From Bdellovibrionota bacterium FG-1 (GTDB lineage: Bacteria > Bdellovibrionota > UBA1018): a stretch of DNA of 42,590 bases. Below are positions 1 to 42,590 of the stretch, in pieces (the stretch's first letter is position 1; every line of letters begins with the position of its first letter). Location of the stretch: positions 1 to 42,590 of the forward strand of contig JBBCAW010000066.1 in the NCBI GenBank assembly GCA_051382295.1, in the 5' to 3' direction. Below the pieces are notes generated by a model that was given only the letters and a program-made list of their open reading frames with translations, was not told the origin of the DNA and ran no database searches. The translations under genes were made by a program, and so were the position numbers.

Positions 1-143
1 CTGGGGCCAATCCGCGAATTTACGGTGGCATCATGTTCAAAGCCGTATTCCTCAAATTGGTTTTTGAGGGGGATTATAGTACTTCTGGAGTTTCCTCGTT
101 GGGCGGAAAATTGAGTTTTGGGTTTTAAAACGGGTGCCTGAGG

Positions 144-1030
144 TTAGGGTGCCTGTTTTTCTCCGAATGTGGATAAAGGGAATGCGGCAAGCTCGACATG
201 GTAGACGGAATCCGTCGATTGGTCGCCCGCCCCAAGTGCTTCAATCTTTTGGATGGTGTCTTGGAGAATCAAACACAATTGATCATATTTATCAGGAGAC
301 AATACAAAAGTATGGCCGAGCAAGAGGCGGTGCTTTGCTTTGACTTCGGCGATCGACGCTACTGCCAATGAAGGCATTTCCCGGTGAAACCGCCCAAGCG
401 CTAACCGGAAAACGCCACCGGAACATTGGATGAATTTTAAGGCTGGCTCCACTGTCCCGTCCTCATTTTTCCTGAAAAACCCCGCATTTTCCAGAAAAAT
501 GAGCGCTGCTTGAATTTCTTTTGGATCCGCCCGGAATCCGGCCAACGTTGACATTTCACGTATCGCCACATAGTACCAATGAGTTAAGTAGCGCCACGCC
601 TCATACTCATTCGGATTGGCCTTTCTAAATTCCGCAGAATTTTCCAGACGTTTCATGGCGGCGGCGCGGATATCTGAAGATTCAGTTTCAGAGATGGTAT
701 AAAGTGCCTCAACGAACTCTTCTTCCGTTCGAGGCAAGTCCATTTGTTGAAGTATTTTTTTATGAATAGAGTAATCGATTGAGTGGAACCTTCTCAATAT
801 CTTCACTAATCGGATCGGTTCGATTTGAATCTTTTGAGCAAATGTTTTCAGGGAGCCACCATTTTTGGCGTATGTCTTCATCCAAGAAAGGACAAAGTCA
901 CGGTAGTCGTGAAAGTGGTATGGATTTACTTTGGGTCCTGATTACCCGCGCGTAAAATGTCCTTCCAGAGAGCTTCTGCCTTGGTCTTGAGTTGGGCGAG
1001 AGCGATATTTGGTTCTTTTCCACTATTCAA
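144..1030 (-). pseudogene. TIGR02147-family protein (HTH + DUF4423), frameshifted copy (pseudogene or programmed -1 frameshift)
   Basis: ORF 144..881 has YLTHWYYVAIREM, FHREM and VYHVELAAFPL, matching paralog 1811..2692. Its conserved N-terminus (PKVNPYHFHDYRDFVLSW) continues in frame to about 935 with no start codon. A TTG at 1030 with a GGGGGG RBS opens a 34-codon ORF that stops at 926-928 and is joined by a -1 shift. Confidence 0.8.
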
Positions 1031-1075
1031 AGTGCACCCCCCAAAGACTTCATTTGATGTCGTATGAATCCATTA

Positions 1076-1795
1076 TTATTCAGCCTGGCCCACGTTAAGG
1101 GTTTGGATAGTATTGTCATCGAGTTCTACACCCTTTTGGGCCATAGCACTCACGATCGCTCCGAAAAGTAAGGTAATGGTCTGGCTCTTACCGGTGATCG
1201 TATAATTTGAAGCAAAGTTAAATTTGAAGGCCGTATTTTGAGTGATATCATGCACGCCTCCTCCTATGCCATTATCGAATTCCACGGCATAGTTGGCCCC
1301 CGCACACACGGCTGGGACCACGGCAAAAGTGATGTCAATTTCTGATATAATCGTTCCAGTGGGAATAGCGATGTTGCCGATGGTCATGGGCTGGGTGCTG
1401 GACGCGCTGAAACTTAAAAGTCCTCTACCCACTGATGGTTGAGTTGTTCCATTTATGCTCAGTTGTTTGCCGCTTCCATCCAGAAAGATCAAAGTATCAT
1501 TGCAAACATTGAATTTACCAAAGCTTGAGACTGTAGCAAACGCAGAGCGAGCTCCAAAAAATACCTCTTCGAGGCCAAACTCTGCGATCCTCAGCACTGA
1601 TTCCAGCCAATGGTGGGGACGATCGATTGAAGCGGCGCTCGATCCGGCCAGAGGCGCAGATTGAAGGGTTAAATTTTCTGAACTGGCTATATTACCTGGG
1701 TTGCCCGTGCCGGTTCCGCCACCGCAATGGATCAGGGCAATTGAAAGGAGGAGCGCAGCGGCTGAAAGATATTTTTTACAAATTTCCGTTATCAT
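1076..1795 (-). CDS. Putative lipoprotein, partner of TIGR02147 (paralog of 2739..3398)
   Basis: Signal peptide ending ALIHC followed by GGGTGTGNP. Shares CNDTL, GLLSFS, EIDIT and ITQNTAFKF with 2739..3398. Confidence 0.75.
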   Translation of the reverse strand: MITEICKKYLSAAALLLSIALIHCGGGTGTGNPGNIASSENLTLQSAPLAGSSAASIDRPHHWLESVLRIAEFGLEEVFFGARSAFATVSSFGKFNVCNDTLIFLDGSGKQLSINGTTQPSVGRGLLSFSASSTQPMTIGNIAIPTGTIISEIDITFAVVPAVCAGANYAVEFDNGIGGGVHDITQNTAFKFNFASNYTITGKSQTITLLFGAIVSAMAQKGVELDDNTIQTLNVGQAE

Positions 1796-1810
1796 ATTGG
1801 CAACCCCTCT

Positions 1811-2692
1811 TTACTTTTTATTGGATTCATTTTTTTTCAGCGCACACTTGGAGACCGGAAAAAAAGCAAGCTCGACATGGTAGATTTCGTCGCCGACTGA
1901 AGCCTCTTGACTGATCGCTCGAATCTCGTCGTAGGCGTTAAGCATAATCCTTTGGATCCGCTCAAAGCGAGAACTATCTACCGGGAGGGTGTAGCCTACA
2001 AGATTTCGTTTTTCAGGTGGGGTGGTGTCAATAGACTTTCCAGCTAACACCAACATTTCACGGTGAAACTGAATCAAGGCGGTTCGGTAGATACCCCCCA
2101 GACAATCCATAGGCTTGCTCGGCGGAGTCACGCTACCATCGGGCGCGGTTTCGATGAAGCCGTGGTCTATCAGAAACTTCAGCGCGACTTCGATCTCTCG
2201 CTGCGAGACGGATTCTTGAAGGCGATCCTGAATCCAAGAGGGATCTGGTTTGAAACCTGGCAATCCAGTCATTTCACGGATCACCACATAGTACCAGTGC
2301 GTGAGATAGCGAAAAACTTCGGTTTCTTTCTGGTTGCTGGAACGATAATCCTTGAAGCGGTTCATCCGTTCAAAGGCGGCGACACGTTCCTCTTGAATTG
2401 TAGCATTTCCTAAGAGAATCAGAGCCTCAAAATAATCTTGTTCTCGACGATTGAGTTTGAGCGCGGACGCCAGCTTGAGTGCGGTCTTGATGGAGAGATT
2501 GCGCTTTCCCGAAAGAATCATCGAAAGATTGCTGACCGAAAGACCGGAATGAAGGGCAAGTGAACGTAAGGAGTTTGAGGACTGGCGCGCTTTTGTGTAG
2601 GCGAGCCAGTCCCTTATAAACTCACGGTATTCGTGGTAGCCGAATATCTCAGGCCGAGAGGACTTTGGGGTTTTTCCGCTAGAGTTTGCCAT
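1811..2692 (-). CDS. TIGR02147-family protein (XRE-like HTH + DUF4423), intact
   Basis: IFGYHEYREFI, SLRSLA..SGLSVSNLSMILSGKRNLS (HTH), YLTHWYYVVIRE, FHREM, YHVELAFFP. ATG at 2692 chosen because 2758 overlaps the upstream gene. Confidence 0.88.
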   Translation of the reverse strand: MANSSGKTPKSSRPEIFGYHEYREFIRDWLAYTKARQSSNSLRSLALHSGLSVSNLSMILSGKRNLSIKTALKLASALKLNRREQDYFEALILLGNATIQEERVAAFERMNRFKDYRSSNQKETEVFRYLTHWYYVVIREMTGLPGFKPDPSWIQDRLQESVSQREIEVALKFLIDHGFIETAPDGSVTPPSKPMDCLGGIYRTALIQFHREMLVLAGKSIDTTPPEKRNLVGYTLPVDSSRFERIQRIMLNAYDEIRAISQEASVGDEIYHVELAFFPVSKCALKKNESNKK

Positions 2693-2738
2693 AAACGGCC
2701 ATTCTTTCGTCTTTTTACGGGTTGGTCCAGTGTTTGGC

Positions 2739-3398
2739 TTATTGTGCTTGGCCCGCACTGACTGTCTGGATTGTGGAATTACTTAGTCCAGCGCCCAGCG
2801 CAACCATTCCGTTCACAATTTGCCCTAAGAGCAAGGTGAGGTTTTGTGCGGAGCCAGTAATGGTCACCGGTGTTGAAAAGGTGAACTTGAATGCCGTATT
2901 TTGAGTGATATTGATCGGGCCTGAACCGGGGTCAAACTGAACTGCGTACGAAAAGCCCGGGCACAGCGTGGCGCTGATTGCAGAGGTGATGTCGATTTCC
3001 TTGATTTGCGTACCCGCCGCGACGTCCAAGTTTGCGAGCGTGGTATTGGAAGTGGACGCCGATGAAAAGCTCAGCAGGCCTAGCCCGGCTTGGTTGGTTG
3101 AACCATTGACCGCGACGGTATTGCCGTGAGTGTCGGTTAGAACTAAAGTGTCATTGCATATTTTGAGAGCACCAAAGGAGGAAACTGCGGCATAGGCTAC
3201 GCGTTCGCCGAGTAGAAATTCTAGAAGTCCTGAAGTCAACGAAGCCGCGCTGGCCCCGGCCAGGGGGGCTGCCAGGAGCGAAACCTTGCCAGCAGCAATG
3301 GGGGTCACGGCCGCGATTGGCGCCTTGCCGCAGCCTGTGGCGAGGATGATGGAAGCGGCGAAAGCGTGGGCCCAGTGGATTTGATGTTTGGGGGTCAT
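2739..3398 (-). CDS. Putative lipoprotein, partner of TIGR02147
   Basis: AGGAG RBS before ATG 3398, lipobox LATGC, clear paralogy to 1076..1795. Confidence 0.78.
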   Translation of the reverse strand: MTPKHQIHWAHAFAASIILATGCGKAPIAAVTPIAAGKVSLLAAPLAGASAASLTSGLLEFLLGERVAYAAVSSFGALKICNDTLVLTDTHGNTVAVNGSTNQAGLGLLSFSSASTSNTTLANLDVAAGTQIKEIDITSAISATLCPGFSYAVQFDPGSGPINITQNTAFKFTFSTPVTITGSAQNLTLLLGQIVNGMVALGAGLSNSTIQTVSAGQAQ

Positions 3399-3554
3399 GG
3401 TACTACTCCTTGTTTTGGTTACTGCGGGCCTAATGCCCATGTATTAAGAATGTGGCACCGCACTGGAAAAGTCAACTATATGTTCTCAATACGTGCGCTA
3501 AAAATTCATTTATCATAAAATCGACAATTATTTTAACCAGTTACAAGATTTAAT

Positions 3555-3591
3555 GTTCACAATATTTATGATTTTTTTAAGCTTTGTGAAC
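3555..3591. promoter_or_regulatory. Inverted repeat in AT-rich divergent promoter region (candidate operator)
   Basis: GTTCACAA (3555-3562) and TTGTGAAC (3584-3591), 21-nt spacer, between the divergent lipoprotein and ygfK-like operons. Confidence 0.3.
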
Positions 3592-3674
3592 GGTATTAGA
3601 ATATAGCCCTGACTCTAGATTGAGTGCAGTCCTCTTTCCTTGTCTTTTAGGTGAGAGCTGAATAGATTCGGACG

Positions 3675-5609
3675 ATGCCTAAACTCTCTGGCTTGAGCCT
3701 GAAGCATCATCTTCGATGTATTTTGAGTGAATTGAAGGATCGAAAAAGCATTTTTGGTCTCCCTCAAAGTAAGTTTTTTCTCGGACATGAAGGACTCGAT
3801 TTTTCGGTCCAGTTTCATACGAGGCGCCCTTTTACGCCCCTGGGTCCGGCTGCGGGCCCTCACACTCAGATGGCCCAGAACGTTGTGCTTGCCTACCTGG
3901 GGGGCGCCCGGGTTTTTGAACTGAAAACCGTGCAGATTCTCGATGAGCTCGAGCTTCCTCGGCCCTGCATCGATGCGAGAAATATTTGCTTCAACGTGGA
4001 ATGGTCCCAAGAGCTGAAACTAGAAGAATCACAGGATGAATACTTCAAAGCCTGGATTCTGCTGAAGTTGGTCGAAGAGCTCGAGCTTTTGGGTAAACCG
4101 AAAGGTGATCCGTTTTATGAGTTCGCCTTTGATCTTTCGGCGGGCTACGACTTCAAGGGGATTTCGAGCCCGAAAATGAGTTCTTGGCTTCGCAGTTTTC
4201 AAGAGCCGCAGGAACTTCTCGGTAAGATGATTGGGGAGATTTCCGGGGAGTTTCCACAAGCCCGAAATTTGAATTTGGCCGGGTCGATTTCAGACTCTCT
4301 CACGCTTTCTACGTTTCACGGTTGTCCCAAGGATGAAATTGAAACGATCGTCCGCTATCTCATCCACGAGCAGGGCTTGCACGTCGTCGTGAAAATGAAC
4401 CCCACTTTGCTGGGCTACGAATGTGTTCGAAAAACACTCTTGGAAGACCTCGGTTATCATCAGCTCAAACTCGATGAAAAGGCTTTTCAAGGCGATCTTT
4501 CGTTTGCGGATGCGGTTCCAATGATGAAGCGATTGCAGAAGTTCGCCCAAGAGCGGGGTCGAAACTTCGGAGCTAAGTTTTCAAACACCCTCGTCGTTCA
4601 GAATCATGACAAGGTTTTCTCCGATCGCGTGATGTATCTTTCGGGAGCACCGCTCCATGTGCTGGCGATGAACACCATGCAGCGTTTTAGCGCGGAGATG
4701 GATCCGGGTTTTCATATTTCCTTTTCGGCTGGGATTGACCGCGATAATTTCGCCGACGCGGTCTTATGCGGCATGAAGCCGGTCACGACCTGTACGGATT
4801 TATTGAAGGAAGGGGGCTATGGCCGCCTCAGCGCGTATCTGGACCACCTCGCCGCCGAGATGAAGGCGGTGGGCGCCCATTCCATCGCGAGTTTTATCGC
4901 AAACAAGGGTGGAAACCCTCACGAGATCGTCTCGCGGTTGGTGACGAATCCAAAATACCATTTCAGCCAAAACAGCGGACTTCCGAAGGCTTCTGAGGCG
5001 CGGCTTCAATTCTTTGATTGCATCACTTGCAATGTCTGTATTCCAGTTTGCCCCAATGCGGCGAATTTCTGGATCAGTGCTGGCAAGACTTCTGAGGGGG
5101 TCACTGATTTTGAATTCAAATCGGGCAAGTTCCATCCTGTTCAAAGTGAATCCTTAACGTTGGTTCGGCCCAGGCAGATCGCTCATCTCGCGGAATTTTG
5201 CAATGAATGCGGAAACTGCGAAACCTTTTGCCCCGAGGATGGGGCACCCTACCAGGTCAAACCTCGATTTTTTCTTTCTGAAATGAGTTATCGGGCTACT
5301 CCCGCGTTGGATGGGTTTTGCCTTCAAAGCCCCTGGGAGATGAGAGGTCGACTTGCGGGGCAGGAATATCGGCTCAAAACTGACGCCATCGCAGAAGAGT
5401 TTCTTTTTGAAAACTCTCGTTTTCGGTTGGTTTTGCAAAATGACGGAAGTTTGGTGCAAGGCGAAGCAATCGACGACGACGCGAAGGATTCTGCCGAGCG
5501 GTTGAATATGCGCCCCTTCTACGTCATGAAGGTGTTGCTCGCCGGGCTGCATAAAACTCCAGAAAATTTTGCAAAAGTGCTTTTAGTCGGTCCAAAGGAA
5601 AATCCATGA
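3675..5609 (+). CDS. ygfK: YgfK-like oxidoreductase, short form (N-terminal flavin TIM-barrel + C-terminal 2x[4Fe-4S])
   Basis: YgfK-type motifs TPLGPAAGPHTQMAQN, ELKTVQILDEL..PRPCID, FNVEWSQEL, TLSTFHGCPKDEIE, VKMNPTLLG, YLSG. C-terminal CITCNVCIPVCPN and CNECGNCETFCP. 644 aa with no central Rossmann GxGxxG module. Confidence 0.82.
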   Translation: MPKLSGLSLKHHLRCILSELKDRKSIFGLPQSKFFLGHEGLDFSVQFHTRRPFTPLGPAAGPHTQMAQNVVLAYLGGARVFELKTVQILDELELPRPCIDARNICFNVEWSQELKLEESQDEYFKAWILLKLVEELELLGKPKGDPFYEFAFDLSAGYDFKGISSPKMSSWLRSFQEPQELLGKMIGEISGEFPQARNLNLAGSISDSLTLSTFHGCPKDEIETIVRYLIHEQGLHVVVKMNPTLLGYECVRKTLLEDLGYHQLKLDEKAFQGDLSFADAVPMMKRLQKFAQERGRNFGAKFSNTLVVQNHDKVFSDRVMYLSGAPLHVLAMNTMQRFSAEMDPGFHISFSAGIDRDNFADAVLCGMKPVTTCTDLLKEGGYGRLSAYLDHLAAEMKAVGAHSIASFIANKGGNPHEIVSRLVTNPKYHFSQNSGLPKASEARLQFFDCITCNVCIPVCPNAANFWISAGKTSEGVTDFEFKSGKFHPVQSESLTLVRPRQIAHLAEFCNECGNCETFCPEDGAPYQVKPRFFLSEMSYRATPALDGFCLQSPWEMRGRLAGQEYRLKTDAIAEEFLFENSRFRLVLQNDGSLVQGEAIDDDAKDSAERLNMRPFYVMKVLLAGLHKTPENFAKVLLVGPKENP

Positions 5610-7975
5610 AACCCACGCGAATCGCCTTCAACCCCTACAACGAAAAAAAGCCAAATTACTCTGAAAATTTTCTAGCGGATGACTCGCTTCCCTTTCATCG
5701 TTCGCTGGAGGGTTACGGTCGAACCCCTTTGCGCGAATTGCCAGCTCTGGCCAAGGAACTGGGAGTGGGAAGGATTTTGGTCAAAGACGAGGCTCACCGT
5801 TTTCAACTCAACGCCTTTAAGGGGCTGGGTGCGGCTTACGCCATTTATCGTTTCATCAAGCAGAAATGGGAGGAGAAGTTTAAGTCACCTTTCAATTTTG
5901 AACTTTTCAGTGGAACCGACGCGATTCAGAAATTGGGCACGTTTACGTTTGCGTCGGCTACCGACGGCAACCATGGCCGGGCTGTGGCCTGGACCGCAAG
6001 AAAACTGGGACAGAAGGCCGTGATTTTTATGCCTTCCAATACGGTAAAAGCCCGTATCGAGGCGATCCGTCGCGAAAATACCGAGGTCGTGATAGTTCAG
6101 GGCACGTACGACGACACCGTTAAGCGCGCTGCTGAAGAGGGAAAGCGCAACGGTTGGCAGATTATTTCAGATACGGCGTATGAGGGGTACACCGAAATTC
6201 CTCGTTGGATTATGACCGGATACACTACGATTTTTCGTGAAATCGACGAGGAGCTAGAGGGTTCTCATTTACCCTCACCTGACGTAGTGATTGTTCAAGC
6301 GGGAGTGGGCGGCTTGCTTTGTGCAGCGGCTGACTATTACGTTAGAACCATGGGCGAAAAGCGTCCCAAGCTGGTTTGCGCAGAACCCCTCGATGCGGAT
6401 TGTCTGCTCGAATCAATTATCTCCAAGAATGGCGCGATCGCTTTGGCGAAGGGGGGGCAGAACTCGATCATGGCCGGCCTCAACTGTGGAACACCCTCGC
6501 TGCTTGCCTGGCCCGTGATTCAAAAGTCCGTACATTCCTTTGTCGCGGTCGATGACGACTGGGCTAGATGTGCGATGAAAACTTTTTATCATCCACGAGG
6601 CAATGATCCTAAAATCACCTCAGGTGAATCCGGAGCGGCCGGTCTTGCGGTTTTGCTCGCTCTTTGCGGTGAAAGTGACTTAGCGGCTGCCAAGACCAGG
6701 CTTGGGCTAAACGAGCAATCGACCGTGTTGTTGATTAACTCTGAGGGTGATACCGATCCGGAGAGTTTTAAAGCGATTATCACGACCTTAGGCTCCGAAG
6801 CGGAGAAATATCGCGGGGACTGTGCGCAGTTTTTGCGGGAACTGGTTGCGATTCCGAGTCTCAGTACGCAAGAAGAAAACGTCGCTGCGCGAATCGTGCG
6901 GGAGATGAAAAAGCTGGGTTTTGATGAGGCCTGGACCGATGACTACGGAAATGTGATTGGCCGAGTTGGCAAAGGCCCGATACGCATCGTGTTTGATGGT
7001 CACATCGATACGGTGGGAATCGGGAATCGGAGTTCGTGGTCCTATGATCCCTTTCAGGGGAAAATAGAAAATGGCTACATTTATGGCCGAGGCGCTTCTG
7101 ATAATAAAGCCGCAAACGCCGTTCAGGTCTATGGTGCCGCACTTTTTAAGAAGTTGGGCAAACAGCTCGATGAGGTTTCAGTTTACGTCGTGGGCTCCGT
7201 GCAAGAAGAGGACTGCGATGGCCTGGGGCTGAAATACGCGCTCGAGAAATCCATCGGAAACGTGGACTTTGTTTGCCTGGGCGAGGCCACTGAACTTGCT
7301 ATTTATCGTGGACACCGGGGACGAGTGGAGATCGAGGTGAGTGCTCGCGGCGTTTCTTGTCATGCTTCCGCGCCGGAACGGGGACAAAATGCTATTTATC
7401 GGATGATGAAGTTGGTGGCCGACATCGAAAATCTGCACGCGAATCTTGCGCCCGATCATTTTCTTGGCAAGGGCTCAGCAGCTGTGACCCATATTCGGTG
7501 CGAAACTCCGAGTCTTTGTGCGGTTCCGGACTCTTGCACGATTCACATCGACCGGCGCATTATTCCGGGTGAGACCCGCGAATTTGTTATGAAACAGATT
7601 CAGGCACTTCCGGAATTTGATCCTCAGTCCATGGAAGTCAAGATCCTCAACTACGACGTGCCTTCTTATAAAAAGATGAGTCTCGAGACCGAAAAATATT
7701 ATCCAAGCTGGGTTTTGCCGCAGGACCATCCCTTGACCCAGGCCGGGATAGCGGCTGCGGCCGAAGTGCTGGGCCGGAAGCCAGAAATCAGCAGATGGGT
7801 TTTTAGCACCAACGGGGTATCCAGCATGGGCTTGCTGCAGATCCCCACCATTGGTTTTGGTCCGGGGCAAGAAGAGGACGCTCATACCACGAACGATCGC
7901 GTGAGAATCGAGGACCTTGTGACCTCGGTGGCGTTTTACGCGGCACTCCCTGGCCAGATTGCATCAAGAAGGTAA
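5606..7975 (+). CDS. dpaL-ygeY: Fusion of diaminopropionate ammonia-lyase (DpaL/YgeX) and YgeY-family M20 amidohydrolase
   Basis: About aa 1-392: KDEAHRFQLNAFKGLG (PLP Lys), ATDGNHGRAVAW, QAGVG, SIMAGLNCG, SGESGAAG, EGDTDP. About aa 393-789: DGHIDTV, GRGASDNK, VQEEDCDG, IYRGHRGR, WVFSTNGV, GFGPGQEEDAH. ATGA overlap with the upstream gene. Confidence 0.92.
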   Translation: MKPTRIAFNPYNEKKPNYSENFLADDSLPFHRSLEGYGRTPLRELPALAKELGVGRILVKDEAHRFQLNAFKGLGAAYAIYRFIKQKWEEKFKSPFNFELFSGTDAIQKLGTFTFASATDGNHGRAVAWTARKLGQKAVIFMPSNTVKARIEAIRRENTEVVIVQGTYDDTVKRAAEEGKRNGWQIISDTAYEGYTEIPRWIMTGYTTIFREIDEELEGSHLPSPDVVIVQAGVGGLLCAAADYYVRTMGEKRPKLVCAEPLDADCLLESIISKNGAIALAKGGQNSIMAGLNCGTPSLLAWPVIQKSVHSFVAVDDDWARCAMKTFYHPRGNDPKITSGESGAAGLAVLLALCGESDLAAAKTRLGLNEQSTVLLINSEGDTDPESFKAIITTLGSEAEKYRGDCAQFLRELVAIPSLSTQEENVAARIVREMKKLGFDEAWTDDYGNVIGRVGKGPIRIVFDGHIDTVGIGNRSSWSYDPFQGKIENGYIYGRGASDNKAANAVQVYGAALFKKLGKQLDEVSVYVVGSVQEEDCDGLGLKYALEKSIGNVDFVCLGEATELAIYRGHRGRVEIEVSARGVSCHASAPERGQNAIYRMMKLVADIENLHANLAPDHFLGKGSAAVTHIRCETPSLCAVPDSCTIHIDRRIIPGETREFVMKQIQALPEFDPQSMEVKILNYDVPSYKKMSLETEKYYPSWVLPQDHPLTQAGIAAAAEVLGRKPEISRWVFSTNGVSSMGLLQIPTIGFGPGQEEDAHTTNDRVRIEDLVTSVAFYAALPGQIASRR

Positions 7976-7979
7976 TGTG

Positions 7980-10616
7980 ATGGAATTCAGTTTAAACGGA
8001 AAAAAACAAGGTTTTGTTGGGGATCCTGAGCTTTCATTGTTTTCCTATTTACGGAAACATGCAGGACTCATCAGCCCTAAGGATGGCTGTAGCGGCGAGG
8101 GGGTTTGTGGTGCTTGCTCAGTGCAAGTGGACGGCAAGCCGATTTTTTCGTGCGTTCCGAAAATGAAGACCATGGCGGGTAAGTCGATTGTCACTCTTGA
8201 GGGCATCGAACCCAAGCGTCGTGAAGCCTATGCGGAGGCGTTTACAAAGGCGGGTGGAATCCAATGCGGATTTTGTACACCCGGGATCGTGGCCCAAGCG
8301 GATGCGCTTTTGAATCGCAACGCGGATCCGACTCGCCAAGAAGTCGTCAATACCGTGAACCGCAATATTTGTCGCTGTACAGGCTATCATAAAGTGGTGG
8401 ATTCAGTTTTGCTCGCGGCTCAGCTCATTCGTGATGGAAAGAGTACGTCTGAGATTTCCGCGACACTCGGTCAAGTGGGTGGACGCTATCCCAAGTATGA
8501 TTCGCGCTTGGCCGTCTTGGGTGAGCGTCCGTTTGTGTGTGATTTGAAGATGCCGGGAATGCTTTATGGCGTATTGAAATTTAGTGATCACCCTCGCGCT
8601 CGGATTCTGTCGATTGATACTTCTGTGGCAGTCAACGTCCCGGGAGTGACCCGGGTTTTTACCGCAAAAGATATTCCAGGGGCGCGCAAGATCGGCTTAA
8701 TTATTCCGGACTGGCCGCTCATGGTAGGCGAAGGTGAGATCACGGGCTACATTGGCGACGTTCTTGCGTTGGTTGTGGCATCGTCAGAGGAGATCGCGCG
8801 CGAGGCTGCGAGCAAACTTGGGGTGAAGTACGAGGTCTTGACGCCCTTGACGGATCCTTTCGAAGCGATGAAACCCGAGAGTCCGAAGGTTCACGAGCAG
8901 CGCCCCGAGTATGGTAAAGGAAGGGGCAATATTCTTTCGCTTTCGGAAGTCAAACGCGGCGACGTGGAGAAGGTCATTCAGGAATCAGCGTTTGTTGCCC
9001 AAGGTCGTTATACGACCCAGAGAATTGAGCACGCCTTTCTTGAGATGGAATGCTGTGTCGCTGAACCCATTTCGAAAAATGCCGAAAATGCGGAAGGCGT
9101 TCGGGTCTATTCGCAGGGACAGGGCGCATACGAAGATCGCAAGCAAATTGCAAAAATTTTAGGCCTGGCCGAAAAAGACGTGAATGTCATTCAGGTCCAA
9201 AATGGCGGCGCGTTTGGCGGAAAAGAGGACCTGACCGTACAAGGTCACGCCGCGCTGGGCGCTTTTCTTTTGAAGCAACCCGTGCGCGTGGCACTGACGC
9301 GTGGCGAGTCGATTCGCATGCATCCGAAGCGGCATCCTTTTGTGATGGATTATGTCTTGGGTTGCGATCGAAACGGGCGTCTGACCGTACTTAAGGCTGA
9401 AATCGTCGGTGATTCAGGGGCCTATGCGTCCGTCGGAATGAAAGTGGTGGAGCGCGGAGTGGGTCATGCTTCAGGCGCGTATTTTGTGCCCAATTTTCAG
9501 GTCAGCGGCACGGCGGTTTACACGAACAATGTTCCTTGCGGCGCGATGCGCGGTTTTGGTGTGAACCAAACCGCCTTTGCGATGGAGAGCTGCATGGATG
9601 AACTTTGTGAAAAAGGGGGCTTTGATCGTTGGCAGTTTCGTTTCGATAACGTGATCAAAAAGGGAGATCGTACTTCGACTGGCCAGATCATTCGCGACGG
9701 CGCGGGTTTACAAGAAACGCTGCTCGCGGTTCGCGATGACTTTTACAAGGCCAAGTACGCGGGGCTCGCGTGTGGAATCAAAAACACCGGCATTGGCAAC
9801 GGTATGCCCGATGTCGGTGAGGTCATGATCGAGTTTTTGGCGCCAAGTGATCCACCAAATCTGGCCAAGCCGGTTCGCGTCGTCATTCACCACGGTTGGA
9901 CTGAAATGGGTCAGGGCGTACATACCATGGCCATTCAGTCGTTGTGTGAAGAGACGGGCCTGGATCCTTCGTGGATGGAGGTGCGGGTCGATACTTCGTA
10001 TGAAACGGTTTGCGGCATGACCACGTCCTCTCGGGCGACCTCGTTGGTGGGTAATTCGATCATCCAAGCCGCTAAGGCATTACGTGAGGATCTCAAGGCG
10101 CATTCGGTTCAGGAGTTGATCGGACGACGTTATCCCGGTAAATGGATTTGTGATTGGACGACAAAGCCGGGCACAGGCGCAAAGGAAGAAATCACGCATT
10201 ACTCGTATAGCTACGCAACGCAGCTTGTGGTTCTGGATGAAGGCGGAAAAATCGATACCCTCTTTGCGGCTCATGATGCCGGCAAGATTATGAACCCGAC
10301 CCTTTTTGAGGGACAGATCGAGGGTGCCATTCATATGGGGCTTGGCTACGCCTTGACTGAAAATCTACCGATGGAAGGGGGTTTTCCGCTTTCGTTGAAG
10401 CTGAAAGATTGTGGCATTCTTAAAGCGAAAGGCTTGCCCAAGATCGTGGTTCGTGGTGTTGAGGTCAAGGATTCAGTCGGCCCGTATGGGGTCAAGGGTG
10501 TGGGCGAAATCGGTTTAGTTCCAACCGCTGCGGCGGTGGCCAATGCTTTTTATCAGTTTGACAAGAAACGGCGCTATAGTCTGCCGCTCTATAATGCAGA
10601 AGGGGAATTAAAATGA
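7980..10616 (+). CDS. xdh: Selenium-dependent xanthine dehydrogenase-family molybdenum hydroxylase (2x[2Fe-2S] + Moco domains in one chain)
   Basis: GCSGEGVCGAC, QCGFCTPG, NICRCTGY, GGAFGGKED, GAMRGFG, GIKNTGIGNG, EMGQG, GQIEG, KGVGEIG. No FAD domain. Start could be 7959, 7977 or 7980. Confidence 0.88.
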   Translation: MEFSLNGKKQGFVGDPELSLFSYLRKHAGLISPKDGCSGEGVCGACSVQVDGKPIFSCVPKMKTMAGKSIVTLEGIEPKRREAYAEAFTKAGGIQCGFCTPGIVAQADALLNRNADPTRQEVVNTVNRNICRCTGYHKVVDSVLLAAQLIRDGKSTSEISATLGQVGGRYPKYDSRLAVLGERPFVCDLKMPGMLYGVLKFSDHPRARILSIDTSVAVNVPGVTRVFTAKDIPGARKIGLIIPDWPLMVGEGEITGYIGDVLALVVASSEEIAREAASKLGVKYEVLTPLTDPFEAMKPESPKVHEQRPEYGKGRGNILSLSEVKRGDVEKVIQESAFVAQGRYTTQRIEHAFLEMECCVAEPISKNAENAEGVRVYSQGQGAYEDRKQIAKILGLAEKDVNVIQVQNGGAFGGKEDLTVQGHAALGAFLLKQPVRVALTRGESIRMHPKRHPFVMDYVLGCDRNGRLTVLKAEIVGDSGAYASVGMKVVERGVGHASGAYFVPNFQVSGTAVYTNNVPCGAMRGFGVNQTAFAMESCMDELCEKGGFDRWQFRFDNVIKKGDRTSTGQIIRDGAGLQETLLAVRDDFYKAKYAGLACGIKNTGIGNGMPDVGEVMIEFLAPSDPPNLAKPVRVVIHHGWTEMGQGVHTMAIQSLCEETGLDPSWMEVRVDTSYETVCGMTTSSRATSLVGNSIIQAAKALREDLKAHSVQELIGRRYPGKWICDWTTKPGTGAKEEITHYSYSYATQLVVLDEGGKIDTLFAAHDAGKIMNPTLFEGQIEGAIHMGLGYALTENLPMEGGFPLSLKLKDCGILKAKGLPKIVVRGVEVKDSVGPYGVKGVGEIGLVPTAAAVANAFYQFDKKRRYSLPLYNAEGELK

Positions 10617-11479
10617 CGAAAGTAAAAGTCGGAGTCATTCAGTGTTCAAACGCGCTTTCAAAAGGCTCGATCGAGGAGATCAAGACCGCCATGATCGAGA
10701 AGCATCTTAAGCTCATCGCGCAAGCGGCGGAGAAGGGTGTGCAAATTTTGGGGTTGCAGGAGATTTTTAATGGGCCGTATTTCTGCGCCACTGAAGATAA
10801 AGAATGGTATGCAGCGGCTGAAGGGGTTCCGGACGGGCCTACGGTAAAGATCATTCAGCAGCAGGCCAAAAAATACAATATGGTCATCGTGGCTCCGGTT
10901 TACGAAAAAGAGCAGCGCGGGGTATATTACAACACGGCGCCGGTGATTGATGCGGATGGAAGTTATCTCGGAAAGTACCGAAAAATTCACATTCCTCAAG
11001 GTTCGAGCTTTTGCGAAAAGTACTATTTTAAGCCCGGAAATTTAGGGTTTCCGGTTTTCAAAACCAAGTACGCGACGATTGGCGCCTATATTTGTTACGA
11101 TCGCCATTTTCCAGAGGGTGCCCGCGCGCTGGCACTGCGGGGGGCGGAGATTATTTTCAATCCTTCGGCCACGATCAAGTCCACCAGCCAATACATGTGG
11201 AAAATTGAACAGCCGGGGCTGGCCTGCGCCAACGGCGTCTACGTTGCGACAATTAACCGTCATGGTTGGGAAGAGCCTTGGCGGCACGGTGAATTTTACG
11301 GAACGAGCTATATCGTTGACCCCAAAGGCCGCATCATTGCGGAAGGCTCTGAAGATCGGGATGAAGTCGTGGTCGCGGAATGTGACCTGGATCTGATCGA
11401 TGAGGTTCGGCACAACTATCAATTTTTCAGAGATCGTCGGCCAGATGCCTACGGTGATCTCGTTGATCCCAAATTTTGA
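10613..11479 (+). CDS. Nitrilase-superfamily N-carbamoyl amidohydrolase (beta-ureidopropionase-like)
   Basis: Catalytic triad motifs QEIFNGPYFC (Glu), YRKIHIP (Lys), ICYDRHFPE (Cys); C-terminal FFRDRRPDAY. ATGA overlap with xdh. Confidence 0.88.
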   Translation: MTKVKVGVIQCSNALSKGSIEEIKTAMIEKHLKLIAQAAEKGVQILGLQEIFNGPYFCATEDKEWYAAAEGVPDGPTVKIIQQQAKKYNMVIVAPVYEKEQRGVYYNTAPVIDADGSYLGKYRKIHIPQGSSFCEKYYFKPGNLGFPVFKTKYATIGAYICYDRHFPEGARALALRGAEIIFNPSATIKSTSQYMWKIEQPGLACANGVYVATINRHGWEEPWRHGEFYGTSYIVDPKGRIIAEGSEDRDEVVVAECDLDLIDEVRHNYQFFRDRRPDAYGDLVDPKF

Positions 11480-11489
11480 TGGGCGCTCA

Positions 11490-12860
11490 ATGACTTCAGC
11501 AACGGAAATTCTGCTGATCAAAAATGCGACGGTCATCACGTGGGGTGGCCCCCAGTCGACGGGGCCGCGTTTTCGTGTGTTGAAAAATCATTCGATCATC
11601 GTTATGGGGGGAAAGATCAAGTCGATTCGACCCTCGGAAGCCCAGGCCGATGGTATGGATGCCCAGCAGGCCGCTACGGTGATCGATGGGACGGCAAAAG
11701 TGGTTCTTCCGGGGTTAATCAACGCGCACATGCATTTTTACAGCACCTTTGCGCGGGGACTCACAAAGGCGGCGCCCTCCAAGAACTTTTTAGAGGTTTT
11801 GAACCATCTGTGGTGGCGGCTGGATCGAAAACTCACGATCGAGGATGGTTATTTCAGCGCGCTCGTGGCGAGCATGGATGCGATCAAACACGGGACGACT
11901 CTCTTGGTGGATCACCATGCGAGTCCTTTTGCAGTTCGGGGATCGCTCTCGGCCATAGCCAGGGCAGTGCGAGAGGCTGGGGTAAGGGCATCGCTTTGTT
12001 ACGAGGTGTCTGACCGTGATGGGGATGAGGTGGCGCAACAGGGGATCGACGAGAATCTTGAGTTTATCGAGTCCACGCGCCAAACCGGGGATGGATATCT
12101 TCGAGCCCTTTTTGGACTTCATGCCTCATTTACGTTGTCTGACAAGACTTTAAAAAAAGTGGCCTACGCAACAAAGGACGTGAAACCAGGATTTCACATT
12201 CACGTGGCCGAAGATCTTTCGGATCAGGTCGATGCGCAGGCAAAGTTCGGTTTGATGGTGGTTGAACGATTAGATAACTTTGGTTTTCTTGGACCGGATA
12301 CGATCTGCGCACATGGCGTGCATCTGGATGATGCGGAAGTGGAGCTTCTGCGGAAGACGCGTACCATTGTCGTGCACAATCCTCAATCCAACATGAACAA
12401 CGCGGTCGGCGCGGCAGATCTTTTAAAGCTAACGAAGAATGGCGTTTTGGTGGGGCTCGGAACTGATGCCATGACCACGAACATGCTTGAAGAACTTCGT
12501 GCGGCGATTTGGCTCCAAAGGCATCATCATGGAAATCCAAGCGCGGGATTTGTGGAAGCCGTCGAGGCCCTGATTTTCGGGAATAGCCAGATTGCCACTC
12601 GTTACTGGGGCGTGGAAGCGGGAGGTCTTTTTACGGGGTCTCACGCGGATCTCGCGCTGTTGGATTATGATCCCCCGACCGAGTTAAACGAGGAGAGTTT
12701 TTACGGTCATCTCGTTTTTGGAATATCTCAAGCGTCGGTGGATACGACGATTTGTGACGGGCGAGTGCTCATGCAAGGTAAAAAGCTCCTGCATCTCGAC
12801 GAACAACAGATCATGAAAGAGGCGCGTGCGCTCTCTAAAAAACTTTGGGAAAGATTTTAG
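11490..12860 (+). CDS. ssnA: SsnA amidohydrolase
   Basis: PGLINAHMHFYSTFARG, LWWRLD, DHHASP, LCYEVSDRDG, GLHASFTLSD, HIHVAE, HNPQSNMNNAVG, GLGTD. ATG at 11490 just after the nitrilase stop. Confidence 0.9.
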   Translation: MTSATEILLIKNATVITWGGPQSTGPRFRVLKNHSIIVMGGKIKSIRPSEAQADGMDAQQAATVIDGTAKVVLPGLINAHMHFYSTFARGLTKAAPSKNFLEVLNHLWWRLDRKLTIEDGYFSALVASMDAIKHGTTLLVDHHASPFAVRGSLSAIARAVREAGVRASLCYEVSDRDGDEVAQQGIDENLEFIESTRQTGDGYLRALFGLHASFTLSDKTLKKVAYATKDVKPGFHIHVAEDLSDQVDAQAKFGLMVVERLDNFGFLGPDTICAHGVHLDDAEVELLRKTRTIVVHNPQSNMNNAVGAADLLKLTKNGVLVGLGTDAMTTNMLEELRAAIWLQRHHHGNPSAGFVEAVEALIFGNSQIATRYWGVEAGGLFTGSHADLALLDYDPPTELNEESFYGHLVFGISQASVDTTICDGRVLMQGKKLLHLDEQQIMKEARALSKKLWERF

Positions 12861-12959
12861 GTCTGGACTTAGTGCCCAATGACCCGCGACCAATGGGGAG
12901 ATGGGTTAAGAACTTTGTTTTCTAAGTAGTTGATTTTAAATGACAATAATAGCTATGAG

Positions 12960-12990
12960 CATTTAGGTGTAATTATGTAATACTTAAATG
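12960..12990. promoter_or_regulatory. Imperfect inverted repeat upstream of TA operon (candidate autoregulatory operator)
   Basis: CATTTAGGTGT-N9-ATACTTAAATG (9/11 complementary) immediately before the GGAGG RBS of the RHH-MntA gene. Confidence 0.4.
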
Positions 12991-13001
12991 GCCGGAGGAC
13001 A

Positions 13002-13481
13002 TTGTTTGTGAAAATCGGCTCACGAGGAAGACCTTTGATTGGAATTCGGCGGAAAGCGCGCATCTGTCTGAGCGTCGACCCCCTAGTGATTTCGGAATTG
13101 AAGGCCCGCGCTGTCGCAGAGAAAGCGAGTGTGAGTGAGCTAGCCTATCGCCTAATCAAGCAGGGGCTTCAGCCCCGGCAAAAAATTCAAATTTCTATCC
13201 CTTCAAAATCAGTCGCTGAGTTTTGTCAGAGCCATGGGATCAAAACACTCGGCGTTTTTGGATCCGCTTTGACGGAACGTTTCAATCAAGAGAGTGACGT
13301 CGATCTTTTGGTTGAGTTTAAAGAGGGCAAAGTGCCGGGGTTTTTCCAGATTGTGCAGATGGAGGAGGAGCTAGCGACAATTTTTGGTGGAAGAAAGATC
13401 GATCTGAGAACTTTTTTTGACTTGAGCCAATATTTCCGTGAGCGAGTCAAGAGCGAGGCTGAAGCGATTTATGCCGCGTGA
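13002..13481 (+). CDS. mntA: MntA-type minimal nucleotidyltransferase antitoxin with N-terminal RHH-like domain
   Basis: FGS-x10-DVD motif (FGSALTERFNQESDVDLL), LATIFGGRKIDL. N-terminal RGRP...ICLSVDPLVISELKARA...SVSELAYRLI has an RHH/CopG pattern. GGAGG RBS. Confidence 0.85.
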   Translation: MFVKIGSRGRPLIGIRRKARICLSVDPLVISELKARAVAEKASVSELAYRLIKQGLQPRQKIQISIPSKSVAEFCQSHGIKTLGVFGSALTERFNQESDVDLLVEFKEGKVPGFFQIVQMEEELATIFGGRKIDLRTFFDLSQYFRERVKSEAEAIYAA

Positions 13482-13521
13482 CCAATGAGCTAAGAAAGCG
13501 GGGAATGAGGATACTGTCAGG

Positions 13522-13881
13522 TTGTGCCATATTTTGGATGCTATTGAAGAGTCGCTCTCGTTTGTGCGCGGAAAAAGTCGCCGTTCGTTGGACGAGAATC
13601 GAATGTTGTCCTTGGCCCTCATTCGCGAAATCGAAGTCATTGGCGAGGCGGCGTCCAGGGTTTCTGATGAAATTAAAAATTCCCATTCAGAAATCCCTTG
13701 GGGTGCGATCATCGGAACAAGAAATCGTCTGATTCACGGATATTTTGATGTCGATTTGGATATCGTTTGGGCAACGGTCAAGACGGATTTGCCCGCTTTA
13801 GGTAAGCAATTGAAGCCTTTGCTTAAAAGAAAGAAATTTCAAATTCCATTAAGGTATGGGAACTCCGGAAAAATCCGCTGA
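13522..13881 (+). CDS. hepT: HepT/DUF86 HEPN ribonuclease toxin
   Basis: IEVIGEAA, EIPW, RNRLIHGY (RxxxxH HEPN motif + Tyr), VDLDIVW. Start uncertain because the in-frame ATG at 13471 is followed by TGA at 13486. Confidence 0.82.
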   Translation: MCHILDAIEESLSFVRGKSRRSLDENRMLSLALIREIEVIGEAASRVSDEIKNSHSEIPWGAIIGTRNRLIHGYFDVDLDIVWATVKTDLPALGKQLKPLLKRKKFQIPLRYGNSGKIR

Positions 13882-14594
13882 ATTTCCTCCATGGATAACA
13901 CGCGATATGCCCCCGGCTGTAGGTCCCCTAATTCCAGAGGGCCATAGGCGACCCTTTTGAGGCGGGTGACTTCGTGTCCGATGGAGGCAAACATCCTGCG
14001 GATTTCCCTGTTCTTTCCTTCTCGCAATTCAACTGTGAGGTGAGATTCTTTTCCGCTGGCTTTACGAAGCAAAATACGCTCCGCGCAAAGAGACTCGCCG
14101 CGGTCCTCTAGGCCGGCGCACAGATGGGTTATTTCGTCAGGGGCGACTGTTCCGCGGACGGTCACTAAATAGGTTCGGAGGATCCCCGTTTTGGGGTCCG
14201 TCAGCCAGGCTGCGAGCTGGGTCTGGTTGGTTAAGATGAGGAGGCCACTGGTCGCCCAGTCGAGACGCCCCACAGCAATGAGATGAAGCTTTTCCTTTGC
14301 AAACAGATCAAAAACGGTAGGGCGATTTTTCTCGTCACGATGGGTTGTCATCACCCCTCGAGGCTTATTCAACACAAACGCCTTAAAGTCCGCTGATTTT
14401 GCGATTTCACCGCCCAACTCAATGCGGGCCTTTTCAGGAAAAACCGCAAAAGTCGGATCTCTTCGGAGAACGCCGTTCACTCGCACTTCACCGGCAAGAA
14501 TGAGACGCCGGGCCTGTGTCCTAGAGGCGAGGCCGAGTTTGGACAAGGCCCGTTCGAGTGGCACATAACCCGGTTTATTTTTGCTTCTCAACAC
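13839..14594 (-). CDS. rRNA pseudouridine synthase, RsuA/RluB/E/F family (S4 + catalytic domain)
   Basis: LSKLGLASR (S4), LNKPRG, VGRLDWATSGLL (catalytic Asp), EGKNREIRRM, LKRVAYG. Confidence 0.92.
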   Translation of the reverse strand: MLRSKNKPGYVPLERALSKLGLASRTQARRLILAGEVRVNGVLRRDPTFAVFPEKARIELGGEIAKSADFKAFVLNKPRGVMTTHRDEKNRPTVFDLFAKEKLHLIAVGRLDWATSGLLILTNQTQLAAWLTDPKTGILRTYLVTVRGTVAPDEITHLCAGLEDRGESLCAERILLRKASGKESHLTVELREGKNREIRRMFASIGHEVTRLKRVAYGPLELGDLQPGAYRVLSMEEIQRIFPEFPYLNGI

Positions 14595-14674
14595 CGTCTT
14601 TTCTTTTCTCCTGCTGGCCTCTTTACTGAACTGTGATTTTAGGCCATTGTGGCCAAAAAAGGGAGCTTTAATTT

Positions 14675-15706
14675 ATGAAAGCGCTTGTCAAGAAATACGC
14701 TGAAAAGGGCCTCTGGTTAGAAAATGTTCCTGAGCCCCAAATGGGGGATCAGGATGTTTTGATCAAGATCCACAAGACCGCGATTTGTGGCACCGATGTT
14801 CATATTTACAAGTGGGATGAATGGGCTCAAAAGACCATTCCGGTTCCGATGCATGTGGGTCATGAGTTTTATGGCGAAATTGCCCGGTTGGGCAAATCCG
14901 TTAGCGGCTTGAGTATGGGTGAGCGTGTTTCAGGTGAAGGCCATATCGTTTGTGGTCATTGTCGCAATTGCCGGGCGGGGCATCGTCATCTTTGCAACAA
15001 TACCATGGGGGTTGGCGTCAATCGTCCGGGCTGTTTTGCCGAGTATTTGGCGATTCCCGCCAGTAATGTCTTTCCACTCCCCGAAGGCATTAGCGATGAT
15101 GCCGCGTCCATTTTGGATCCGTTGGGCAACGCGGTCCATACCGCACTTTCCTTTGATTTGGTCGGCGAAGATGTTTTGATTACTGGCGCGGGTCCGATTG
15201 GAATCATGGCGGGCGCGGTCGCGGTTCATGCCGGCGCGAGACATGTGGTCATCACCGACGTCAATGAGTACCGGCTTGAGCTGGCTAAAAAGATGGGAAT
15301 TAAAAACGCGATTCACGCGGGGCGAACCACTCTGCCAGATGTCATGAAGAACCTCGGAATGACTGAGGGCTTTGATGTGGGCTTGGAGATGTCGGGGAAT
15401 TCTTCGGCGTTTAGCGATATGATTGGCGCGATGAACCATGGCGGCAAGGTGGCGCTTCTGGGAATTTTGCCAGCAAATACTCAGATCTCTTGGGATCAGG
15501 TGATTTTTAAGGGCCTTTTTATCAAAGGTATTTACGGTCGTGAGATGTTTGAGACCTGGTACAAGATGTGCGCGATGATTCAAAGTGGTTTAAATATTAA
15601 GCCAATTTTTACGCATTATTATCCAGTGGCGCAGTTCAAAGAAGGTTTTGAGGCGATGCTTTCAGGTCAGTCTGGCAAAGTGATTCTTGATTGGAGAAAT
15701 ATTTAA
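14675..15706 (+). CDS. tdh: L-threonine 3-dehydrogenase
   Basis: [54 protein letters not shown]. Confidence 0.97.
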
Positions 15707-16947
15707 TGTCTTACTCAACAAGTCGTGCAGTTTACGCCGAAATTTTAACAGGAATTCGAAAGGACGGTCTTTTTAAGGATGAACGGCTGATTTGCTCGCC
15801 GCAGGCCGGCCTGGTCAATGTGCGCTTAGCCGGGGATTCTCCAGAAAAAAAACAGCTCAATTTGTGTTCCAATAATTATCTGGGTCTTTCGAGTCATCCG
15901 GAGGTTTTGCAGGCGGCCCACGATGGGTTGGACAAGCGCGGTTACGGGATGTCCTCGGTTCGTTTTATTTGCGGCACGCAGGATATTCATCGCGAACTGG
16001 AACACAAGATGAGCCGGTTTTTAGGCATGGAGGATACCTGTCTTTTTGCCTCCTGTTTTGACGCAAATGGCGCCCTTTTTGAGGCGATTCTTTCAGCGGA
16101 AGATGGAATTTTTTCGGATCGCCTGGTGCATGCCTCGCTCATTGATGGGATGAGGCTTTGTAAGGCGCAGCGTTTTATCTTCGAACATCAAGATATGAAA
16201 GAGCTCGAAGAAAAACTGCGCTCCGCTCAGTGCCGCATCAAGTTGATTATTACGGATGGTGTTTTTTCGATGGATGGCGATATGGCCAAGCTGGATCAGA
16301 TTTGTGATCTGGCCGACAAGTATGGCGCTTTAGTCGCCGTCGATGACTCTCATGCCACGGGCTTCATGGGTAAAACGGGTCGAGGTACTCATGAACACTT
16401 TGGCGTGATGAGCCGCGTGGATATTATCACTACGACGTTTGGCAAGGCCCTCGGTGGGGCTACGGGTGGATGTATTTCGGCGCGAAAAGAAATTGTTGAA
16501 CTCATTAAACAGCGGGGCCGTCCATATCTTTTTAGCAATGCGCTTATGCCAGCCGTGGTTTACGCTGGTCTTAAAATCCTTGATCTTTTATCGGAATCCA
16601 CGGCGCGACGGGACAAGCTAGCGGATCTGACGGAGTTTTGGAGAAAAGGGCTCACCAGTGCCGGTTTTGATCTCAAGCCAGGCAACACCCCCATCGTTCC
16701 CATCATGCTTTACAATGCAAAACTCGCTCAGGAAATCAGCCGAGATTTGTACGAAGAGGGTATCTTTGCCGTAGGGTTCTTTTATCCAGTTGTTCCTAAG
16801 GGCGAAGCTCGCATTCGGACTCAGATTTCTGCCGGCCTTGAAAAAGAACAACTTCAAAAAGCTCTCGAATCTTTTGTGAAGGTTGGAAAGAAACACGGAA
16901 TATTGGGATTAAGAAAAGAAGAAATTATTGCCCGCTTCGGGACTTAA
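15706..16947 (+). CDS. kbl: Glycine C-acetyltransferase (2-amino-3-ketobutyrate CoA ligase)
   Basis: [56 protein letters not shown] coupling with tdh. Confidence 0.95.
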
Positions 16948-16961
16948 ATCAGGGGATTTTA

Positions 16962-17363
16962 TTGAATATGTCAGCACCCTTAGAGATCATGACGCGTGAG
17001 CCAGAAATCCTCCTTTCAACTGTTGAACCCGAGGAGGCGCTCAAGTTTTTTATGGAAAAGAGAGTGACCTCCGTTCCGGTGCTAAGTCCGAGTGGGGGTG
17101 TGGTTGGGATGCTGACTGATATGATCATGGTCAAAATTATCATTCAGCATCGGCAAACGAAGAAAGTGGAAAAAATCGGTAATTATGCCGCGCAGTTTTT
17201 GCCGGCGGTGTTTGTCGCGAAAGATGCCACGATGCCCGAGATTGTTAAAGGGATGGTCCAAAGCGCCACTCAACGGGTATTGGTCCACGATGCGACGGGT
17301 AAGATGGTAGGTTTGATTAGTCCGAAAGATTTGCTAAAAATTTTGGCGGGCAATACCAGCTAA
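16962..17363 (+). CDS. CBS-domain pair protein
   Basis: IMTREP, SVPVL..VVGMLT and RVLV..MVGLISPKDLL CBS patterns. Confidence 0.8.
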   Translation: MNMSAPLEIMTREPEILLSTVEPEEALKFFMEKRVTSVPVLSPSGGVVGMLTDMIMVKIIIQHRQTKKVEKIGNYAAQFLPAVFVAKDATMPEIVKGMVQSATQRVLVHDATGKMVGLISPKDLLKILAGNTS

Positions 17364-17391
17364 GGAGTAATGCCCGCACTTGAACTGATGA

Positions 17392-17976
17392 TTAAAAATT
17401 TCGTCGTACGACGATATCTTCGATAACATCGACCAGTGGGTCTTTTTCGATGTCTTGTGTTTTGAATAAAGACTGTTCAGGACTTGAAACAACCGGTGCC
17501 CAGGCTAATTCATTACAGTCCATCTTGAGGGAACAGGTTTTTTGCCGGATATTTCCGGTGATGTGGTAGTCGAAGCAGCGATCGGGTACCATGCATTCGC
17601 TGACGTCAATGGATTTGCCTTTTTCTAAGGCGCGCAGAGCGGTTTCAGCGCCTTGGTCGGTGATATAAGTCACCAAAGCAGGACCATTATTTAATTCGGT
17701 ATAGAGAAATAAGAAATTCTTGAAGCGAACCGCGCGTTGTAAACCAGCCGCGATGCCTCCCCGAGTGTCGTCCGACCCTCGGTAGATGACCAGGGAGCCA
17801 CGGCGCATTTCGGCCGAAGAATCCTGGGCAATCGGCTCGAGGCTTTTGCCAATTTTTTCGGCGCGTTGATCCAGCTTGGTGTCGGAGTCTGCATAAGCCA
17901 CCATGCTGATCATGCTTGCGCTAGCGGCTAGGGTAGCAACCATCCACAGGGCGTTTTTTGAGGTTCTCATTTTCAT
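17392..17976 (-). CDS. Hypothetical secreted protein
   Basis: Signal peptide ending VAYA-D, GAAAGGA upstream, four Cys in the C-terminal part. No recognised domain; start approximate. Confidence 0.6.
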   Translation of the reverse strand: MKMRTSKNALWMVATLAASASMISMVAYADSDTKLDQRAEKIGKSLEPIAQDSSAEMRRGSLVIYRGSDDTRGGIAAGLQRAVRFKNFLFLYTELNNGPALVTYITDQGAETALRALEKGKSIDVSECMVPDRCFDYHITGNIRQKTCSLKMDCNELAWAPVVSSPEQSLFKTQDIEKDPLVDVIEDIVVRRNF

Positions 17977-18091
17977 AATCCACATTTCCTTTCAATTCCG
18001 ACCGGGATAGTACAGTATATTGATGCAGAGCGCAATTGAAATTTTTTAAATTGTAAGCTTATGAAATTAGCCATTATTTTTATTATTGGGC

Positions 18092-18964
18092 TCAAAACCT
18101 CGAAATATAGGGGCACCGCCGGCAGAGATCTTCGACTAATTTACGATCTCGAAAACCCTGAGCCATTTGCTGTGCTCGTGGACTTTGCAGAATCGCTGAA
18201 ATCGTCTCGGTGGCCAAATTGCCGAGAGCGATCGTTCCGTCTTTATCGAGGCAACAAGGCACCACCGTGCCATCGGCAAGAACTCCAAAATGATTTCGGA
18301 GGCCATAACAGGTGCCGCGTTCTCCCAAGGCCGGTCGTTTCAGATCGGGCCAATCAAATTCAGTATCCAGGTGGAGCGAAAGGCGCTTTTGAATCGGAAC
18401 TTTTTTGTTTTTCCGGACGTCGACCGTGCCCTGGAGGGAAATGCCGAAATTATTTTCAATGCGATCCAAGAGATCCCGATTTTCGCTCAGGGTTCCCTGA
18501 GGTGTGGCTAAGTTCCACAGGCGGTAATTAATAAAAAGATCAGGGCGCTCGATCCAGGCTTGTCGCGTGAACGCAAAAATCCGTTCCAAATAACGGGAGG
18601 GGTCCTGCTCTGGAAAGTTGTCATTAAAACTATGAAGTGAAAAACAGACCTGCCGGATGATGGGATCTAATAAAAGAGCCGCCTGCTTTTCACGAAGCAA
18701 AATCCCATTGGTCACCATAAAAACCGGAACTTTAAATTCCCGACAAACATCCAAGAAAGCCCGCAAATCCGGATGAATCAGGGGTTCGCCCATGAGATGC
18801 AGGCAGATCTGTTGGGTGAGCGGCGCAACCTGCTCAATCACTCGTTGAAACAGGTCCAAGCTCATCATTTGCTTTTCTCGAGCTACTGGGGGGCAGAAGG
18901 AGCATTGGAGGTTGCAAATATTGCTGATCTCGATATTTACTTTTGAAAAAAGTTTAGGCCGCAC
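18092..18964 (-). CDS. Radical SAM protein with SPASM/Twitch domain
   Basis: CNLQCSFC (CxxxCxxC), GEPLIHP, TNG, CYGL, DGTVVPCCLD, C-terminal CRRC. Confidence 0.9.
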   Translation of the reverse strand: MRPKLFSKVNIEISNICNLQCSFCPPVAREKQMMSLDLFQRVIEQVAPLTQQICLHLMGEPLIHPDLRAFLDVCREFKVPVFMVTNGILLREKQAALLLDPIIRQVCFSLHSFNDNFPEQDPSRYLERIFAFTRQAWIERPDLFINYRLWNLATPQGTLSENRDLLDRIENNFGISLQGTVDVRKNKKVPIQKRLSLHLDTEFDWPDLKRPALGERGTCYGLRNHFGVLADGTVVPCCLDKDGTIALGNLATETISAILQSPRAQQMAQGFRDRKLVEDLCRRCPYISRF

Positions 18965-19096
18965 GTTCTAATATTAACACATTTTATGTACCAAATCCCT
19001 AACGCTTTCGATTAGAGTCGACCCCAGGGAGCCTCGCCAAGAGGGCGAAATCAACGCCAAGTGACTCGCAAGTGACTCAGATGAAGTACGCTTGTG

Positions 19097-19112
19097 CGGC
19101 CTGGGTTTTGCT
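19097..19112 (+). promoter_or_regulatory. Possible sigma-54 promoter
   Basis: CGGCCTGGGTTTTGCT with GG (19098) and GC (19110) 12 nt apart, about 40 nt upstream of the TTG at 19151. Confidence 0.3.
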
Positions 19113-19150
19113 CATAGGAGTTGGCTTATCAATGGTAATCGGGGGGTGCT

Positions 19151-20656
19151 TTGAAAAACACATTAATTTATTTGGTGGCTATTTTAGCCTTGGGTGTCGC
19201 TACGATGGTGGGGCTGCATGCGATGGAAATTCGTTCCCTGCAGCAGAAGGGTGCTGAGATCGAGCTTTTTTCGCGCAGACAAGGCATTACGGGTGAGCTG
19301 ATGCTGGAATTGGAAAAGTATCGTCGGCTGAGCAAGGGATTTAGAAGACTTGCCCCTCGTGAAGTGGAGGACATTAAGGAGCATCTGACGGGGGCTTTTT
19401 CAAAGGGCCTGGCAGAACTCGATCAACTCTCCCCGACCCCTCAAGAAAAAGCGCTCGCAGTAGGCTTGGGTGAGCAAATCAATGAGTTCATGTTGTTAAG
19501 CGCGAAACTCGAGCCTCAACTTTACGGCCGTGATGTGTTTGTCAAGGCGGCGGCGCGTGACCTCCAGGAAGGCATGATTTCTAACTTGAGCGGACTTCAA
19601 GATCAGGCGGGCCAGCGGATTAAGCGCGCACGAGCGGAATTAGGACAGCAAATTACCCAGCCGACTCGGTTGCTTGTGGGATCGGCGCTGATCGTTTTAT
19701 GGATGACTGGGCTCATTTTACTCAGAAATTATCTTCGCTTTTCTCGTCCTACGGCTTTCCTGAAAAAAAGGGCGGAGGCCGTTCGGGATCAAAAGGAATT
19801 TGCTAATGTGGCCGTGCAAAAATCCTTGGGTTACGCCTTTGGAGAGGTTGAAAAAATCATCCACGACCTTTCCAAAACCGTTGAAGCCCTTCGGCGTGAA
19901 CGCTACCAGTTTGTCACTGCGATTGCGCGTGATCTTCGCGCGCCTTTAGTGGCCCTTCAAGCGGGTGCAAAATTCTTGCTTCGGTTGCCCGAGCATACGT
20001 CTGAAAATGATCGTAAGGCAGCGGCGGAGGTCGTGGGCCGTTCGGTGTTTCGCCTCTCCAGCACTTTGGACGATTTATCGGACATCGTCGAGCTTGAGCG
20101 TTCGAATTCGATGAAGTTGGACGAGAAGCTGGTCGATGTTTGCTCCCTCATGGCGGCCACCGCGGAGCAGTTGTCCGGTCGCGGTAGTTCCTATCCCATT
20201 CGGGTGAGCTTGCCGAGTACCCCTCTATGGGTTTTGATCGACTCTTCGCGGGTGGAACGGGTCATCGTTCACTTGATATCCAAAATGATGAATCTCATGC
20301 CTCAGGGCGGGACAATCGACGTATCCTTGAATGGCTCTTTGCGGAGCGGCGCTCAAGGGCTTGAAATCGTGATTCAGGACGCTGAGCGACTTACCCACGG
20401 GCGCGGGGCGACGACTGGGCCTGAGCAGGACCTGCTTCGGCATTGGGTCAGCGAAAGTGGATTGGGTATGGCCCTCGTTGAGAAAGTGGTGAAAGCCCAT
20501 GGGGGCACGGTTACGGCTTCGGGAGTGGCGGGCACAGGAGTAACTTTTATTTTGCGACTTCCGCAGGAACGAATGGGCACTGGAAGTGGGGGTATTCCTG
20601 CCTCGTTGCCCATCTCGCTCAAAGCGCCTCGAGTGCCAGTGATCTTCAAACACTAA
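19151..20656 (+). CDS. Membrane sensor histidine-kinase-like protein with degenerate catalytic motifs (pseudokinase)
   Basis: Two TM segments around a periplasmic helical domain, HAMP-like linker, HisKA-like AIARDLRAPL (His replaced by Arg), HATPase-like SGLGMALVEKVVKAHGGTV...GVTFILRLP. Confidence 0.8.
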   Translation: MKNTLIYLVAILALGVATMVGLHAMEIRSLQQKGAEIELFSRRQGITGELMLELEKYRRLSKGFRRLAPREVEDIKEHLTGAFSKGLAELDQLSPTPQEKALAVGLGEQINEFMLLSAKLEPQLYGRDVFVKAAARDLQEGMISNLSGLQDQAGQRIKRARAELGQQITQPTRLLVGSALIVLWMTGLILLRNYLRFSRPTAFLKKRAEAVRDQKEFANVAVQKSLGYAFGEVEKIIHDLSKTVEALRRERYQFVTAIARDLRAPLVALQAGAKFLLRLPEHTSENDRKAAAEVVGRSVFRLSSTLDDLSDIVELERSNSMKLDEKLVDVCSLMAATAEQLSGRGSSYPIRVSLPSTPLWVLIDSSRVERVIVHLISKMMNLMPQGGTIDVSLNGSLRSGAQGLEIVIQDAERLTHGRGATTGPEQDLLRHWVSESGLGMALVEKVVKAHGGTVTASGVAGTGVTFILRLPQERMGTGSGGIPASLPISLKAPRVPVIFKH

Positions 20657-20777
20657 GCACCGCAAAACGGCAAACCAACGCAGTGCATCATGTTTAAAGT
20701 GTGGCTAAAGTCACGCTTTTGACGCTCCCGTGCTGTTTTTATTGACGCACCACACCTCTTTGGGCTACTGCCCACCC

Positions 20778-21296
20778 ATGAAGAAACAAGGCTTAGTGGT
20801 TTTATCTTTTCTGTGTGTAGTCGCCGCGGCCGGCGTGAGTCAGGCTCGCGCGGACCGCATCGAAGATGTTCTGACTGTCAATAATGATGCTCATCCCGAG
20901 ATGGTTTTTACCTTTTCCGTGACTACCAATGACCAGGGTGATTTGACAGGTATTGCCTACGCGACTAATCACGAAAACGTGCACTCGTTTTCACTGGGTC
21001 AGGTGAAAAAAGGTGTGATTTTAATGCACGATGATAGTCACAATTTGAATGTGTTTTCGGTGAGTGCCGAAGAAAGCCTCACTGCTAAAAACGGGGGGTC
21101 CTTTCATCTCATTTACCTTGTGAATGGAATCACCCACCGGTACCAATATTTTGTCTTGGATGTAGTACGCAGTGGGAGTCGGTGGCTGGCCTATACTTCT
21201 AAAGACCGCGGCGCGGTGGCGTTTTCTGAGGTGATTTTGAGGGCGAATCGGTTTCTAGGTCAAATCATTGGGATCAAACGAATCGACATTCGTTAA
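20778..21296 (+). CDS. Hypothetical secreted protein
   Basis: MKKQGLVVLSFLCVVAAAGVSQARA signal peptide followed by a beta-rich mature part. Confidence 0.7.
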   Translation: MKKQGLVVLSFLCVVAAAGVSQARADRIEDVLTVNNDAHPEMVFTFSVTTNDQGDLTGIAYATNHENVHSFSLGQVKKGVILMHDDSHNLNVFSVSAEESLTAKNGGSFHLIYLVNGITHRYQYFVLDVVRSGSRWLAYTSKDRGAVAFSEVILRANRFLGQIIGIKRIDIR

Positions 21297-21365
21297 GGGG
21301 TGGACCTTCTCCCGCCTTGCTCTTATCCTAGTGACTTGGGTACTTTGTACTCAGGGGAGCATCGT

Positions 21366-22505
21366 TTGAGACCATTCAAAATTTTGACGGTAGGAATAGC
21401 GTTGAGTGGGGTTGCTGCGTTAACCTTTTTGGTTTCTTGTACGCCAGTGGCCACTCGCAAGATCGCAAGCCAGCGAATATATAGCAGCTCGCTCGAAGCG
21501 GCCAAGTTAAAGCCAGAGAGTTTACCTTCGACTGAAGTCAAAACCTACGTGGTTCAAAGCTCTTCTGACGATGTGAAGTGGCTCCTTTATGATGGAAAAC
21601 ATTGGCAGCGGACAGTTTCTGGATTGAAAATTGAGACGCCTGAAGAGGTTGATCGTGCTCTAGGTGTCAAGGGCAGTCCTTGCAAATACGCGGGTATGGT
21701 CGAGGTCCGCGGAGAGTTCAAGGTGGACCGGGCCCTTTCTGAACTCAAATATAAAACCGCCGCACGTACGGTTGAAGATCTCCAAAAAACCACCTGCACG
21801 AACTGGATTGCGCGCGAGTATCCGGAGCGGTGTAGAAGTTTTGATCCGGAAAAATGGGAAAACATCGCGCAGACTCTGAAGACCAAACCCCTGCATTTTT
21901 GTATGGATCGCTATGAGTACCCGAATCAAAAAGGGGCTTATCCGATTATCATGGTGAATTGGGATGAGGCGCATCGCCTGTGTGAAAAACAAAGCAAACG
22001 CCTCTGTAATGAAGAAGAGTGGACCTTTGCATGTGAAGGGGAGGAGTCGCTTCCTTATCCTACGGGTTATGAGCGTCTCGTCAAAGGCGATGGTTCTCCC
22101 GAGGCGCCCCGAATTTGTAATATCGATCATCAATGGAAGGTTTTTAACGAAAAAGCCTTGAGCATTTATCGGAATTCCCACACTGAATTGGCCAATCAGA
22201 CTACCGCCAACGAGTTGGAAAGATTGTGGCAAGGAAGAACGAGCGGCACGATGGAAAAGTGTGTCAGTCCGTTTGGGGTTTATGACATGACGGGGAATGT
22301 CGATGAGTGGACGCAAAGCGCCCATTTTTCAAAACCCGCGTCTGAATACCGGGAGGGGGAAATCAGCGTCAAAGGAAACCTGATCTCCATTCTTAAGGGG
22401 GGTTATTGGGGTCCGGTACGAACTCGTTGCCGCCCAGCCACCCGAAGCCATGATCATAATCACATTTTCTATCAGCAAAGCTTCCGCTGTTGCGCGGATA
22501 TCTGA
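21366..22505 (+). CDS. Formylglycine-generating-enzyme (FGE/SUMF1) domain lipoprotein
   Basis: GGGGAG RBS before TTG 21366, lipobox FLVSC, FCMDRYEYP, KRLCNEEEWTFAC, SPFGVYDMTGNVDEW, KGGYW, FRCC. Confidence 0.82.
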   Translation: MRPFKILTVGIALSGVAALTFLVSCTPVATRKIASQRIYSSSLEAAKLKPESLPSTEVKTYVVQSSSDDVKWLLYDGKHWQRTVSGLKIETPEEVDRALGVKGSPCKYAGMVEVRGEFKVDRALSELKYKTAARTVEDLQKTTCTNWIAREYPERCRSFDPEKWENIAQTLKTKPLHFCMDRYEYPNQKGAYPIIMVNWDEAHRLCEKQSKRLCNEEEWTFACEGEESLPYPTGYERLVKGDGSPEAPRICNIDHQWKVFNEKALSIYRNSHTELANQTTANELERLWQGRTSGTMEKCVSPFGVYDMTGNVDEWTQSAHFSKPASEYREGEISVKGNLISILKGGYWGPVRTRCRPATRSHDHNHIFYQQSFRCCADI

Positions 22506-22990
22506 ATCTCAATGATGGGTTTGACCTTGAGAGACCCGAGCATCGCATTAAAAGGTTTGATGCCAAAGTCTCGTTGATCCAATTGAAAGAAAGCGATCAT
22601 CCGCGAGCCATCAGTTTTGAGCGTGCCAATCAACTTGTGGGTTGCGCCACAGAGTGAAAGCTGTCCTTCGATTTGGGTGTTCGTGAGCTGGCTGGACTCA
22701 AAACGAATGGTCGGATACTTGGACGCAAACAGAACGCTCTTTTGAATGTTTGTTTCAATTTCAGCGTTGCCGATAGCCGGGAGAGCGGAAGGCTTGTCTT
22801 TTCCGTCTTTCATCGCACAGACCACCTGAAGCGAGCTGGGATCAAATTCGGCGCGGATCACCCCGGCGTCATCTTCCTCGATTTTGAAACGGGTAACTCG
22901 GAGTTTGAGGTCGTGGGCCACGCCCGACAAAAGGCCTTCTTTGAACGTGTAGATGAGAACTTCGGCTTCGGAGGGACCATAAGTGTGCAT
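22472..22990 (-). CDS. YceI-family protein
   Basis: KEGLLSGVAHDL, YPTIRFES, GQLSLCG, QRDFGIKPF..LGSLKVK. Confidence 0.82.
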   Translation of the reverse strand: MHTYGPSEAEVLIYTFKEGLLSGVAHDLKLRVTRFKIEEDDAGVIRAEFDPSSLQVVCAMKDGKDKPSALPAIGNAEIETNIQKSVLFASKYPTIRFESSQLTNTQIEGQLSLCGATHKLIGTLKTDGSRMIAFFQLDQRDFGIKPFNAMLGSLKVKPIIEIQISAQQRKLC

Positions 22991-23059
22991 GGATCTTATT
23001 TTACATTTTTTTGGTGGGTTTTAGTTGGTTTTATAAGAAGCTTTCATAATAATAGACCT

Positions 23060-23647
23060 ATGCAAATCTGGATTATCTTGGGAGTGGTGGGTTTTGTCGT
23101 CTTGGTGGTGATTGGCATTTATAATCGCTTGGTTCAGCTTCGAAATCACGTGCGCAACGGCTTTTCGCAAATTGATGTCCAGCTCAAGCGTCGTTATGAT
23201 CTCATTCCTAATTTGGTGGAAACCGCGAAGGGCTACTTGGCCCACGAGCGCGAGACGTTGGAAGCGGTGGTGAGCGCTAGAAAGCAAGCCATGGCCGCGA
23301 ATGATAAGGTCGCGGGTAATCCCGTGCAGGCGGGCGCGGTGCAGAGTTTGAATACTGCCGAACAGGCGCTGACGGGCTCTTTGGGGCGGCTTTTTGCTCT
23401 GGCCGAAAGCTATCCTGATCTCAAAGCCAATCAGACGATGGCGCAATTGATGGAAGAACTCACCTCGACCGAGAACAAGGTTTCGTTCTCGCGCCAGGCT
23501 TATAATGACATGGTGATGTCCTACAATACTACGCGTGAAACTTTTCCTTCAGTTTTGCTGGCGGGGCCTTTTGGATTTCAGGCTGCTGACCTCTTTGGCA
23601 TTCAGAACGTCGTAGAACGCGATGCAATCAAGGTATCATTTAAATAA
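23060..23647 (+). CDS. lemA: LemA family protein
   Basis: N-terminal TM, YNRLV, SQIDVQLKRRYDLIPNLVETAKGY, ESYPDLKAN, ENKVSFSRQAYND. The ORF-track extension to 22673 is antisense to yceI. Confidence 0.95.
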   Translation: MQIWIILGVVGFVVLVVIGIYNRLVQLRNHVRNGFSQIDVQLKRRYDLIPNLVETAKGYLAHERETLEAVVSARKQAMAANDKVAGNPVQAGAVQSLNTAEQALTGSLGRLFALAESYPDLKANQTMAQLMEELTSTENKVSFSRQAYNDMVMSYNTTRETFPSVLLAGPFGFQAADLFGIQNVVERDAIKVSFK

Positions 23648-23650
23648 TTC

Positions 23651-24751
23651 ATGAGCGGGCATAATTTTTTTGAACAGCAGGAGCGCAGCCAGAGAAACTC
23701 ATTTGCTCTCGGGTTTTTGATGATTTTTGCAATTGCGGGAGTAATCTTGGCGGCGGACGTCGCATTGACGATTACGCTTTGGGTGATTTATTGCCTGGGT
23801 CATCTTTCGGATGCGATCAGTTCTGAACCCGATCTCGTGGCGATTGGCGATGGGGCTTATCATCTGATTACGCGCCAAACTTGGGTGATTACGAGTGGAA
23901 TTACCCTTGGTATTATTGTTTTAGGGACCTTCCGGCGATTGTTTCAATTGCGAAAAGGTTCGGCCGCGATTGTTAAGCTTCTGAAGGCAAGGCGGGTCCA
24001 TCCCAATACAACGAATTTTGAAGAACATCGGCTTCTTCATGTGGTTGAAGAAATGTCGATTGCCTCGGGGGTGGGCGTGCCACCCGTTTATTTGCTCGAG
24101 AATGAGCCTAAAATCAATGCTTTGAGCGCTGGAAGGTCGGCGGCCGAGGCGGTGATTATCGTGACTTCTGGGGCGATGATGCAGCTCCATCGTGAGGAGT
24201 TGCAAGCCGTGATTGCCCATGAGTTTAGCCATATTTACAGTGGGGATATGGCGCTTAATATGCGATTTGCAGGGATACTCGGGGGGTTTTTTGCCGTCGG
24301 AAATGTGGGCCTTTGGGTGGCTCAGCTTGGCCTTCGAATTGGGGAGGGTGATGCTCTCGCGTTGGTTCTCTTGATTGGATTCTTTGGTGGCTCGATTTTT
24401 GCGGTGGGGCTGGTCGGTGTTTTTGGCGGCCGGTTAATTAAGAGTGGAATATCGCGACAACGAGAATTCTTGGCGGATGCGCGGGCGGTTCAATACACGC
24501 GAAACAGCGACGCGTTGGTGGGGGCCCTCAAAAAAATTCAAGCCTATCAGCGGGACGCAAGTGGCGATGCCGAGGGGATCAAGGGTTTTGTGCAAAAAGT
24601 GACGGATTTCATGACGAGTTGGTTTAGGGCGCAAAAATCCGATGAGCTTTCGCATATGTTTTTTTCAGCGATCAAAACGCCAAAGTTTTTTAAGGTTTTG
24701 TCCTCTCATCCATCGTTGGAAGATCGATTAAGAGAACTCGGCCCGCACTAA
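23651..24751 (+). CDS. M48 (HtpX-like) membrane zinc metalloprotease
   Basis: VVEEMSIASG, INA, AHEFSH (HExxH), SRQREFLADA, SSHPSLEDR. Usual partner of lemA. Confidence 0.88.
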   Translation: MSGHNFFEQQERSQRNSFALGFLMIFAIAGVILAADVALTITLWVIYCLGHLSDAISSEPDLVAIGDGAYHLITRQTWVITSGITLGIIVLGTFRRLFQLRKGSAAIVKLLKARRVHPNTTNFEEHRLLHVVEEMSIASGVGVPPVYLLENEPKINALSAGRSAAEAVIIVTSGAMMQLHREELQAVIAHEFSHIYSGDMALNMRFAGILGGFFAVGNVGLWVAQLGLRIGEGDALALVLLIGFFGGSIFAVGLVGVFGGRLIKSGISRQREFLADARAVQYTRNSDALVGALKKIQAYQRDASGDAEGIKGFVQKVTDFMTSWFRAQKSDELSHMFFSAIKTPKFFKVLSSHPSLEDRLRELGPH

Positions 24752-25884
24752 ATTCCAGAAGCGTAAGAACTTGTCCAGACTTGGCTGAATACTCGATCCA
24801 GTTGGCCTGCGATGCCGGGATTCGAAACGATGAGTCCCACATCCCGGGAACTTAAAAAATATCCCTTGCTCCAGTTTTCGGTGCCCACCCAGGCTGACGA
24901 CCCGTTGTCGATCACGAGGTATTTGCTGTGTACGAGACGGGCAAAGTCGATAGCGCCGCCCGACCAGGCCGGAAGGGTGGCAGCTTTGACCTCAATGTTG
25001 GGCACCGCGGCCAGGCTCGCAAGATCTGCTTTGGCGCTCTTGACGTGTCCGATGTCGAGCAGGAGTTGGACTTTGATCCCCGAGCGCGCGGCCTTGCGAA
25101 GCGCATCGTCGAGATCGCGCCAGTGGCCAGCAGTTGAATATGCCATCACTTGCACGCGCACGGACTGTTTTGCTGAGGCGATCAGTTTGATGATCGATGA
25201 AAGCGAATCGGGGATGCCTGCAGGGTTTGTTTGGGGAGGGGAGGCTACAACCGTTGCCCAATTTTCTTGCGAAGCGCTGGGAGATTCAGTTGGAGTGATG
25301 GCACTTGCCGCAGGCGTTGAGGTGGTCGCAGCGGCCCAGTCTTTTTCGAAAATACGGCCCAGATCCGAAATTACAGTGGATTCGGTAAGGCGCAGTCCAA
25401 TTTCATGAATATGGTCCAGCGCGCGCCAATCGAAATTTTGACTGCCCACGAAGGCTTGCTTTCCGTCGATGATGAAGAACTTGGCGTGCTGAATGCCGCC
25501 GGAACTCGCATAACTGATCAGGCGCGCTTCACAGCCGGGAGTCTTGCCGATCTCGGCGACTGTTTCGGGATAGGTCTTGGCCATTTTTGTGTCGGCCATA
25601 AGGCGTACCTTGACGCCGCGTTGGGTGGCGGCGGCTTTGATGGCCTGGATGACTGGATCGAGCGACTGTCCGGCTTGGTTGCTGATATAAAACTGTTCGA
25701 TATCGATGGTTGATTTGGCGCCGTTGATCATTTCCAGCCAGACTTCTTGCGCCAGACGGATGCCAGGTACCGTGAGCGTCGTTTCGAGGGGGACGGACTG
25801 GACGACCTCGATCGGGATGTCGGAGCCCGCGTAGGCGGTTGCGCAGACGAGTAGAATCAAAAGTGAAAAGGCACGGTATTTCAT
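24748..25884 (-). CDS. Secreted phospholipase D-family protein
   Basis: Signal peptide ending AYA; two HKD motifs, HAKFFIID...GSQNFD and HSKYLVID...GTENW. Confidence 0.9.
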   Translation of the reverse strand: MKYRAFSLLILLVCATAYAGSDIPIEVVQSVPLETTLTVPGIRLAQEVWLEMINGAKSTIDIEQFYISNQAGQSLDPVIQAIKAAATQRGVKVRLMADTKMAKTYPETVAEIGKTPGCEARLISYASSGGIQHAKFFIIDGKQAFVGSQNFDWRALDHIHEIGLRLTESTVISDLGRIFEKDWAAATTSTPAASAITPTESPSASQENWATVVASPPQTNPAGIPDSLSSIIKLIASAKQSVRVQVMAYSTAGHWRDLDDALRKAARSGIKVQLLLDIGHVKSAKADLASLAAVPNIEVKAATLPAWSGGAIDFARLVHSKYLVIDNGSSAWVGTENWSKGYFLSSRDVGLIVSNPGIAGQLDRVFSQVWTSSYASGI

Positions 25885-26753
25885 TTCCAAACCTCATTGA
25901 TGGAGTTCGCGATTGCGTCGTTTTGTTTGAGACTGCCCAGGCCGAGTTCTTCTTCAATGGTCCGAAGCAAGCTGTAGTGATTGTAAGTCAGCGCCGAGGT
26001 CGAGCCGGCTTTGATTGAATCCCCGTAGAGGATCGTAGCGATGTGGTTGCCAACGTAGGTCTCGCTTTCGTCGTAGGTCACGACAAAGAGTAGGTCCTTC
26101 ATAAAGTTGGGATCTTCCAAGAGCTTGCCGAAACGATCGGACATCCATTGGTCAGAAAAAGCGGGGGTGGTATTATGACCATCATTGCGGAGATTGGGAA
26201 TATAGAGCGAGAACTCCGGAAGGGTGCCCATTCGCAGATCGGTTTCAAGTTCGGAGGCCTCAACGATTTGGTCGCAACGTTGCGCGTCGGTTTGCACATT
26301 TTTAAAACTCAAGAAGGGGACGTGCTTGCGTGCGTAGTCTCCGGAAGTGGCTCCTAGAAAACAGCTGCCTGGAAAATTTTCAGCATAGGTCTTCCAGCGC
26401 ATTCCTTTTGCTGCAAGTAGATCGCCGATGTGTTGTGCATTGACGGTGACATTGGAATCCCCCGTCACGCCTTGCGTGGCACCCGAGATGAGTGCGATAT
26501 AGTTGGGCTGCGAAGGATGAGCGACGCCGTTAAATTGAGTGAGGAGGCCACCCTTGAACGCCAACTGGGCTTGAAAGGGCTGTTTGAGCGCGTCTTCGTA
26601 GTTGGTATTTTCCAAAATGACGATAAAGATTTTTTTGAAATGAGTGCCTGGATTAACGAGGGGTATACTAGGCGGAAGCTTGCAGGCAAACAGGACAGCG
26701 ATGACAGATAAAGCCCCGATGAAACGTAAGCCTTTGCGATGAATGTAGTTCAA
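25881..26753 (-). CDS. Phosphoesterase/acid phosphatase-family lipoprotein
   Basis: GGGGGA RBS before TTG 26753, lipobox VLFAC, IVILEN, HPSQPNYIAL, YARKHVPF, NDGHN, VTYDE, YNHYSLLRTIE. Confidence 0.85.
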   Translation of the reverse strand: MNYIHRKGLRFIGALSVIAVLFACKLPPSIPLVNPGTHFKKIFIVILENTNYEDALKQPFQAQLAFKGGLLTQFNGVAHPSQPNYIALISGATQGVTGDSNVTVNAQHIGDLLAAKGMRWKTYAENFPGSCFLGATSGDYARKHVPFLSFKNVQTDAQRCDQIVEASELETDLRMGTLPEFSLYIPNLRNDGHNTTPAFSDQWMSDRFGKLLEDPNFMKDLLFVVTYDESETYVGNHIATILYGDSIKAGSTSALTYNHYSLLRTIEEELGLGSLKQNDAIANSINEVWK

Positions 26754-27008
26754 AGAGAATCCCCCCAGATTCAGCAGTACGCTAAGCAGGTTATGTGCCG
26801 CAGGCTGATTCGGCAAGTGAGGGAGCGGATTTTTTTGAACACTGTGATTGCGAGGGCTTAATGCAATGTATAAAAATAAGGCAGAAACAGCGCACAGCGT
26901 AATGTAGGGTCATATTTTCCCCATGGTGTCGTTTTGTTCAGCAAACGTGGCTTCGGGATCCGGGGTGAACCCCTACTGAAACCATCAACCCCGCTCAAGG
27001 CTTTTCAC

Positions 27009-28583
27009 CTATTTCAAAGCAGCCTCGAATCGCCGCAAATATTCTTCAGGAGGCAGATTGGACTTGTCGATAACCTTTTTGAAGGCGTCATTCGTTTCTG
27101 GTTCTCCTGGGCTGGTAGGTCCGGATTTATGGATTCGACTGATCCATCTCGTCATCGCTTCTTGAACTGAGTGAGCAAATTCTCTGCTCGCAAAACAATT
27201 CCAAAAATCTTGGGAAATTAGGAAACAGGTGTCGTTTTTAGATTTTTTTTCGTGATAAGAAATCCCTTCATCAGCCTGCACCAACTGACGATCTAAAGTC
27301 ATTTGTTGCGCTGGCGAAATCTTGGTTAAAGCCAATGCCTCTAGAAATTCTGGAGTCCAACGTTTGGCAATGGATTGCGCAGATCCAAATGTCAGCAGCA
27401 AAAACGCAAAGCGATCGGGTGGCAATTTGATTTTTGCCGCAGTAGGGGGCGTAAGTGCGGCAGCTTCCTTTTTTCCCGGACGTCCCGGGTTTTCTTTTAT
27501 GCCGGATTGGGGGGCCTGTTCTGTTTGCCCGAGTTGAGGGATTTGGCCAGATCTTTTTTTGCGCGGAACGATTTCTGGTCGTGGGGTTTCTTGGAGAGGT
27601 GGGGATCCCACAGCGACTGGGGGTGCTTCAAGGTTGATGGGAAGTCATCAGAGGCAGCAAGTCCTCTTTGAGGAGTTTTTCAATCTGTGAATGGGTGGCA
27701 GGGGGGGTATCGTGAGTGGGCTTCACTAATTGTTCAAAATGGGAGAGGAGCGCCTGTTTTTTTGATAAGTAGGTCGCTCGTTGATCGGCTGGGATTTTCG
27801 CTTCAAGGGCCTTGAGATTTTCTTCGATCACCGTTCGCGCAAACTCGATTTCATTTTTTTGGGCTGGAGTTCGAATGAGGATAGACTGATGAGCCGCTAA
27901 TGGCGGCTTTTTACGGTCCTGGGTGAGTTGAGTGAGGTTTTTACTTAAGGGAAGTTTAAAACGTTCCATAATCGGCGAGAGTTCATGGGTCAGAAACTGG
28001 GTCATTTCCGCAGGAGAAGGGGCCCAATTGCGTCGTTGGGAGGCTGGAAGGTCAGAGGGCGGCGTCGTGATTTGGTTCCAGTCTGCCAGGGCCCGTTCTA
28101 ATGCCCGTCTGAATTCATTTGCCCGGGTCCGTGGAATGAGTTTGTGATCTCGGGCGGCGTCGATCGCGGTTTTTAGATCTCGCAGAGCCGTCGCTTTCAA
28201 TTGTTCTGACTCCTTGGCGAAGCGCGGAGTTCTCAGCTCGGGTTGGTTTTGAATTTGTCTCCAAGACCGAATGCGAGGGGTGTAATCGACCTTGGGTTCG
28301 GATAGAGGAGGTTGTAAGCGATCGTCAGCTTCCACTTAATGGAATCACAGGCCTCGGGGGCCTCGTCGCAACGGGGAATATCCAGATGGGGAGGGGTATC
28401 GATCTTGTGATAACTTCTCAAAACTGAATACAGGTCACTTGCCAGCGCAGGTGAGGATCCTGCGAGACCCAGTCCTGCTAAAAATGGGAAAAGTTTTAGT
28501 TTTTGGTTACAGCCCTTCACTCTGGGCTCTTCGGTTAAAGGGTTGAAAAGCAAAAGCTTAAAAAGACGTGTGCTGCTTCGCAT
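27009..28583 (-). pseudogene. Three consecutive minus-strand ORFs, probably one fragmented secreted-protein gene
   Basis: ORFs 28583-28233 (signal-like LAGLGLAGSSPALA), 28335-27628 and 27611-27009 lie in alternating frames. The two downstream ORFs have GTG starts with no obvious RBS. Confidence 0.4.
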
Positions 28584-28701
28584 TATTGGTTTTGTGAGGT
28601 TTTGTTGTTAATGTTGATTAAAATGGTCAACACATAAAAATGTTCGTTGATCTCAAAAAACGCAAGAGTTCGCGGCGAAGTCAGAGTATAGGTTATTATA
28701 T

Positions 28702-29268
28702 ATGTTCCGTTTCGTGCTTTTAGGTAGTTTTTTCATTGGACTGCTGTGTCCTTTATTTCTTTCTGCTGCCCCCGTGTTTATTCAGGATATCAACGGGAAA
28801 GAAATTCAGCTTCATGAACGCCCACTGCCACCCTCCTATAACGAATGTCAGTATTGCCATTTCAAGAGGAATCTTCAGTTCATCCGAGGCAAGAAGAAAC
28901 TCACCTTGAATCATACGGATAAATCCTTGATGCATGGGCGCAGCGAGATGTCCTGCAACAACTGTCACGACATTAATCATAACAATTACCTACGGACTAC
29001 CTTGGGGCACCAGGCCAGCTTTGAGAACTCCTCGCCCATTTGCCAGCGTTGCCACGCGGATCGATACCGAAATTGGCTGGGGGGAAACCATGGCAAGCGG
29101 CTGGGTTATTGGAATGGAGCTAAGATTCAGTTTCAGTGTATCGACTGCCACGATCCCCACTCCGTAAAGTTTAAAAAAATGCAGGCTGCGCCGGGCCCTG
29201 TCATTCCAAGGACCGCGATTATTAAAAAGCACGAAGAAAATCACGAAGAAGGTAAAGCGCATGATTAA
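28702..29268 (+). CDS. Periplasmic tetraheme cytochrome c
   Basis: Signal peptide; four CxxCH motifs (CQYCH, CNNCH, CQRCH, CIDCH); W.GG.HGKR.GYWNG. Confidence 0.9.
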   Translation: MFRFVLLGSFFIGLLCPLFLSAAPVFIQDINGKEIQLHERPLPPSYNECQYCHFKRNLQFIRGKKKLTLNHTDKSLMHGRSEMSCNNCHDINHNNYLRTTLGHQASFENSSPICQRCHADRYRNWLGGNHGKRLGYWNGAKIQFQCIDCHDPHSVKFKKMQAAPGPVIPRTAIIKKHEENHEEGKAHD

Positions 29269-30475
29269 GGATTATCTAATATTTTGGGGCTCCATGATCA
29301 AAGAGGCCGTGGTTGGTCCCCCTCGTTATTACGTCTGGCTCGCTTTTCTTTTTCTGATTTTTTCTACCGGCGTGTACTTCTATATTGACCAGGCCATGTA
29401 TGGGTTAATGGTCACCAATATGAGCAACCAGGTCAGCTGGGGCGCCTATATCGCGAATTTCACATTTCTCGTCGGCGTGGCCGCAGCGGCGGTGTTGTTG
29501 ATTGTTCCTTCTTACCTTCATAAGAGCAAAGAACTCAAAGAGGTGGTGCTGTTCGGCGAGTTGCTTGCCCTCTCGGCCATTTTGATGTGCCTGCTTTTTA
29601 TTATGGCTGACCTCGGGCACCCCGAGCGCTTCATGCACTTTACGAAGATCAACTTTCCGCGCTCGATCTTGGCTTGGGACGTGATCGTACTCAACGGCTA
29701 TCTGGTTTTGAATCTTTTCATTCCCACTTACCTGCTTTTTAAAATGTATAAAGGTGAGGAGCCGAATAAGGCGATTTACCTTCCTTTCGTGTTCCTTTCG
29801 ATTGCCTGGGCGGTCAGTATTCACACCGTGACCGCGTTTCTCTACGCCGGTTTGGGTGGACGCCCCTACTGGAACTCCGCCATTCTGGCTCCGCGTTTTC
29901 TGATTAGCGCGTTCGCGGGTGGGCCTGCCATTTTGATGATGATTTTCAAGGCGATCAGTCGCTTCGCGAAATTTACGCCCAAGCCTAAGGTGTTTGAGAC
30001 ATTGACGACCGTCATGACGTACACCTTGCTCACGAACATGTTTCTGTTCGCTTGTGAAATTTATAAGGAGTTTTATACCGACAGCGTCCACGCGGCTTCT
30101 GCTCAGTATTTGCTCTTTGGTTTGTATGGCAAGGGAATGCTACGTCCCTACATCTGGGCAGCATTGATTATGGAAGCGATCTCGGCCGTCATTTTGCTTT
30201 TGCCGAAACTTAGGGCTGACTGGAGGCTGATGTATGTGGCTTGCGTCTTTACGGTCCTGGGTATCTGGATTGAAAAAGGCATGGGTCTGATCATTCCTGG
30301 TTTTATCCCCACCCCGCTTGGAAATTTGGTGGAGTACACGCCTTCTTTACACGAGTTTTTCATCTGTCTCGGAATTTGGGCGTTTGGCGGCATGACTTAT
30401 ACCGTTCTGGCCAAAATCTGCGTCGCTATTCAAACAGGTAAGCTGAGGCATCAGGGATCGAGACCGGAGTCATGA
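29261..30475 (+). CDS. NrfD/PsrC (DsrP/CbcU-like) quinol-interacting membrane subunit
   Basis: VSWGAYIANFTFLVGVAAAAV, ADLGHPER, SIHTVTAFL, APRFLISAF, WIEKGMGLIIPGF; about 10 TM segments. Confidence 0.88.
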   Translation: MIKDYLIFWGSMIKEAVVGPPRYYVWLAFLFLIFSTGVYFYIDQAMYGLMVTNMSNQVSWGAYIANFTFLVGVAAAAVLLIVPSYLHKSKELKEVVLFGELLALSAILMCLLFIMADLGHPERFMHFTKINFPRSILAWDVIVLNGYLVLNLFIPTYLLFKMYKGEEPNKAIYLPFVFLSIAWAVSIHTVTAFLYAGLGGRPYWNSAILAPRFLISAFAGGPAILMMIFKAISRFAKFTPKPKVFETLTTVMTYTLLTNMFLFACEIYKEFYTDSVHAASAQYLLFGLYGKGMLRPYIWAALIMEAISAVILLLPKLRADWRLMYVACVFTVLGIWIEKGMGLIIPGFIPTPLGNLVEYTPSLHEFFICLGIWAFGGMTYTVLAKICVAIQTGKLRHQGSRPES

Positions 30476-31041
30476 GGAGACCCATGAGGAGACTCATGAT
30501 GCGAGTCTTGATGGCGGTTTTATTTCTGGTGTTTTCGGGTCCAGCGCGGTCTGCTGAGATCGCGCATTCTGCCGAGACCACACACACCTATAAAGTAGCC
30601 CCGCGAATTCCGGAGCTGAAGTCATTCCCGTGCGAAAAATGTCATAAGGGCTTCAAGCTCGGCGTTTTAGCGGGCGCAGTGGATTATCCGCACAAAGGGC
30701 TTCCACTGCATCACATGGAAGAGCTGCGTAAATGCACCTTTTGTCATAGCAGCCGGAACCCGAACTTCCTGAACCTTCTGGACGGAGAGTTGGTCAGTTA
30801 CGACGAAAGTTACAAAGTTTGTCAGCAGTGCCATGGTCCCACCGCCTACAATTGGTCGCGTGGAATGCATGGTCGTCTGACCGGGCAGTGGAATGGCGAG
30901 CGCACGATCTATGTCTGCGTGACTTGTCACCAAGCGCACGATCCTAAATTTAAACCCATGGCCCCGGCGGTCGCACCGTTTATGCCGGAAAGAGTGATCA
31001 TTAAAGGAGAACACGATGGCGGACTCCACTCGCACGAATAA
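30472..31041 (+). CDS. Periplasmic tetraheme cytochrome c (paralog of 28702..29268)
   Basis: Signal peptide; CEKCH, CTFCH, CQQCH, CVTCH; W.RG.HGR..GQWNG. Confidence 0.9.
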   Translation: MRRPMRRLMMRVLMAVLFLVFSGPARSAEIAHSAETTHTYKVAPRIPELKSFPCEKCHKGFKLGVLAGAVDYPHKGLPLHHMEELRKCTFCHSSRNPNFLNLLDGELVSYDESYKVCQQCHGPTAYNWSRGMHGRLTGQWNGERTIYVCVTCHQAHDPKFKPMAPAVAPFMPERVIIKGEHDGGLHSHE

Positions 31042-31987
31042 ATCAAAGCAGCAGCTCAAGCCTGAAGATCGCCTTCAGAAAAAAGTTGAAGTGATGTTAG
31101 AGAACCCCGTTGATCGGCGCGCGATGCTCAAGAGCATGGTGTCGGCTGGCGCCATGGGCGCCGCAATTGCGGCAGTTCCCACCAAAGCGGCCGAGGCGAT
31201 GAGCTTCGAGCAGTTTTTCCAGAAGCATTATCTGGAGATGACTCCCGAGGACAAGAAACGCGTTTTTGCCCGTATTGTGAGGGAAGAAGAAAAGGAATAC
31301 GGCGTTAAGATTGACCTCATCGACCCGCCAGTGATTCCCGGTGTGAAGTTTGGATATTTTCTGAATTTGCTCAAATGCAACGGCTCCCGTCGGTGTGTGG
31401 AGGCCTGTCGCAAAGAAAATAATCTCGATTCGACCAATGATAATATCCGGGTGCTAGAGATGGGAACCGGAACCTTCAATCTTGAAAAATCGACTTTGTA
31501 CTACACGGGAGAAATTCCTAAGAAGGGAAAGTTCTACATGCCGGTGCAGTGCCACCAGTGTGATAACCCGCCGTGCGTGAAGGTGTGTCCGGTGACCGCG
31601 ACATGGAAAGAGCCGGACGGGATTGTCGTTATCGATTACGACTGGTGCATTGGTTGCCGGTATTGCCAGGCTGCGTGTCCTTATGAGGCTCGAAGCTTCA
31701 ATTTCCGCAAGCCCGATGTCACCAAAGAGCGCCTCAATCCAAGGCAGGCTTATCTGAGTAACCGGGTTCGTATGAAGGGCGTGATGGAGAAATGCACGTT
31801 CTGTTTGCATCGGTCGCGGAATGGGCAATTTCCAGCTTGCATGGAAGCCTGTCCTACCGGTGCGCGCAAGTTCGGAAATCTCATGGACCCTCAGAGCGAA
31901 GTCGCCAGAATTTTCCGCGAGAAGAAGCTCTTCATTTTAAAGGAGGAGCTCAATACGGTACCGCGGTTCTTTTACTACTTTGAGTAA
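31016..31987 (+). CDS. NrfC/DsrO/CbcT-like multi-[4Fe-4S] subunit with twin-arginine motif
   Basis: DRRAMLK + hydrophobic stretch + AAEA; CNGSRRCVEAC, CHQCDNPPCVKVCP, CIGCRYCQAACP, KCTFC...PACMEACP. Confidence 0.9.
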   Translation: MADSTRTNKSKQQLKPEDRLQKKVEVMLENPVDRRAMLKSMVSAGAMGAAIAAVPTKAAEAMSFEQFFQKHYLEMTPEDKKRVFARIVREEEKEYGVKIDLIDPPVIPGVKFGYFLNLLKCNGSRRCVEACRKENNLDSTNDNIRVLEMGTGTFNLEKSTLYYTGEIPKKGKFYMPVQCHQCDNPPCVKVCPVTATWKEPDGIVVIDYDWCIGCRYCQAACPYEARSFNFRKPDVTKERLNPRQAYLSNRVRMKGVMEKCTFCLHRSRNGQFPACMEACPTGARKFGNLMDPQSEVARIFREKKLFILKEELNTVPRFFYYFE

Positions 31988-31999
31988 TAAGCCCCGATC

Positions 32000-32365
32000 G
32001 TGGCAAACAAGCTCATTCTGATCGTAGAGGACGATGCGGCCATCGTCATGGTGATTTCAGAAATCCTGAAGATTGAGGGCTATTCCGTGGTGGCCGCATC
32101 TGATGGAGAGCAGGGAATCAATTATCTTAGAATGGCTATGGAGCTTCCCTCTTTAGTTCTTCTAGATCTGCGGATGCCGGTCAAAGACGGATATTATTTC
32201 AGGCAGGAGCAGGCGGCTGATCCGAGGCTCGCGGGTGTTCCAGTTATTTTGATGTCGGCCGACGGACAGTTGGACACCTTTCAAATTAATATTGAGTCCG
32301 AACGGCGCATCCGCAAGCCTTTGGACATCAAGGCCCTTCTCGCTGCCGTGAGGCGTTTCGCCTGA
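32000..32365 (+). CDS. Single-domain response regulator (receiver)
   Basis: ILIVEDD, LLDLRMP (phospho-Asp), VILMSA, RKP. Confidence 0.9.
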   Translation: MANKLILIVEDDAAIVMVISEILKIEGYSVVAASDGEQGINYLRMAMELPSLVLLDLRMPVKDGYYFRQEQAADPRLAGVPVILMSADGQLDTFQINIESERRIRKPLDIKALLAAVRRFA

Positions 32366-32393
32366 AAGTGTCGACCGCGAGCCAAGGGCTGTC

Positions 32394-34649
32394 TCATTGC
32401 CGTTCCTTCTGACAACTGCACTCAAGGATGACCGCGCGCACCACAAAAACGAAGAGTGCAAGCACACCGGCCAGAAATACGATATCGGGTCCTATCCGCA
32501 ACCAGGTCACCGTGTGAATAAATTCGGAGGCGGTGACCGCAGGACTACGTGCGTACCAAATTCCATGCCGGATTGATTCCATGAGCTGATAAAATCCTGC
32601 GGGAACCAAACTGATAAGAATCATCCCCATCAGCCCAAGATTGAGCGCCCAAAAGCTAAACTTAAGGAGCTTTTCATTCCAGCTAGAAGGTTTCACAATG
32701 TGGCGCATCGAGAATAGCATCAGGGCGATCGCCAGAAAGCCATACACCCCAAAGAGCGCCGCGTGTGAGTGGATCGGTGTCGTATTCAGACCCTGCGCAT
32801 AATACAATACGATGGGTGGATTGATCAAAAATCCAAAAACTCCTGCCCCCACCAGATTCCAAAAGGCAACCGCAATAAAAAACCAAATCGGCCACTTATA
32901 GGCGTAAGCGGCTCCGCCGGCTTTCAATAATTTAAGATTAGAAAACACCTCAAAGCCCAAAAGAGACAGCGGAACAACTTCAAGGGCCGAAAAAGATGCC
33001 CCTAACGCCGTAATAAAGAGCGGACTTCCTGAAAAATATAAATGATGGAAAGTTCCGATGATGCCACTTCCCAAGTAAAGGACAATGCTGAAATAAACGG
33101 TCGTTAGCGCGACCTTGGCCCGCACCGCACCGATTCGGGACAGGATAAAGGCAAGGGTCACGGTTGCGAACACTTCAAAGAAATTCTCTACCCACAGATG
33201 CACCACCCACCAACGCCAGTAATCCGCTACCGACATATGGGTACCCGGATGATAAAAAAGTCCTACTGAATAAAACACCGGGATGGATACCGCCGCGTAA
33301 AGTAATAGATGAGTCAATCCGCCGGCGTCTTTTTCTGCCTTGAGTGCGGGAGCGATCGATCGATAAACGAGCACCAACCAAAGGATCATTCCCGCGATGA
33401 GCCCGATCTGCCACACTCGTCCCAGTTCAATGTACTCATAACCCTGATGGCCGAACAGAAATCCAAGAAAACCTGAAATCCGCCCCGTGACTCCGAGATA
33501 AGTTCCAGTAAGCGAGCCGACCACGACAACAAACAGGGCGCCCAGTAAAATAGAACTCAACAACGCCTGATGCTTAGGTTCTTTTCCAGACACAAATGGC
33601 CCGATAAATAGGCCTGTTGCAAGCCAAGCCGTGGCAATCCAAAACACAGAAAGTTGAACATGCCAGGTACGAGTCAGAGTATAGGGCGCAATGTTAGACA
33701 TATCAAAGCCCCAAAGTGCATTACCCTCCACCGCATAGTGCCCCGTCAGAGAGCCAAGAATGGTTTGAACCAAAAACAGCAACATAACGACCACAAAGAA
33801 AGCGAGAGTTACTTTTTGACTCGAGGTGGGATGAGGGGTTTCAAAAGCAACCAATTGCGGTTTTTCCTCATCGAGATAACCCGTCCTAACATAGACAAAA
33901 AGAGCCGCGCCGATTCCAAAAATTAAAAGAATCACGCTAAAAATAGACCAAACCAACGCGCTCGGAAGTGGGCGATTCCCTGCAAGCGGATCGAAAGGCC
34001 AATTTGCCGTATAGGTGTAGTCCAAACCAGGACGGTTTGTTCCTGCGGCCCAGGCCGTCCAGAAAAAGAACGTCGTTAAGAGCCGGCCCTCCTCCGCGTT
34101 CTTAACGGTATTGGAAGCAATGGCCATCAGACGGTTTCCCTGACTGAAGAGTTGCGTGTAATAAGAGGTCAGCGCCGAAAAAGCTGCGGTCTGTCCACCA
34201 CTCAGAGTGAGGCTATCCATTTCTCCTTGGTACCGATTGGTCTTCAGTTCGGCCTTAACCTCTGCCTCGACCTTGCCACGGTCACCAGCAGATAAAGCTT
34301 CAAGATCTTTTTGCTCAAAGTGAGCAGCCTGCTCCACACTCAGCCCCCGTTGAATACCGGCCGTAACCAGCGCAATTCGGTGTAAGGCATCCGCAGACCA
34401 GTCCGGGGCAAGATAAGCGCCATGTCCCCAGACACTTCCCATATGCTGGCCACCCCGCCCCAGATAAAGCTTCTGCCCTTCAATAATATCTTCGCCGGTT
34501 GCGAGAATTTTTCCGTCCGCTGCCAAAATCTGACCGGGAATGGGAGGCTTGTTTTGAGAAATCTGTGCCCCGCCAAAAATCAGGACACTAAAGGCAATAA
34601 CCACCGTGAATAGAAGGACCGCTCTGGTTTTAGGATTGGACTGGGGCAT
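32394..34649 (-). CDS. norZ: Quinol-dependent nitric oxide reductase (qNor)
   Basis: GSVWGHGAYLAPDWSAD, YTANWP, RTWHVQL, QGYEYIELGR, WWVVHLWVENFFEVF, GTFHHLY, ALEVVPL, HSHAALFGVYG; AAGGAG RBS. Confidence 0.93.
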   Translation of the reverse strand: MPQSNPKTRAVLLFTVVIAFSVLIFGGAQISQNKPPIPGQILAADGKILATGEDIIEGQKLYLGRGGQHMGSVWGHGAYLAPDWSADALHRIALVTAGIQRGLSVEQAAHFEQKDLEALSAGDRGKVEAEVKAELKTNRYQGEMDSLTLSGGQTAAFSALTSYYTQLFSQGNRLMAIASNTVKNAEEGRLLTTFFFWTAWAAGTNRPGLDYTYTANWPFDPLAGNRPLPSALVWSIFSVILLIFGIGAALFVYVRTGYLDEEKPQLVAFETPHPTSSQKVTLAFFVVVMLLFLVQTILGSLTGHYAVEGNALWGFDMSNIAPYTLTRTWHVQLSVFWIATAWLATGLFIGPFVSGKEPKHQALLSSILLGALFVVVVGSLTGTYLGVTGRISGFLGFLFGHQGYEYIELGRVWQIGLIAGMILWLVLVYRSIAPALKAEKDAGGLTHLLLYAAVSIPVFYSVGLFYHPGTHMSVADYWRWWVVHLWVENFFEVFATVTLAFILSRIGAVRAKVALTTVYFSIVLYLGSGIIGTFHHLYFSGSPLFITALGASFSALEVVPLSLLGFEVFSNLKLLKAGGAAYAYKWPIWFFIAVAFWNLVGAGVFGFLINPPIVLYYAQGLNTTPIHSHAALFGVYGFLAIALMLFSMRHIVKPSSWNEKLLKFSFWALNLGLMGMILISLVPAGFYQLMESIRHGIWYARSPAVTASEFIHTVTWLRIGPDIVFLAGVLALFVFVVRAVILECSCQKERQ

Positions 34650-34730
34650 AGGACTCCTTGCGAGGTCTTAATGCGGAATAGAACCGCCCGTAAAATGGTT
34701 GAATTCTATTGTTACACCCGCCTTCTTGTT

Positions 34731-34756
34731 AATTAAAGAAAAAACTTTCTTTAATT
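34731..34756. promoter_or_regulatory. Perfect palindromic operator between qNor and Rrf2
   Basis: AATTAAAGAAA-AAAC-TTTCTTTAATT (11-4-11 perfect inverted repeat). Confidence 0.7.
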
Positions 34757-34834
34757 CCGTTATTCAGAAAATCAACTCAAGTTGCACATGAAGCGCCCTT
34801 TTAAAAGAACGTCATCCAAGGTAAGGTCCCGAAT

Positions 34835-35245
34835 ATGCTTCGCTATGGAAAAATGGTGCAAACCGCAGTTTCGGTGACGAGTCGGCTGGCTGAACTCTAT
34901 GATAAAAAGGAACTGGTCGTTTCATCCCTCGATATTGCGAAGGTCCGAAATATTCCAAAACCAGCTGTGGCAAAGGTGCTCACGATTCTCGCAAAACATG
35001 GGCTCGTTAACGGTGCCCCTGGTCCCGGCGGGGGCTATCGCCTGGCGAAAAAGCCTCACGAAATATCACTTTTTGATATCGTTACTATTTTTGAAAAAAC
35101 CCCGGGTCGGCCCTGTCCGCTCGGGCCCAATGCCTGTGGCACGGGTGAACCTTGCGCTCTTCATGGTCGATTTACGCGCGTCCTTGAGCAAAATGAGCAC
35201 TTTTTAAAGTCCACTCACTTTGGCTTATTCAAGAAACACGGGTAG
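34835..35245 (+). CDS. Rrf2-family Fe-S transcriptional regulator
   Basis: IPKPAVAKVL, GPGGGYRLAK, ISLFDIV, CPLGPNACGTGEPCALH (three Cys + His). Confidence 0.9.
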   Translation: MLRYGKMVQTAVSVTSRLAELYDKKELVVSSLDIAKVRNIPKPAVAKVLTILAKHGLVNGAPGPGGGYRLAKKPHEISLFDIVTIFEKTPGRPCPLGPNACGTGEPCALHGRFTRVLEQNEHFLKSTHFGLFKKHG

Positions 35246-35252
35246 TCGTTTC

Positions 35253-35407
35253 AAAACTGGTCCCTCACTCTAGGTTCTCTAGACGGTAACTTTGCGAAGT
35301 TTTAGGAAAATATCTGTTTCTGGTTAAAAACTTTAGCTGGTTTTAATGATTTTGTTTAAATATCAGTTATTTGCATTACTTAAAACCTAGGCAAGGGGAC
35401 CAGTTTT
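35253..35407. mobile_element. REP/MITE-like element with 24-bp imperfect terminal inverted repeats
   Basis: AAAACTGGTCCCTCACTCTAGGTT (35253-35276) versus AACCTAGGCAAGGGGACCAGTTTT (35384-35407), 19/24 complementary, enclosing an AT-rich non-coding core. Confidence 0.5.
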
Positions 35408-35417
35408 ATCCAGATGC

Positions 35418-35463
35418 AAAAACCCCCAGATGCGAAGAGTCTTCGCGATCCAGGGTTTTTTTT
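35418..35463. terminator. Bidirectional rho-independent terminator
   Basis: AAAAACCC...GCGAAG-AGT-CTTCGC...GGGTTTTTTTT hairpin between convergent genes. Confidence 0.65.
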
Positions 35464-35496
35464 ACTCACTCAGTCTCGTAGGACTCAGTCTTGAGT

Positions 35497-36297
35497 TTAA
35501 TATTGGGTGTTGTGGCACTCAAGTGCGATGCACTGTGCTCCAGATTGCTGTTCACAGTTGTAGATCACATCGAGCATCAGATCTTGGGGATCAAATACGC
35601 GCGTATCACTGAAAATGCGGCCAAACTCATCTTGGGCCGAGCATTCGTACGCCCATTGCGGGTAATAAGTCGGATAGGTGATGTACGGGTATGGACGCCA
35701 TGGGTAGGCATGTGGCCACCAGCCGTGACCTTCGTACCAACCGCCGAAGCAGCCAGGGTACCAATCGGTGCGGCCAGGGTATGGATGCCAGCCAGGGAGG
35801 CCCGAATGACCGGGGTGCCAACCTGGGTGACCAGGATTATATCCGCCAGGTTGGCCAGGGTGCCAGCTAGGATTGCCAGGATGGCCGGGGTAACCAGGGT
35901 GATAACCGCCACCGGGATTGCCTGGAGCAGGGTGATAACCACCACCGGGATTGCCTGGAGCAGGGTGATAACCACCGCCGGGATTGCCTGGAGCAGGGTG
36001 ATAACCACCGCCGGGATTGCCTGGAGCAGGGTGATAACCACCGCCGGGATTGCCTGGAGCAGGATGGAATCCGCCACCAGGATGACCACCACCACCGGGA
36101 TTGCCGGAGTGACCGCCGCCGCCACCATGAGGGGCCGCAACAACGCTGTCGGTTTCGAGTTGATTTCCCAAATCAGCGGCGAGGGCTTCACCGGCTGGCG
36201 CGAACTGGTCATCTTGTTGGATTTCAACCGAATCGGCAGCTTGTGCCGTAAAACCTACGGCAGATACCGCCATAAGCACAGCAAAGTACTTTCTCAT
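35497..36297 (-). CDS. Secreted Gly/Pro/His-rich repeat protein with C-terminal Cys domain
   Basis: AGGAGG RBS, signal peptide ending AQA, GGGYHPAPGNP repeats, W/Y/P-rich segment, C-terminus with four Cys. Confidence 0.8.
   Translation of the reverse strand: MRKYFAVLMAVSAVGFTAQAADSVEIQQDDQFAPAGEALAADLGNQLETDSVVAAPHGGGGGHSGNPGGGGHPGGGFHPAPGNPGGGYHPAPGNPGGGYHPAPGNPGGGYHPAPGNPGGGYHPAPGNPGGGYHPGYPGHPGNPSWHPGQPGGYNPGHPGWHPGHSGLPGWHPYPGRTDWYPGCFGGWYEGHGWWPHAYPWRPYPYITYPTYYPQWAYECSAQDEFGRIFSDTRVFDPQDLMLDVIYNCEQQSGAQCIALECHNTQY
35896..36060. repeat. Five tandem 33-bp coding repeats
   Basis: Unit AGGGTGATAACCrCCrCCGGGATTGCCTGGAGC starting at 35896, 35929, 35962, 35995 and 36028, with a degenerate sixth at 36061. 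Confidence 0.95.
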
Positions 36298-36472
36298 AAT
36301 TATGCCTCCTAAATTTGCCTGATTTTTTCAGGGTCGCGGCTGCTAGGTAACGCCTTAGACGCGTGGGGTCAATTGAATAAATAGTTTATTCCGAAATGCG
36401 AATAACGCACCATTGCTTGCGGCGCCGCAACCGACCTGTTTTGTCAGGCAGTAGACTGGGGAATCCACTTCT

Positions 36473-36907
36473 TTACATTTTAGACTCGGACTCACGTTGT
36501 TGCTCAAGGACCTTGGAAATCTCTACTGCCGAGATCAATTTTCCTTTGCCGACACCGGGGCAAAAGTTCTCTACCTCGCTGACCCAACTTTTTGCGCCCA
36601 TCACGGCCGGCCAAAAGGGCCAGGTGCGACATTGTGTTGGCCGCGCTTCGTAGATGCTACAGCTGTTTTTTTTGAGAAAACGACATTCCTCTGCGTTGGG
36701 ATCCATTTTTAGATGATAATAGCCGGAGGTTTTTTCGCAGTAGATGGCAGTAAAACGGTGAGTCGGAATCTTGAAAAATAGCGCAAATCGCCGGCGATCC
36801 TCCAAGGTCAGATAGACAAACCCATATTGCCCACGAAAAAGGCAGCATCGGCCAGAACCTTGGCACTCGAAACGAATTCCTTCAGACCACCATTTTTTTG
36901 AATGCAT
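36473..36907 (-). CDS. YkgJ-family cysteine-cluster protein
   Basis: GIRFECQGSGRCC, CRFL, CSIYEARPTQCRTWPFWP, CPGVG. Confidence 0.9.
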   Translation of the reverse strand: MHSKKWWSEGIRFECQGSGRCCLFRGQYGFVYLTLEDRRRFALFFKIPTHRFTAIYCEKTSGYYHLKMDPNAEECRFLKKNSCSIYEARPTQCRTWPFWPAVMGAKSWVSEVENFCPGVGKGKLISAVEISKVLEQQRESESKM

Positions 36908-37046
36908 AGATAGGCGGAAACCCTAGCTGAGATGAAGCAGGATTTCAACTTTTGAAATGGCCAACTTCTATACATCCGACTAACATCCCAAACTATTCGA
37001 AGCCATAGGTTACCTTCCAATTATTTAATAATACAGGTCGTTCTCA

Positions 37047-37063
37047 CTGGCATGATACCTGCG
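37047..37063 (+). promoter_or_regulatory. Candidate sigma-54 promoter
   Basis: CTGGCATGATACCTGCG with GG at 37049-50 and GC at 37061-62 (-24/-12 spacing). Confidence 0.45.
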
Positions 37064-37324
37064 ATACTCCGAGCTATGTCTTGGCCACAAGTTCAGATAT
37101 TGTCCCACTTTCGTAGGAGCTCACCCCACCCTCGCAGTTTCCGGAGGCGGGTACGGGCGGATGTAAATGATTTTCAGGACCCGTGACAATCTGCCAGCCC
37201 AAGCAGAACAAACAGCAAGAGCGGGGGGCCCTGATTCATTCATGAAGTGTGACATTGTTTCTGCCGTTCCCCTAGGGCGGTTCCTGACAGAATCCATGAA
37301 AGACTCTTTGCCAGAACGTGTTTC

Positions 37325-39343
37325 TTGAAGTATCTACGCGAAATGTCTGGAGTATCCATCAATCGAAACGATTGCGCGGTCTATTTTGATGAGGCTCCGG
37401 CCCCTCTTTGGGTGGGGGATTTTTCGGAGGTCAAGCGATATTTTGACCGCTTGCGCGCGACCCAGGTCTCCGATTTGCTTCTGTATTTTGTTGAACGGCC
37501 GAACGAATTAAAACACTGCGCGGGCCTGGTGCAGGTGGTTGCGGTGAATCGTGCGGCCTTGAAATTTTACGTTGTGTCGCTAGGTGCTCTAGGCCAATGC
37601 TCCGATGAGGCAAAAGCCGTTTTGACGCGGTTTTCAGCCGATGACGAAAATCTCGCTTTTCGGGAAACGCTTTTGGCGCTTGCGAAGGGATTGACGGAGT
37701 ATCGGCACGAACGAGTCCTCACTTCTACGGCGACCGGCGTATCGCGATACGTGTCCATCAGCTGGGCCTTGGTGCAAGGCTTTGAGGGTTCCTGGGAGCG
37801 GTTGAGTTTGTCCGTGGTTCCACACGCTGAGGAGGAGGAGCTGCACGGGCGAGTTTGCCAAAAGCACCTTCGCATGAAGGCCTTTTTTGACTCTCTTCCG
37901 ATGGCGATCGGATTTTCGCGAGAGGGGATCACGGTCGATGCTAATCCCGCTTACGTGCGGCTGTTCGGGTATTCCAGTGTGGACGAATTTCGTGGCACCA
38001 GTATTCTGGGTCAAATCGCACCTCAATGCCAGGCTGACATTCTTGAGCGAATCAAGAAGCGCGCAGCGGGGCATCCTTTGGAAAATTTCTATGAAACGAT
38101 GGGAATTCGTAAAGACGGAACGCAGTTTCCATTTCAGATTACCGTCACTCGCGTGGATTTGGATGAAGGCCCCATGACGATGGTGGCAATTTATGATTTG
38201 ACCGAGATTCGCCATACCGAGGAGGTGCTTCGGAGAAGCCAGAAGGAGCTCGCGCGTGCTCAGGCGATGGGTCACATGGGGAGCTGGGTTCGGGATCTCA
38301 AAACCAATGAAATCCGGCTATCCGATGAAAACTGTCGCATTTTTGGTCTAGCGCCAGGCACTCTGGCGAATTTGGATACCCTTTTCACGCTCATGCATCC
38401 CTATGATATTGAGAACGTGAAGACAGAGCTCAAGAAAGCTCTTCAGCAGGGAGGCTATAGCGCAGAATATCGCATCCTTCGGTCGGACGGGAGCGTGGTC
38501 CATGTCCATTCTGAAGCAGAAGTGGTGCGGGACGCTGACGGAAGCCCCGCCGAACTGGTTGGCATTGTTCAGGATGTCACTGAGTGGGTCCGTCAACAAA
38601 AAGAAAAAGAGGAGATCCTCCGGCTCGAAAAGATTGCGCGGGCCGAGGCGGAAAGAGCGAACAGGAGTAAAGATATTTTTCTCGCCACTCTTTCGCACGA
38701 ACTGCGCACGCCCTTGACCGTGGTTTTGGCGTGGGTGCAGTTGATCCGCTCGGGGCGGATTGCCGGGGAAAGTGTGAACAAAGGTCTTGAAGCCATCGAA
38801 CAGGGCGCGAACCAACAAACGAGGCTGATTGAAGATCTTTTGGATATTTCGCGGATCATCGCAGGTAAGCTTTCTGTAGATATTCGGCCAGTTTCTGCGA
38901 TCGAAGTGATCGAGAACGTGGTGCGATCATTAGAAGTGACGGCTACGACGAAGAATCTCAAGATCCTGAGTGAGCTTGATCCCGAGGTGACAATAGTTCT
39001 GGCTGATCCCGGGAGATTACAACAGATTTTATGGAATCTGCTCGGAAACGCCATCAAGTTTTCTGTGCAAAATGGCACCATTTCGGTGAAATTGCGACGA
39101 ACGGGAGGGCGTCCCGAAATCGTCGTGAGTGACGAGGGTGTGGGAATGGAGTCTGATTTTCTTCCTCATATTTTCGATCGCTTCTCGCAAGAAGAAAATG
39201 TTTCAACTCGGCGCTATGGCGGTTTGGGCCTTGGGGTTGCGATTTTTAAGCATCTCGTTGAACTGATGGGGGGAACGATTCAGGCCGAGAGCGGTGGAAA
39301 GGGCTTGGGTTCCAGCTTCACGGTCTCTTTAAATGATCACTGA
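37325..39343 (+). CDS. Cytoplasmic PAS-domain sensor histidine kinase
   Basis: PAS/PAC motifs (ANPAYVRLFGY, RKDGTQF, EYRILRSDG), FLATLSHELRTPL, NLLGNAIKF, DEGVG, GGLGLG. Start uncertain. Confidence 0.9.
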   Translation: MKYLREMSGVSINRNDCAVYFDEAPAPLWVGDFSEVKRYFDRLRATQVSDLLLYFVERPNELKHCAGLVQVVAVNRAALKFYVVSLGALGQCSDEAKAVLTRFSADDENLAFRETLLALAKGLTEYRHERVLTSTATGVSRYVSISWALVQGFEGSWERLSLSVVPHAEEEELHGRVCQKHLRMKAFFDSLPMAIGFSREGITVDANPAYVRLFGYSSVDEFRGTSILGQIAPQCQADILERIKKRAAGHPLENFYETMGIRKDGTQFPFQITVTRVDLDEGPMTMVAIYDLTEIRHTEEVLRRSQKELARAQAMGHMGSWVRDLKTNEIRLSDENCRIFGLAPGTLANLDTLFTLMHPYDIENVKTELKKALQQGGYSAEYRILRSDGSVVHVHSEAEVVRDADGSPAELVGIVQDVTEWVRQQKEKEEILRLEKIARAEAERANRSKDIFLATLSHELRTPLTVVLAWVQLIRSGRIAGESVNKGLEAIEQGANQQTRLIEDLLDISRIIAGKLSVDIRPVSAIEVIENVVRSLEVTATTKNLKILSELDPEVTIVLADPGRLQQILWNLLGNAIKFSVQNGTISVKLRRTGGRPEIVVSDEGVGMESDFLPHIFDRFSQEENVSTRRYGGLGLGVAIFKHLVELMGGTIQAESGGKGLGSSFTVSLNDH

Positions 39344-40232
39344 GTTTGCCGGTCAATGCCAACCACCTAGCGAAGGGCGAAGGTGAATCGGTATCAATGA
39401 GATCCACGCCGGCATTGAGGGCTTGCGCCCAGACGCTTTCCGTGTCCGGCGCGCCCCAGAAGCGGAATTGGCGGCCCTTGCGGTGGATATCGTCAGCAAG
39501 CCAGTTTAGGAGCTGTTCTTCTGGTCGAGGCATGGGGCCTTCGCCATCCCAGGTGAAAAAATCCTGCCAGTGCAGGCTGTACCAGCGCCATTTGGAATCG
39601 ACTGGAGCGTCATCCAGTTCATAAGTATGGGCGTCCCGGCATGCGAAACGGCGGGCGAAGCGAGTGACGTAGTCATTTTTTGAGCTTCGGTTTCCGGTGA
39701 GGATGACGGTCACCGCTTTTTGCTGAATTTGCGCATCACTGAAAACCGTAAGGAAGGAGTAGTGCTCCAAGAGCGCTTGGAGGGCTGGTCCGATGTGGTC
39801 GTCTGTTTCCTTTAGTTCGAGCCAGAGATAAAACGGTCGTCCGTCTCCGTATACTGAGGCCCGCTGCGCGATCTTGTTTTTCAGGGGTTCTAGATAGAGA
39901 TTCTTGAGTGAGCCGTAAAAAGAAAGTCCGTGGTGCGAGACCAATATTTCGCCATCTCGCAACCAGAGATCCGCTTCGACGCTCGGAAGTCCGCTGTCCA
40001 AGGCGTCGAATAACGGGCGTTTTTGGAGGTAATCATTGTGCGAATGGCCGCCAATCGAGCCACTGAACGGTCGGGTCGAAGCAGGGGCACGTTGAATGGG
40101 GAAGGGATACTCTTGATGGATCACTGGATCGAATAAAGCGACGCCTAGGCAAAGTAGGATCTCGCTGACCAAGCTTAAGCAAGTCAGGAAGAAAAGGTGA
40201 CGCTTAATCAAAAAACCAACGCTCTTTTTCAT
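39318..40232 (-). CDS. PI-PLC/glycerophosphodiester phosphodiesterase-like protein
   Basis: N-terminal TM, HSHNDY, SVEADLW, LVSH, LYLEPL, RFWGAPD, GVDLIDTD. ATG at 40232; the ORF-track extension overlaps rlmF. Confidence 0.8.
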   Translation of the reverse strand: MKKSVGFLIKRHLFFLTCLSLVSEILLCLGVALFDPVIHQEYPFPIQRAPASTRPFSGSIGGHSHNDYLQKRPLFDALDSGLPSVEADLWLRDGEILVSHHGLSFYGSLKNLYLEPLKNKIAQRASVYGDGRPFYLWLELKETDDHIGPALQALLEHYSFLTVFSDAQIQQKAVTVILTGNRSSKNDYVTRFARRFACRDAHTYELDDAPVDSKWRWYSLHWQDFFTWDGEGPMPRPEEQLLNWLADDIHRKGRQFRFWGAPDTESVWAQALNAGVDLIDTDSPSPFARWLALTGKLSDHLKRP

Positions 40233-40329
40233 AGGTACAACCGAAACATTGCTGGTTCTTATTGTATGACTAAAATGATCAACTATATAGGCAAAAAATA
40301 GATTTTCTAAGTGGGTGAATTGCTTTGAA

Positions 40330-41241
40330 TTAAAGGGGCAAGAAGGTCCATGCGACGATTCGACTTTTTTTCTGGCCCTGCGCCATTTCGATCGTTCTGC
40401 TATCGGTGGCCTTTGCCTTCTTGAGCGCGGCATAGACGGTTGGAAGTGTGGACTCCTTTGAGACGAGCGTGGAGAACCACAAAACTCGGGATGAAAACTC
40501 GATACTTTCTTCAATCATCCGGCGTACGAAGGCCGCTTCGCCCCCAGGACACCAGAGTTCGCTTCCGTGGCCCCCGAAATTCAAGCGGGGAGTGAGGCCG
40601 AGGTTCTTCCACTTTCGTTGACTGCCCTTGCGCGCGTCCTCAAGCGAAGCATGAAAAGGGGGATTACAGATCGAAAGATCGAAGACTTCGTCGTTCTGGA
40701 AAAGGCCTTTAAAAATGTTCAAAGGCGATTTTTGTAACCGAAGTTCGATCCCGTTGGAAAGGACTGGGTTCGCTTGCACGATCTGTTTTGCGGAGGCGAG
40801 AGCGATGGGGTCAATGTCAGCGCCGATAAAGTACCAGCCGTATTCGCAATGACCGATGATGGGATAGATACAGTTGGCTCCGACGCCAATATCGAGGACT
40901 CGAACTGAAGCACCGCGCGGGATGATTCCACCGTTCGTGGTGCTCAGCAAATCTGCAATGGAGTGCAAATAATCGGCGCGGCCCGGAACCGGGGGGCAGA
41001 GATAATTGGGGGGGATTTCCCAGGTCGAAATGCCGTAAAAATGCTTTAAAAGCGCCCGATTGAGGCATTTGACTGCCTCCGGATCCGAAAAATCGATAGA
41101 GAGCTTGTGGTAGGGGGTGGTCGAAACAAACGGCGCGAGGTCTGGACTGCTTTTGATGAGTTGCTCGAAGTCGTAATGGCCTTGATGCCGATTACGAGGA
41201 TGGAGGGCTGTCTTGCCCGAGCGCGCGAAAACAGCCCTCAC
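40330..41241 (-). CDS. rlmF: 23S rRNA (adenine1618-N6)-methyltransferase
   Basis: [75 protein letters not shown]. Confidence 0.96.
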
Positions 41242-41244
41242 GTC

Positions 41245-41370
41245 TTACTTCTTTTTGCCGCCGGCTTGCTTTGCGGCTGTGGCCTGCTGCTTCTTTTGGT
41301 CCGCTTTATTGGCCTTCGCTTGTTTCTGGGATGCATTCTTTTTAGCGGACTTTGGAGATTTATCGCCCAT
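41245..41370 (-). CDS. 41-aa Lys/Ala/Gln-rich small protein (below ORF-track cutoff)
   Basis: Hand translation MGDKSPKSAKKNASQKQAKANKADQKKQQATAAKQAGGKKK; GAAAGG RBS upstream; stop 3 nt before the rlmF start. Confidence 0.7.
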   Translation of the reverse strand: MGDKSPKSAKKNASQKQAKANKADQKKQQATAAKQAGGKKK

Positions 41371-41468
41371 GGGGGAATTGCCTTTCGTTTGGAAGCTCGA
41401 GTGACTTGCGGCTTGCTGCAATAGCCAGCCATCAAGTCAACAGAGGATCACCATGTCATATCTGAGGA

Positions 41469-41640
41469 AGGGGCTCCAGGTAAAAAGTGTTGGGGTCGTC
41501 CGTCCTGTCCTCCGCGCGAAGAGCGCATCCGGCGCGCGCGGATACCCTCCCTTTTACGGGGAGCCCCTACGTGGGTGCGGGATCAAGTCCAAATCTAGGG
41601 CTCCCCACTACTCCCCCGATATTTCACCCGCCACGGGCAC
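41469..41640. other. GC-rich structured non-coding element (ncRNA or REP-like)
   Basis: Nested complementary segments AGGGGCTCC/GGAGCCCCT, GTAAAA/TTTTAC, TCCGCGCG/CGCGCGGA, plus an alternative partner TAGGGCTCCCC. Confidence 0.45.
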
Positions 41641-41701
41641 CGTCTCAAAAATGACCCTGTTTGTGGGAGATTCCCCCTGAAAAGGTCTCCTAGAATTCCA
41701 T

Positions 41702-41728
41702 ACCGCCGCAGCGGCGGTGCTATTTTTC
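41702..41728 (+). terminator. Palindromic hairpin or possible terminator
   Basis: ACCGCCGC-A-GCGGCGGT followed by GCTATTTTTC. Confidence 0.4.
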
Positions 41729-41927
41729 ATGAATTTTCATTTGACACGATTTTCGTCCTAAATTTTGGGATAGGTCACCTTGGTTTTTAGAACCTCATAA
41801 AACGGCCGTAAATTGGCCATAATTCAATCAAGTAACCTTGTCTTTAAATAAAAGCCCTCCCGACTCGGTGAAAATCGATCCCTGCGGCACAAAATGCCTC
41901 AAAAAATGCCGTGATATACGCAGTTTT

Positions 41928-42461
41928 ATGAAAACGATTCATTCAGAACTCAAAAACATTTCTTCCGATGAACTCCTCAGTCGAACCAAGAATATCGTCG
42001 CCGAAGAACGCAGGCTTTATGCCACGCAAGGATTTGGTTCGATGTGGGAATTTTGCACTCGCTTCTTGGGCCTAAGCGAAGGATCCGCGCAACGCCGCCT
42101 TGCGGCGATGAGGCTCGCGTACGACGCGCCGGAGGCGAAGGCCGCGCTCGAATCAGGGGCGCTGTCGCTCAGTAATGCCGCAAAAATTCATTCGTTTAGG
42201 CAAAATCAAAAAAAACAGGGTAAAAGCCCCATGCCGGCGCAAGAACTCATCCGACAAGTTGAATCCATGTCCCAACGGGAGTGTGAAGCTAAACTTCATG
42301 AAATTTCGCCCGAGGCGTTGCCTCGGGAACGCGAGCGGATTGTGTCAGCGGAAAAAGAGCATGAGCTAAAAATCGTGATTTCAGACGAAGTTTATCAGAA
42401 TCTCCAGCTCATCAAGGGACTCCTCGCGCACGCTTTCGTTTTCGGGAGTAGAAGCGGCTAG
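41928..42461 (+). pseudogene. Truncated N-terminal part of an HNH-endonuclease-associated (DUF222-like) protein
   Basis: LKNISSDELLSRTKNIVAEER, LYATQGFGSMWEFC..LGLSEGSAQRRLAAMRL, LESGALSLS. The ORF ends shortly after KGLLAH with no HNH motif. Confidence 0.6.
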
Positions 42462-42590
42462 CTCGGTCACTTCAACAACAGTCACGCTTTCGTTTGTGGC
42501 GGCCACCTCTGCCCAAGAACTACGCGCCTATTGCTCGGCCAGGGGTGCGCCGTTCACGCTCGCGCAGACCGGAATTTCGGCGGCGGCCAC

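Follow-up and report, generated by a model that had tools for sequence, protein, structure and literature searches.

The reductive urate/2,8-dioxopurine pathway was solved in gut bacteria in 2025, and the set found in E. coli and C. sporogenes comprises XdhD-YgfM or XdhAC, YgfK, SsnA, HyuA, YgeW, YqeA, YgeY, and YgeX (PMC12507026, bioRxiv 10.1101/2025.04.24.650524). A locus in Bdellovibrionota bacterium FG-1 raises the question of whether urate can be taken through the same intermediates by a different set of enzymes, one with a nitrilase and without YgeW and carbamate kinase. The window analyzed here is the 42,590-nucleotide stretch from 1 to 42,590 (forward strand) of contig JBBCAW010000066.1 (GCA_051382295.1), and the locus occupies positions 3675..12860 on the plus strand. 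We propose, giving the reading about even chances from comparisons of sequence, that it would encode degradation of uric acid without oxygen through 2,8-dioxopurine, with a remodelled beta-ureidopropionase as the predicted substitute for YgeW and carbamate kinase. What FG-1 itself shows in favour of this is its gene content, the families to which the proteins belong, unbroken active-site motifs, the genes that are missing, and conserved linkage.

The operon and its genome

The earlier note on this DNA described five co-oriented genes joined by ATGA overlaps or gaps of no more than 10 nt, and both the reading frames and the junctions (ATGA overlaps at the first and third, gaps of 4 and 10 nt at the second and fourth) were reproduced. 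The genes likely form an operon, and four of the five score above curated cut-offs or can be aligned to pathway families by profile and BLAST comparison. Scans for promoters and terminators gave counts at chance level (7 vs. 7.7 and 13 vs. 13.2). The lineage given in the note agrees with RecA, whose nearest named relatives belong to Bdellovibrionota, Bdellovibrionales, or Oligoflexia (two rows are exceptions, the first bearing a conflicting label and the second reading only 'bacterium'). That the contig might be mis-binned or recently foreign was considered and rejected, as there is no sign of either because the operon ranks at the 68th percentile for tetranucleotide distance among 414 segments of the genome.

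The genome is 97.7% complete and contains no TIGR03316 or TIGR00746 match that would indicate ygeW or carbamate kinase, which bears out the pathway variant of short YgfK, fused DpaL-YgeY, and nitrilase put forward in the note; its sole OTCace domain adjoins a dihydroorotase-like gene. The note had also reported that hyuA, selD, yqeB/C, and a transporter are missing from the window. This stands for the operon contig, where E. coli hyuA, yqeB, yqeC, uacT/xanQ/ghxQ, and the selD family have no match, but a profile search of the whole genome found HyuA-type and selD genes elsewhere and ygeW, carbamate kinase, yqeB, and yqeC nowhere. The HyuA-type dihydropyrimidinase lies on another contig (C71) inside a pyd operon (TIGR02033, 610.5 vs. 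393; 43% identity to E. coli HyuA). No uricase was found in the genome, nor any urate transporter of the UacT/XanQ type, the only related gene being a GhxQ-like permease, and one query for a UacY-like gene had no match. Molybdenum cofactor support is present (moaA, moaC/B, and xdhC above cut-off, with moeA and moaE), as are genes for electron carriers, namely pyruvate:ferredoxin oxidoreductase (1785.8 vs. 911), an NfnAB-like fusion, and small ferredoxins.

A short YgfK without the FAD/NADPH module

The first gene (3675..5609, +; 644 aa) encodes the predicted 2,8-dioxopurine reductase, a short YgfK that matches TIGR03315 only in part (443 vs. a cut-off of 835). BLAST alignment to E. coli YgfK covered residues 17-405 and 898-998 of the latter, and what is missing, residues ~406-897, is the ferredoxin plus FAD/NADPH module; the short protein has no GxGxxG motif. 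It consists of an FMN barrel, a 2x[4Fe-4S] dicluster domain (CxxCxxCxxxC at 449 and 509), and a C-terminal beta domain, and the cluster cysteines (C449, C452, C455, C459, C509, C512, C515, and C519) are invariant or near-invariant across 66 alignment rows. The protein is collinear with the PreA of the same genome (hhalign, 96%, E 3.4e-9), and an AF2 model has as its best PDB matches DPD and DHODH, the fold being taken from the alignment-based model (pLDDT 93.8) since the single-sequence model reached only pLDDT 32.8; a sequence search of the PDB gave no match. The model suggests that short YgfK has the fold of the FMN/Fe-S half of dihydropyrimidine dehydrogenase. It resembles PreA and the ferredoxin-dependent PydAc of Clostridium chromiireducens (PMC7332683) in combining an FMN barrel with an Fe-S dicluster and no FAD/NAD(P)H domain, and differs from both in its YgfK-family sequence, its additional C-terminal beta domain, and its purine context. 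The earlier note counted the short form among the changes made in this operon; the truncation is real, but the form is not rare, being widespread and common across many phyla, which also rules out an assembly artefact. In one further genome (G318), a short ygfK on a 2,157-bp contig (C304) has the same ygfK/dpaL ATGA overlap with 91% DNA identity. This genome also has its own ygeW/ygeY/PreT-PreA set, and we left it out of the count of carriers given below because that contig may be mis-binned.

The DpaL-YgeY fusion, SsnA, and Xdh

The second gene (5606..7975, +; 789 aa) fuses a PLP-dependent diaminopropionate ammonia-lyase (DpaL, residues ~1-394) to the M20-family ureido hydrolase YgeY (~395-789). 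The YgeY half exceeds the PRK13004 cut-off (500 vs. 321), and the DpaL half exceeds that of the diaminopropionate ammonia-lyase model PRK08206 (445.7 vs. 276) and falls below that of TIGR03528 (393.9 vs. 532.25). Residues K77, D120, H123, Y168, and D189 of E. coli YgeX, which we take to be catalytic, are retained in the DpaL half. The same fusion in the same order occurs in three other proteins (P0002, P0281, and P0282), and an assembly artefact was rejected because P0282, from another assembly, is a full-length fusion of 780 aa with 82% identity; in genome G877, dpaL and ygeY are adjacent but separate genes. SsnA (11490..12860, +; 456 aa) lies above both cut-offs (PRK07203, 525.7 vs. 444; TIGR03314, 500.3 vs. 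455.5) and retains the metal motifs HxH, H, HxH, H, and D of E. coli SsnA; its predicted role is ring opening of the reduced purine, which would give ureidomethyl-hydantoin.

The third gene (7980..10616, +; 878 aa from ATG) encodes an XdhAC-type molybdenum hydroxylase, the predicted urate to 2,8-dioxopurine reductase, which exceeds the TIGR03311 cut-off (886.8 vs. 830.45) and has only 25-27% identity to E. coli XdhD/XdhA. Its Pfam domains (Fer2, Fer2_2, Ald_Xan_dh_C, and MoCoBD_1/2) correspond to two [2Fe-2S] clusters and the molybdenum cofactor domains with no FAD domain, and its GGKE, ERG, MRGFG, and GVGEIG motifs are common to 34 homologues from related loci. A TTSSR motif may correspond to A1078T (bovine numbering) of the DOPDH signature (F1009V plus A1078T/S).

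The note had called the operon selenium-linked, a description that we do not consider supported because selD (339.6 vs. 125), which lies elsewhere in the genome, adjoins the selenouridine synthase gene mnmH (283.1 vs. 219.75). In addition, selA was not found in the genome, nor was yqeB (TIGR03309) or yqeC (TIGR03172), for which both profiles were positive in E. coli controls. Lacking yqeB is usual in these lineages: of 50 genomes searched only 2 had a yqeB above cut-off, and the other sets had 0 of 5 and 0 of 9. Every gut strain with the pathway carried YqeBC and SelD, and a selD mutant yielded inactive DOPDH. For FG-1 we infer a sulfido rather than a seleno form of the molybdenum cofactor.

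A remodelled beta-ureidopropionase

The fourth gene (10613..11479, +; 288 aa) encodes a beta-ureidopropionase-type nitrilase that is predicted to be a 3-ureido hydrolase. It is a CN-hydrolase scoring below every equivalog cut-off, and it resembles PydC and the animal beta-ureidopropionases (2vhh, 6ftq, and 8pt4) in its catalytic residues (E50, K124, E135, and C161), in CYDRH and NPSAT motifs that align with those of the animal enzymes, and in its 60-68% identity to the PydC proteins of pyd operons; among its nearest metagenome relatives, 72 of 80 adjoin pyd genes. Unlike PydC, it belongs to a clade on its own branch (14 rows, support 100/100, stem 0.45), has fixed changes at pocket positions, and lies beside ssnA, xdh, and ygfK rather than pyd genes. 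All five of the family-invariant PydC residues Q61, W134, G190, L191, and W269 are changed. The clade-fixed changes include, at pocket-lining positions of solved relatives, G190/L191 to S/T (the position of MtCPA Glu187), W269Y (MtCPA Trp277*), and a change at W134, which adjoins F133/E135 (human F205/E207). In addition, all 14 rows have gained an acidic residue by Q61E. A decaying gene was rejected as an explanation given that the changes are fixed across the 14 rows. From these comparisons the nitrilase appears to descend from PydC beta-ureidopropionases as a separate clade with a remodelled pocket. Two other identities were rejected, that of a D-carbamoylase (~100 bits to solved D-carbamoylases vs. 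350-400 for a true one from L056, and no CNDRRW motif) and that of the N-carbamoylputrescine amidase AguB (TIGR03381, 257.5 vs. 410.25, with S190 at the amine-binding Glu187 position).

The linkage of the nitrilase to this operon, which the note had proposed to look for in other genomes, is kept in all four of the other carriers of the clade nitrilase among 238 genomes searched (G868, G869, G871, and G877, representing two genera of one family): in each the gene lies inside a short-ygfK/xdh/ssnA operon, so that with FG-1 the context is the same in 5 of 5 genomes, this context having been read for a minority of the 13 other proteins in the clade. All four hold ygeY, and the only pyd-type gene near the nitrilase in any of them is one hydantoinase. 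G877 has the same genes as the FG-1 operon plus a dihydropyrimidinase facing it. G869 and G877 have no ygeW, and G868 and G871 have a canonical ygeW-ygeY-arcC elsewhere in the genome. In another assembly, a clade nitrilase and a homologue of the fusion are each found on a contig of 30,468 bp, probably the same one for both. No further members were found in 400 genomes of the phylum, on plasmids (best 58.7%), in 80 metagenome loci (best 67%), or in 351 genomes of the phylum of G390, where of two matches the one translated had ordinary PydC residues; the ESM Atlas returned generic nitrilase clusters only. The note's view that the lineage is new to anaerobic purine catabolism was overstated, in that 8 of the 301 phylum genomes contain an ssnA cluster, mostly with canonical ygeW, and all nine phylum relatives with an ssnA match have ygeW and ygeY and none the clade nitrilase. 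Among 50 genomes with short YgfK, 23 have no ygeW match, and all 23 also lack a ygeY match; the 14 genomes with a D-carbamoylase, mostly close kin, are all among these 23. In 7 of 15 D-carbamoylase loci a beta-ureidopropionase-type nitrilase stands beside it, and such loci may represent an independent pairing of alpha and beta hydrolases.

A hypothetical pathway and its alternatives

In the mechanism that we propose, Xdh would reduce urate to 2,8-dioxopurine, the ring of which would be reduced by short YgfK with electrons likely from reduced ferredoxin, since the protein has no NAD(P)H module, and opened by SsnA to give ureidomethyl-hydantoin. The dihydropyrimidinase of the separate pyd operon would convert the hydantoin to 2,3-diureidopropionate, from which the nitrilase would hydrolyze the 3-ureido group and the YgeY half of the fusion the 2-ureido group, leaving 2,3-diaminopropionate for the DpaL half to cleave to pyruvate and ammonia. 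The net reaction would be urate plus four electrons to pyruvate, 4 NH3, and 2 CO2, with no ATP from carbamoyl phosphate, and pyruvate:ferredoxin oxidoreductase could give back two of the four electrons. All steps except the nitrilase reaction are published, for homologues only; that reaction, the electron donor, the use of the pyd hydantoinase, and the sulfido cofactor are what we infer for FG-1. According to Liu et al., cleavage of the 3-ureido group is due to YgeW and that of the 2-ureido group to YgeY, each mutant accumulating its own intermediate, so the order nitrilase then YgeY needs only one new activity. According to Li et al., E. coli YgeY and YgeX degrade albizziin and YgeW/UacY cut the 2-ureido group; YgeY may therefore take either isomer, and its pairing with the nitrilase leaves the regiochemistry unfixed. 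The nitrilase is not a strict replacement for YgeW, as G868 and G871 keep both, and it may also serve pyrimidines because the FG-1 pyd operon has no PydC of its own.

The two ureido groups could be removed in the reverse order, with YgeY first taking the 2-ureido group to yield albizziin, which the nitrilase would convert to 2,3-diaminopropionate by removing the 3-ureido group. The fixed Q61E would suit a cationic alpha-amino group and the retention of the nitrilase alongside ygeW-ygeY in G868 and G871 would fit albizziin salvage, but YgeY would have to act on the diureido compound, when in Liu et al. it follows YgeW, and position 61 is not placed in the pocket lining; we consider this order rather unlikely. 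We find it unlikely, too, that the nitrilase has turned alpha-specific in the manner of a D-carbamoylase and cuts the 2-ureido group to give albizziin, on which YgeY would then act as in the order of Li et al. The D-carbamoylases are of the same superfamily and occur in short-YgfK genomes, the nitrilase pocket is remodelled, and E. coli YgeY accepts albizziin; against this, the nitrilase retains CYDRH and its closeness to PydC, compared with ~25% identity to the D-carbamoylases and their CNDRRW, and the Acidimicrobiia-like genomes pair a beta-ureidopropionase copy with a D-carbamoylase, which implies distinct jobs for the two.

It is also conceivable, at low probability, that the nitrilase is simply the pyrimidine beta-ureidopropionase of the cell in a shared nucleobase operon, with the YgeW step performed by the M20 carbamoylase encoded close to the pyd operon, or with a purine route that stops early. 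The FG-1 pyd operon has no PydC at the slot occupied in relatives, where all 24 same-order genomes with a close PydC homologue have it beside pyd genes, and FG-1 has two genes of the M20 hydantoinase/carbamoylase family (C71 and C151). Yet the nitrilase falls outside the PydC clade of those relatives, it differs at 20 out of 135 conserved columns, compared with a mean of 2.3 and a maximum of 11, and its changes are fixed in a clade whose other carriers all place it beside ssnA. Similarly little weight is given to an operon for another N-heterocycle or entry compound (e.g., 8-oxopurines or xanthine), or to an Xdh that is inactive or acquires selenium by an unrecognised maturation route. Such readings would draw on the YqeBC and SelD of the gut strains set beside an FG-1 genome with selD and no yqeB/yqeC, and on an F1009V position that could not be placed in FG-1 Xdh; they are countered by SsnA, YgeY, and DpaL scoring above cut-offs and being encoded together with xdh and ygfK, an arrangement shared with the known pathway, and by intact genes in lineages where yqeB is generally missing.

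The pathway itself is already known, and what is likely new is an operon variant with a recruited nitrilase. Such an arrangement was not found described in the literature searched, and the text of Li et al. does not contain 'nitrilase', 'carbamoylase', or 'Bdellovibrio'. Like E. coli and C. sporogenes, FG-1 co-encodes an XdhAC-architecture hydroxylase, a YgfK-family reductase, SsnA, YgeY, and a diaminopropionate lyase, with a HyuA-type enzyme in the genome; unlike them, it lacks ygeW, carbamate kinase, yqeB/yqeC, and the FAD/NADPH module of YgfK, its DpaL and YgeY are fused, its hydantoinase is in another operon, and the nitrilase is present. The hydrolytic version inferred in the note is not in itself new, given that UacY is a published precedent: the C. 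difficile UacX/UacY variant likewise combines a ring reductase having no FAD domain with a hydrolytic, non-ATP-forming replacement for YgeW, but its reductase is homologous to PydA (PF01180) and its hydrolase is one of the D-aminoacylases (PF07969), where FG-1 has a truncated YgfK and a nitrilase (PMC12507026).

More tentatively, and with the odds against it, FG-1 may represent a 2,8-dioxopurine pathway of environmental Bdellovibrionota that is independent of selenium, driven by ferredoxin, and wholly hydrolytic, and in which an undescribed nitrilase subfamily derived from beta-ureidopropionase is a dedicated 2,3-diureidopropionate 3-ureidohydrolase. If so, YgeY would be the 2-ureido enzyme, and the selenium requirement of the gut anaerobes would not be general to TIGR03311 enzymes. 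A 2025 commentary (PMC12990295) lists as open questions the sequence in which the two ureido groups are cleaved and the identity of the first enzyme's electron donor, and a hydrolase of beta-ureido ancestry paired with YgeY would provide a clean enzymatic test of the former and a route to one regioisomer. An Xdh that works with sulfur where yqeB is missing would mean that selenium is no fixed requirement of the pathway, with consequences for its natural range and for its transfer to urate-lowering probiotic strains, and short YgfK would offer a small, tractable version of the ring reductase.

Operon and host genome

The five ORFs that the earlier note placed at 3675..12860 on the + strand were confirmed, and their junctions are, in order, an ATGA overlap, 4 nt, an ATGA overlap and 10 nt. 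Against NCBIfam, ORF1 is a partial YgfK match, ORF2 exceeds the cut-offs for the DAP ammonia-lyase PRK08206 and for YgeY and not that for TIGR03528, ORF3 exceeds the TIGR03311 cut-off, ORF4 is a CN-hydrolase outside every curated subfamily, and ORF5 exceeds the SsnA cut-off. The catalytic role of the E. coli YgeX residues and the bovine XOR numbering are taken as general background. The source genome measures 4.44 Mb (97.7% complete, 5.0% contaminated), the window is all of its contig C66, and the composition of the operon is ordinary for it. The named organisms among the 120 best RecA relatives are labelled Bdellovibrionota, Bdellovibrionales, Bdellovibrio sp. or Oligoflexia, except for one conflicting and one uninformative label, which bears out the lineage suspected at the outset. 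The genes 5' of the operon are divergent and encode two TIGR02147 proteins and two unknowns; in this stretch (144-3440) a pair is present twice, a secreted-looking protein (233 and 239 aa, resembling each other by eye) and then a TIGR02147/DUF4423 protein. Directly 3' of the operon (13002-13881) lie an MntA-like nucleotidyltransferase and a HepT-like RNase, a probable toxin-antitoxin pair, and at 28702-35245 a cytochrome c/NrfD/Fe-S module precedes genes for a quinol-type nitric oxide reductase and an Rrf2 regulator, an arrangement consistent with low-oxygen metabolism.

A remodelled nitrilase and its linkage

The motifs of the ORF4 nitrilase fit animal beta-ureidopropionase (beta-UP) and not D-carbamoylase or AguB, which rules out the latter two identities. 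Genes of the pyd pathway flank a 58-64% nitrilase homologue in all 24 same-order genomes carrying one and are absent around five weaker matches (38-42%) in such genomes; at the 80 nearest metagenome nitrilase loci there are pyd neighbours in 72 and an ssnA or ygfK neighbour in none. The window protein deviates at 20 of 135 conserved columns, compared with a mean of 2.3 and a maximum of 11 in 127 background rows, the same rows that define the columns and hence favour a low background mean. Judged by its residues, it is not one of the pyd-linked homologues. In a tree from which P0147, a duplicated-looking ordinary member, was excluded, it forms a clade with 13 database proteins (68-91% identity, support 100/100) in which E61, G130-S131, the loss of W134, K189-S190-T191 and Y269 are fixed or nearly so. 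In the alignment S190 and Y269 occupy the positions of MtCPA Glu187 and Trp277*, which PMC4812014 describes as shaping the substrate pocket, and by spacing F133 and E135 match human F205 and E207. According to PMC10741476, human F205 is proposed to shut out ligands bearing a second polar group, a feature of 2,3-diureidopropionate and albizziin. A separate short-ygfK carrier (G361) has two tandem PydC-type nitrilases on its contig C838 (locus L227), of which the second shares His191 with the purine-linked copies; genome-wide searches there for ygeW, ygeY and D-carbamoylase gave no match.

Among 238 genomes from a different class within the phylum, the nitrilase clade was found in four, and all four keep its linkage to short ygfK, xdh and ssnA. 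The gene order is ygfK(short)-dpaL-ygeY-xdh-ssnA-nitrilase in G877, with a hydantoinase facing the operon, ygfK-ygeY-xdh-ssnA-nitrilase in G869, and ygfK-xdh-ssnA-nitrilase in G868 and G871. All four genomes have ygeY. Genome searches found no ygeW in G869 and G877; G868 and G871 carry ygeW-ygeY-arcC on other contigs, the main result against a strict replacement of YgeW by the nitrilase. The adjacency of dpaL and ygeY in G877 explains the ORF2 fusion; nine other fused DpaL/YgeY database proteins have the reverse domain order. The YgeY of the source genome, G869 and G877 fall in a well-supported group with three YgeY from other clusters, and their grouping among themselves has no support (0.07).

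Proposed pathway

Searches of the source genome (97.7% complete) found no ygeW, carbamate kinase, yqeB, yqeC, selA, uricase or D-carbamoylase, and one query found no UacY-like protein; no canonical ygeW/carbamate kinase set turned up outside the window. The claimed absence of hyuA and selD holds for the window and not for the genome, which has selD directly adjoining mnmH and, on contig C71, a HyuA-type dihydropyrimidinase, which scores 610.5 bits, is 43% identical to HyuA of E. coli and is encoded by hydA in a pyrimidine operon ordered mmsA-hydA-aminotransferase-preT-preA. The hydantoinase missing from the operon can therefore come in trans. The usual PydC slot of this pyd operon (L108, C71:2806-13638) is empty. 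Close to the operon, on the opposite strand, is a gene for an M20 carbamoylase; a second copy, 83% identical to it, is carried by a 2.5-kb contig (L274, C151) that may be contamination.

We favor a seven-step 2,8-dioxopurine route in which Xdh, short YgfK, SsnA and the dihydropyrimidinase would be followed by the nitrilase, hydrolyzing the 3-ureido group of 2,3-diureidopropionate, and by the YgeY and DpaL halves of ORF2. This would require one new activity, that of the nitrilase, provided that YgeY acts as Liu et al. (bioRxiv 10.1101/2025.04.24.650524) report. Because Li et al. (PMC12507026) saw E. coli YgeY act on albizziin, two alternative regiochemical assignments of the nitrilase and YgeY cleavages retain some, lower probability. 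Across these readings as a whole, we consider it probable that the nitrilase catalyzes one or the other of the pathway's ureido hydrolyses. On the seven-step route, the system would work like the 2,8-dioxopurine pathway overall, although it lacks three hallmarks of the E. coli/C. sporogenes form, namely YgeW plus kinase, full YgfK and YqeBC; UacX and UacY of C. difficile are a precedent for the same logic with different proteins. A literature search found no paper that reports a nitrilase for this pathway or a carrier from Bdellovibrionota; the genome tables of Liu et al. could affect how novel the lineage is, and their DOPDH alignment could affect the Xdh assignment.

The label "selenium-linked" given to the operon was not upheld, since yqeB, yqeC and selA were not found and selD sits beside mnmH; by gene content, the source genome lacks the markers of the selenium-cofactor trait. 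YqeB is present in all gut strains of Liu et al. and exceeded the cut-off in 2/50, 0/5 and 0/9 genomes of our three genome sets. That yqeB is missing is no proof that Xdh has a sulfido cofactor. Moco synthesis genes are present, and xdhC and a MocA-like gene adjoin a second molybdenum hydroxylase.

Short YgfK and its probable electron donor

Short YgfK covers residues 17-405 and 898-998 of E. coli YgfK, has no GxGxxG motif and is collinear with PreA of the source genome (hhalign 96%); its AlphaFold2 model (66-sequence alignment, pLDDT 93.8) has structural matches to DPD and DHODH. Among the best 80 YgfK loci in named genomes, the FAD motif occurs in 4. A further 65 encode intact proteins of 560-720 aa that have no such motif, and 11 are truncated at contig ends or atypical. 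The FAD-less form is widespread; the 80 loci span KSB1, Acidobacteriota, Acidimicrobiia, Myxococcota, Alphaproteobacteria and other groups, and the majority have ssnA, xdh or ygeW/ygeY nearby. Within the host's own class it occurs in 2/127 genomes, the source genome and a short contig of G318. By analogy to PydAc (PMC7332683), and because XdhAC does not use NAD(P)H according to Liu et al., we infer that ferredoxin would be the electron donor. Low-potential electrons are available, since the source genome encodes PFOR, an NfnAB-like fusion (the C26 protein), formate dehydrogenase and a 2-oxoacid:ferredoxin oxidoreductase accompanied by a small ferredoxin. On contig C133 (L271:1801-6414) the gene after PFOR encodes a dihydroorotate dehydrogenase-like protein (PRK07565). 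Other architectures include a fused PreT-PreA of about 840 aa that replaces YgfK beside xdh in same-family relatives (L100:12228-14750, L102:11948-14482, L294, L296), an 848-aa short YgfK-YgeW fusion (L046:~9900-12500) and a 1199-aa DpaL-Xdh fusion (P0023).

Other short-YgfK genomes

Fifty of the 80 short-YgfK loci were taken to whole-genome searches; most of these genomes are drafts that have no completeness estimate, and many are related to one another. A ygeW-like match (E at most 1e-25) was found in 27/50, above cut-off in 3, and a ygeY-like match in 21 (11 above cut-off), all inside those 27; D-carbamoylase occurs in 14, all inside the 23 with neither ygeW nor ygeY. A beta-UP-type nitrilase adjoins D-carbamoylase at 7/15 D-carbamoylase loci, and the five of these copies included in the tree are nested within the Acidimicrobiia-like PydC clade, which makes their recruitment independent of that in the window; their position 191 is His, likewise not Leu. 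Two carbamoyltransferases occur per cluster at L048, L053, L076 and L087, with carbamate kinase in the locus for three, and the three of these genomes that were tested gave no ygeY match; both ureido groups may therefore be phosphorolyzed there. Many ssnA/short-ygfK clusters have no dpaL, and CysK-like (33 loci) and ThrC-like (up to 27 loci) PLP proteins, for example L062:6725-8227, L109:9557-11011 and L109:11054-12343, are possible substitutes for the DAP lyase. Alphaproteobacterial short-YgfK clusters without ygeW/ygeY (L060, L070, L072, L073, L075, L080) encode a ~548-aa amidohydrolase with a weak PRK09061 match, which mostly adjoins an M20 carbamoylase.

Follow-up and report, generated by a model that had tools for sequence, protein, structure and literature searches.

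Operon and gene content

The window, the whole 42,590-nucleotide stretch from Bdellovibrionota bacterium FG-1 (contig JBBCAW010000066.1), carries an operon with the order ygfK-like / ygeX-ygeY fusion / xdh / nit / ssnA, where nit encodes a nitrilase-family protein.

3675..5609, + strand: short YgfK-like reductase (644 aa), with the N-terminal YgfK region and a 4Fe-4S domain but no FAD/NAD(P)H module
5606..7975, + strand: in-frame fusion (789 aa) of YgeX (diaminopropionate ammonia-lyase) and YgeY (M20 ureido hydrolase)
7959..10616, + strand: xdh, selenium-type molybdenum hydroxylase (TIGR03311, 886.8 bits against a cut-off of 830.45)
10613..11479, + strand: predicted PydC-derived nitrilase-family carbamoylase of a divergent clade
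11490..12860, + strand: SsnA ring-opening amidohydrolase (TIGR03314, 500.3 against 455.5; NF005540 over cut-off)

The operon holds the reductive urate set of Xdh/DOPDH, YgfK (in part: N-terminal region and Fe-S), SsnA, YgeY and YgeX. Xdh is a probable urate-to-2,8-dioxopurine dehydrogenase; its six active-site motifs are nearly identical to those of Xdh from ygeW-bearing clusters, and it has Thr at the position of bovine A1078, among the changes named for DOPDH. The short YgfK-like protein matches TIGR03315 over residues 6–398 (443 bits, below the full-length cut-off of 835), has Fer4 domains at residues 448–522, and is probably a 2,8-dioxopurine reductase. Both parts of the fusion exceed their cut-offs (NF006058 at residues 10–394; NF009555/TIGR03526 at residues 395–786), and the relative P0003 (83% identity) is likewise a YgeX-YgeY fusion.

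No hyuA lies in the operon; the genome's one dihydropyrimidinase (TIGR02033), with 43% identity to E. coli HyuA, sits in the Pyd operon. The selenium accessory gene selD was found in the genome, yqeC was not found there, and YqeB was detected only by a partial XdhC-type match. Promoter and terminator counts in the window equal the shuffled background, and GC content is flat.

The nitrilase gene, confirmed as real, is an open reading frame encoding 288 aa. Its ATG overlaps the xdh stop codon (ATGA at 10613–10616), while its own stop is separated by 10 nt from the ssnA start, placed at 11490 from the family match, whose first matched residue is 8. The translational coupling to both neighbours proposed in a first-pass annotation therefore holds, as strict stop–start overlap, on the xdh side only. 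An assembly artefact at the junction of xdh and nit is unlikely, because a contig from a related strain bridges it (10568–10824, 9 differences).

A divergent clade derived from PydC

The nitrilase matches PF00795 (E 3e-66; 223.8 bits against a cut-off of 23.2), and among solved structures its best relatives are the plant N-carbamoylputrescine amidohydrolase and the fly and human beta-ureidopropionases. Its AlphaFold model (pLDDT 72.9) resembles nitrilase-family structures with TM 0.73–0.81, the pocket loops (128–142, 188–204, 217–228 and 270–277) having pLDDT below 50. On alignment to 8pt4, with numbering counted from the alignment, K124, E135 and C161 correspond to human K196, E207 and C233, whose roles are taken from PMC10741476. 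The intact Glu-Lys-Cys triad noticed earlier (E50/K124/C161) is present and, together with the second Glu, E135, unchanged in all 18 clade members.

These 18 sequences are monophyletic (support 1.0). The first tree had distant outgroups on very long branches, and was rebuilt without DCase_L082, L216, L217, L082 and L051 and with every third PydC kept. A profile search of 50% representatives returned no separate representative of the clade, since its members are within 50% of PydC. At 149 columns conserved in PydC its members show 20–34 departures (24 in the window protein), against a mean of 2.3 and a maximum of 10 in 94 PydCs from Pyd contexts. Twenty-one positions are diagnostic of the clade versus PydC, including T/V130G, W134C/N/Y/F, G190S, L191T, H203L/M, Y209V and W269Y. 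G130 and C134 flank F133 and E135 in entrance loop 2, and S190, N268 and Y269 align with the plant-enzyme pocket residues Glu187, Cys276* and Trp277*. The beta-type core C161-Y162-D-R164-H165 and F133 are kept in all 18 members; PMC10741476 proposes that human Y234 (= Y162) keeps out the alpha-type substrate N-carbamoyl-glycine and that F205 (= F133) selects against ligands bearing a second polar group. Judged from its sequence, the window protein falls outside the ordinary beta-ureidopropionases (PydC), in a distinct clade with a changed pocket entrance.

Distribution of the nitrilase and of ygeW

In the window genome (G000; 97.7% complete, contamination 5.0%) no ygeW, carbamate kinase or D-aminoacylase/UacY was found; the remaining pathway steps are present, with YgeY and the nitrilase in the operon. 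The clade was found in four other genomes (G463, G464, G466 and G472), which belong to a second family, and all five are fragmentary assemblies. The gene lies inside the urate operon in 5/5, with ygeW or uacY in the cluster in 0/5, and co-occurs with a short YgfK in every case, the orthologues in the four other operons being about 650 aa long and 46–47% identical. Their order is ygfK-like / [ygeX] / [ygeY] / xdh / ssnA-like / nit, with SsnA of a divergent subfamily below the cut-off; in G472 a second TIGR02033 copy adjoins the operon. YgeY exceeds its cut-off in all five genomes.

The nitrilase-bearing arrangement is rare, not widespread. In a 401-genome sample of the phylum, query P0001 gave 46 matches, of which only that in G000 exceeded 63%, and the four other genomes were recovered solely by a full search of family f22. 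A metagenome scan with the window SsnA, in which many contigs were short, found the nitrilase at 0 of 80 loci and a strong ygeW match (57–70%) at 12.

An anti-correlation between the nitrilase and ygeW, expected from the first-pass annotation, was seen in part. All 24 clade-free ssnA genomes carry ygeW, against two of the five with the clade (Fisher p 0.003, an overstated value as only about three lineages are involved). The control count was made after weak ssnA-like matches in G305 and G153 (E 1e-65 and 1e-61) had been dropped, and the ssnA search covered 58 of 75 family-f1 genomes. In the two exceptions, G463 and G466, an intact ygeW-ygeY-carbamate kinase module is located away from the nitrilase operon, which itself lacks ygeY. 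In them the nitrilase is the most conserved operon gene (dN 0.03–0.04 versus 0.07–0.15; dN alone was used, dS being near saturation among G463, G464 and G466), a strong constraint that would not be expected from pure redundancy. The nitrilase branches of the ygeW-positive genomes are about twofold longer than that of G464 (0.020–0.023 versus 0.010), a difference of too few changes for relaxed constraint to be claimed. G463 and G466 weigh most heavily against a strict replacement of YgeW.

Proposed function

From the observed gene content, synteny, clade, residue changes and absence of alternatives in this genome we infer a substrate, regiospecificity and flux for the nitrilase. By homology, Xdh and the short YgfK would reduce urate in the reductive 2,8-dioxopurine pathway, the first ring would be opened by SsnA and the second by a dihydropyrimidinase encoded outside the operon, yielding 2,3-diureidopropionate (DUPA), which carries two ureido groups. 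The nitrilase would then cut one carbamoyl group via a covalent intermediate on Cys161, giving CO2 and NH3; this would be the reaction step of E. coli YgeW, with neither carbamoyl phosphate nor ATP involved. The likeliest group to be removed is the 3-(beta)-ureido group, leaving 3-amino-2-ureidopropionate. The fused YgeY would take off the 2-ureido group, and YgeX would produce pyruvate.

We assign a probability of about 0.6 to the nitrilase hydrolytically decarbamoylating DUPA, probably at the 3-ureido group, as the YgeW-step enzyme. The more specific idea is that a beta-ureidopropionase paralogue has become a specialised (R)-2,3-diureidopropionate 3-carbamoylase, which would make it the third enzyme type, unrelated to the other two, at the YgeW step; this is tentative, and we put it at somewhat under even odds. 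Under this idea the beta-specific core would oblige YgeY to take the 2-ureido group in these organisms. As a non-orthologous replacement for YgeW, suggested at first pass, the nitrilase fits the window genome, where ygeW, carbamate kinase and UacY are missing, and fits less well the two of five genomes that have the ygeW module. Also counted against the DUPA assignment are the retention of F133, given the role proposed for human F205, the lack of hyuA in the window operon, the absence of ygeX from three of the five nitrilase operons, and the cleavage order of Li et al. (2-ureido group by YgeW, 3-ureido group by YgeY), in which a nitrilase specific for the beta position would do the work of YgeY a second time. 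The clade may track the short-YgfK variant rather than the loss of ygeW.

It is unlikely, although worth weighing, that the nitrilase acts in the urate pathway at a different step. Li et al. assigned the 2-ureido group to YgeW and the 3-ureido group to YgeY, and the nitrilase could take the latter from albizziin, an alpha-amino analogue of beta-ureidopropionate that would suit the retained beta-type core; in G463 and G466 it has been kept where the operon ygeY is lost and ygeW is present. It could equally act on a side product of the short YgfK, its constant companion, and SsnA, which gives two products. However, YgeY already fills that step in all five genomes, and no ygeW or D-aminoacylase for the first cleavage was found in G000, G464 or G472.

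Relation to pyrimidine breakdown

The clade's ancestry raises the question of a relocated or dual-use PydC that finishes reductive pyrimidine breakdown. Among the best 80 non-clade relatives in genome contigs (61–67% identity), 78 lie beside Pyd genes, and no nitrilase PydC was found in the Pyd operons of G000 (contig C71, MSDH-pydB-pydD-preT-preA), G463, G464 and G466. G472, however, has besides the clade gene (21 departures) a canonical PydC (3 departures), encoded in a Pyd operon of its own, and 0/5 clade genes lie inside a Pyd operon (pydA/preTA, pydB, pydD). M20 carbamoylases, moreover, fill in for the missing canonical PydC: they occur in 0/26 genomes with canonical PydC versus 11/13 Pyd-operon genomes without it, the 11 including four clade genomes (all but G472) and seven that have no clade gene. 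According to PMC10952681, M20 enzymes can be beta-ureidopropionases. Although the M20 candidates of the clade genomes, including that of G000 on contig C71, lie outside the Pyd operon, all five genomes have a separate beta-ureidopropionase candidate, which weakens the alternative, raised at first pass, that the operon extends to pyrimidine breakdown; we consider such a role improbable.

Very improbable is the degradation of a heterocycle other than urate by the short-YgfK operon, with the nitrilase decarbamoylating the ring-opened product: the truncated reductase, the divergent SsnA of the four other operons, the failure to find yqeC in the window genome and the three operons without ygeX would agree with it, but the Xdh motifs are shared with ygeW-bearing clusters, SsnA in the window is of the canonical type, and YgeX with YgeY points to diaminopropionate in G000 and G472.

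Significance

Two 2025 studies solved the reductive urate pathway and give different answers as to which ureido group of DUPA goes first, the 3- or the 2-ureido group; a commentary (PMC12990295) lists this order as open. A beta-ureidopropionase-derived enzyme alongside YgeY, with no YgeW, offers a direct test of this order. Were the nitrilase a 3-carbamoylase, it would serve as a regiospecific reagent for resolving the dispute, as well as an irreversible, phosphate-independent module for engineered uricolysis. Hydrolytic replacement of YgeW has been published for another fold, C. difficile UacY (PMC12507026); replacement by a PydC-derived nitrilase was not found in the published literature. 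It would represent a pyrimidine-catabolic enzyme recruited to purine catabolism, for which the ancestral paralogue kept by G472 is a built-in control, and would place the pathway in non-gut, uncultured bacteria without its ATP-yielding step. Clade-type proteins are currently labelled acyltransferase or beta-ureidopropionase in annotations, and the clade signature lets them be re-annotated.

Comparison with known systems

The best PDB sequence match to the window nitrilase (E 1e-58) is AguB (MtCPA 5h8i, PMC4812014), which has the same decarbamoylation chemistry. Identity with AguB/CPA was rejected, TIGR03381 scoring 257.5 against a curated cut-off of 410.25, with S190 in place of the amine anchor Glu187 and Y162/R164/H165 in place of Trp159/Gln161/Trp162. 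DCase has the motif C-N-D-R-R-W, with two carboxylate-binding Arg; this identity was likewise rejected, the window motif being C-Y-D-R-H-F and identity to DCase structures 25–27%. UPB1 (8pt4, 6ftq), fly 2vhh and the bacterial Pyd homologues share with the window protein their fold (TM 0.78–0.81), catalytic tetrad, C-Y-x-R-H and F133. Its identity to bacterial Pyd-operon proteins is 58–67%, the ‘PydC’ label there reflecting gene context and database names.

The E. coli system of YgeW and YqeA (bioRxiv 10.1101/2025.04.24.650524; PMC12507026) shares the neighbours ygfK, ssnA, xdh, ygeX and ygeY, and the nitrilase is predicted to occupy the position of YgeW, the first decarbamoylation of DUPA. It has a nitrilase rather than a carbamoyltransferase fold, and its predicted reaction is hydrolytic, with no carbamoyl phosphate. 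The window genome also differs in the lack of carbamate kinase, the short YgfK, the fused ygeX-ygeY and the absence of hyuA from the operon.

C. difficile UacY, a D-aminoacylase homologue (PF07969; PMC12507026), is a hydrolytic, irreversible replacement of YgeW and YqeA and, like the window nitrilase, accompanies a reductase without the FAD/NADH module. UacY, a metal-dependent amidohydrolase, has been shown to cleave the 2-ureido group and so to form albizziin (PMC12507026), whereas the window enzyme is a Cys nitrilase of beta-ureidopropionase ancestry, with a predicted cut at the 3-ureido group.

The nitrilase gene and its operon

The first-pass annotation described an intact nitrilase gene (hereafter nit) between xdh and ssnA, and this stands: nit encodes a carbon-nitrogen hydrolase of 288 residues. 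Its first codon shares the ATGA with the stop of xdh, and 10 nt separate the nit stop from the start of ssnA. The xdh–nit junction is also spanned by a contig from a related strain. The co-directional genes are:

3675–5609, +, short YgfK-like reductase
5606–7975, +, YgeX–YgeY fusion
7959–10616, +, selenium-type Xdh
10613–11479, +, nitrilase (carbon-nitrogen hydrolase, 288 residues)
11490–12860, +, SsnA

Counted along the alignment, K124, F133, E135, C161 and Y162 correspond to K196, F205, E207, C233 and Y234 of human beta-ureidopropionase.

YgeX and YgeY form one frame of 789 residues; a relative at 83% is likewise fused, and a distinct group of about 838-residue proteins bears both domains at 43–44% identity. 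The YgfK-like protein (about 650 residues) has an N-terminal region and an Fe-S domain without the FAD/NAD(P)H module in 5/5 nitrilase operons (the window, L258, L259, L260 and L262) and, by analogy with UacX, is probably ferredoxin-fed. The genome contains selD (contig C5, 27332–28252), but yqeC was not found in it, though the window Xdh scores as selenium-dependent. On contig C30 (11713–16092) another Xdh, of three subunits, is accompanied by an XdhC-type gene.

Elsewhere in the window, an MNT-HepT (type VII-like) toxin–antitoxin pair lies immediately 3' of the operon (13002–13881). Multiheme cytochromes, NrfD/DsrP- and DsrO-like subunits, a quinol-type nitric oxide reductase-like gene and an Rrf2 regulator (28702–35245) are consistent with a low-oxygen lifestyle. 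A phosphoesterase-family gene adjoins a two-domain phospholipase D-like protein (24748–26816), and at 144–3440 two ORFs without a family match are interleaved with two TIGR02147/DUF4423 proteins.

A divergent clade of nitrilases

The nearest relatives argue against the YgeW-like role proposed in the first-pass annotation. The best 80 in named genomes share 61–67% identity with the window protein, and 78 of them adjoin genes of reductive pyrimidine breakdown (Pyd genes). Within the window's own family a relative at 58–63% occurs in 15/74 other genomes, every one in a Pyd context, and none of 80 metagenomic ssnA loci contains a nitrilase. Judged by similarity alone, nit would be a beta-ureidopropionase.

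A protein search also returned a small group at 68–91% identity, some members being named as Bdellovibrio sp., Bacteriovoracaceae or Bdellovibrionales, which makes Bdellovibrionota the probable phylum. Eighteen sequences, including copies from four other genomes, form one clade (support 1.0), which departs from the consensus of the nitrilase-type beta-ureidopropionase, PydC, at 20–34 of 149 conserved columns; for 94 Pyd-context proteins the departures average 2.3, with a maximum of 10. The clade has 21 diagnostic positions, and K189 is unvarying across 16 aligned members. S190, N268 and Y269 align with Glu187, Cys276* and Trp277*, which PMC4812014 assigns to the pocket of the plant N-carbamoylputrescine amidohydrolase. 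The catalytic tetrad, Y162, R164, H165 and F133 are unaltered. We infer a conserved carbamoyl and carboxylate core behind an altered entrance, as would be expected for a substituted beta-ureido acid.

The four other genomes (G463, G464, G466 and G472, from 237 in a second family) also carry the gene in an operon of short ygfK, ygeX, ygeY, xdh and an ssnA-like gene. G472 has the full set, with a hydantoinase adjoining; ygeX is missing from the operon of G464, and neither ygeX nor ygeY is present in the operons of G463 and G466. In 4/4, nit follows the ssnA-like gene rather than preceding it as in the window, and SsnA is of a different subfamily, but the linkage still holds.

A predicted step in urate breakdown

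Reductive urate breakdown leads through Xdh, YgfK, SsnA and HyuA to 2,3-diureidopropionate (DUPA), from which YgeW and YgeY take off the two carbamoyl groups before YgeX yields pyruvate (bioRxiv 10.1101/2025.04.24.650524; PMC12507026). We consider it probable (about 0.6), from sequence and gene context, that nit hydrolyses one of these groups: Cys161 would attack DUPA with release of NH3 and CO2, in a step that precedes YgeY and YgeX and brings no gain of ATP. The 3-ureido group would be favoured, leaving the 2-ureido group to YgeY, because Y162 is retained and what we take to be the motif of the DCase class of nitrilases is lacking. In the human enzyme, Y234 (Y162 here) is proposed to exclude an alpha-type substrate and F205 (F133) to disfavour a second polar group (PMC10741476). 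Retention of F133 thus speaks against binding of DUPA, unless space is provided by changes at neighbouring positions.

The genome (completeness 97.7%, contamination 5.0%) has a corresponding gap. A ygeW search returned only a weak match, adjoining a dihydroorotase-like gene; queries for carbamate kinase and D-aminoacylase gave no match in the genome, nor did E. coli YgeW and YqeA by tblastn.

Across genomes, the expected anti-correlation with ygeW holds in part. At E 1e-60, ssnA matched in 18/401 sampled phylum genomes, two weak matches being dropped; in each of the 15 others ygeW exceeds the cut-off and the clade gene is absent. With nine further ssnA genomes of the second family, in whose fetched loci ygeW was seen (one a contig-edge fragment), ygeW is present in 24/24 ssnA genomes without the clade. 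It was not found in three of five clade genomes (the window's own, G464 and G472), and D-aminoacylase matched in 0/5 (Fisher p 0.003 for clade against ygeW, a value that exaggerates the significance, since the five genomes represent only about three lineages). However, G463 and G466 have ygeW as well, in a separate ygeW–ygeY–carbamate kinase module, and there nit is the most conserved operon gene (dN 0.03–0.04, against 0.11–0.13 for ssnA, 0.07–0.08 for xdh and 0.12–0.15 for ygfK). No other result speaks as strongly against strict replacement. The pattern fits either an irreversible hydrolytic route retained alongside the phosphorolytic one or a different role; that nit acts at another step within the urate pathway seems rather unlikely to us.

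Both modules lie away from xdh/ssnA, that of G463 (L266, 6679–13273) adjoining an ornithine-carbamoyltransferase-like gene and that of G466 at L267; G464, of the same genus, gave no match whatever to the ygeW profile. Many ygeW-type clusters of the phylum (L102, L106, L109, L111, L114, L269, L272, L273 and L277) have, instead of YgeX, a divergent PLP enzyme on the opposite strand, 22–29% like YgeX.

The pyrimidine alternative

The first-pass annotation also allowed that nit might serve pyrimidine breakdown, and the Pyd linkage of most relatives speaks for this. The genome's single dihydropyrimidinase lies in a Pyd operon (L099, contig C71, 2806–13638; MSDH-pydB-pydD-preT-preA) without the nitrilase PydC that family relatives have between pydB and pydD. 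At 2.7 kb from this operon lies an M20 carbamoylase gene, with a second copy on contig C151, and M20 carbamoylases can be beta-ureidopropionases (PMC10952681).

The M20 enzyme matched in 13 of 63 dihydropyrimidinase-positive genomes and never together with canonical PydC: it is found in 0/26 genomes with canonical PydC and in 11/13 whose Pyd operon lacks it, the two misses being operons that end at contig edges in genomes 66% and 80% complete. Seven of these 11 lack the clade gene, their M20 enzymes being only 31% like that of the window's genome; the remaining two matches are G263 and G309. G472 has the clade gene plus a canonical PydC in MSDH-pydB-pydC-pydD. Each clade genome has canonical PydC or the M20 carbamoylase, and therefore another candidate for the pyrimidine step, so that a pyrimidine or dual role for nit is improbable. 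That the operon degrades a heterocycle other than urate we regard as more improbable still.

Replacement of YgeW by nit is thus better supported than the first-pass annotation could show, but it is a prediction for a small clade with two genome-level counter-examples, G463 and G466.

Comparison with known systems

The acidobacterial locus L082 (1863–10861), the only one of the best 80 relatives to adjoin xdh/ssnA genes, has ygeY-like, ssnA-like and selenium-type xdh genes and an M20 carbamoylase next to a canonical PydC-type nitrilase; a second nitrilase there is, by its motif, presumably DCase-like. Its genome has many D-aminoacylases, and ygeW was not found in it. The locus is possibly an independent hydrolytic lower pathway.

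The word 'nitrilase' is absent from the available text of both primary studies (bioRxiv 10.1101/2025.04.24.650524; PMC12507026). A literature search at the level of listings returned no paper on a nitrilase in this pathway, and a PydC-related family in the putative YgeW role was not found in the literature so covered; a neighbourhood table in a supplement to either study, or in the published article by Liu et al., could already include it.

A hydrolytic YgeW replacement is, however, of a known kind. In C. difficile the hydrolase UacY, a D-aminoacylase homologue, stands in for YgeW and YqeA, and the phosphorolytic route is described as thermodynamically less favourable (Li et al., PMC12507026). 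The same authors place YgeW at the 2-ureido group, and a commentary regards the order of cleavage as unresolved (PMC12990295). Liu et al. place YgeW at the 3-ureido group, coupled to ATP via YqeA (bioRxiv 10.1101/2025.04.24.650524), and the 3-ureido cleavage predicted for nit would agree with that order.
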